In this document: positions 1 through 32,000 of the stretch, piece after piece
Layout: each line of letters begins with the position of its first letter
How positions within the stretch are numbered: position 1 is the first letter of the stretch
Notes under the pieces: generated by a model
Seen by the model: only the letters and a program-made list of their open reading frames with translations
What the model was told of the DNA's origin: nothing
Databases searched by the model: none
NCBI GenBank assembly: GCA_028700115.1
Contig: JAQVTI010000003.1
Coordinates: 38,551 to 70,550, forward strand
Source of the DNA: Candidatus Iainarchaeum sp.
GTDB lineage: Archaea > Iainarchaeota > Iainarchaeia > Iainarchaeales > CSSED10-239
DNA length: 32,000 nucleotides
Direction of reading: 5' to 3'
Position numbers and translations under genes: made by a program

Positions 1-431
1 TTTATTTATTTATTTTTCTAATTATTGGTTTTTTTATTGGTTTTTTTATTTTTAATAGCATATATTCTATCGGTAATTCTTCTAAAGTTTTAAATAATTC
101 TTTTCAATCTTTAGAAACAAATATTAATTCTTTTTATTTTTTAGAAACAAATGAAATATCTAAAGATTCATATGTTTTTATTGGAGGTAAAACTAATTTA
201 AATAATTTTGTTTATTTAGAAAAGGATTATTATAATTCAATTATTAAAAATAATATAACCGTAGAAAATGCTTTGAAGAAAAATAATAATCAACACAAAG
301 TTATTTTAGTTGGTTGTCATTGTATGAAAATTGAAAACGGTTATTATTTTATAGTAGGTAATTGTGATTGTAAAATATCACATTGTGATTATCAACAAAA
401 TTATATTTGTGAAACAGGAAATATTATGTGA
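1..431 (+). CDS. Membrane-anchored small Cys-rich protein, 5'-truncated at window edge (tandem paralog of 437-829)
   Basis: The frame is open from nt 3 to TGA 429-431; it is absent from the ORF track because its start lies off-window. My translation: YLFIFLIIGFFIGFFIFNSIYSIGNSSKVLNN...ENALKKNNNQHKVILVGCHCMKIENGYYFIVGNCDCKISHCDYQQNYICETGNIM. It has a hydrophobic N-terminal segment and a C-terminal CxC-x13-CDC-x4-C-x7-C pattern, both shared with the next gene. Confidence 0.55.
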   Translation, partial: YLFIFLIIGFFIGFFIFNSIYSIGNSSKVLNNSFQSLETNINSFYFLETNEISKDSYVFIGGKTNLNNFVYLEKDYYNSIIKNNITVENALKKNNNQHKVILVGCHCMKIENGYYFIVGNCDCKISHCDYQQNYICETGNIM

Positions 432-436
432 TTTTT

Positions 437-829
437 ATGGATCAAAAAATTCTTTTTATAATTTTATTAGGTTTTATTTTTGGTTTTTTAATTTGCTTTT
501 TTATATTTATCCAAGTTTCTAATTTAGGTTATTCTTCTAAGATTATTTCTAATAATTTGGATTATATTAATAATTCTAATTTATATAAGATTGAAATAAA
601 TAATAAAAATATTTTTATAGAAAATAATTATATTGAAGAATTTTTAAATAATTTGAATTTACAAGAAAATGCTTTAAAAAAATCAAAAAATAATAATATC
701 ATTTTAGAAAGATGTAAATGTGTTTTAACAAAAGACGATATTATTTATATTATGGAAACTTGTGATTGTGGTAGTAATTCTTGTCAAGAAATTAATGCTA
801 TTTGTAAAGATAGTATTTCAGTAGATTAA
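437..829 (+). CDS. Membrane-anchored small Cys-rich protein (tandem paralog)
   Basis: ORF track gives 428-829. I prefer ATG 437 because GTGAT at 428-432 looks like a Shine-Dalgarno 4 nt upstream. N-terminal TM ILFIILLGFIFGFLICFFIFI, conserved ENALKK, and C-terminal CKC-x13-CDC-x4-C-x6-C. Confidence 0.6.
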   Translation: MDQKILFIILLGFIFGFLICFFIFIQVSNLGYSSKIISNNLDYINNSNLYKIEINNKNIFIENNYIEEFLNNLNLQENALKKSKNNNIILERCKCVLTKDDIIYIMETCDCGSNSCQEINAICKDSISVD

Positions 830-845
830 TTTTTAGAGATTTTAT

Positions 846-1469
846 ATGTTTAATAAAAAAAATTTATTTTTAAGAATTTTTTATTTTTTAATAATTTTTT
901 TTATTTTCATATATTTATCATGTTTTCAAAGTTCGTTATCTATTTTATGGTTTTGTAAAATTTCAATAATTCTTTTAATTATTGCTTTAATTTCTAATTC
1001 TGATATTCTTTATAGTTGTGTTTTAATTTCTCAAAGTTTTGTTTTTTTAATTTTTTTATTAGAAGTTGTTTCTTTATTTTTATTTAATGTTTCTTTATTT
1101 AATTTATCTAATATTTATAATAATTTTTTTGATTGGATAATAAGTATTTTTTATCATGTAGTTATATTTTTAATTCCATTACATTTATTAATTTTAAAAA
1201 GAAAATTTATACAAGACACTTGGTTTTTGTCTTCTTTTTTATTTTTATTTTTTTCTGTAGTAATATATGTTATAGATAAATTTAATTTACCAATTGATGG
1301 GTCTATTAATTGTGTTTTTTCGTGTAATAATTTTGGAATTATAACTTATGCATATAATTTAATTTATCAATATATTCCAATTGCAAATTTTATTATAAAT
1401 TGGATCATTCTTTCTTTTTTATTCTACATTACTAGTTTATTTTTCGATAAAATTCTAAATAATAAATAA
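846..1469 (+). CDS. Polytopic membrane protein, unknown function
   Basis: 207-aa ORF made almost entirely of hydrophobic F/I/L-rich segments, giving several predicted TM helices. I recognised no catalytic motif. Confidence 0.55.
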   Translation: MFNKKNLFLRIFYFLIIFFIFIYLSCFQSSLSILWFCKISIILLIIALISNSDILYSCVLISQSFVFLIFLLEVVSLFLFNVSLFNLSNIYNNFFDWIISIFYHVVIFLIPLHLLILKRKFIQDTWFLSSFLFLFFSVVIYVIDKFNLPIDGSINCVFSCNNFGIITYAYNLIYQYIPIANFIINWIILSFLFYITSLFFDKILNNK

Positions 1470-1484
1470 ATTTTTATATTTAAA

Positions 1485-3692
1485 TTATCTTGCTAATAAC
1501 TCTTCTTTATCACTATTGTTTTTTTTATTTTCCTTTATCGCTATTTTAAAATGTTTTTTTGTAATTTTATTTGTGTCCAAGTTATTTTGTATTGCTTCTC
1601 TTACTGCATTCATACCAGCGTCTCTACAAATTGAATATATATCTGCTCCAGATAGTCCTTCTGTTTCATTTATTAGTTCTTTTAAATTTATATTTTTATC
1701 TGTGTTCATATCTTTAATATATATTTCGAATATTTTTTCTCTTGATTTTTCATCTGGCAAAGGAATTTCTAATTTTATGTCAAATCTTCCTGGTCTTAAA
1801 AAAGCAGGATCAACAATATCTATTCTATTTGTAGCACCTACTACAATTATGTCTTTTAATTTTGATATTCCATCCATTTCAGTTAAGATTTGTGCTACAA
1901 CATTATTACTTGATATATTGTTTTCTGTATTAAATCTAGTTTTTGTAATTGCATCAATTTCATCAAAAAATATTATAGTTGGTGCTAATTGTCTTGCTTT
2001 TTTAAAAATATTTCTTATTTTTTTTTCAGATTCTCCAACCCATTTATTAAATATTTCTGGTCCTTTTACAGATATAAAATTAGCATTACTTTCATTTGCA
2101 ATTGCTTTTGCTATTAAAGTTTTTCCTGTTCCAGGAGGTCCATATAATAAAACTCCTGATGGTGGGATTACTCCTGTTTCTTTAAATTTATCATAATATT
2201 TTATAGGCCATTCAATCATTTCTTTTAATTTTTCTTTTTGTTTTTCAAGTCCTCCAATATCGTTCCATTTTATTTTTGGAATTTGAACTTGTATTTCTCT
2301 AATCCCAGATGGTTCTACAACATTTAATGCTTCTTGAAAATCTTTATTTGTAATTATTAATTCTTCTAATATTTCTTTTGAAAGATTTTTATTTTGTTCT
2401 TTATTTATTTTTGGCATTAGTCTTTTTATTGATTTTAATGCTGCTTCTTTACATAATGCATTTAAATCTGCTCCTGTAAAACCATTGGTTTTTTCTATAA
2501 TTTCATTTAAATCTACATCTTTAGATAATGGCATCCCTCTTATATGAACTGTTAATATTTCTTTTCTTGAATTTTTATCTGGTATATTAATTTCTATTTC
2601 TCTATCAAATCTACCTGGTCTTCTAAGTGCAGGATCTAATGAATCTGGTATATTAGTAGCACCTATTACTACTACTTTTCCTCTAGAGTTTAATCCATCC
2701 ATTAATGTTAAAAGTTGTGCTACAATTCTTTTTTCAGTTTCATTATTCATTTCTTCTCTTTTTGGTGCAATTGCATCTATTTCATCTATAAATATTATAG
2801 ATGGTGCTTTTTCTTCTGCTTCTTTAAATATATTTCTTAAATTTTCTTCAGATTTTCCATATATACCTGAAACAATTTCTGGTCCATTAATTGTTGTAAA
2901 ATAAGCATCTGTTTCTGATGCAACTGCTTTTGCTAAAAGAGTTTTTCCTGTTCCAGGAGGTCCATAAAGTAAAACTCCTTTAGGTGAAGATATTCCTAAT
3001 TTTTTAAAAATTTCTGGTCTTCTTATAGGTAATTCTACCATCTCTCTAATAGTTTCTATTTCTTTTTTTAATCCACCTATATCGTCATAAGTTATATTTG
3101 TTGAGTTAGAATTTGTTTTTTCTGAAATTATTAATTTTGTATTATTTGTTATTTTTACAACTCCTAATGGAATTGTTTTTGTAACTATTAATTGTAATTT
3201 GTATTCTCCTTTTGGAGTTTGGAATTTTATTCCAGGGATTTTTATTATATTATTTTCAATTATATTTTGATTATTTATTTTGTCTTTTACAAATCCAAAA
3301 TAATCTTTTTGAGTTAATATTTTTTTTATTTCTGTAATATTATTTTCATCCATTCCTTGTTCAATTACAGGTGCTACTGTAATTGTTTTTGCTTCTTGTA
3401 CGTTTGTTTTTTCTATAAATACACTTTCATCTATTGCAACTCCCGCATTATATCTTAATATTCCATCTATTTTAATTATATTTAAACTAGTATCTTCTAT
3501 TTTTCCTTTTGTTGCATATGCTACCGCTTTTTTATTACTGTTTATTCCTTCTATTAAAATTATATCGCCTATAGATAGTTTCATTTTTTCAAATACTGCT
3601 GGATCAATTTTTGCAATTCCTTTTCCAACATCTGAAATGTTTGTTTCTTTTACAGTTAATATAATTTTTTCTTTTGGTTGCATATTTTTCAC
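1485..3692 (-). CDS. cdc48: CDC48/VCP-type AAA+ ATPase (two AAA domains)
   Basis: 735 aa. The N-domain-like start is [36 protein letters not shown]. There are two Walker A motifs ([15 protein letters not shown] and [15 protein letters not shown]), two Walker B motifs (IIFIDEIDA and IIFFDEIDA), and RPGRFD arginine-finger regions in both domains. Confidence 0.95.
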
Positions 3693-3803
3693 ATTTATTT
3701 ATTTATTTAAGATGTATATTTATTTGTTTTAAATATGTATCTTTAAATTTATTTTATTATATATATTATTGAAAAATAATTTTAAAAGTTTTTTTATATA
3801 TTT

Positions 3804-4688
3804 TTAGTCAAATTGATTAATTTTATCTAAGAATTCTTTACTATATATAAAATCTATTAATTTATCTAAATTTCCATAATATTTTTTAAAGAATATTTTA
3901 GAATATATTATACCTTGAATATAAGGGTTATTTAAATCATTTATTTTTGGGGTTTGATTTTTTCCAATTTGTAATCTAGTATTTATTACATTTGTTATAA
4001 ATTCTATAAAAAATTCGTTTTTTGCTAATGCTTTTTGATTATTTTTATTAAATGCTATGTGCATTAATTCATGAACTAATGTTTGTGGGGATGTATTAAT
4101 TAATCTAATTTCATTTGTTATTGGATTTGCATCTCCTAATATTTTATTTACTTGTTTTTGTTCTAATAATTTGTTAATTATTTCTGCTAATTCAATTATA
4201 TCTGTTTTATATACTGCATGTTTAATTTGGCTATAAACATCTAATTTTGATATTTTTAGTGTTTCTAAAAAAGATGTGCTTTTAATAAGTTTTGTTTTTA
4301 TTAATTCTTCTGATATTTTTTTACAAATATTTTTCATATATACTATTTCATTTTTATTAAAATTAGTTGGTTTATATCCTTTTTTTTTAAGTATTGATTT
4401 TATACTTTTTGATAAATATACACCTATTTTATATTTTGTAAATATTTTTATATTTTCTATTTCTTTTAATGGTACTTTTATTTTATCAAATTGTTGTATA
4501 TATTCTTCATATTCTTTTATTGCTTGTTCTTTTTTATTAATATATATTAATTTAATAAATTTATTTGCAATTTCATTAGGTGAAATATTTTTTGTAAGTT
4601 GATTTCTAATTTCTTTAGTTTTAATTTTTTTTTTTAATTCATCTATTTTATATTTTTTATCTTTAAATTTATTATTTTTTGGATTCAT
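3804..4688 (-). CDS. Lys-rich HExxH protein, putative minimal zincin metalloprotease
   Basis: 294 aa. Its ATG (rc of 4686-4688) lies 17 nt inside the 3' end of the topoisomerase gene. The motif is GDANPITNEIRLINTSPQTLVHELMHIAF...KNEFFIE, i.e. HExxH plus an acidic residue about 19 positions after the first His. The N-terminus is very basic (KFKDKKYKIDELKKKIKTKE). The family was not identified. Confidence 0.55.
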   Translation of the reverse strand: MNPKNNKFKDKKYKIDELKKKIKTKEIRNQLTKNISPNEIANKFIKLIYINKKEQAIKEYEEYIQQFDKIKVPLKEIENIKIFTKYKIGVYLSKSIKSILKKKGYKPTNFNKNEIVYMKNICKKISEELIKTKLIKSTSFLETLKISKLDVYSQIKHAVYKTDIIELAEIINKLLEQKQVNKILGDANPITNEIRLINTSPQTLVHELMHIAFNKNNQKALAKNEFFIEFITNVINTRLQIGKNQTPKINDLNNPYIQGIIYSKIFFKKYYGNLDKLIDFIYSKEFLDKINQFD

Positions 4689-6738
4689 TTTTTTCTGTTT
4701 CCATTTTTTCTTTTCTTTTTTTTAAATATTCTTCTTTACTTTTACATTTTGGATTTAAACACATTTCTATATCTGAGTTTCTTTTACCTATAATTAAAAC
4801 AATTGGTTCATTACATATTTCACATATTTTTCCTGTTGCTTTAATATTTTTTTTCTGAGGTAAAGGATAAGTATTTCTACATGATGGAAATCCAGTACAG
4901 GCAACAAATTGTTTTCCTGTTTTTCCATATCTAATTATCAAATCTTTTCCACATTTAGGGCATTTTCCAATATAATTTGTTTGGTTTATTCCCCCTTTTA
5001 GTTCTTTTGAAATATTTTCTTTTTCATCTAATAAAACTTTAACTACTTTATGTAATATATTTCTATTTTCATTTACAACTTCTTCTTTTTCTTTTTTTCC
5101 TGTTGCAATTTTTTCCATTTCTTCTTCTGTGTCTGCAGTTAATTTTGGTTTTGTAATTATATTTGCATGTTTATTTAAAACAGAGCATACAGATATTGCA
5201 ATTTCTGTAGGGTCTACTGTTTTTTTTCCTTCAATATAATTTCTATCTCTTAATTTTTGAATTATTGCTGGTCTTGTTGATTTTGTTCCTAAATTTTGGT
5301 CTTCCATTAATTTGATTAAACCTCCTTCTGTATATCTTGATGGGGGCATTGTTTCTTTTTCATCAATATTTATTTTTTCAATATTTATTTGTTCTCCTTT
5401 TTCTAAGTTTGGTAATATTATTTCATTTAGTTTAGAAAAAGTATATATTGTTTTCCAACCTGGTTCTAGTATAGTTTGTCCATTAACAATAAATGGCTCT
5501 TTTTTTATTTCAATTATTGCAGATATATTTTCTGTTTTTGCATCTATTGATAATGTTGCCATAAATCTTCTTGCAATTAAATCATATATTTTTCTTTCAG
5601 GTCCAGATAAATCTGGTGCAAATTCAACTGGATGTATTGGAGGGTGGTCTGTTGTTTTTTTATTTCCTTTTGATGGATTTAATGGTTTTTTAAGAATTTC
5701 TTCTACAAATTTATAATATTCTTTAAATAATTTTAATTTTCCAAGTATTTCTTTTAAATTTAAACTTTCAGGATAAACTGTATTATCAGTTCTAGGATAA
5801 CTAATAAATCCATTTTGATATAAATTTTCTGCAATAGACATTGCTTTATTAGTACTTATTCCAATAGCACTTGCAGCTCTAAGAAAAGAAGTTGTATTAA
5901 ATGGTTCAGGTCTTTTAATAATTTTATTATTTTTACTTATTTTTGTAACAATTCCTTGTTTTTCTTTTTTTATATTTTCAAATATTAAATTTGCTTTTTC
6001 TAAGTCAAAAATTTTATTTTCTTTATATAATCCTTCAAATAAGTTTTTTCTTTTTTCAAAAATAGCATTTATAACTTTATATTTTTCTTTTTTAAATTTT
6101 TGTCTATCTAATTCTCTTTCAACTATTAAGTTTAAAAGAGGTGTTTGTACTCTTCCTGCTGATAAAAACATTTTTCCTTTTCTGTTTGCAACAATTGATA
6201 AATATCTTGTAAGTATTGCCCCCCAAAGTAAATCTATTTCTTGTCTTGCAAAAACAGAATTTGCATAATTAAAATCTAATTTTCTAAGATTTGAAAATGC
6301 GTCATTTACTTCCTTTTCTGTAAGTGCACTAAAATATGCTCTTTTTAAATTTGCATTTGGGTTTTTTAATTTTATATAATTATATGCTTCTAATCCAATT
6401 GCTTCTCCTTCCCTATCTGCATCTGTTGCAATTATTATTTCTGTTAATTCTTTTCTTTCTTTTTTTAAGATATTTATTATTTTTTTTTCAACTTCTTTAT
6501 ATAAAAATTTTTTATCTGCAAGTAAATCAAGAGTATATAAACTCCAAAATTTATCTCCATCTATGAAATCAACTGTATTGATATGTCCTCTAAGTGGAAC
6601 TAACAGAATTTTTTCATTTTTTTCTTTAAAGAAAAAGCAATTTATTCCATTTTCATTTAAAGTTTCAAAATTATTTTTTGAAAGAATTTGTACAATTTTT
6701 TTTCCAGCAATAGCTTTTTCAGAAATAATTAATTTCAT
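4672..6738 (-). CDS. topA: DNA topoisomerase, type IA (TopA/Topo III-like) with C-terminal zinc ribbons
   Basis: 688 aa. TOPRIM region MKLIISEKAIAGKKI...IIATDADREGEAIG; active-site region ISYPRTDN; C-terminal CPKCGKDL...ACTGFPSC and CEICNEP...CLNPKC zinc-ribbon motifs. Confidence 0.92.
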   Translation of the reverse strand: MKLIISEKAIAGKKIVQILSKNNFETLNENGINCFFFKEKNEKILLVPLRGHINTVDFIDGDKFWSLYTLDLLADKKFLYKEVEKKIINILKKERKELTEIIIATDADREGEAIGLEAYNYIKLKNPNANLKRAYFSALTEKEVNDAFSNLRKLDFNYANSVFARQEIDLLWGAILTRYLSIVANRKGKMFLSAGRVQTPLLNLIVERELDRQKFKKEKYKVINAIFEKRKNLFEGLYKENKIFDLEKANLIFENIKKEKQGIVTKISKNNKIIKRPEPFNTTSFLRAASAIGISTNKAMSIAENLYQNGFISYPRTDNTVYPESLNLKEILGKLKLFKEYYKFVEEILKKPLNPSKGNKKTTDHPPIHPVEFAPDLSGPERKIYDLIARRFMATLSIDAKTENISAIIEIKKEPFIVNGQTILEPGWKTIYTFSKLNEIILPNLEKGEQINIEKINIDEKETMPPSRYTEGGLIKLMEDQNLGTKSTRPAIIQKLRDRNYIEGKKTVDPTEIAISVCSVLNKHANIITKPKLTADTEEEMEKIATGKKEKEEVVNENRNILHKVVKVLLDEKENISKELKGGINQTNYIGKCPKCGKDLIIRYGKTGKQFVACTGFPSCRNTYPLPQKKNIKATGKICEICNEPIVLIIGKRNSDIEMCLNPKCKSKEEYLKKRKEKMETEKNESKK

Positions 6739-6760
6739 TTTTAAAACAACCTTTATATTC

Positions 6761-7231
6761 TTAGAAAGTAGTTTGTATTATTTTTCCAGGTAAATTTTTA
6801 CTTTTTTTTTGTTCTTTTATTTCTGTAAGTGTATTTATTTTTATAATTCCATCTATTGAAAAAATATTATCTAATACTTTTTTTAAATCTGCTTTGTCTT
6901 CTGCAATTATTTTTGCAATATAATTATATTCTCCAGTTACTTCTATAAGTTTTATAACATCATCATTTTCTTTTAATTTTTTTAAAATTTCTTTTTGTTT
7001 AGGAGGGTCTACGCATATTAATAAATCTACTATTTCTAAAAAACCTATTATTGAATAGTCTATTTCTGCATATATAGATTTAATTATTCCTTTTTGTTTT
7101 AATCTTTCTAATCTTTTTTTAATAGCCACATCTGTGAGATTTATATCTTTTGCAATATTTGCAAATGAGGTTCTTCCATCTATTATTAATTTTTCAATAA
7201 TATGTTTGTCAATTTTATCTATAATTTGCAT
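6761..7231 (-). CDS. Lrp/AsnC family transcriptional regulator
   Basis: 156 aa. N-terminal HTH IDKHIIEKLIIDGRTSFANIAKDINLTDVAIKKRLERLKQKGIIK followed by a RAM-like C-terminal domain. It sits 22 nt upstream of topA on the same strand. Confidence 0.85.
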   Translation of the reverse strand: MQIIDKIDKHIIEKLIIDGRTSFANIAKDINLTDVAIKKRLERLKQKGIIKSIYAEIDYSIIGFLEIVDLLICVDPPKQKEILKKLKENDDVIKLIEVTGEYNYIAKIIAEDKADLKKVLDNIFSIDGIIKINTLTEIKEQKKSKNLPGKIIQTTF

Positions 7232-7237
7232 ATCTTT

Positions 7238-7978
7238 TCACATCTTATATTTTTTTATTTTTTTAAATTGATGTTTTGGTTTTAATAATTTATATTTATT
7301 TAAATATATTTCTGTTTTTAAAATTTCTATAAATGGAATTACAAATAAAACAAAGTATGCAGTAGATATAATAATCCCTAATATTTCTTTAAATAATGCA
7401 TCTAATATATTTGCAATTAATATTAATATAAATGATGTTAAAAAAAGTGTAATTAAATGTTGCCAATTATTTTTCCAATAAATTATGCTGTAATACATAG
7501 CAATTGGTGTTTTTTCTTTTTGTATAATTATTATTTGAGGTACAAACCATAAACTTATTGTAATTATTAAAAATAATATATTTATAATTATATTATTTAA
7601 TAAATTTAAATCATATAATACTACTGAAATTCCATATATTAATAAAAATAAGATCCAATTAAATTTTAAAAGTTTATAAAATGGATCTTTTATTTCATTA
7701 AATTTAATATTTTCAGAAATATTATAATCTTTTCCAATTTTATAAATTATCATTGTTTGTATTAATGAATATATAAATATTAAAATTAATACTGCAATTA
7801 TTCCAAAAATAATACTAAATATATCTATATTCAGAATATTGTAACTAATATTTAAAGTTCCTCCAAATAGAGAAAAAATTGGGTTTATTAAAAATAATAT
7901 AAATATAAATAAAACTCCAAAAAGTAAACTTATTTTTAAATTTTCAAAATATTTTTTAAAGCTTAAATTTATATCCAT
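7238..7978 (-). CDS. Polytopic membrane protein, unknown function
   Basis: 246-aa ORF with multiple hydrophobic helices. It ends 6 nt before the Lrp start, so it is likely co-transcribed. Confidence 0.55.
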   Translation of the reverse strand: MDINLSFKKYFENLKISLLFGVLFIFILFLINPIFSLFGGTLNISYNILNIDIFSIIFGIIAVLILIFIYSLIQTMIIYKIGKDYNISENIKFNEIKDPFYKLLKFNWILFLLIYGISVVLYDLNLLNNIIINILFLIITISLWFVPQIIIIQKEKTPIAMYYSIIYWKNNWQHLITLFLTSFILILIANILDALFKEILGIIISTAYFVLFVIPFIEILKTEIYLNKYKLLKPKHQFKKIKKYKM

Positions 7979-8075
7979 AAAAAATTCTCTTTATTTTATT
8001 TTATATATTATATTTATATATACAAAATTATTTAAATACCTAACATTATCCTTAAATATAATTAGTTTTAATAAC

Positions 8076-9287
8076 TTAAGCTATTAAATAGTATGTAGAA
8101 CAATTTTTAATTTTTAATTTTTTCATTTTATATAATGTACATTTATTTTTTGTAACTACTGTTATATAGTTATTAGTTCTTCCAGTAAATGTATTGTTTT
8201 TCCCTTTTTGGTTAATAAATACATCTAATGTTTTTCCAATATATTTTTTGTTTTCTTCATATACTATTTTTTCACAAATTTTTGTGATTTCTCTAGATCT
8301 TTGTTTTTTTATATTTCCTTTTAAATCTACATATTTATTTGCTTCAATATTTTTTCTTTGTCCAAATCTAGATATGTTTATTATTTTAGGTTTTATTTTT
8401 TTAATAAATTTTAATGTATCTATAAATTGATCATTATCTTCTGTAGGGTACCCTACAATTATATCTGTTGCAATTGTAATATCTGGTATTTCTTTTCTAA
8501 ATTCTTGTATAATGTATTCAACTTCTTCAATTGTATAATATCTATTCATTTCTTTTAGTACTTTATTATTTCCACTTTGAATAGGTATGTGTAAAAATTT
8601 ATATATTTTTTCATTTTTATAAATTTGAATTAATTCTTTTAAAAATAGTTTTATATATTGTGGATTTCCCATCCCATTTCTAATTTTAAATTCTTTTTTT
8701 ATTTTTGTAATTTCTTTTAATAATTCTACAATATTTGTATTTATATCAAAACCATAACATGCATTATCTTGGGATGTTAATAATATTTCCTTAGCCCCAT
8801 TTTTTAATGCACTGTTTATTTCTTTTAAAATTTTATTAATTGGTTTGCTTTTTAGTTTTCCTCTTGCAAATTTTACTGCACAATATGCACAATTTCCAAG
8901 GCATCCATTTGATATTATAATTATTTCTGTTTTTTTTTGTTTTGTTTTTATTTTTTTTACAGTTCTTATTTCTTTTTGTAATTTTTTAATTTCTTTTACT
9001 TTAAAATATTTTGCATTTGGTAAAACTTCTTTTATTGATAAGATATCTATATCTACAAGACATCCACAAACATATATATTTTTTTCAGAAACTTTTTTTT
9101 TTATTTTTTTTAAAAAATTTATAATTTTTGTTTGTGTTTGTTCTTTTACTCCACATGTATTTACTATTAATTTATCTTTTTTAGTAATATTTTCTATTTT
9201 TGTTTCTATTGCTATGTTTTTTGTGATTTCTTCACTATCTTTTTGGTTTAATGTACATCCAAATGTTTTTATAAATATTTTTTGCAT
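8076..9287 (-). CDS. Archaeal-type MiaB-like tRNA methylthiotransferase (radical SAM with TRAM-like C-terminus)
   Basis: N-terminal UPF0004-type start MQKIFIKTFGCTLNQKDSE, radical SAM cluster CLGNCAYC, and C-terminal GKTLDVFINQKG...TGRTNNY. The ORF track starts at TTG 9317. I prefer ATG at 9287-9285 because the family normally begins at MxKxxIxTFGC. Confidence 0.85.
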   Translation of the reverse strand: MQKIFIKTFGCTLNQKDSEEITKNIAIETKIENITKKDKLIVNTCGVKEQTQTKIINFLKKIKKKVSEKNIYVCGCLVDIDILSIKEVLPNAKYFKVKEIKKLQKEIRTVKKIKTKQKKTEIIIISNGCLGNCAYCAVKFARGKLKSKPINKILKEINSALKNGAKEILLTSQDNACYGFDINTNIVELLKEITKIKKEFKIRNGMGNPQYIKLFLKELIQIYKNEKIYKFLHIPIQSGNNKVLKEMNRYYTIEEVEYIIQEFRKEIPDITIATDIIVGYPTEDNDQFIDTLKFIKKIKPKIINISRFGQRKNIEANKYVDLKGNIKKQRSREITKICEKIVYEENKKYIGKTLDVFINQKGKNNTFTGRTNNYITVVTKNKCTLYKMKKLKIKNCSTYYLIA

Positions 9288-9294
9288 ATTATCT

Positions 9295-9681
9295 TTATTT
9301 ATTTGAAAGTATCCCAAATATTCCTGAAATGATTAATTCTAAATATGCTGAATCTAAGAGTATTTTAAAAAAAGGGTATTTTATAGGCATATTATTTAAT
9401 ATTTTTAAACTATTCCAATAAAAGAAAAATGTTGCAATTAAAAAACATAATATACCAATTATAAAAAATATTATTGAAAAATAATATTTGTTTTTTAGAT
9501 TTATATATTTCATTATAGTGGGTGTTAAATAATACATCCCCCCAAATCCTACAATTGGTAGAAGTATGTACATTGGAGATGTGAAAAAATTAGTCGGAGA
9601 TAATATTTTTATTAATATTTGTGAAAATGCATATGATATTATAAATATTATAATTAATTTTAAATTTATTTTTTTATTCAT
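9295..9681 (-). CDS. Small membrane protein, unknown function
   Basis: 128 aa with about 4 hydrophobic helices. Its stop lies 7 nt upstream of the methylthiotransferase ATG. Confidence 0.5.
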   Translation of the reverse strand: MNKKINLKLIIIFIISYAFSQILIKILSPTNFFTSPMYILLPIVGFGGMYYLTPTIMKYINLKNKYYFSIIFFIIGILCFLIATFFFYWNSLKILNNMPIKYPFFKILLDSAYLELIISGIFGILSNK

Positions 9682-9794
9682 GATAATTCCTCAAACAAAA
9701 TCTATAAATATTAGTTTGTGAAAAGAAATATAAATATATTGGGTTATTATTAAAATATAAATATTTAAAATATATTATATAATGTGATTTTTTT

Positions 9795-10775
9795 ATGTCA
9801 ATTCAAGATACTTTTCCTTGGACTGAAAAATATAGACCCAAGATTTTAGATAATGTTATAGGTCAAAAACATATTCTTCCAAGATTAAAAAGTTATGTTT
9901 CTAAAAAAACACTTCCAAATATGCTTTTTGCAGGTCCTCCTGGTGTTGGAAAAACTTGTTGTGCTATTGCTATTGCTAGAGAAATTTTTGGAAATACTTT
10001 TAATCAAGATTTTTTAGAATTAAATGCTTCTGATGAAAGAGGAATTAATGTTGTTAGAGGCGCTATTAAAGATTTTTCTAGAACATTACCATTAGGTGCA
10101 AATTTTAAAATTATTTTTTTAGATGAAGCTGATGCATTAACTACAGATGCTCAGCAAGCTTTAAGAAGGACTATGGAAAAATATACTGGAACTGTTAGAT
10201 TTATTTTAAATGCAAATTATTCTTCAAAACTGATTTCACCAATTCAAAGTAGATGTTCTTTATTTAAATTTAGGCCTCTTTTAAAAGAAGATATTTTAGA
10301 AGGTTTAAATAAAATTATAATTTCAGAAAATTTAGATATGTCTTCAGAAGCAAAGGATGCTTTGTTTGATGTTTGCGAAGGAGATATGAGAACTGCTACT
10401 AATTATCTTCAAGCTGCAAGTTCTGTTGACAAAAAAATTTCAGTTGAAACAATTTATGAAGTTTCAAATTCTGCTCAACCAAAAGATGTAATTACAATGA
10501 TTGAAAAATGTCTTAATGGTAATTTTTTAGAAGCTCGTAAATTTTTAGAAAATATGATTTTTGAGCAAGGTCTTTCTGGTGAAGATATAATTAATCAAAT
10601 TTATAAAAAATTAATTAGTATGTCTGAAGATAAAATTGATATTTCTACTAAAATACAAATTATTGATAAAATTGCAGAAATTAATTTTAGATTAGTTGAA
10701 GGGGCCAATGATCGTATACAATTAGAAGCATTACTTGCACAAATTATATTTATTGCTTCAAAAAAAGGTGATTAA
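9795..10775 (+). CDS. rfcS: Replication factor C small subunit
   Basis: 326 aa. PWTEKYRPKILDNVIGQKHI, Walker A GPPGVGKT, Walker B IIFLDEADALT, SRC motif (IQSRCSLFKF). GTGAT SD-like motif at 9784-9788. Confidence 0.93.
   Translation: MSIQDTFPWTEKYRPKILDNVIGQKHILPRLKSYVSKKTLPNMLFAGPPGVGKTCCAIAIAREIFGNTFNQDFLELNASDERGINVVRGAIKDFSRTLPLGANFKIIFLDEADALTTDAQQALRRTMEKYTGTVRFILNANYSSKLISPIQSRCSLFKFRPLLKEDILEGLNKIIISENLDMSSEAKDALFDVCEGDMRTATNYLQAASSVDKKISVETIYEVSNSAQPKDVITMIEKCLNGNFLEARKFLENMIFEQGLSGEDIINQIYKKLISMSEDKIDISTKIQIIDKIAEINFRLVEGANDRIQLEALLAQIIFIASKKGD
10767..10772 (+). promoter_or_regulatory. Shine-Dalgarno-like GGTGAT, 5 nt upstream of TTG start of the pilus ATPase
   Basis: GGTGAT lies within the last codons of rfcS. 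The same GGTGAT-N5-TTG arrangement recurs at 28570-28583. It is complementary to the canonical 16S 3' tail (AUCACC). Confidence 0.55.
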
Positions 10776-10777
10776 TT

Positions 10778-12718
10778 TTGGTAAATAAATCTTATTTAGA
10801 TAATTTGATAAATAAATATAAATCTTCAAAAGATTCTTTAAAGGAAAATAATCTTGAAAATAGTTCTTCTATACATATTAATGATAATTTAAATAATTCA
10901 GATTCAAATGAAAATTTAAAAGATTCAAAAGAAGTTTCTGAAAAATCTTTAAATCTTTATGGTAAAGAAAATTTAGATTCTTCAAATAGTAGTTATAGTA
11001 ATCAGTTAGGTTCTTCTAATAATATTAAAGAAAAATATACTTCTATTGATAATCTAATTAAAGAGCATTCTGAAGATTTATTTAAAAATAAAACTGATTT
11101 AGATAAATTAGATTCATCAAATATTTTTTTAAAAGATGATAATATAATTACTTCAAAAGAAAATTTAAAAGAAAATTCAAAAGAAAATTTAGATATTAAT
11201 TCAAAAAAATATCCCCAAAATTCAAATGATTTTTCAGAAAAAAAAACCGATTTTGAAAATGAATTAGAAAAAGAAACAAAGTCTCATTTAATTACAAAAT
11301 ATGGGGAAACTGAAATTTATAGATTAGATGGCCAAACAATGCTTCATTATAAAATTCCTGTTCCAAAAGCAAATCCTTCTCAAAAGATGATAATAAATAC
11401 TTTAAAGGAAGCAACTACAAGAATTATTTCTACAGATCCTTATAAAATTAGAGATCCTTTACAAAGAAGAAATATTTATTATCAAAAAGTTATAGATATT
11501 TTAGAAAATGCCTCTGAGATTAATATTCCGAAGCATTTATTTTCTTTTTATGCAGATTCTGTTGTAAAAGAAATGACAGGTTATGGTGTTTTAGAGTCAT
11601 TATTAAATGATGATAAGTTAGAAGAAATTATGGTTGTTGGTCCAAATAAGCCTGTTTATGTTTATCATGTAGATTATGGGATGATGACTACAAACATTAC
11701 TTTTTATTCAGATAATAGTATTTTAGAAATTATTGATAAAATTTCTAGAACTATTGGAAGACAAGTAGATATTTCTACACCTTTATTAGATGCAAGATTA
11801 CCAGATGGTTCTAGAGTTAATGCAACTATTCCACCTGCATCTCTTGATGGTTCTACTATTACAATTAGAAAATTTAGAGAAGACCCTTACACTATTACAG
11901 ATCTTGTAAAAATGAAAACTGTTAATTTGGAAGTTGCTGGTTTTTTATGGTGTGTAGTAGATGGATTTGGAGCAAAACCTTCTAATATTTTAATTTCTGG
12001 AGGTACTGGTTCAGGAAAAACAACTACTTTAAATGTTTTAGCAAATTTTATTCCAGAGTCTGATAGAGTATTAACTATTGAAGATACTGCAGAATTACAA
12101 CTTCCTATTAAGCATGTTGTAAGATTTGAAGGAAGACCCCCAGGTCTAGAAGGAAAAGGTGAATTAAGTTTAGAAATTCTTACAAAAAATACTTTAAGAA
12201 TGAGACCTGATAGAATAATTGTTGGTGAAATAAGACATAAAGAAGCAAGTACTTTATTTACTGCTATGAATACAGGTCATGATGGTTGTATGGGTACAAT
12301 TCATGCTAATTCTGCAAAAGAAACTTTAGTTAGAATTACTTCTCCTCCAATGAATGTTCCTCCATTAATGCTTGCTGGTATTGATTTTATAATTATTCAA
12401 AAAAGATTAAGAACAGTAAAAGGACAAGTAAGAAGAATAACTTCAATTGCTGAGGTTACAGGTGTTTTAGAAAATAAACCTGCTGTAAATATTATTTTTA
12501 AATGGAATCCTGAAAGTGATGTTTTAGAAAGAACTGAAAATCCTATTTATTATTTTGAAATTATAAAAACTTATACTAATTTGTCAGATTCTCAAATTAA
12601 ACAAAAAATTGAAAAAAGAATAAACATTTTAAAAGGTTTAGTTAATAATAACATTAGAGATTTAAAAAATGTTTCAAATATTATACAAGAAGAATATATT
12701 AGAGCTTTTTCTTCTTAA
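10778..12718 (+). CDS. Type IV pilus assembly ATPase (T2SSE / FlaI-PilB-TadA superfamily, EpdL-like) with long low-complexity N-terminal extension
   Basis: 646 aa. Walker A GGTGSGKTTT, Walker B-like RPDRIIVGEIR, His-box-like TGHDGCMGTIHAN. A FlaI-like N-domain starts near LITKYGETEIYRLDGQTMLHYKIPVP. The first ~170 aa are N/S/K/D/E-rich. There is no in-frame ATG before codon ~188, so a TTG start at 10778 with an SD is likely. Confidence 0.9.
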   Translation: MVNKSYLDNLINKYKSSKDSLKENNLENSSSIHINDNLNNSDSNENLKDSKEVSEKSLNLYGKENLDSSNSSYSNQLGSSNNIKEKYTSIDNLIKEHSEDLFKNKTDLDKLDSSNIFLKDDNIITSKENLKENSKENLDINSKKYPQNSNDFSEKKTDFENELEKETKSHLITKYGETEIYRLDGQTMLHYKIPVPKANPSQKMIINTLKEATTRIISTDPYKIRDPLQRRNIYYQKVIDILENASEINIPKHLFSFYADSVVKEMTGYGVLESLLNDDKLEEIMVVGPNKPVYVYHVDYGMMTTNITFYSDNSILEIIDKISRTIGRQVDISTPLLDARLPDGSRVNATIPPASLDGSTITIRKFREDPYTITDLVKMKTVNLEVAGFLWCVVDGFGAKPSNILISGGTGSGKTTTLNVLANFIPESDRVLTIEDTAELQLPIKHVVRFEGRPPGLEGKGELSLEILTKNTLRMRPDRIIVGEIRHKEASTLFTAMNTGHDGCMGTIHANSAKETLVRITSPPMNVPPLMLAGIDFIIIQKRLRTVKGQVRRITSIAEVTGVLENKPAVNIIFKWNPESDVLERTENPIYYFEIIKTYTNLSDSQIKQKIEKRINILKGLVNNNIRDLKNVSNIIQEEYIRAFSS

Positions 12719-12750
12719 ATAAATTTATTTATATTTGTATGTGAAAATAT

Positions 12751-13887
12751 ATGCCAGAAGAAAAATTAGATAATTTAAAAAAATCCACAAAAGATGTAAA
12801 TTTAGATATAGATATGGATGCTGTTCAAAGTATTGTATCTAAAATGAAAAATAAATCTGAATATAAAGTTAAAGGTGATGGTTTATCTGAAGGGCATTTA
12901 AAAGAATTAAGGGCTATTATTTCTGAAGGTAAAGTTTCTAGTTTAGATGTTGATGCAGAAAAAAAGCTTTCTGCAAATACAGATTCTGATTTGGAAAAAA
13001 GTATTGCAAAATATTATAAATTTTTTAAAGGATTAATTGATAAAATAGTTTTGATGATTGTAAGAAGTAAATCTGCACAAAAAGTTTCATATTATTTGAC
13101 TTCTGCAAATTCATCTAAAACTTTAGTTCAGCATTTAGTTATTTCTATTCTTTTTGCTTTATTTTTAGATATTTTTATGTCTATTATTGTTTTAATTATA
13201 TTACTTTTAATAAATCCAGTTATTGCAGCAATTATTTTACCAATTAGTTTAATTGTATTTTTATTTTTCTTTATATTTATTTTAGTTTATTTGTTACCTA
13301 AACAAAAAGCTAAAGTTAGAGGTAAATTGATAGATATAGATTTGCCTTTTGCCTTAAGACATATTGCAACAGAAGTTTCTGCAGGTCTAGGTTTGTATAA
13401 AGTTTTACAGTCTGTTGGTAAAAATGATTATGGTGTTTTATCAGAAGAAATTAACCGAACTATTTTAGAAATTGAAAATGGTACTGATACAAAAACTGCC
13501 CTAAGGCATACTGCTTTAAGAAGCCAATCTAAAAATTTTAATGTTGCATTATTTCATATTATAAGAACATTAAATACAGGTGGAAATCTTGCAAATACCA
13601 TTAATGGTGTTGCAGATACAGTTTCTTTTGATTTAATGGAAGATGCAAAAGTTTTTGGTGAAAAAATGAATTTCTTTGGAGTAATTTTTATATTTATTGC
13701 AATTGTTCTTCCTGTTTTTGTTGCTATTTTAGGTGGTATTGCAAATGCTCCTTTAGGTCAAGATGGGGCTTTATTTTTACCAGGAGTTATGACTCCTTCA
13801 ACTATGTCTGCAATTTTTGGAATTATTCTTCCTGTAATTTTTATATTTTTATTATATTATATTAAAATAATTTCTCCAAAGGTGTAA
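12751..13887 (+). CDS. Pilus platform membrane protein, single T2SSF domain (TadB/EpdJ-like)
   Basis: 378 aa. A cytoplasmic N-terminus is followed by TM helices, then a T2SSF-like segment LPFALRHIATEVSAGLGLYKVLQSVGKNDYGVLSEEINRTILEIENGTDTKTAL...LNTGGNLANTINGVADTV, then C-terminal TMs. Confidence 0.8.
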   Translation: MPEEKLDNLKKSTKDVNLDIDMDAVQSIVSKMKNKSEYKVKGDGLSEGHLKELRAIISEGKVSSLDVDAEKKLSANTDSDLEKSIAKYYKFFKGLIDKIVLMIVRSKSAQKVSYYLTSANSSKTLVQHLVISILFALFLDIFMSIIVLIILLLINPVIAAIILPISLIVFLFFFIFILVYLLPKQKAKVRGKLIDIDLPFALRHIATEVSAGLGLYKVLQSVGKNDYGVLSEEINRTILEIENGTDTKTALRHTALRSQSKNFNVALFHIIRTLNTGGNLANTINGVADTVSFDLMEDAKVFGEKMNFFGVIFIFIAIVLPVFVAILGGIANAPLGQDGALFLPGVMTPSTMSAIFGIILPVIFIFLLYYIKIISPKV

Positions 13888-13889
13888 TT

Positions 13890-14801
13890 GTGATTATAAA
13901 ATTTTTTGAAAAATGGTTAGATAGATATCAAATTTATTTATATGCTTTAAAGATAAAAATACCTGTGAATTATTGGATTTTGGGGATGGTATTTTTATCT
14001 TTATTGTTAGGTATTTTGGGTTATTTTATAGATTTAAAAATTGGATTAATTCTTTTTGTTTTAATTTTAGATTTAGGTATTGGTATACCTATATATTTAT
14101 ATAATAAACATATTAAAAATATTGAAAAAGATTGGCCAAGTGCATTAAAGTTAATTGCAGATACTATGAAAGCAGGTTCTTCTTTTGAATATGCTTTAAG
14201 AGAAGTTTCTACTTCTGATTTTGGAGAACTTTCTTTTGAAGTTAATGAAATGATTAGAAGATTAGAAATGGGAGATTCTATGCAATCTGCATTAGAGCAT
14301 TTATCTATAAGAATAGAATCTAGAACAGTTAGAAGAACAGTTACTTTAATTAAAGAATCATTAAGAACTGGTGCTCAGCTTGCAGATGTTTTAGATGAAA
14401 TTGCAAATGATACTAAATATATGTTTAGAATTAAAAAGGAAAGAATTACAAAAACTATGCTTCAAACAATATTTATTATTGCAGCAGGGGCTGTAATTGC
14501 ACCTTTTATTTTTGGATTAACTAGAGTAATAACTGGTTTTTTAACAGAAGTGTCTACAAATGCAGGTATTGCTACAGAATCTGCTTTGGCTGTTGCTTTA
14601 AATTCTCAAGCAACAATTTATGTTCTTTTAGATATTTATATTGTTATTGAAATTATTGCTGCTTCTGCAATAATTAGTTTAATGAGAGAAAGTAATTTAA
14701 GTAATATTTATTTGTATTTTCCTATACTTTTAACAATTGGTTATATTGTATATATGATTTCTCAAAAAGTTTTGGGGTATATGCTTACAGGAATGATTTA
14801 G
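13890..14801 (+). CDS. Pilus platform membrane protein, single T2SSF domain (TadC/EpdK-like)
   Basis: 303 aa. GTG start 5 nt after GGTG (13881-13884), 2 nt after the previous stop. T2SSF-like segment WPSALKLIADTMKAGSSFEYALREVSTSDFGELSFEVNEMIRRLEMGDSMQSAL...LRTGAQLADVLDEIANDT, flanked by TM helices. Confidence 0.8.
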   Translation: MIIKFFEKWLDRYQIYLYALKIKIPVNYWILGMVFLSLLLGILGYFIDLKIGLILFVLILDLGIGIPIYLYNKHIKNIEKDWPSALKLIADTMKAGSSFEYALREVSTSDFGELSFEVNEMIRRLEMGDSMQSALEHLSIRIESRTVRRTVTLIKESLRTGAQLADVLDEIANDTKYMFRIKKERITKTMLQTIFIIAAGAVIAPFIFGLTRVITGFLTEVSTNAGIATESALAVALNSQATIYVLLDIYIVIEIIAASAIISLMRESNLSNIYLYFPILLTIGYIVYMISQKVLGYMLTGMI

Positions 14802-14874
14802 GTTTTTTTATTTATTTCTGTTTTGTTTTTAATTAAATAGTTTTAAAAAAATAATTATAAAAATAAGAGAATTT

Positions 14875-15060
14875 ATGGATTTAAAAAAATTAAATGTTTT
14901 AAAATTTTTAAAAGAAGAAAAAGCACAAGTTTCTGTAGAATTTTTAATAGTTTTAGGGCTTGTTATTTTAGTTGCATTATTAGTGGGTTTTTATGTAAAA
15001 CAACTTTCTGGAAAGAAAGCTGGAGAAGCAAATGATTTAAAAAATCAAACATTTGAATGA
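14875..15060 (+). CDS. Flp-sized class III signal peptide protein (small pilin candidate)
   Basis: 61 aa. Leader MDLKKLNVLKFLKEEKA|QVSVEFLIVLGLVILVALLVGFYV, matching the QxSxExxxL motif with Q+1 and E+5. It has only a ~20-aa polar tail. Confidence 0.8.
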   Translation: MDLKKLNVLKFLKEEKAQVSVEFLIVLGLVILVALLVGFYVKQLSGKKAGEANDLKNQTFE

Positions 15061-15218
15061 TTTAAGGGTATTATTTTAGTTTGTTAATCTAAAAAGAAAG
15101 ATATATAAAGATAATGATGTAATATTTTGTTAAAGTTTATTATAATTTATATAAACTTTAAATTAAAATATTCTTTATAAAAGAATTTTTTTAAAATATT
15201 TTAAAAAAAAGATAAAAA

Positions 15219-15222
15219 GGTG
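15219..15222 (+). promoter_or_regulatory. Shine-Dalgarno-like AAAGGTG upstream of pilin gene
   Basis: aaaaaGGTGttattaaaATG, with 8-nt spacing to ATG 15231. Confidence 0.5.
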
Positions 15223-15230
15223 TTATTAAA

Positions 15231-15722
15231 ATGATTAAAAATAAAAAAGGACAAGGTGCCTTAGAATACCTATTACTAATTGGTGGTGCTGTTCTAATTG
15301 CTGTAATTGTAATTGCATTATTAGTTGGAATGGGTGGACAAAGTAGAGATTCTGCAAAAGATCAAGCAGACAAAGCTTCAAAAGCTACAGATATTCCTCA
15401 ACCTGCATCTATAACAAGTATCACTCCTGTTGCTAATTCTTGTACTCCAAATTCAGATGGAAATATAATTTTGGATTGGGCTCCTTTAGCTACTGGTGGA
15501 ACATATAATTTGAGAGCTTACGATTATACTGGTGAAAAGGATTTAAATGTTACTATTGGTAGTAATACTGATGGTAAATTAGATGCTTCTGTTTTACATC
15601 AAGAGAATATTATGATTTCTGGTGACGATTTTGCAGCTTGTGAAAACACATATTGGATTGAAGTTGTAACTACAAAGAATAACCAATCAGTTGCTTCTGC
15701 AAAAACAAAATTCAATTGGTAG
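15231..15722 (+). CDS. Type IV pilin with globular C-terminal domain (major pilin candidate)
   Basis: 163 aa. Leader MIKNKKG|QGALEYLLLIGGAVLIAVIVIALLV, then a beta-rich domain (ITSITPVANSCTPNSDGNIILDWAPLATGGTYNLRAYD...) with two Cys. It has its own SD, a long upstream intergenic region and a downstream hairpin plus T-tract. Confidence 0.8.
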   Translation: MIKNKKGQGALEYLLLIGGAVLIAVIVIALLVGMGGQSRDSAKDQADKASKATDIPQPASITSITPVANSCTPNSDGNIILDWAPLATGGTYNLRAYDYTGEKDLNVTIGSNTDGKLDASVLHQENIMISGDDFAACENTYWIEVVTTKNNQSVASAKTKFNW

Positions 15723-15735
15723 ATTTAAAATATAG

Positions 15736-15757
15736 TTTGTGTTTTTAAAAACACAAA
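15736..15757 (+). terminator. Hairpin plus T-tract downstream of pilin gene
   Basis: Perfect 22-nt palindrome tttgtgtttttaaaaacacaaa (9-bp stem, 4-nt loop if folded), 14 nt after the stop, followed by ttttctttttcttttttt. Confidence 0.5.
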
Positions 15758-15775
15758 TTTTCTTTTTCTTTTTTT

Positions 15776-15860
15776 AATTATTTTTTTTAAATAATTATTT
15801 TTTTTTAAATAATTATTTTTTTTATTATTTTTTTTAAATAATTATTTTTTTTAAATAAGA
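15776..15860. repeat. Intergenic tandem repeat, about 5 copies of a 17-18 nt unit AAATAATTATTTTTTTT(T)
   Basis: Read directly. Full units lie at 15789-15806 (9 T), 15807-15823 (8 T) and 15836-15852 (8 T). Partial units lie at 15776-15788, 15824-15835 and 15853-15860. The array sits between the two larger pilin genes. Confidence 0.85.
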
Positions 15861-15931
15861 ACATATATAAATATTTTGATATAATATTAAAATATAATAT
15901 TTGATTTAATTTTTAAAATAAAATAAAATTT

Positions 15932-16408
15932 ATGATTCTTATGGTTTTAAAAAATAAAAAAGGACAAAGCTCTTTAGAATATATGTTAATTATTGGTGGT
16001 GCTTTATTAGTTGCAATTATTGTTATAACCGTTGTTTTATCTTTAGGTAATGCAAATAAAGATTCTGCAGAAAGTACAAATCAAGATTATCAATATTTAA
16101 TAGACAGTACTATAATTCCTCCAATAATTACTAATGTAGATTGTAATATTGATTCTAATATTACTATTTATTTAAATACTTCTACAAGTAAAAATATTTC
16201 AGGATATAAGATTATTGTAGATGATTTTTTACCTTATCCAAGTGGTTTAGATGTAATTTATGAAACCTCTGGGGTAGTTTCTCAAAATGCTAATAGTTTA
16301 GGTATAAATACTGTTGGGCAAATATATAATATTTCTATAGTTGCAATTAAAAATAATTCTTCTTCAAGACCTTCAATGCCTTCAATGAGCTGTAAAGCAC
16401 ATAATTAA
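15932..16408 (+). CDS. Type IV pilin with globular C-terminal domain (second pilin)
   Basis: 158 aa from ATG 15932. ATG 15941 would give leader MVLKNKKG|QSSLEYMLIIGGALLVAIIVITVVL, a length closer to the other pilins. The C-terminal domain has two Cys and several N-x-S/T sequons (NIT, NTS, NIS, NNS). Confidence 0.8.
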   Translation: MILMVLKNKKGQSSLEYMLIIGGALLVAIIVITVVLSLGNANKDSAESTNQDYQYLIDSTIIPPIITNVDCNIDSNITIYLNTSTSKNISGYKIIVDDFLPYPSGLDVIYETSGVVSQNANSLGINTVGQIYNISIVAIKNNSSSRPSMPSMSCKAHN

Positions 16409-16432
16409 ATATATAGAAATTAAAGATAATTT

Positions 16433-16621
16433 ATGAAAAATATAAATAAATTTTTAAAAGAAGAAAAAGCACAAGTCTCTGTAGAATATTTAATTATGAT
16501 TGTTTTTGGTTTAATGCTTGTAATTACTACAGGAATAATTATAATCAATTTAAATAGTTTTGTAACTATGGCTAAAGCTAAAATTTTAACATATAGAGAT
16601 AATATTTTAGCAAGTTTATAG
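16433..16621 (+). CDS. Flp-sized class III signal peptide protein (small pilin candidate, paralog of 14875-15060)
   Basis: 62 aa. Leader MKNINKFLKEEKA|QVSVEYLIMIVFGLMLVITTGIIII. A 46-nt stretch (16449-16494) is 44/46 identical to 14903-14948. Confidence 0.8.
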   Translation: MKNINKFLKEEKAQVSVEYLIMIVFGLMLVITTGIIIINLNSFVTMAKAKILTYRDNILASL

Positions 16622-16669
16622 TTTAATTTTTAGAAAATGTATATTATGTTTTTTTAAAGTAGGTAATAA

Positions 16670-17794
16670 ATGTTTAATTTTTCTTTATTTTATTTTTTTA
16701 TTGTTTTATTTTTTTTAATTATTTCTTCATATACTGATTTTAAAAAAAGAATTGTATTAAATAAAGTTGTTTTATTTTTTTTAATTTTAGGTATTTTATT
16801 TAAAATTTTAGAAAGTGTTTTATTTAGTTCTTTTAATATTTTGTTATTTTCTATTTTATCTTTTATTATTTGTTTTATAATTTTTTATATTTTATGGAGT
16901 ATAGGTGTTTTTTCAGCAGGGGATGTAAAGGTTTTTTTAGTTATTTCTATATTTATTCCTAATAATTTAGTTTTTTTGAATATTTTAGATAAAATATATG
17001 TTCTTTCAAAACCAATATTTTCTTTAAATCTTTTATTTTTTTCAATTTTTTCAATTTTACCTTTTATTTTATTTTTTGCAGTTATAAAATTATTTAATAT
17101 AGATAATTTAATATTAATTAAAAATAAAATTTTTAAAAAATATTTTTTAGAAAGTATATTAAATTCTGTAATTATTTTATTTTTAGTTTCTTCTTTTTTA
17201 AGTATATTTAGTTCTTTTTTAAATTCTTTTTATATTTTTATTTTTTCATTATTTTTTATATTTTTTTTTAATAAATTAAAATCTATAATTAATAAAGGTA
17301 CTTATATTTTTTATGTTTTATTTTTTACATTTTTGTTTATTTATAATTTTTATATCCCAATTAATGTTTTTAATTTTAATAATTTTTTTTCAATAATTTT
17401 GAGTGTAAGTATTATTTTTGTTCTTTTAGTTTTATACACTATTATTAGAAATAAAATATTTACATATACAAAAAGTGTAGATAAACTTAAAGAAGGTGAT
17501 TTACTTTATTATAATTATTATTTTATAAATAATATGGTTTATACTAAAAAATATAATTTTATTAAATATATTTTTGATATATTGAAAAATAATTATTATA
17601 TTAACCTAAAAATTGATTCAAGACATTCTGCAGGAATTTTAAAATCAGACATTATATTTTTAAATGATTCCTATAACCATAATTTAATAGAAAAAGAAAT
17701 TAAATTAAAAAAAACAGTTCCTTTTATTCCAAGTGTTTTAATTGCATATATTATATTAAATATAATTGGAGATGTTTTTTGGTTTATTATATAA
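16670..17794 (+). CDS. Archaeal prepilin/preflagellin peptidase (A24 family aspartyl protease, EppA/PibD/FlaK-like) with extended C-terminal half
   Basis: 374 aa. The first catalytic Asp context is SSYTDFKKRIVLNK and the second is in the GxGD-type motif VFSAGDVKVF. The terminal TVPFIPSVLIAYIIL resembles the conserved last helix. About 200 aa of extra TM helices plus a polar segment lie between the core and the last helix. Confidence 0.85.
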   Translation: MFNFSLFYFFIVLFFLIISSYTDFKKRIVLNKVVLFFLILGILFKILESVLFSSFNILLFSILSFIICFIIFYILWSIGVFSAGDVKVFLVISIFIPNNLVFLNILDKIYVLSKPIFSLNLLFFSIFSILPFILFFAVIKLFNIDNLILIKNKIFKKYFLESILNSVIILFLVSSFLSIFSSFLNSFYIFIFSLFFIFFFNKLKSIINKGTYIFYVLFFTFLFIYNFYIPINVFNFNNFFSIILSVSIIFVLLVLYTIIRNKIFTYTKSVDKLKEGDLLYYNYYFINNMVYTKKYNFIKYIFDILKNNYYINLKIDSRHSAGILKSDIIFLNDSYNHNLIEKEIKLKKTVPFIPSVLIAYIILNIIGDVFWFII

Positions 17795-17808
17795 ATTTGT
17801 GATTATAT

Positions 17809-18276
17809 ATGATTAAAAATAAAAAAGCTCAGATTTCAATTGAATATATTGTTTTTATTGCAATTTTTTTAATGTTTTTTCAAGCTGTATTATATCCTTC
17901 TGCAGTTTTTGCAGAAAATATAATTAATGATGTTTCTAGTATTTCTCAATCTAGTCAAAGTATTAATTCTTTATCAAATTCTATTGAAAGTTTAGCCAAT
18001 AGTTCTGGTTATGGTAAAAGAACTATTTTTTTCTATCTTCCAGAGAATACTCATATGTCTATTGAAAGTAATAAAATTATCTATTCTATAGATATTTCTA
18101 ACCAAAAACCATTCCCTAATAATTGTTCTACAGGAATTTGTACTTTTGAAAAAATATTATATATTGGTTCTTTATCTATTTCTGAAGAAGATTCAGATAA
18201 CTTTATAGGCGGTTATTCTGGGAAACTTATTATTGAAAAAAAAGATAATGGTGTAATTAGTGTTAAAGCGGATTAA
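17809..18276 (+). CDS. Pilin-like protein with class III signal peptide (minor pilin candidate)
   Basis: 155 aa. Leader MIKNKKA|QISIEYIVFIAIFLMFF. GTGAT at 17799-17803, 5 nt upstream of the ATG. Confidence 0.7.
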   Translation: MIKNKKAQISIEYIVFIAIFLMFFQAVLYPSAVFAENIINDVSSISQSSQSINSLSNSIESLANSSGYGKRTIFFYLPENTHMSIESNKIIYSIDISNQKPFPNNCSTGICTFEKILYIGSLSISEEDSDNFIGGYSGKLIIEKKDNGVISVKAD

Positions 18277-18616
18277 AGCTCAAGCAAGTATCGAATATAT
18301 TGTAATTATTACTTTTATTTTAGCTATATCTATCTTTTTTGTATTAATTATTTTTAAAACAAATGATATTAATTATTCTATTCATCAAACAAAACAAGAA
18401 ACTTTAAGATTAATCTCAGAGTCAGATTCTTCTATTATTTTAGAAAAAATTAATTATGAAATTTCTGATAATACCATTTTACATTTAAATTTAAATTTTT
18501 TAAAAATACATCCTACAGATATTTTTTTTATTGATCAAAATTATTCTTTTGTTAAACAAAATATTTTAAATAAAACTAAATTTACAGACGTGGTTTTTAG
18601 TTTTAAATATATTTAA
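18260..18616 (+). CDS. Pilin-like protein with class III signal peptide (minor pilin candidate)
   Basis: 118 aa. GTG start 6 nt after GGTG (18250-18253), overlapping the previous gene by 17 nt. Leader (V)LKRIKA|QASIEYIVIITFILAISIFF. Confidence 0.65.
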   Translation: MLKRIKAQASIEYIVIITFILAISIFFVLIIFKTNDINYSIHQTKQETLRLISESDSSIILEKINYEISDNTILHLNLNFLKIHPTDIFFIDQNYSFVKQNILNKTKFTDVVFSFKYI

Positions 18617-18656
18617 ACAATGAATTTTTTTTAAATTATTAATTTAGGTAGAATAT

Positions 18657-19151
18657 ATGAATACAAAACATATTTGGCAATTAGAAATAATTTTTTTATG
18701 TGGTCTTTTTGTAAATCTTTTTGTAGAAAAAATGCTTTATTTAAAAATTTTATTTATTTTTTTAATTTTACTTTTTGTTTTTAAAGAGAAAGATACTTTT
18801 GTATTTATTAAACTTAAATATTTATATTTTGGTTATGGTTTAGTTGGTATCCTTATTTTAGCTTTATTGATCGGATTTATATCTAATATTTATTTTATAA
18901 CCATTAGTATTTGTTTAGTAGTTTTATATTTTTATTTATATAAAATAATTTTTAATAAAACCATTGGAGTTGTTTTAAAAATATCTTCTAAAAAAATTTA
19001 TTTTAAAGTGATAGATCCATTTTATAAGTCTAAAAAAGAATTTATTCTTTCTTCTAATTTAAAAATTTCTAAAAATGATAAAATTTCAATCTTACAAAGT
19101 TCTTTTTTAATTAAAAAACCTCTAAAAATTTTAAAAGTTTTAAAAGAATAA
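18657..19151 (+). CDS. Membrane protein with C-terminal beta-rich domain (weak NfeD-like impression)
   Basis: 164 aa. Three to four N-terminal TM helices, then IGVVLKISSKKIYFKVIDPF...ISKNDKISILQSS...LKILKV. The family assignment is only a pattern impression. Confidence 0.45.
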   Translation: MNTKHIWQLEIIFLCGLFVNLFVEKMLYLKILFIFLILLFVFKEKDTFVFIKLKYLYFGYGLVGILILALLIGFISNIYFITISICLVVLYFYLYKIIFNKTIGVVLKISSKKIYFKVIDPFYKSKKEFILSSNLKISKNDKISILQSSFLIKKPLKILKVLKE

Positions 19152-19154
19152 TAT

Positions 19155-19520
19155 ATGTTTAAAAAAAGTTTTGTAATTTTTTTTATTTTAATAATTATTT
19201 TTTGTTTTATATTTCTTTCTTTTTTAACTTTTTTTTATAAACCACCTTCATTAAATTTATTTGATTTTAATTTTGATTTTCATTTAAACAAATCAATTTC
19301 TTTAAATGGGCTTGTTAAAAATGTTGTAATTAAGGATAATATCTTATTTTTTGAAATATGTCAATATTCTAGATGTCTTGATTGTGTGATTTTTAATTTT
19401 ACTTCTTTTCAAAAAGATTTGGTTTATAAAAAATCTTTAGATAAATCTTTTTTAGAAGTTATTGGGCTTTTAACAGAATATAATAATAAACCAGAAATAA
19501 TTGTTTATAGATTAATATGA
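19155..19520 (+). CDS. Membrane-anchored protein with putative OB-fold domain
   Basis: 121 aa. N-terminal TM FVIFFILIIIFCFIFLSFLTFF, then ISLNGLVKNVVIKDNILFFEICQYSRCLDCVIFNF...SFLEVIGLLTEYNNKPEIIVYRLI. This follows the alternating pattern typical of OB-fold (tRNA_anti-like) domains. It starts 3 nt after the previous stop. Confidence 0.45.
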   Translation: MFKKSFVIFFILIIIFCFIFLSFLTFFYKPPSLNLFDFNFDFHLNKSISLNGLVKNVVIKDNILFFEICQYSRCLDCVIFNFTSFQKDLVYKKSLDKSFLEVIGLLTEYNNKPEIIVYRLI

Positions 19521-20701
19521 TTTATTTTTTACAAATAATTGTAGGGGTTCTTTTAGGAACTTTTATTGGTTTTTTTCCAAATATACATATTAATCTTTTA
19601 GCATATGTTTTTTCTATAATTAATTTAATTTATTCTCCAGATTCTTTTTATTTTTTTTTATCTTTCTCTATTTCTCAATTAATTTCAAGTTATCTCCCCA
19701 CCACTTTTTTTGGAATCCCAAATGAATCTACTGTTTTATCTTTATTTCCTTCTCAAAGATTAAATTTAAAAGGGGAGTCTAAACTTGCAATTTATTTATG
19801 TCTTTTTGGATCTTTTTTAGGTTGTTTATTTTCTATATTAATTCTTCCTTTTTTAGGAATTATTTTTTCTTTATTAAAAGATTTTAATTTTATTATTTAT
19901 TTTTCAATAATTCTTTCTTTATTTTTATTTATTTTATCTCAATCTAAAATTAAAGATATGCTTATTGTTTTTTCTATTATAATTTTTTCTGGTTCTTTAG
20001 GGATATTTACTTTAAAATACAATTTATTTTTTAGGGAACCTCTTTTTGTATGTATTACTTGTCTTTTTGCTTTTCCTTATTTAATTTCATCAATTTTTAA
20101 TAAACATAGAGGTGTTTTTCAAAGTTTTTCAAAAGTAAATTTAGATTATAATAAATATATTTTACCTGGATTAATTGGTTCTATATCTTCTTTTTTAATT
20201 ATTTTAATACCTTCTTTTTCTTCATCTCAAGCAGCTGCAATTATTTCTTCTATTAAAAAAAAAATTAATGAAAAAGTATATTTAATTATTTTTTCATCAA
20301 TTTCTATTAGTGCTTTAATATTTTCTTATTTTCTTGCAATTAATTTTAATAAACCCAGATTAGGATATATTGCCATTTTATTATCTGCAAATGTGCTTCC
20401 TGTTTCTTTTAATTATTTTATTTTTTCTATAGTTATTTTAATTTCTTCTCTTTTAAGTAGTTTTATAATTTTTAGTTTAATTAATTTTATTTTAAAAATT
20501 ATAAATCATTTAAATTTATATAGAATTAATATTTTCTTTTTTATTTTTATTTTGTTTATACTTATTTTTGTTTCTGGTTTTAATAGTATTTTTTTAATTA
20601 TTATAAGTACTTTAATTGGTTTTATTCCTTTGAGATTTAATAAATCTAGACTTTTTTTAATCAGTTATTTAATGATCCCTACTTTACTTTTTTATATTTA
20701 A
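19517..20701 (+). CDS. Polytopic membrane protein, possibly DUF112/TctA-like
   Basis: 394 aa with more than 10 hydrophobic helices and an ATGA overlap with the previous gene. The N-terminal GVLLGTFIGFFPNIHINLLA...FFGIPNESTVLSLFPSQRLNLKGESKLAIYLCLFGSFLG resembles the TctA-family signature by eye. Confidence 0.45.
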   Translation: MIYFLQIIVGVLLGTFIGFFPNIHINLLAYVFSIINLIYSPDSFYFFLSFSISQLISSYLPTTFFGIPNESTVLSLFPSQRLNLKGESKLAIYLCLFGSFLGCLFSILILPFLGIIFSLLKDFNFIIYFSIILSLFLFILSQSKIKDMLIVFSIIIFSGSLGIFTLKYNLFFREPLFVCITCLFAFPYLISSIFNKHRGVFQSFSKVNLDYNKYILPGLIGSISSFLIILIPSFSSSQAAAIISSIKKKINEKVYLIIFSSISISALIFSYFLAINFNKPRLGYIAILLSANVLPVSFNYFIFSIVILISSLLSSFIIFSLINFILKIINHLNLYRINIFFFIFILFILIFVSGFNSIFLIIISTLIGFIPLRFNKSRLFLISYLMIPTLLFYI

Positions 20702-20746
20702 TTTTAAATACTTCTATTTATAATATATTTTATAAAATATATTTGT

Positions 20747-21136
20747 ATGACAAAAAATTTATCTTGGAAAATATATGACGATGTTATAGAAAGTATAATG
20801 GCTTTATCAAAATCTTTTTACCCAAATGAGTTTTCTGGAATGCTTTATGCAGAAAATAATGTTATTCAAGATATATATATTATTCCAAAAACTATTAGTA
20901 ATAGAAATAATGCTATTATTAGACTAGATTTAGTTCCAATGAGTTTAAATATAATTGGTTCTGTTCATTCACATCCTTCTGGTTTTGGAAAACCATCTAT
21001 TGCAGATCTTAATTTTTTTTCACGAAAATATGTTAATATTATTTCATATTTTCCTTTTTCTAAAAATTGTTTTAAAGTTTATGATAATTTAGGTCATATT
21101 ATTGATAATTTTGAGATTATTTTTAGACAAAAATAA
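20747..21136 (+). CDS. JAMM/MPN+ family metalloprotease (stand-alone)
   Basis: 129 aa. Complete JAMM motif: upstream Glu (YPNEFSGMLY) and GSVHSHPSGFGKPSIADLNFF, which matches HxH-x7-S-xx-D. Confidence 0.85.
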   Translation: MTKNLSWKIYDDVIESIMALSKSFYPNEFSGMLYAENNVIQDIYIIPKTISNRNNAIIRLDLVPMSLNIIGSVHSHPSGFGKPSIADLNFFSRKYVNIISYFPFSKNCFKVYDNLGHIIDNFEIIFRQK

Positions 21137-21260
21137 CTATTTTTTTAGTATTTTTAGAAACATTTATAAATTTTGTGTAAAAAGTCCTTTAAGCTTTTCG
21201 GATCTTTATTTTTTTATATAAATAATTTCTTTTTTTAATTTTTTTATAATGTGATTTTTT

Positions 21261-23924
<2,664 letters not shown>

Positions 23925-23976
23925 TTTTTATTTTTTTATTTTAAATTATTTTAATTATATCTAAAAGGTTATTTTT

Positions 23977-25134
23977 ATGAGTGGAAAAGATTATTACGAA
24001 ATTTTAGGTGTCTCAAAAGATGCAAGCATTGAAGAAATTAAAAAAGCATATAAAACATTAGCAAAAAAATATCATCCAGATCTAGCTGGAGAAGGTGCTG
24101 ATGAAGAGAAATTTAAAGAAATAAGTAATGCTTATTCTACTCTATCAAATTCAGAAAAAAGAAAACAATATGATACATTTGGACAAGCAGGTGCATCTGA
24201 TCAAGGATTCGGACAAGGTTTTGGACAAGGCTTTTCTGGTTTTTCAAGAAGTGGGTTTTCTTCACAAGGTTTTGATTTTTCAGATATATTTTCTTCATTT
24301 ATGGATGATGATGATAATATTTTTTCAAGTTTTTCAAGAAGAGGTCAAAGAAGACAACAAAGACAAGAAAATCTAGATGTTGTTGAAAAAGTTAATTTAA
24401 CTTTTGAAGAAGCATATAAAGGTGTTAAGAAAAAAATTGAAATTTATAAAGATGTAGAGTGTACTTATTGTGCAGGGACAGGTTCTAAATCTATGAAAAA
24501 AGAAACCTGTGATGTTTGTCATGGAAGAGGAAGAATAATAACTACAAAAAGAACTCCTTTTGGTGCATTTTCTGTTGAAAATATTTGTCATAAATGTCAA
24601 GGAAAAGGAACAATAATAAAAGATCCTTGTTCAAAATGTGATGGAAAAGGATATGTTAGAGAGTCTAAAAAAATAAATGTAGATATCCCATCAGGAGTAA
24701 ATAATAGAGATGTTATTAGAGTTGTTTCTCAAGGACATGAACATAATAATCAAAAAGGAAATTTATTTTTAAATATAAGTGTAAGTCCTCATGATTTTTT
24801 CAAAAGAGATGAATATGATATATATTGTGAAGTTCCTATAAGTTATACAGATTTAGTTTTTGGAACTGATCTTAAATTAAATATTTTTGGAGATAAAATA
24901 AAAGTTAAAATCCCGTCTTCAACTACAAATAATACTATTTTTAGAATTAAAAATAAAGGTTTTAATCATATAAATTCTAGAGGTTCTGGAGATTTGTATG
25001 TTAAAGTAGTTTCCGAGATACCATCTAAAATTTCAGGAGAATATAAAAAGAAATTAAAAGAATTAAAGGATCTAGAAGAAAAAAATATTACTAAAGAAAT
25101 TAATAAGAAGTATAAAGATTATATTGAATTGTAG
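23977..25134 (+). CDS. dnaJ: Hsp40 co-chaperone DnaJ (type I)
   Basis: 385 aa. J-domain DYYEILGV...KKYHPD, G/F region GFGQGFGQGFSGFS, and four CxxCxGxG zinc motifs (CTYCAGTG, CDVCHGRG, CHKCQGKG, CSKCDGKG). Confidence 0.95.
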   Translation: MSGKDYYEILGVSKDASIEEIKKAYKTLAKKYHPDLAGEGADEEKFKEISNAYSTLSNSEKRKQYDTFGQAGASDQGFGQGFGQGFSGFSRSGFSSQGFDFSDIFSSFMDDDDNIFSSFSRRGQRRQQRQENLDVVEKVNLTFEEAYKGVKKKIEIYKDVECTYCAGTGSKSMKKETCDVCHGRGRIITTKRTPFGAFSVENICHKCQGKGTIIKDPCSKCDGKGYVRESKKINVDIPSGVNNRDVIRVVSQGHEHNNQKGNLFLNISVSPHDFFKRDEYDIYCEVPISYTDLVFGTDLKLNIFGDKIKVKIPSSTTNNTIFRIKNKGFNHINSRGSGDLYVKVVSEIPSKISGEYKKKLKELKDLEEKNITKEINKKYKDYIEL

Positions 25135-25188
25135 TTTTTAACAGGTTTTAAAAAAGTTTTGTTTTTAAATATATTTGGATTTGATTTT

Positions 25189-25284
25189 ATGAAAATATAT
25201 ATTTGGACAAAAGTATGTGTAGATGGTAAAATTAATAATAAATTACTTGGTGCTGCACATAATGGTTGTTGTAAACAAGGCTAG
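25189..25284 (+). CDS. Untracked 31-codon ORF: candidate precursor peptide for the adjacent rSAM/SPASM enzyme, or remnant of a RibD_C-like reductase gene
   Basis: My translation: MKIYIWTKVCVDGKINNKLLGAAHNGCCKQG*. By my count 27 of its 96 nt are G/C, whereas the next 41 nt (25285-25325) contain none. A TATA-like tttaaata lies about 20 nt upstream, and I see no SD. Whether it is coding is uncertain. Confidence 0.3.
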   Translation: MKIYIWTKVCVDGKINNKLLGAAHNGCCKQG

Positions 25285-25334
25285 TATATAATTATTTATT
25301 TTAAATAATAAATATATTTTTAATTTTGATATTT

Positions 25335-26615
25335 ATGGGTCTTTATTCTCCTAAGATTATTAAATTAGATAATGGTTTTGCAATTACTGCTGAAAAAACA
25401 TTAATTTTATTAAATAAAGCAGAATTTATTAAAAATAAATCTGAAATTTTAAAATTATGTGAAGACTCTTTCAAAAATGTATCTTCATCTAATTTACAAT
25501 TTAAGAGTAATGAAAATACATTGAGTTTTACAATAATTCCTACTACCGATTGTAATCTACGATGTGTTTATTGTTATTCAGATGGTGGTTTTGATAAAAA
25601 AAATTTAACTTTTGAATTTACAAAAGAATTTATTGATAAGCTAATCCAACATAATCCAAATTGTAATAATATTAATTTAGATTTTACAGGTGGTGGCGAA
25701 CCTTTATTAAATTTTGAATTAATTCAAAAAGTTGTTGATTATTTAGAATCTAAAAATTTTAATTTAAATATAAGTATGGTAACAAATGGAATACTTTTAC
25801 CTAAATATCTTCCTTGGCTTAAAATACATTCATTTTTTTTAAGAATTTCTTATGATGGTTGTGCTCAAAAAATAAATCGTCCAGGGTTAAATTTTAATTC
25901 TAATGAAAAATTATCTGAAACTTTTAAATTAATTAAAAATGAATATCCTTTAGATTTAGTTGGTGTTCAGATGACTATTACTAAATCTAATATTGATAAT
26001 TTACCTTTTGATGTTTTAAAAATTATAACTGATTATAAAATAAATTCCATAAAAATTGAACCCGTACATACTTCTTATTCTATACGTTCAAAAATTGTAA
26101 ATCAACCAACACCTAAAGAATTTGTTGATAGTTATCTTTCTACTTTAGATTTATTAATTTCTAAAAATATTGAAGTTTATATTGATAATTCATATTTATC
26201 AATTCCAAGTACTGCTTATTTTTGTTCTATTAGAAATAAAGCTATAATTTCTCCTTATAATTTAATCACATCTTGTGTGGAAGTTATAAAAAAAGAAGGT
26301 AATGAAAATAATGGTGTTGTGTTATGTGATGATATTTCTTTAATTGATTTCAATACTATTCGAAAAATACAATTAGATAAATTATACCCTTTACATCCTA
26401 AAAATTATAGTGATTGTTCTGAATGTGATTTTGTACATATTTGTAAAAATAATTGTCCTATGCGTAGAATTTTAAATAATAATCACAAATATAAATATAA
26501 TTGTGAAATTTCTCATTTATTAATACCTAAATTTTTGGAAAGAGCTAATTCTAATAAAAAATATTTAGAATTAGTTTTTGGAAATAGTTTTAAAGAAAGA
26601 TCCAAATGCGTTTAG
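25335..26615 (+). CDS. Radical SAM enzyme with C-terminal SPASM domain
   Basis: ORF track begins at TTG 25326; ATG 25335 gives MGLYSPK.... Radical SAM motif CNLRCVYC, GGE motif FTGGGEPLLNF. SPASM elements are CSIRNKAIISPYNLITSC and an exact CX2CX5CX3C (CSECDFVHICKNNC), plus a later Cys (YNCEISH). About 70 aa precede the rSAM core. Confidence 0.85.
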   Translation: MGLYSPKIIKLDNGFAITAEKTLILLNKAEFIKNKSEILKLCEDSFKNVSSSNLQFKSNENTLSFTIIPTTDCNLRCVYCYSDGGFDKKNLTFEFTKEFIDKLIQHNPNCNNINLDFTGGGEPLLNFELIQKVVDYLESKNFNLNISMVTNGILLPKYLPWLKIHSFFLRISYDGCAQKINRPGLNFNSNEKLSETFKLIKNEYPLDLVGVQMTITKSNIDNLPFDVLKIITDYKINSIKIEPVHTSYSIRSKIVNQPTPKEFVDSYLSTLDLLISKNIEVYIDNSYLSIPSTAYFCSIRNKAIISPYNLITSCVEVIKKEGNENNGVVLCDDISLIDFNTIRKIQLDKLYPLHPKNYSDCSECDFVHICKNNCPMRRILNNNHKYKYNCEISHLLIPKFLERANSNKKYLELVFGNSFKERSKCV

Positions 26616-27325
26616 ATAGGTATTTATTAAATAATAATTTACTTGATACTAGGTCTCAAGCAATTTATTTTATAAAAAGTAATAAAATTAGTGTTAATGA
26701 TATCATAGTTAATAAACCCTCTTATTTAATAAAATTAGATGATAAAGTTAAAATTATTCCCAAATTTATATATGTTAGTAAAGGTGGATATAAATTAGAA
26801 TCTTTTTTAAATAAAATTTCTTATTCAGTTAATAATAAATCTATATTAGATATTGGTTGTTCTACTGGGGGTTTTACAAATTATTTTTTATTACATGGTG
26901 CATCTTGTGTTACTTCAGTAGATATTGCACATGATATTTTATCAGAAAAATTATTTAAATATTCTAATTTAATATATTTTGATAATTTTGATATTTTAAA
27001 TAAAGATAATCTTAAAGTTTTTAAAAATAAATTTGATGTAATTTCTATAGATCTTAGTGATGTTTCTATAACTAAAGTTTTTTTATTTTTAGACAAAATT
27101 TTAAAGAAAAAAGGGGCTATTATCGCTTTATTTAAACCTCATTATGAAGGATTTAAAGGTGTTGTTTCAAAAGAAAATAAAATAAAATTGTCTAATAAAT
27201 TTGAATCTTGGATTAAAGCAAATACTTCCTTTAAAATAATTCATAAAGTAAATTCTTCAGAAAGAGGGGGTTATAATTTAAAAGGAAATAGAGAAATTTT
27301 TTATTTATTAAAATTTAATAAATAG
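26606..27325 (+). CDS. tlyA: TlyA-like rRNA 2'-O-methyltransferase (S4 domain plus FtsJ-type SAM methyltransferase)
   Basis: 239 aa. S4-like MRLDRYLLNNNLLDTRSQAIYFIKSNKISVNDIIVNKPSYLI and SAM-binding LDIGCSTGGFTNYFLLHGASCVTSVDIA. It overlaps the rSAM gene by 10 nt. Confidence 0.85.
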   Translation: MRLDRYLLNNNLLDTRSQAIYFIKSNKISVNDIIVNKPSYLIKLDDKVKIIPKFIYVSKGGYKLESFLNKISYSVNNKSILDIGCSTGGFTNYFLLHGASCVTSVDIAHDILSEKLFKYSNLIYFDNFDILNKDNLKVFKNKFDVISIDLSDVSITKVFLFLDKILKKKGAIIALFKPHYEGFKGVVSKENKIKLSNKFESWIKANTSFKIIHKVNSSERGGYNLKGNREIFYLLKFNK

Positions 27326-27379
27326 TAAATTATTCTTTTTTACTTTCTTTTTTAAATGTTTTATTGTATTTTATAATAT

Positions 27380-28459
27380 ATGGATATTATAAATTTAGAT
27401 AAATTAAATCTTTTTAAAAAATATATCTCTTCAATTAAAAAAGAAGATAATCTTGCAATTATTTATGATACAGATATGGATGGAATTACTTCTGCAGTAA
27501 TTACTTCTAAAGCTTTAGATAAATTAAATATAAAATATTTCCAAAGACCAAGAAATCCAAAAAATAGAACTTTAGATAAATCTATTCAATTTTTTTTAAA
27601 AGAAAATAAAATAAACAAAATTATTTTTTTAGATTTATCTGCAGAAAGTTTTCAAGATTCACATTTATTAAACAACTATGATGTTTTAGTAATAGATCAT
27701 CATCCAATTTTAGAAAATTATAATATTAATTTTAAAATAATTAAATCCTTTCAATTACAAGATAAACTAGAAGGTTATAACTATTGTACAGCACATATGG
27801 TTTTTGATTTGTTTTCTTCAATTTTAGATTTAGAAGATTTAGATTGGGTTTTAGCTTGTGGGATTATAGGAGATGTAACTTATGATTCACATATTGATTT
27901 ATTAAAATCTATTTTTAAAAAATATAATTTAACTTATAATATAAATCCTTATTTTTCAGATTTAGGACAAGTTATAGAATATTCTAATTATGCTTTAACT
28001 CTTGGAACTTTAGAAGAAGTTAATAAAATTTATTCTTTTTTTTATAATTCTAATAATTATAAACAAGTTTATGAAAAATTAGATTATGTTTTACCTATTA
28101 AAAAAGAATTTGAAAAATTTATTTCTAATTTTGAAAAAAATAAAGAAGTTATTGGAGATATTGTTTTTTATGAAATTAAATCAAAATATAATCTTCATTC
28201 TTTAGTAAGTACATATATTTCTTTAAATTTATATTTTGGGATATTAATTTGTATAGATATTAAACAAAATAGATGTTTTATAAGTGCAAGATGTCAAAAA
28301 TCTAAATTTGATTTAGGAAAAATGTTAAAAGAATGCACTTCTAATTTAGAAAATGCTTTTGGAGGGGGACATCCAGTTGCAGCAGGGGCTTCTATTAATA
28401 TAAATGATTTGTCTAAATTTAAAGAAAATGTTCTGAATTGGATAAATTCTAATTATTAG
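27380..28459 (+). CDS. DHH/DHHA1 family phosphoesterase (RecJ/NrnA-like)
   Basis: 359 aa. Motifs IIYDTDMDGITSA, VLVIDHHP and the DHHA1 motif GGGHPVAAGA. Confidence 0.85.
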   Translation: MDIINLDKLNLFKKYISSIKKEDNLAIIYDTDMDGITSAVITSKALDKLNIKYFQRPRNPKNRTLDKSIQFFLKENKINKIIFLDLSAESFQDSHLLNNYDVLVIDHHPILENYNINFKIIKSFQLQDKLEGYNYCTAHMVFDLFSSILDLEDLDWVLACGIIGDVTYDSHIDLLKSIFKKYNLTYNINPYFSDLGQVIEYSNYALTLGTLEEVNKIYSFFYNSNNYKQVYEKLDYVLPIKKEFEKFISNFEKNKEVIGDIVFYEIKSKYNLHSLVSTYISLNLYFGILICIDIKQNRCFISARCQKSKFDLGKMLKECTSNLENAFGGGHPVAAGASININDLSKFKENVLNWINSNY

Positions 28460-28479
28460 ATTTTTTTTATTTTTTTATG

Positions 28480-28507
28480 AAAAACATTTATGTTTATAAA
28501 TGTTTTT
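28480..28507. terminator. Hairpin between DHH gene and adhesin gene
   Basis: aaaaacattta (28480-28490), loop tgttta, taaatgttttt (28497-28507): a perfect 11-bp stem flanked by T-runs on both sides. It is A/T-rich, so predicted stability is modest. Confidence 0.4.
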
Positions 28508-28569
28508 ATGTTTTATTTTAGTATATATTATATTTATAATTATAATAAATTATTAATATAAATTTATTT

Positions 28570-28575
28570 GGTGAT
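28570..28575 (+). promoter_or_regulatory. Shine-Dalgarno-like GGTGAT, 5 nt upstream of TTG start of the adhesin gene
   Basis: GGTGATatgttTTG, the same geometry as at 10767-10780. Confidence 0.55.
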
Positions 28576-28580
28576 ATGTT

Positions 28581-30779
28581 TTGAAAAAGAAAATTAAACT
28601 TAAAGGTCAAGTCTCAATTGAGGTTTTAGCTATTTTAGGAGTTTTAATAATTGGTGCTGTTTTATTAGGTGTTTTTTATTTAAACACAATTTATGATAAA
28701 ATGGACGAAGGAACTGATATTGGTTCTTTAACAGATGGTTTTGATTTTGGTTTTGATGACGAACCAGGAACTCCTGGTGGACCAGTTGTTCCAACTTGTG
28801 ATAATGACGGTGTAAGAGAAACTGGTGAAGAGTGTGATGGATCTGATTTTGGTAGTGTGACTTGTTCTTCTTTTGCAGGATATATTGGAGATGAAGCAAA
28901 CTTAATTTGTAATGATTGTGAAATTGATTTTTCTTCTTGTGAAGTTGACCCAGAAGACCCACCAGTTTGTGGGGATAATCTAATTAACCAAGCTTCTGAA
29001 GTTTGTGATGATTCTGATTTTGATGGAAAAACATGTGAGGATTATACACCTTCAGGTTATTATTTTGTTTCAGGAAGTCTAGAATGTAGAGATAATTGTA
29101 CAACAATAGATACTTCAAATTGTAAATTTGAAGAAATTGTTACAGAAAACTGTGGAAACGGTATTTTAGATTCTGGTGAAGAATGTGATTATAATGGTCA
29201 AGTTTTTAGTTTTGAACCAGTAAATTGTCAAGCTTATGGTTTATTAGAACCAATTAGTTTTGTTGGATCATCTACAGCTGTAACTTGTACTACTGAATGT
29301 AGAGTTGATACTAGTAGTTGTCTAGATCCAGAAGTTCCAGGAACATGTGATCAATTTAATTTAGAACAATGTATTTTAGAACCAGAAGTTTGTAAAGAAT
29401 GTAGTAATGAAATCACAGGAACTATTTTTAATACAAGTGATGTAAATTGTGCAATTGCTGGTTGTTGTGGAGATAGAGATTGTACTATTTCAAAAACACT
29501 TTCTACATTTCCATATGTAGGAAATTATTTGTATGAAATCCCACAAGGTTCATTATCTATTTTAAATGGATATGGAGAAAGTATAACTTTTGGAAGTAAT
29601 ACATTTAAAATAAATCCAGAAGTTATGCATGAATGTGAAGATGATTGTGATACTCTTTGTAGTTTTAATCACTCTAGTGGAGTTACAACTGAAATTTTAG
29701 CAGGTGAACTTGTTGAAGTTTGTCAAGAATGTTATTATAATAATAGTTCTGTTGATTGTTGTGGAAATGGGATTTGTAGTTCTAGTGAGACTTCTTTAAG
29801 TTGTCCAATAGACTGTAATACATTTAATCCTCAATTTACAATAAATTCAACACCTTCTAGTTTAGAAAGTTATGTAAGTGGTGGATTTAATGTTGATGTT
29901 TCTGCATTTAACTTTGATGATACTGCAATGTATTTTGGTTTGAAGTTGCATGTTTATGATACATCTACAAATGAACTTTCAAACAACTGTTCATATGATG
30001 GAACTTATAGTAGTGTTTTAGATTTAGGTAGTTATAGTAAGAATGATCCAAATCATTCATTTACATTTGTTTGTAACACTATTGGGGATTATGAATTTAA
30101 GTTTGTAGGTTCAGAATATATTTTAGATCCAAACACTGGTGGAACTCAAACAAACATGCCAATTGCATTTGCTGAAGACCATTCTGATGTAAGTATAATT
30201 TCTGCCGGTTCTCCTCAAATATTAAATTTATATTCTTCTGTTAATTCTGTGACTACTCAATCAGATGTTGAATTTGATATAACTTTACAAAGTAGAAATG
30301 AAGCTTCTCAAGTAACTTTAAATGTTGTTGATAATTATAATTTTGTTTTAAATGATTGTACATATAATAGCATTCCAATTACAGAAGATTATTTACTTTC
30401 AAACTTCAATCAAGATGAAACAAAGACATTTACTTTCAAATGTTCTGATGAAATTATGCATAAATTTAATTTTTATGGAGTAACTATAGAAGAACCAATC
30501 CAAGATTCAAGTGAATCTGTACAAGTAAATGTAGTTAATGAAGAAATACAAGAAGGTATTAATCCTTATGCTTTATGTAGTCCAGTTGTTTCAAGTGTAT
30601 CTGGAGATCAAACTCTAAGAATTTGTGTAAATGATCTTTTTGCAACATCTACATCTGGAGGTAATACTCTTACAATATATGTAAATAATCCTACATATTC
30701 AGAAAGAGAAGATACTACTCCAAATTGTACTACTTTAAATGGAAATACACTTTGTATATATCCAGGAAAATTAAATTAA
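28581..30779 (+). CDS. Large modular cysteine-rich surface protein with pilin-type class III signal peptide (modular pilin / adhesin candidate)
   Basis: 732 aa. Leader (L)KKKIKLKG|QVSIEVLAILGVLIIGAVLLGVF. Three six-Cys repeats follow (aa 73-120, 130-181, 191-247), e.g. CGNGILDSGEECDYNG. Further Cys-rich segments include CCGNGICSSSETSLSCPIDC. Two ~90-aa repeats each carry a Cys pair 28 residues apart. I counted 44 Cys in total. Confidence 0.8.
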   Translation: MKKKIKLKGQVSIEVLAILGVLIIGAVLLGVFYLNTIYDKMDEGTDIGSLTDGFDFGFDDEPGTPGGPVVPTCDNDGVRETGEECDGSDFGSVTCSSFAGYIGDEANLICNDCEIDFSSCEVDPEDPPVCGDNLINQASEVCDDSDFDGKTCEDYTPSGYYFVSGSLECRDNCTTIDTSNCKFEEIVTENCGNGILDSGEECDYNGQVFSFEPVNCQAYGLLEPISFVGSSTAVTCTTECRVDTSSCLDPEVPGTCDQFNLEQCILEPEVCKECSNEITGTIFNTSDVNCAIAGCCGDRDCTISKTLSTFPYVGNYLYEIPQGSLSILNGYGESITFGSNTFKINPEVMHECEDDCDTLCSFNHSSGVTTEILAGELVEVCQECYYNNSSVDCCGNGICSSSETSLSCPIDCNTFNPQFTINSTPSSLESYVSGGFNVDVSAFNFDDTAMYFGLKLHVYDTSTNELSNNCSYDGTYSSVLDLGSYSKNDPNHSFTFVCNTIGDYEFKFVGSEYILDPNTGGTQTNMPIAFAEDHSDVSIISAGSPQILNLYSSVNSVTTQSDVEFDITLQSRNEASQVTLNVVDNYNFVLNDCTYNSIPITEDYLLSNFNQDETKTFTFKCSDEIMHKFNFYGVTIEEPIQDSSESVQVNVVNEEIQEGINPYALCSPVVSSVSGDQTLRICVNDLFATSTSGGNTLTIYVNNPTYSEREDTTPNCTTLNGNTLCIYPGKLN

Positions 30780-30857
30780 ATTTTCCTTTTTTTTCTTTAT
30801 TTTAACTTTTTTTAGTTATATAGTAAAGTTTATAAACAATTTTTGTCTTATATATTT

Positions 30858-32000
30858 ATGAATAAGAATATAATATATATTATATTTATCATTTGTTTTT
30901 TATTTTCATTTAGCTATGTTTATGCTTATTCTTCAACAAATGTTTTAAACTACGTTTCTCAAACTAAATCTTCTCAAAATATAAATCCAAATATAACAAT
31001 TAGTTCAAATAATAATATTTCAAATATTTCTCAAATTAATCCAAATTTTGATTTAAATCAAAATGATTGTGGTGGTATTTCTTTTGGAGATGTTTATTAT
31101 CCTCCTGGTATTTGTAGTAAAGCAGATGTAAAAGAATATATAAAAAACATAACTTCAATCTCACCAAAAGACAATTTTACTTCTGTAGAAAATATCTGGG
31201 GAACTTGTCCTACAGAAGGAGATTTTACAATTCCAGTTTTTATGGTTGAGTTTTCAGATCAACCACATAAAGCAGACATTACTTTTGAAGATATAAATGC
31301 TGCTTATAATGATCCAAATTATCTTGATGAAAATGGAATTAGTGTTTCTGATTATTACTTACACCAATCTTATGGTGCATTAAATCTTTCATTTGATGTT
31401 TATGAAGATTGGTATGAACTTCCAGAAACTTTTGAATATTATAAAACAAATAATTCAACACAATTTCAAATGTTTATGGATTTTTTAGATCTTGTTGACT
31501 CAGAAGTAGACTTTAGTCAATATGATGCAGATGGTGATGGAAGAATGGAAGGTCTTATATTAATAAGATCTGGAGAAGTTAGTTCTCAATTTAAAAATCA
31601 TACTAGAATTATGAATGGTTCTAGTTATAATAGAGATGATACTTTTTTAGGAAATATGTATGTTGTTGCTTCTGAATTTGATGAAGGTATTTGTAATATG
31701 TATCAACAAGAATTTGGTTTTCCTGAAGATTGTAGAATGGATGTTCAAGTTTTAATTCATGAATTTGGTCATATTTTAGGAGTTCCTGATTTATATGAGG
31801 CTCATAATAGTCATGCATTAGGTCCTGGATTAGATGAATTAACAGTTATGGCTGCTGATCAAACAAATCCAAATTTCCCTCCTAATTTTGATGTTTGGTC
31901 AAAGACTTTTTTTGGTTGGATTAATCCAACCATTATCGGTTCACAAGATGCTGGTTTTTATAATCTGCCAACTTTAGATGATACTCCTATTGCTTATGTT
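30858..32000 (+). CDS. Secreted M6-like (immune inhibitor A-type) zinc metalloprotease, 3'-truncated at window edge
   Basis: Not in the ORF track because there is no stop in the window; I translated 381 codons without a stop. Sec-type leader MNKNIIYIIFIICFLFSFSYVYA. Further markers: FTIPVFMVEFSDQP, DADGDGRMEGLILI, and the zinc site VLIHEFGHILGVPDLYE. Confidence 0.75.
   Translation, partial: MNKNIIYIIFIICFLFSFSYVYAYSSTNVLNYVSQTKSSQNINPNITISSNNNISNISQINPNFDLNQNDCGGISFGDVYYPPGICSKADVKEYIKNITSISPKDNFTSVENIWGTCPTEGDFTIPVFMVEFSDQPHKADITFEDINAAYNDPNYLDENGISVSDYYLHQSYGALNLSFDVYEDWYELPETFEYYKTNNSTQFQMFMDFLDLVDSEVDFSQYDADGDGRMEGLILIRSGEVSSQFKNHTRIMNGSSYNRDDTFLGNMYVVASEFDEGICNMYQQEFGFPEDCRMDVQVLIHEFGHILGVPDLYEAHNSHALGPGLDELTVMAADQTNPNFPPNFDVWSKTFFGWINPTIIGSQDAGFYNLPTLDDTPIAYV

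Follow-up and report, generated by a model that had tools for sequence, protein, structure and literature searches.

The best reading of the locus described here, about as likely as not, is an Epd-type pilus operon joined physically to an OB-fold/TctA-like module of the kind linked to natural transformation in archaea, this module being a candidate archaeal DNA importer. It would look, beyond an adhesive pilus alone, like a machine for DNA capture and import and, if so, would allow nucleotide scavenging and/or recombination in a reduced DPANN archaeon. The term window is used below for the whole 32-kb stretch of DNA analysed.

Organization of the Gene Cluster

The ORF check of the window gave 14 ORFs between 10778 and 21136 on the plus strand (Table 1), in agreement with the initial annotation on their number, coordinates and spacing (at most ~210 nt). 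The gaps between genes range from −17 to +209 nt, the widest being 15722 to 15932. The cluster encodes a T2SSE ATPase, a pair of platform proteins with one T2SSF domain each, six pilin-like proteins, an A24 peptidase and four accessory proteins. Neither the tight spacing nor the shared orientation sets the cluster apart: the end of the RFC small-subunit gene is 2 nt from the ATPase start, and the plus-strand gene run extends to at least 30779. The T2SSE, T2SSF (12751-14801), Peptidase_A24 (16670-17794) and Class_IIIsignal assignments were all supported by Pfam profiles, and the motifs quoted at the outset, GGTGSGKTTT (Walker A), YTDFKKR and SAGDVK, were read in the translations. The AT-rich, reduced archaeon that had been suspected is a DPANN organism; a MAG protein at NCBI named 'Candidatus ainarchaeum sp.' matches the TctA-like protein at 100% identity, and the relatives are Iainarchaeota.

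Table 1. Genes of the pilus cluster and the downstream Cys-rich protein (window positions; in leader motifs the slash precedes Q+1).
Position	Strand	Assignment	Evidence
10778..12718	+	Pilus assembly ATPase (T2SSE family, Epd/Tad-like)	Pfam T2SSE 1.5e-49
12751..13887	+	Platform protein 1 (single T2SSF domain; EpdJ/K- or TadB/C-like)	Pfam T2SSF 9.5e-17
13890..14801	+	Platform protein 2 (single T2SSF domain)	Pfam T2SSF 4.7e-15
14875..15060	+	Short pilin, 61 aa, KA/QVSVEF, without globular domain, Flp/EpdE-like	Class_IIIsignal 4.8e-5; motif scan
15231..15722	+	Pilin with globular domain, 163 aa, KG/QGALEY	Class_IIIsignal 4.7e-8, above gathering score; motif scan
15932..16408	+	Pilin with globular domain, 158 aa, KG/QSSLEY	Class_IIIsignal 6.3e-8, above gathering score; motif scan
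16433..16621	+	Short pilin, 62 aa, KA/QVSVEY	Class_IIIsignal 0.014; motif scan
16670..17794	+	EppA-type long prepilin peptidase, A24 plus archaeal C-terminal domain, multi-TM	Peptidase_A24 1.1e-11; Arc_PepC 1.8e-6
17809..18276	+	Minor pilin-like protein, 155 aa, KA/QISIEY	Class_IIIsignal 4.2e-4; position kept in related loci
18260..18616	+	Minor pilin-like protein, 118 aa, KA/QASIEY	Class_IIIsignal 0.034; motif scan; position kept in related loci
18657..19151	+	DUF2101-like membrane protein, divergent	hhalign to same-position proteins of distant loci
19155..19520	+	N-terminally membrane-anchored single-TM OB-fold protein	PF01336 1.6e-4, below gathering score
19517..20701	+	Short TctA-like membrane transporter, 394 aa	PF01970 5.5e-27, 94.9 bits against cut-off 28.9
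20747..21136	+	AfJAMM-type JAB/MPN+ metalloprotease, intact E...HxHx7SxxD	Prok-JAB 1.6e-6; AF2198/AfJAMM 1.9e-18
28581..30779	+	732-aa Cys-rich protein, class III signal peptide KG/QVSIEVL	Motif scan

Pilus Machinery

Judged by its sequence, the pilus part is an ordinary archaeal pilus of the Epd type, named clade 1 (Makarova 2016) or System 1 (Sivabalasarma & Albers 2026). This class is indicated by a platform encoded in two genes, by the long, EppA-type form of the peptidase and by short pilins of ~60 aa; with one ATPase and Q+1 pilins also found, the Epd/Tad-like pilus proposed initially is upheld. Such a pilus is already known in DPANN from a Micrarchaeota genome, Mia14 (preprint). The ATPase has an N/S/K-rich N-terminal extension of ~190 aa, and Walker A (GGTGSGKTT), Asp box (LTIEDTAEL), Walker B (DRIIVGEIR) and His box (TGHDGCMGTIHAN) were read from its translation. 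The layout of ATPase and two platform genes recurs with ATPase relatives of ~50% identity from Thermococci, Methanobacteriota and Hadarchaeota, and 67 of 80 related loci encode platform protein 1 directly 3′ of the ATPase gene.

The initial annotation had argued against an archaellum, and we agree: a motility locus with its FlaF/G/H partners elsewhere is extremely improbable. FlaI is the top NCBIfam match of the ATPase by E-value (2e-83), and platform protein 2 matches UpsF and the C-terminal half of ArlJ/FlaJ, weakly but over its full length. Nevertheless, the FlaI equivalog score of 281 bits is below the cut-off of 550 (TadA-family, 236 against 373), and the best PDB match is CpaF, the Tad ATPase (9e-76), behind which AfGspE2 and FlaI rank. 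The platform is split into two genes instead of one ArlJ, the pilins are of the Q+1 Epd type, the peptidase is EppA-type and not FlaK-type, and profile searches of all ORFs in the 32-kb window gave no FlaF/G/H or ArlCDE-type family. Taken together, these results effectively refute the archaellum.

Pilins and Prepilin Peptidase

The six pilin-like proteins of the cluster share K[GA]/Q-x-[SA]-x-E leaders, and all six match Class_IIIsignal, two above the gathering score, one 0.1 bit below it and three more weakly. Scanning for the leader motif together with a hydrophobic tail revealed seven leaders in the window, all but the one at 28602 belonging to the cluster, while the control of 100 codon shuffles produced none. 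The short pilin encoded at 16433 is 64-75% identical in close relatives. The first minor pilin-like gene always comes after the peptidase in related loci, and the second overlaps it by 17 nt. The seventh leader belongs to the Cys-rich protein encoded 7.4 kb downstream of the cluster, which has weak class-III and Cys-rich-repeat matches and is likely a pilin-anchored adhesin and a substrate of the cluster peptidase; in locus L056 a related large pilin-like gene lies within the cluster. The peptidase aligns with NCBIfam EppA over its full length (residues 9-365), at 39 bits and hence far under the cut-off of 450, while its alignment with FlaK is limited to the N-terminus. The Asp motifs TDFK and AGDVK are present.

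Accessory Genes

Three membrane proteins had been noted in the cluster, and they are indeed present; their identities, which were missed, are a DUF2101-like protein, a TM-anchored OB-fold protein and a member of the TctA family. The initial claim of no known link between pili and the genes at 18657-21136 is not supported in that form, as DUF2101 recurs beside clade-1 pilus clusters, in Hadarchaeota as well, and the OB and TctA families are tied to transformation. The DUF2101-like sequence of the window itself gave no direct Pfam match; its family aligns with the proteins that distant loci encode at this position (hhalign 96.3%, E 1.9e-9), which match PF09874 down to 1.2e-17. It has about three TM helices and a beta-rich C-terminal region, and its single-sequence AF2 model was poor. 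The OB-fold gene sits 3 nt behind the DUF2101-like gene and shares its last 4 nt with the beginning of the TctA gene. PF01336 was matched by four of seven OB-fold orthologs, the best at 3.4e-8; the ectodomains carry a net charge of about −5 to +4, not notably basic, and the inside/outside charge bias is weak.

The TctA-like family comprises 1239 representatives at 50% identity (E<=1e-30), and no solved homolog of the window protein was found. Its AF2 model (pLDDT 87.7) is all-helical with short hairpin-like helices and looks like a two-repeat secondary transporter with no obvious DNA pore. The TctA-like proteins retain residues (G18, P21, H24, P232 and R281) that are conserved among the TctA transporters of small molecules in bacteria, and neither TctB nor TctC accompanies the gene in the window. 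Linkage of the JAMM gene is looser than that of the other cluster genes: it comes after TctA in loci of the Iainarchaeota type, not in those of Micrarchaeota, and in Archaeoglobus the two are not neighbours.

Relation to Transformation Genes and Conservation of the Linkage

In M. maripaludis, the single-TM OB-fold protein MMJJ_13020 and the adjacent 11-TM TctA-like protein MMJJ_13030 were each found essential for natural transformation, with complementation (Fonseca et al. 2023, PMC10133366). The same screen recovered epdJKL, eppA and epd pilin genes; Epd pili are also essential for transformation in this organism, as is the TctA homolog in M. thermophilus. The window pair is a candidate equivalent of MMJJ_13020/13030 by Pfam families, size, TM architecture, adjacency and OB-then-TctA order, with a single N-terminal TM on the OB-fold protein and a short TctA form without TctB or TctC. 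It lies inside the pilus operon, whereas the Methanococcus pair is at a separate locus, about 225 kb from epdJKL.

TctA was found within 8 kb downstream, on the same strand, in all ten close relatives and in about 15-16 of the 22 divergent DPANN loci, from Iainarchaeota and Micrarchaeota, that carry the peptidase module. As in the window, the pair in about 15 of these loci comes straight after the peptidase/minor-pilin genes. Among the TctA-linked loci are some from Micrarchaeota (L037, L039 and L045) and some that have no other flanking genes in common with the window (L032, L035, L036-L039 and L045); their ATPases are 52-59% and their TctA proteins 19-30% identical. The conserved order is A24, two pilin-like genes, DUF2101, OB and TctA, with 3-nt gaps or 4-8-nt overlaps. 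When searched from the TctA side, Aenigmarchaeota and other DPANN contigs have the pair away from pili, and in several DPANN contigs TctA adjoins DNA polymerase and Cdc6 genes, not surface-structure genes. Nine non-DPANN ATPase loci, from Hadarchaeota, Thermococcus-like and other archaea, offer 10 kb of downstream sequence, and the pair is absent from all of them.

Proposed DNA Import and Alternative Explanations

From their leaders, the seven prepilins are predicted substrates of the EppA-type A24 peptidase. By homology, the single ATPase and two platform proteins would polymerise the pilins into a thin filament, retraction, if any, being driven by that same ATPase as in the related CpaF, and the DUF2101 membrane protein would be a conserved pilus accessory. 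The knock-outs in M. maripaludis and M. thermophilus and the conserved gene fusion suggest that the pilus may bring extracellular DNA to the membrane, where the outward-facing OB-fold protein would bind it and the TctA-like protein would move DNA, or its breakdown products, inward. This scheme gives the JAMM protease no part. No nuclease, ComEA/ComEC-like or DprA-like genes were found in the window, which counts against DNA import. Further points against it are the small-molecule transporter residues and modelled fold of the TctA-like protein, the lack of marked basicity in the OB ectodomains, the OB match of the window under the Pfam gathering score, the occurrence of the pair away from pili in Aenigmarchaeota and other DPANN contigs, and its absence from the nine non-DPANN loci.

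A host-contact adhesive filament had been suggested initially; the Cys-rich pilin-like protein speaks for it, but the linkage favours DNA capture and uptake at least equally. That the pilus is adhesive only, and that DUF2101, OB, TctA-like and JAMM genes are unrelated neighbours (for instance a housekeeping enzyme resembling deubiquitinases and a transporter of small molecules) retained through genome compaction and inherited synteny, we consider unlikely. In close relatives collinearity extends over the entire 20 kb from cdc48 to DnaK, so that synteny alone explains part of the conservation, and spacing to the unrelated RFC and GrpE genes is just as tight. Bacterial TctA members carry tricarboxylates and have the conserved residues in common with the archaeal proteins; the adhesin candidate nearby and the JAMM gene, without TctA linkage in Archaeoglobus or Micrarchaeota, also fit unrelated neighbours. 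Such neighbours do not fit well with the A24/pilin/DUF2101/OB/TctA order kept across two DPANN phyla despite differing flanks, with a locus devoid of TctB and TctC, or with the OB/TctA transformation phenotype demonstrated alongside Epd pili in two methanogens.

The location of DUF2101, OB and TctA within the pilus operon, directly 3′ of the peptidase and minor pilins, would also suit accessories of pilus biogenesis or anchoring, such as a small-molecule importer or flippase for pilin maturation or a basal-body part, the Methanococcus transformation defect then being secondary to pilus loss. Piliation of the OB/TctA mutants is unreported in the transformation paper (PMC10133366), and the pair could therefore act in biogenesis; DUF2101 is linked to clade-1 clusters even without TctA in Hadarchaeota, and the modelled TctA fold resembles small-molecule secondary transporters. 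We regard this role as rather doubtful. The pair is far from pilus genes in Methanococcus and several DPANN lineages, the DNA polymerase and Cdc6 neighbours of TctA point elsewhere, the OB domain is a member of a nucleic-acid-binding Pfam family, and TctA and DUF2101 are not among the pilus-associated families in Makarova's text and supplements.

Comparison with Known Systems

Like the cluster, the Epd pilus of M. maripaludis, with EpdJ/EpdK as platform, EpdL as ATPase, EppA as peptidase and the Epd pilins, relies on a single ATPase and on a platform encoded by two distinct genes. In both, the long peptidase is of the EppA type, the leaders are Q+1 class III, and short pilins lacking a globular domain occur with several minor pilins. 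The core genes form one compact operon in the window, while M. maripaludis has epdJKL at one locus and the peptidase/pilin genes elsewhere. The window cluster lacks a DUF2341 adhesin and a FleN/MinD gene, its ATPase N-terminal extension is of low complexity, and its operon runs on into DUF2101, OB, TctA and JAMM.

Like the bacterial Tad/Flp pilus (TadA/CpaF, TadB, TadC, Flp and TadV), the cluster combines a lone ATPase, for which CpaF is the nearest solved structure, with two platform proteins and pilins of ~60 aa. It differs in having an archaeal host, an archaeal C-terminal domain on the peptidase and no secretin, TadZ or RcpA-type genes, and its Flp_Fap and TadE Pfam matches are far under threshold. 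The large membrane subunit of bacterial TctABC is homologous, the archaeal profile matching bacterial TctA at ~1e-50; the window protein is about 100 residues shorter, without TctB or the TctC binding protein, and its partner is an OB-fold protein instead. The AfJAMM gene of Archaeoglobus fulgidus (AF2198; PDB 1OI0, 1R5X) is not near TctA or pilus genes, but its product is likewise a stand-alone JAB/MPN+ domain of ~125 aa with an intact metal-binding motif. Bacterial competence (type IV/Com pilus, ComEA and ComEC) shows no homology, its receptor being helix-hairpin-helix rather than OB-fold and its channel ComEC rather than TctA-like, and DprA and ComF are absent from the window; by analogy, however, both would follow the same proposed logic, from filament to membrane-anchored DNA-binding protein to polytopic importer.

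Composition of the Cluster and Its Surroundings

All 14 open reading frames of the cluster at window 10778-21136 are present on the plus strand as initially annotated, with spacings of -17 to +209 nt, and T2SSE, T2SSF, Class_IIIsignal and Peptidase_A24 profile searches backed every assignment that had been made. The ATPase matches Pfam T2SSE at 1.5e-49 and its translation keeps Walker A, Walker B, Asp box and His box intact. Two platform proteins adjoin it, each with a single T2SSF domain (9.5e-17 and 4.7e-15), while the 374-aa peptidase combines Peptidase_A24 (1.1e-11) with the archaeal C-terminal domain Arc_PepC (1.8e-6). Each of the six pilin-like proteins matches Class_IIIsignal: two exceed the gathering score, one misses it by 0.1 bit and three score lower. 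Leaders of the form K[GA]/Q-x-[SA]-x-E are found in these six, two of them in proteins of 61 and 62 aa. Scanning the window for [KR][GA]Q-x-[SAGT]-x-[ED] with an uncharged hydrophobic stretch behind it gave seven sites: the N-termini predicted for the six cluster proteins and a further site at 28602. No site appeared in 100 codon shuffles.

The window has a GC content of about 15-30% and carries housekeeping genes for Cdc48, a topoisomerase, Lrp, a MiaB-like protein, the RFC small subunit and GrpE/DnaK/DnaJ; tRNA and Rfam elements sought across it were not found. The source organism, initially supposed to have an AT-rich and reduced archaeal genome, is a DPANN archaeon: the nearest ATPase loci belong to Iainarchaeota, among them the complete Ca. 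Forterrea multitransposorum genome, and after these to Micrarchaeota. Only 2 nt lie between the stop of the RFC small-subunit gene and the TTG start codon of the ATPase (window 10775-10778). This adjacency is kept in all close relatives, with RFC several kb upstream in some distant ones, and is probably simple compaction. Downstream, 124 nt separate the JAMM gene from GrpE, and the plus-strand run extends to at least 30779. As tight spacing and co-orientation reach RFC and GrpE as well, spacing cannot define the boundaries of the cluster or of an operon.

Coordinates of the cluster genes, neighbouring features and variants in related loci (L handles denote genomic loci fetched around relatives; other positions are those of the window)
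Feature	Position	Strand	Remark
Pilus ATPase	from 10778	+	
ATPase N-terminal extension	10778-11350	+	~190 aa, N/S/K-rich
Platform proteins	from 12751; from 13890	+	
A24 peptidase	16670-17794	+	
Minor pilins	from 17809; from 18260	+	
DUF2101-like protein	18657-19151	+	
OB-fold protein	19155-19520	+	
TctA-like protein	19517-20701	+	
JAMM protein	20747-21136	+	
GrpE	21261-22037	+	~15 near-perfect KDET repeats
Large pilin-like protein	28581-30779	+	732 aa
Secreted zinc metalloprotease	30858-32000	+	runs off window end
Interrupted ATPase gene	L080:10001-12823		intein
Hadarchaeota DUF2101	L053:16589-17323	-	also L057, L060, L065, L066, L074
Hadarchaeota DUF2101	L069:10805-11563	-	
Second pilin-like block	L018:20157-21372		
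Second pilin-like block	L024:18944-21201		
Second pilin-like block	L026:18114-19681		
Second pilin-like block	L034:15105-16675		
Second pilin-like block	L035:16421-17519		
Second pilin-like block	L045:13016-14587		
Second pilin-like block	L056:19171-21350		

Several neighbouring and variant features were observed. The large acidic, Cys-rich protein downstream has a class III signal peptide (MKKKIKLKG/QVSIEVL) and repeated C-x-x-C/EECD-like motifs with no Pfam domain; it is probably a pilin-anchored adhesin and a substrate of the cluster's own peptidase. In the relative L056 the pilus cluster itself includes a related gene for a large pilin-like protein. Just downstream of it, the zinc metalloprotease shows an HEFGHxLGxPDLY motif and matches Peptidase_M6 (immune inhibitor A) at 3.7e-6. 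The repeats of GrpE form an N-terminal run that is unusual for this protein and typical of low-complexity expansions in an AT-rich genome. Besides L080, the orthologous ATPase gene is interrupted in L046, L056, L063, L076 and L077; the L080 insert contains a LAGLIDADG homing endonuclease and an HTH domain (Intein_splicing 5.7e-18), and the window ATPase has no intein. In many divergent relatives a second block of 3-4 small genes with other pilin-like N-termini (KGQ-x-[FS]-x-D, RGF-x-FS-x-D) follows the JAMM gene or separates the minor pilins from the OB gene; the block is missing from the window cluster.

Type of the Pilus

The cluster had initially been read as an Epd/Tad-like pilus and not an archaellum, with which the profile scores, the split platform, the EppA-type peptidase and the Q+1 pilins agree. 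The ATPase falls below the cut-offs of both the FlaI equivalog model (281 bits, cut-off 550) and the TadA-family model TIGR03819 (236 bits, cut-off 373). Its closest solved structure is the Tad ATPase CpaF (9e-76), followed by A. fulgidus GspE2 and FlaI, and relatives about 50% identical from Thermococci, Methanobacteriota and Hadarchaeota share the layout of ATPase and two platform genes. The peptidase aligns over its full length with the EppA model at 39 bits against a cut-off of 450, and with FlaK in the N-terminal part only; judged from its sequence, it is EppA-type by architecture and not a close ortholog. An archaellum would have its platform in the single ArlJ, compared with two genes here, and neither the archaellum accessory families (FlaF/G/H, ArlCDE/X) nor archaellins were matched anywhere in the window. 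Together with the low FlaI score, this led us to reject the archaellum reading, which we hold to be extremely improbable.

Clade 1 pili of Methanococci, Methanobacteria and Thermococci are characterized by two TadC-like genes, major pilins of ~70 aa, several minor pilins and a 9-TM EppA, though two platform genes are not exclusive to them and also occur in some clade-2 loci (Makarova et al. 2016). The corresponding "System 1" was widened to DPANN (Sivabalasarma and Albers, 2026 preprint), and one Micrarchaeota pilus locus had already been placed in the clade-1 group (Mia14 paper). Of the clade-1 markers, neither the FtsZ-like gene nor squalene cyclase lies within 10 kb in the Thermococcus relative L059, where only DUF515 was recognised, on the upstream side. 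By these features, which also favour a place for the ATPase in the EpdL branch, the pilus core is an ordinary clade 1/System 1 (Epd-type) pilus of a kind known in DPANN.

Accessory Genes

The initial annotation saw no assigned role for the genes at 18657-21136. This did not hold, as profile and family searches recognised the TctA, OB-fold, DUF2101 and AfJAMM-type families there. The 394-aa TctA-like product matches PF01970 at 5.5e-27 (94.9 bits, cut-off 28.9) and is 100% identical to an NCBI protein of a "Candidatus ainarchaeum sp." MAG. It belongs to a family of ~395-aa archaeal proteins, with 1239 representatives (50% identity) at E<=1e-30, which is homologous to the ~500-aa bacterial TctA (~1e-50). 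A profile of 9 TctA sequences yielded DPANN relatives and, when enlarged to 26, bacterial TctA, but nothing beyond these; Woesearchaeota and Undinarchaeota appear among the 150 top representative matches listed. The AlphaFold model (pLDDT 87.7) is all-helical, with short helices between long TM helices in both halves, and a Foldseek search of the PDB gave no significant neighbour (best E 0.11). Residues conserved in small-molecule TctA transporters are retained by the TctA-like proteins.

The stop of the OB-fold gene overlaps the TctA start by 4 nt. Its product has one N-terminal TM helix followed by the OB-fold, matching PF01336 at 1.6e-4, which is below the gathering score; 4/7 orthologs match the same family (best 3.4e-8). 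The predicted topology is N-in/C-out with a weak positive-inside bias, and the ectodomain is not basic.

The protein preceding the OB-fold gene has no direct Pfam match, and its single-sequence model is poor (pLDDT 59). Its family aligns with the same-position proteins of distant loci (hhalign 96.3%, E 1.9e-9), which in turn match DUF2101 (PF09874, best 1.2e-17). In Hadarchaeota, DUF2101 (best 3.4e-30) adjoins the clade-1 pilus cluster on the opposite strand, and as these clusters are without TctA, DUF2101 tracks the pilus and not the transporter. A transporter of OB, DUF2101 and TctA in which DUF2101 is the TctB analogue was therefore dismissed, the protein being also missing beside stand-alone TctA; no similarity to TctB was seen at E<=1. 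DUF2101 receives no mention in the searchable literature, and it may have been overlooked as a conserved component of clade-1 pili.

The JAMM protein matches Prok-JAB at 1.6e-6 and AfJAMM at 1.9e-18, with the E...HxHx7SxxD motif intact and aligned, and by these matches is a close structural-family relative of AfJAMM. The Archaeoglobus JAB gene itself lies between aconitase and TrkA genes, unlinked to TctA. A JAMM gene follows TctA only in Iainarchaeota-type loci; it is missing in the Micrarchaeota versions and displaced in L080. It was thus rejected as a core component and is treated as a loose associate.

Conservation of the Linkage

The synteny check in related DPANN genomes suggested at the outset was carried out on 80 loci around ATPase relatives, annotated by tblastn and iterated HMMs, and the gene order recurs in divergent Iainarchaeota and Micrarchaeota. 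Close relatives are collinear with the window all the way from cdc48 to DnaK, a conservation that means little by itself. The divergent DPANN loci have ATPase identities of 52-64% and TctA identities of 19-30%; their flanks are wholly different in L032, L035, L036-L039 and L045 and partly shared in the others. The order recurring in them is ATPase-platform-platform-pilins-A24-two pilin-like-DUF2101-OB-TctA. Among the 22 with a peptidase module and enough sequence, TctA comes right after this module in about 15-16, including Micrarchaeota L037, L039 and L045; in L036-L038 the arrangement is condensed to A24, a small TM protein and TctA. A divergent 7-8-TM protein (hhalign 84% to TctA) takes the place of TctA in three more, and nothing does in another three. 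TctA was found within 10 kb downstream in none of nine non-DPANN ATPase loci (seven Hadarchaeota, one Thermococcus-like and one Hodarchaeaceae-labelled MAG). Taken together, the recurrence in divergent DPANN loci and the absence outside them indicate a fusion that is lineage-restricted yet kept over phylum-level divergence.

TctA also occurs away from pili in four other DPANN contexts, in Aenigmarchaeota and further lineages. In L081, L083, L085, L086 and L087, loci found from the TctA side with the gene at 10001 in each, it lies within a few kb of a DNA polymerase (PolD DP2 or PolB) and Cdc6/Orc1, a proximity recurring in at least four distinct contexts; an OB gene adjoining the stand-alone TctA was confirmed in L085 only. 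This setting may point to a DNA-related function or to a neighbourhood that is conserved near the origin.

TctA, DUF2101 and JAB go unmentioned for archaeal pilus loci in Makarova et al. 2016 (text and supplements) and in the 2026 preprint. Only the work of Fonseca and coworkers (see below) proved relevant in a full-text search combining type IV pili with archaea and TctA, while searches for Forterrea with pili, or Diapherotrites with pili and DNA uptake, found nothing useful. Within the reach of the literature searched, the fusion of an Epd-type pilus with an OB/TctA module and DUF2101 in one conserved operon is new.

Proposed Function

Among the genes hit in a transposon screen for Methanococcus maripaludis mutants defective in transformation were epdJ/K/L and eppA, along with several genes for epd pilins (Fonseca et al. 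2023, PMC10133366). Clean deletion of either MMJJ_13020, an OB-fold gene, or MMJJ_13030, a TctA-like gene, abolished transformation and each was complemented; deletion of the TctA homolog of Methanoculleus thermophilus had the same effect, and MMJJ_13030 was put forward as the missing archaeal DNA transporter (PMC10133366). The window pair shares both families, architecture, order and adjacency with MMJJ_13020/13030, and by these likenesses it is the putative equivalent of the Methanococcus pair.

Read from the sequence, the machinery comprises seven prepilins that carry Q+1 leaders and an EppA-type peptidase in which both Asp motifs are present, next to two platform proteins and an ATPase whose motifs are intact; by homology, these would assemble a thin Epd/Tad-like filament. 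For CpaF, extension and retraction by the one ATPase have been reported, and a single ATPase may power both here. From the Methanococcus genetics and the fusion described here, the OB-fold protein would receive nucleic acid at the outer face of the membrane, and the TctA-like protein would import it or its fragments.

We give DNA uptake by the pilus and OB/TctA operon an even chance. The small-molecule TctA residues, the two-repeat, secondary-transporter-like model and the non-basic OB ectodomain weigh against a literal "DNA channel". The OB, TctA and DUF2101 proteins could instead be accessories of pilus biogenesis, and as the piliation of the Methanococcus OB/TctA mutants is unreported in PMC10133366, this stays a serious rival, though we consider it rather unlikely. 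That the accessory genes are unrelated neighbours of the pilus has to be set against the order kept among divergent loci, and we think it improbable. Extending the DNA-uptake reading, the operon might amount to a complete archaeal apparatus for competence that Iainarchaeota and Micrarchaeota inherit together, with Epd-type pilus, DUF2101 basal protein, outward-facing OB-fold DNA receptor and TctA-like importer; this we propose tentatively, with somewhat more doubt than belief.

If it were true, the archaeal DNA translocase would be a repurposed tripartite-transporter subunit, through which DPANN archaea of reduced metabolism would consume DNA from the environment or a host, or recombine with it. 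In archaeal natural transformation ComEC is missing, and the sole candidates for membrane passage of DNA are the Methanococcus OB-fold/TctA-like pair. Finding such a pair built into an Epd-type pilus operon in two DPANN phyla gives independent comparative-genomic support for its joint action with the pilus, in a compact unit of 13-14 genes that could lend itself to expression or modelling in its entirety. Natural competence or DNA scavenging is predicted for Iainarchaeota and Micrarchaeota, which bears on nucleotide supply and gene exchange in ultra-small archaea with minimal biosynthesis. Moreover, DUF2101 is flagged as an unstudied pilus-linked membrane protein.

Comparison with Known Systems

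The bacterial TTT transporter TctABC consists of TctA, the small subunit TctB and the periplasmic binding protein TctC, whereas the window has the TctA homolog alone, with no ORF matching the TctB or TctC families. The bacterial Tad/Flp pilus has TadZ and the RcpA secretin, both lacking in the window, where the TadA cut-off is missed and Flp_Fap reaches only 12-14 bits against 32; the cluster works like Tad, yet it is not a member of Tad. In Methanococcus, MMJJ_13020/13030 lie far from epdJKL (10560-10580), whereas the window pair sits inside the pilus operon.

Follow-up and report, generated by a model that had tools for sequence, protein, structure and literature searches.

The window, by which we mean the whole 32,000-nucleotide stretch of DNA that was analysed, carries a type IV pilus cluster and a separate gene for a cysteine-rich protein of 732 aa (ORF 28581-30779, + strand, TTG start, from the ORF listing of the window). 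This protein, referred to here as the target, has a database entry (MDD3975896.1) in which it is annotated as 'hypothetical protein'. Its gene is followed by that of a secreted metalloprotease. The features outside the target are as follows.

10778..18616, + strand: type IV pilus cluster (Pfam matches, motif scan)
10778-12718, + strand: T2SSE ATPase (Pfam)
12751-13887 and 13890-14801, + strand: two T2SSF platform proteins (Pfam)
14875, 15231, 15932, 16433, 17809 and 18260, + strand: six class III pilin-like genes (motif scan)
16670-17794, + strand: A24 and Arc_PepC prepilin peptidase, the latter being the archaeal C-terminal domain (Pfam; NCBIfam EppA/FlaK below cut-off)
30858..32000, + strand: secreted M6-family metalloprotease with an HEFGH motif and a Sec-type signal, cut by the window end (TIGR03296, PF05547)

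A scan of the window for the class III leader motif returns exactly seven ORFs, the six at 14875-18616 and the target; apart from the target, none exceeds 170 aa. An earlier note on this DNA, made from the sequence alone, had compared the target with the 'pilins upstream'. They do share its leader type, but the cluster lies 10 kb upstream and other genes intervene (GrpE/DnaK/DnaJ, radical-SAM, S4/FtsJ-type methyltransferase and DHH genes). The pilus operon does not include the target gene. Among related loci, a pilus ATPase gene is found within the flank in L011 only.

The target gene and its product can be divided into the following segments.

28570..28583, + strand: Shine-Dalgarno-like GGTGAT (28570-28575), 5-nt spacer and TTG start (sequence reading)
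28581..28607, + strand: class III signal leader MKKKIKLKG, aa 1-9, with predicted cleavage at G9|Q10 (alignment, EppA substrate rule)
28608..28715, + strand: pilin-type hydrophobic N-terminal helix, aa 10-45 (homology to 61-62 aa short pilins)
28716..28796, + strand: acidic, Gly/Pro-rich linker, aa 46-72 (composition, low pLDDT)
28797..29321, + strand: three six-Cys units, aa 73-120, 130-181 and 191-247 (46-aa unit HMM)
29322..29816, + strand: 18-Cys region, aa 248-412, ending in the four-Cys mini-module CGNGICSSSETSLSCPIDC, aa 394-412 (Cys positions)
29817..30125, + strand: Ig-like domain 1 (Ig1), aa 413-515, with the Cys pair C470/C498 (AF2, family alignment)
30154..30712, + strand: strain-variable segment, gene nt 1574-2132, aa 525-711 (alignment of the window with L005)
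30201..30545, + strand: Ig-like domain 2 (Ig2), aa 541-655, with C593/C621 (alignment insertion, AF2)
30561..30779, + strand: four-Cys C-terminal module, aa 661-732, and stop codon (shared motif)

The GGTGAT-N5-TTG layout is also found at the pilus ATPase gene (10778). There is no in-frame ATG between the upstream stop and the predicted cleavage site of the target, and TTG is the sole possible start in 10 of 18 large family members.

The ORF coordinates and cysteine counts of the earlier note were all reproduced from the ORF listing and a Cys count. The target contains 44 Cys, 36 of them within aa 73-412, and Cys accounts for 6.0% of its residues compared with 1.07% in the window's other 30 genes. 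The three units hold six each. The motif CCGDRDC occupies aa 295-301 and CCGNGICSSSETSLSCPIDC aa 393-412, the two pairs further downstream (C470/C498 and C593/C621) are both spaced by 28 residues, and the end module adds four more (666, 682, 716 and 725). This richness in Cys and the repeat structure are well outside chance expectation. GC3 of the target is 7.0%, equal to that of the neighbouring genes, which excludes recent horizontal transfer; its higher total GC is due to amino-acid composition. It is a native gene.

The N-terminal pilin-type module

The target begins with MKKKIKLKG|QVSIEVLAILGVLIIGAVLLGVF, that is, a short basic leader with a Gly at its end, Gln at +1, Glu at +5 and a hydrophobic stretch. 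When 19 sequences, family members and cluster pilins together, are aligned over 52 columns without gaps, Q+1, S+3 and E+5 never vary. EppA substrates of Methanococcus maripaludis carry leaders of 5-13 aa whose last residue is Gly, followed by Gln at +1 and Glu at +5 (PMC3875500), and the target agrees with this rule both in the length of its leader and in its Gly at -1.

The likeness extends to the helix. Residues 1-48 of the target are homologous end to end to the short pilins (about 60 aa) of the pilus cluster. Using hhalign, a family leader profile built without the window pilins matches the short UPF0333/PF04021 pilins with a probability of 97.2% (E 4.6e-11, 45 columns). A search with the leader profile (A1) retrieved 67 short class III pilins of 58-77 aa, many of which carry PF04021 or are named UPF0333, and no large family members were among these matches. 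The target itself gives no PF04021 match at full length, 10.8 bits with aa 1-53 alone (cut-off 23.7) and 15.4 bits with TIGR04205 (cut-off 65). Two family members score higher with PF04021 (P0139, 22.6 bits; P0071, 17.2 bits). AF2 places a helix at aa 13-45 (pLDDT 72-86). Mean column identity is 66% in the pilin-type helix compared with 23% in the whole family alignment; no other part of the family is conserved so well by this measure, and a plain membrane anchor would not need as much.

The helix leads into the linker (9 D/E and 1 K/R in aa 39-72; pLDDT below 50 at aa 49-69). In the AF2 model no globular domain separates the helix from the first six-Cys unit. The pilin module consists of the helix only, as in the 61-62 aa pilins, and a cargo of about 690 aa would be carried by a single helix. 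This is therefore not the architecture of Streptococcus sanguinis PilB, in which a module is grafted onto a pilin fold. The motif scan, alignment and hhalign results bear out the leader type recognized in the earlier note and support the prediction of a class III (type IV pilin-like) signal and helix like those of the cluster pilins. The idea of a 'modular pilin' holds for the pilin N-terminus, the linker and the non-pilus modules but not for a canonical pilin fold with its head, which is absent.

The cysteine-rich region

The three six-Cys units are recognized by an HMM of the 46-aa unit with E values of 2e-11, 1.3e-14 and 1.9e-11, respectively. The sequence motif previously proposed for the start of each unit is correct overall, but unit 3 (CGNGILDSGEECD) is one residue shorter and must be given a one-residue gap. 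The unit is very frequent, with 1678 occurrences in 169 retrieved proteins. A phmmer search of the whole library with the target gave 908 matches at E<=1e-3, the best of which (E 7.6e-114) were against proteins holding up to about 30 six-Cys units.

A resemblance to DUF4215 (PF13948)/TIGR02232, the 'Myxococcus cysteine-rich acidic repeat', had been suggested, and is only partly reflected in the profile scores. The target fails both cut-offs: it scores 14.1 bits with TIGR02232 (cut-off 20.8), and PF13948 matches neither the target nor the isolated repeat region at E<=10. The consensus of the 46-aa unit likewise falls below the cut-offs of both models. However, PF13948 is carried by 12 of 25 word-index homologues of the target, P0004 (with tandem variant units) passes PF13948 (33.4 against 27) and P0139 passes TIGR02232 (21.9 against 20.8). 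The two models cover only the first 16-33 residues of the unit, the CGNG..GE.CD half. The likeness lies in the start of the unit (CGNG-x3-5-GE-x-CD), whereas the target unit is 46-57 aa long and has six Cys and a second half of the form ..G..TC..LG..GG.L.C...C..DTS.C. These comparisons support a 46-aa variant that is related to DUF4215/TIGR02232.

The 18-Cys region has a pLDDT of 25-36, which leaves aa 248-414 effectively without a model in the full-length AF2 prediction. Cys393, immediately before CGNGICSSSETSLSCPIDC, completes the CCGNGIC... string of the earlier note. A mini-module of this type (CG[DN]GxC...CPxDC) immediately precedes the Ig domain in P0002, P0075, P0101, P0109, P0157 and P0009.

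Ig-like domains and the end module

The C-terminal half is made of tandem Ig-like domains, as the AF2 strands and Foldseek beta-sandwich matches support. Ig1 contains the motif C-N-x-x-G-x-Y-x-F-x-F, in which C470, C498, Y504 and F508 are invariant (alignments A3/A6), and is modelled with strands only (pLDDT 83-95). Ig2 (pLDDT 57-79) is an insertion with respect to all 14 other aligned family members and is present only in the target and its 96% allele. It shares 30% identity with Ig1 over 43 ungapped residues (pairwise E 0.006) and is an extra, diverged copy of Ig1 that is specific to this lineage.

Comparison with the PDB using Foldseek returned integrin leg domains, antibody domains and factor XIII barrels (E down to 3.5e-6). 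These are generic matches to Ig-like beta-sandwiches, and a ligand therefore cannot be named from them. The CARDB domains considered in the earlier note were not found: Pfam gives neither CARDB nor any other named Ig family on the target, the sole match being DUF7350 on Ig2 (18 bits, cut-off 27).

The end module carries the motif YALC..NG..C[VI]N...G.L.[IVF][FY][VI]N.P...E...C...G.LC..G, common to P0009, P0010, P0071, P0083, P0104, P0118 and P0133. When AF2 is run on the full-length protein its pLDDT is 72-83, compared with 41-65 in the C-terminal model.

The protein family and its metalloprotease neighbour

The family comprises at least 17 proteins of 170-1578 aa (the largest being P0109) from AT-rich assemblies of uncultured archaea, which are probably DPANN. 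Its members begin with a pilin helix and a linker, continue with 46-aa six-Cys units in varying number and an Ig-like domain with a Cys pair, and then have either the conserved four-Cys end module or Fn3_assoc repeats. Stalk length varies among the members while the Ig domain is constant. In a literature search of incomplete coverage, which does not by itself prove novelty, we found no description of this family. The adjacency of an M6 gene, the extra Ig domain found only in the target and the concentration of strain variation in that domain are new here.

The M6 gene of the window matches TIGR03296 with E 7e-31 (108.1 bits, cut-off 110.8) and PF05547 with E 4e-6. Orthologues with 34-45% identity adjoin family members at L001, L002/L015, L006, L010, L017 and L018, and the adjacency is seen in 7 independent loci and in both gene orders. 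Loci L011-L014, L024, L027 and L031, whose members have other architectures (no Ig motif, or only 141-143 aa), have no adjacent M6 gene. In related genomes, then, the family gene is linked to the M6 protease gene and not to pilus genes. One further locus (L020) might be taken for a Rosetta-stone fusion between a family member and the C-terminal half of an M6 protease. It is likely to be an assembly or deletion artefact since its contig is 2.6 kb long and the upstream gene there is split between three reading frames.

Variation between strains

The window was compared with L005 (GCA_028691725.1), which represents a near-identical strain, over 6.3 kb. Identity is 98.7% with 66 mismatches. No fewer than 63 of these fall in aa 525-711 (Ig2 and the start of the end module), while nt 1-1572 of the gene contain none. 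The elevated diversity anticipated for this gene is therefore present and is sharply localised. Thirty residues are changed, 22 of them outside predicted strands. The dN/dS ratio is 0.05 in the end module and 1.05 in Ig2, although relaxed constraint would account equally well for a value of about 1. dS reaches approximately 0.12-0.17 in the variable segment against 0 elsewhere, which indicates that the allele has recombined or was imported, or else that the MAG contig is a chimera of strains.

The differences form clustered multi-nucleotide patches that include all substitution types (24 transitions and 39 transversions). A diversity-generating retroelement is excluded as their source because the patches are not adenine-specific; in addition, domain searches revealed no reverse transcriptase among the window ORFs.

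Comparison with known systems

In S. sanguinis PilB and PilC, as in the target, a class III signal and pilin N-terminus are followed by a linker and a large module of a kind not confined to pili, and the proposed role is also tip display and adhesion (PMC8179133). PilB, however, has a full pilin fold (helix and beta-sheet head) before the graft whereas the target has a helix only, and the cargo of modular pilins is a single vWA or lectin domain rather than a multi-module disulfide-rich stalk with Ig domains. The survey of modular pilins by Raynaud et al. (2021) used the bacterial IPR012902 signature, and its text does not mention archaea (PMC8179133).

In the Epd pilus of M. maripaludis the major pilin is 74 aa long and processing is by EppA; there are two platform genes, the pilin genes occupy four or more loci, and larger pilin-like proteins of 200-299 aa also occur in this species (PMC3875500). 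Its EppA-processed DUF361/PF04021 pilins (MMP1685, MMP0600/0601/0709) share with the target the Gly-ending leader, +1 Gln and +5 Glu, and the two systems are alike in the size of their major pilins (about 60 aa), in having a dedicated EppA-type peptidase and two platform genes, and in the scatter of their pilin genes. The methanococcal pilin-like proteins differ in that they do not exceed about 300 aa, are not Cys-rich and have no described DUF4215-like units, Ig and end-module core or M6 partner.

In the Sulfolobus bindosome, sugar-binding proteins carry a class III signal and their export needs a type IV pilus-like assembly system. The likeness is that large non-pilin ectodomains are exported by means of a class III signal (PMC4858521). 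The bindosome cargo is a solute-binding protein, whereas Pfam and NCBIfam reveal no such domain on the target, whose helix is homologous to filament-forming short pilins. A final comparison is with adhesin-like proteins of archaeal pilus loci (PilY/DUF2341-like, and the Ig-rich arCOG05616/arCOG07037), which are predicted filament-associated adhesins, many of them Ig-rich. These proteins, most of which are not pilins, have their genes within pilus loci, whereas the target carries the pilin helix itself; no DUF2341 or PilY beta-propeller match was obtained on the target with Pfam or NCBIfam.

A proposed mechanism and its alternatives

We are inclined to view the target as an adhesin displayed on a pilus, consisting of a helix-only type IV pilin module, a flexible acidic linker and a disulfide-rich ectodomain of about 690 aa. 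From sequence and predicted structure we infer the following course of events. The preprotein would insert into the membrane, where the EppA-like A24 peptidase (16670-17794) would remove MKKKIKLKG at G9|Q10. The mature Gln1...Glu5 helix could then be taken up, beside the 61-62 aa short pilins, by the machinery formed by the ATPase and the two platform proteins. As a TTG-initiated subunit, the target would be of low abundance, and its most plausible position would be the filament tip. The six-Cys units and the 18-Cys region, presumably held by disulfides, would form a rigid stalk that projects the Ig-like domains and the end module outwards, and the extra, fast-diverging Ig2 may be the part that contacts the ligand, possibly a host, and determines specificity. 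The secreted M6 metalloprotease may work at the same interface, either on the surface layer of the partner or on the adhesin.

A rather unlikely, though serious, alternative is that the target is processed as a class III substrate but is not on the pilus, and would instead be anchored by its helix or belong to a short pseudopilus or bindosome-like raft, acting as a cell-envelope adhesin or receptor. Archaeal class III signals do serve non-filament surface proteins such as the bindosome (PMC4858521). The missing pilin head, the fact that family genes are mostly unlinked to pilus genes and the very large cargo (the protein reaches 1578 aa in P0109) would also suit such an arrangement. Against it, homology to short filament-type pilins covers the entire 45-residue helix as well as the cleavage motif, and within the family conservation is highest there. 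Glu+5, moreover, is invariant, and in bacterial type IV pilins Glu5 is important for assembly and not for cleavage.

We think it improbable that the target is not primarily an adhesin but a partner of the M6 protease (tether, substrate, scaffold or inhibitor) or a structural component of a matrix or sheath. The gene pair is kept in 7 loci irrespective of gene order, and the strongly conserved end module (dN/dS 0.05) could be a docking site; yet the members of other architectures (L011-L014, L024, L027, L031) have no adjacent M6 gene, and an exposed Ig domain that is hypervariable between strains would be expected of a protein that recognises a changing external ligand more than of one that binds a conserved self protease. 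Slightly less probable still is an uncleaved signal anchor on an ordinary type II membrane-anchored surface protein with a convergently hydrophobic, pilin-like N-terminus: hydrophobic helices can produce spurious profile matches and PF04021 is below its cut-off on the target, but this would not explain the three residues invariant in 19 sequences over 52 ungapped columns, the hhalign E value of 4.6e-11 to short pilins, the PF04021 scores of P0139 and P0071 (22.6 and 17.2 bits, cut-off 23.7), the fit of the leader to the EppA rule in its length and its Gly at -1, or the quite different, Sec-type signal of the adjacent M6 protease.

The pilus-displayed adhesin can be taken one step further, to a doubtful but specific scheme in which the family and its M6 partner would form a two-gene, DPANN-type cassette for host engagement. 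The adhesin would sit at the pilus tip, its host-setting Ig domain would be swapped between strains by recombination and would have been duplicated in the target lineage, and the metalloprotease would open the host surface layer at the point of contact. Here the status of the organism as an episymbiont is itself only inferred, from a GC content of 22% and the MAG labels.

Significance

Filaments have been seen at DPANN contact sites (bioRxiv 10.1101/2023.10.27.564410), and in Nanoarchaeota surface proteins are the most polymorphic genes (PMC6142677). The target locus offers a concrete and testable candidate for the way in which ultra-small DPANN archaea find and hold their hosts. To our knowledge, no adhesin has yet been tied to a pilus in this group. 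The candidate has a pilin helix matching the organism's own short pilins, a stalk that varies within the family, a distal Ig domain that varies between strains and a conserved neighbouring protease gene. If our interpretation is correct, the concept of the 'modular pilin' would extend from bacteria to archaea and to helix-only pilins, and the widespread DUF4215-type repeats would gain a structural role as a stalk. If the cassette scheme were also to hold, allele typing of a single domain would predict the host range of uncultured episymbionts.

The target gene

The target gene lies in a window with a GC content of 22% from Candidatus Iainarchaeum, a DPANN genus of the kingdom Nanobdellati (NCBI taxonomy). 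Its product is identical to MDD3975896.1, which is annotated 'hypothetical protein'. The gene and its neighbour are:

28581..30779, + strand: target ORF, 732 aa, TTG start (ORF listing)
30858-32000 (from 30858 onwards): M6-family metalloprotease gene, next after the target; HEFGH motif, Sec-type signal, secreted

The ORF listing and the sequence reproduce the ORF, the TTG start and the GGTGAT box 5 nt before it, as described in the earlier note. This GGTGAT/TTG arrangement is also found at the pilus ATPase gene (10778). The cysteine counts and positions of that note are also all recovered: 36 of the 44 Cys fall within aa 73-412, each of three units (aa 73-120, 130-181 and 191-247) contains six, and the pairs C470/C498 and C593/C621 are both spaced by 28 residues. 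Four further Cys lie within the last 70 residues. Cys makes up 6.0% of the target compared with 1.07% in the window's other 30 genes.

Two adjacent small ORFs (273-431 and 428-829) carry similar Cys motifs at their ends (C-x-C ... C-D-C ... C), the latter with an N-terminal membrane helix. In the GrpE homologue (21261-22037) the tetrapeptide KDET is repeated about 15 times in a row in the N-terminal part (about 21340-21550).

Amino-terminal leader and helix

A motif scan of the window identifies exactly seven class III-type N-termini, six in the type IV pilus cluster (14875-18616) and that of the target, which is the only one of the seven ORFs longer than 170 aa. The cluster includes a T2SSE ATPase, two T2SSF platform proteins and an A24 peptidase with an archaeal C-terminal domain, a 'system 1' or Epd-like layout assigned to methanogens and DPANN in a 2026 preprint. 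The ORFs at 14875-15060 and 16433-16621 are 61-62 aa pilins of two distinct, widely conserved short class III subfamilies (...KQLSGKKAGEA... and ...AKAKILTYRDNIL), both of which co-occur in many AT-rich archaeal MAGs.

Neither of two curated models reaches its cut-off on the target (PF04021, 10.8 bits against 23.7; TIGR04205, 15.4 bits against 65). Despite this, the N-terminus is, on sequence grounds, a pilin module and more than a signal, because residues 1-52 align without gaps with 16 relatives and the window's 61-aa and 62-aa pilins (Gln+1, Ser+3 and Glu+5 being invariant), because a relatives-only profile aligns to one built from 36 short pilins (97.2% probability, E 4.6e-11, 45 columns) and because a leader profile search of 5.8 billion proteins retrieves only class III pilins of 58-77 aa. 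Motif scan, alignment and profile match agree with the earlier view that the leader is of the same type as those of the upstream pilins. It has 9 aa and ends in Gly, followed by Gln at +1 and Glu at +5, and fits the substrate pattern of EppA in M. maripaludis (leader ending in Gly, +1 Gln, +5 Glu), where the major pilin, MMP1685, is 74 aa long and at least four loci hold pilin genes (PMC3875500). The AF2 model has a helix at residues 13-45 followed by a disordered acidic linker, with no globular pilin head.

Six-cysteine units

An HMM built on the target's three units with one iteration (consensus CGNGVLDPGEECDGSDLGGKTCSDLGFSGGTLSCTSDCTLDTSGC) counts 1678 units across 169 retrieved proteins and matches those of the target with E 1e-11 to 1e-14. 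Each unit has its six Cys; unit 3 is one residue shorter than the repeat motif proposed earlier, the one correction to that description. The resemblance to DUF4215/TIGR02232 reaches curated level in relatives and not in the target itself. Within the unit, only the first 16-33 residues are matched by the Pfam DUF4215 and TIGR02232 models. Neither the target nor the unit consensus passes the curated tests of PF13948 (DUF4215) and TIGR02232; two relatives do pass, P0004, which consists of these units in tandem (PF13948), and P0139, a leader with two units (TIGR02232). From these scores we take the units to be a variant of this repeat class, not a member by curated test.

A family of large leader-bearing proteins

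With the target as query, phmmer returned 908 matches among 1.84 billion representatives, most of them bacterial proteins aligned through the six-Cys units alone. Leader and helix are both present in at least 17 of the matches (170-1578 aa), the kind of class III leader on a large ectodomain for which the earlier note had proposed a survey. Their shared plan begins with leader and helix, a linker, and six-Cys units or other Cys-rich modules in varying number; a CG[DN]GxC...CPxDC mini-module is often present. One Ig-like domain follows, which carries the motif C-N-x-x-G-x-Y-x-F-x-F and a Cys pair that is invariant, and the C-terminus is either a conserved end module of 70 aa with four Cys or a set of Fn3_assoc/CHB_HEX_C repeats. 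Members with the smallest plan have 300-380 aa and one or two units. Conservation is highest in the helix (mean column identity 66% against 23% for the family alignment overall), and in a 565-aa paralogue from the target's organism the first 24 leader-side residues differ by two conservative substitutions.

In 10 of the 18 distinct large members no start other than TTG is possible, and it lies 8-10 codons ahead of the predicted cleavage site; most short pilins begin with ATG. Initiation at TTG may limit the abundance of the large subunit.

Table. TTG starts of large members, M6 genes and small upstream leader genes at the window and related loci (L)
Window: TTG start 28581; M6 gene 30858-32000
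L001: TTG start 476; M6 gene 2261-4642
L002: TTG start 10001; M6 gene 12672-14825; small leader gene 9304-9822
L006: TTG start 557; M6 gene 4164-6293; small leader gene 3-371
L007: TTG start 9992
L008: TTG start 10595
L008/L009: small leader gene 10001-10387
L010: M6 gene 1-1851
L016: TTG start
L017: TTG start; M6 gene 9210-11645
L018: M6 gene 5697-7895
L021: TTG start; small leader gene 216-602
L025: TTG start

In several genomes the large member is immediately preceded by a gene for a small class III-leader protein (120-172 aa) that has a K-A|Q site and a single Cys-rich unit; the window has none upstream of the target. L009 (CAYNMU010000050.1), whose bin is labelled 'uncultured Eubacteriales bacterium', includes a leader gene of 128 aa and the start of a large gene. 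This leader gene has the same size and coordinates as that of the archaeal MAG L008, and an identical leader; L009 is probably a mis-binned archaeal contig.

Carboxy-terminal half and strain variation

AF2 pLDDT is 83-95 for the first Ig-like domain (Ig1, aa 413-515) and 57-79 for the second (Ig2, aa 541-655). The end module is modelled as a small beta domain (72-83 in the full-length model, 41-65 in a C-terminal model). Foldseek on the C-terminal half gives generic tandem Ig-like matches only. Because Ig2 is missing from all 14 other aligned family members, we regard it as an insertion in the target's lineage. It has 30% identity to Ig1 over 43 aa (E 0.006) and is read as a diverged copy of Ig1.

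The corresponding locus in a second MAG (L005, GCA_028691725.1) is 98.7% identical to that of the window over 6.3 kb. The raised diversity that the earlier note had suggested looking for is concentrated in one segment: 63 of the 66 mismatches fall within gene nt 1574-2132 (aa 525-711) and none in the first 1572 nt.

Table. Nei-Gojobori estimates for the two strains (window and L005)
Ig2 (aa 541-655): dS 0.168; dN 0.177; dN/dS 1.05
End module (aa 656-732): dS 0.119; dN 0.006; dN/dS 0.05

Judged by these estimates, within the variable segment Ig2 evolves without purifying constraint and constraint on the end module is strong. Most changed residues (22 of 30) map outside the predicted strands. 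The sharp boundary, and a non-zero dS inside the segment only, indicate a divergent allele imported by recombination; the alternative is a strain-chimeric assembly. The differences form clustered patches of all substitution types and are therefore unlike the product of a diversity-generating retroelement, which we rejected as their source.

The two MAG copies of the 565-aa paralogue (P0009 and P0240) show only five scattered residue differences, one of them Cys to Gly (aa 196), and, unlike the target, no localised hypervariable segment.

The adjacent M6 metalloprotease

The window M6 gene scores just under the curated cut-off of TIGR03296 (E 7e-31, 108.1 bits against 110.8). Orthologues with 34-45% identity adjoin family members in L001 (the paralogue), L002/L015, L006, L010, L017 and L018, so that an M6 gene lies beside Ig-bearing members in seven distinct loci including the window, in both gene orders. 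The paralogue locus, in the related strain's MAG (L001, GCA_028691725.1), has its own M6 paralogue. Members of other architecture (without the Ig motif, or of only 141-143 aa) have no adjacent M6 gene. Apart from the window, L011 is the sole locus of those compared whose flank includes pilus genes.

On a 2.6-kb metagenome contig (L020, 152-2610) the coding sequence of a family member is split over three frames, with its Ig/Fn3_assoc part continuing directly into the C-terminal half of an M6 protease, either a real deletion/fusion or an assembly artefact.

Interpretation

On the most likely reading, the target joins a helix-only pilin module to a stalk rich in disulfides that ends in a distal 'head' of Ig type. 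Once processed by the cluster peptidase, the protein would be one of the minor subunits displayed by the pilus machinery; Ig2 would set its specificity, and the M6 protease would be active at that same interface. In the leading alternative, which the sequence leaves plausible, the protein is processed but kept anchored in the envelope in a bindosome-like manner. Because homology extends over the entire helix and Glu+5 is invariant, the N-terminus is unlikely to be an ordinary signal anchor.

Modular pilins are an established concept for bacteria; the survey used a bacterial signature and the text of the paper does not mention archaea (PMC8179133). Reviews on archaea predict large adhesins for pilus loci, and also non-pilin proteins that bear class III signals. 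Our literature search found no description of the family, its M6 pairing or the Ig2 variation. As predicted here, the target is a testable candidate for host recognition.
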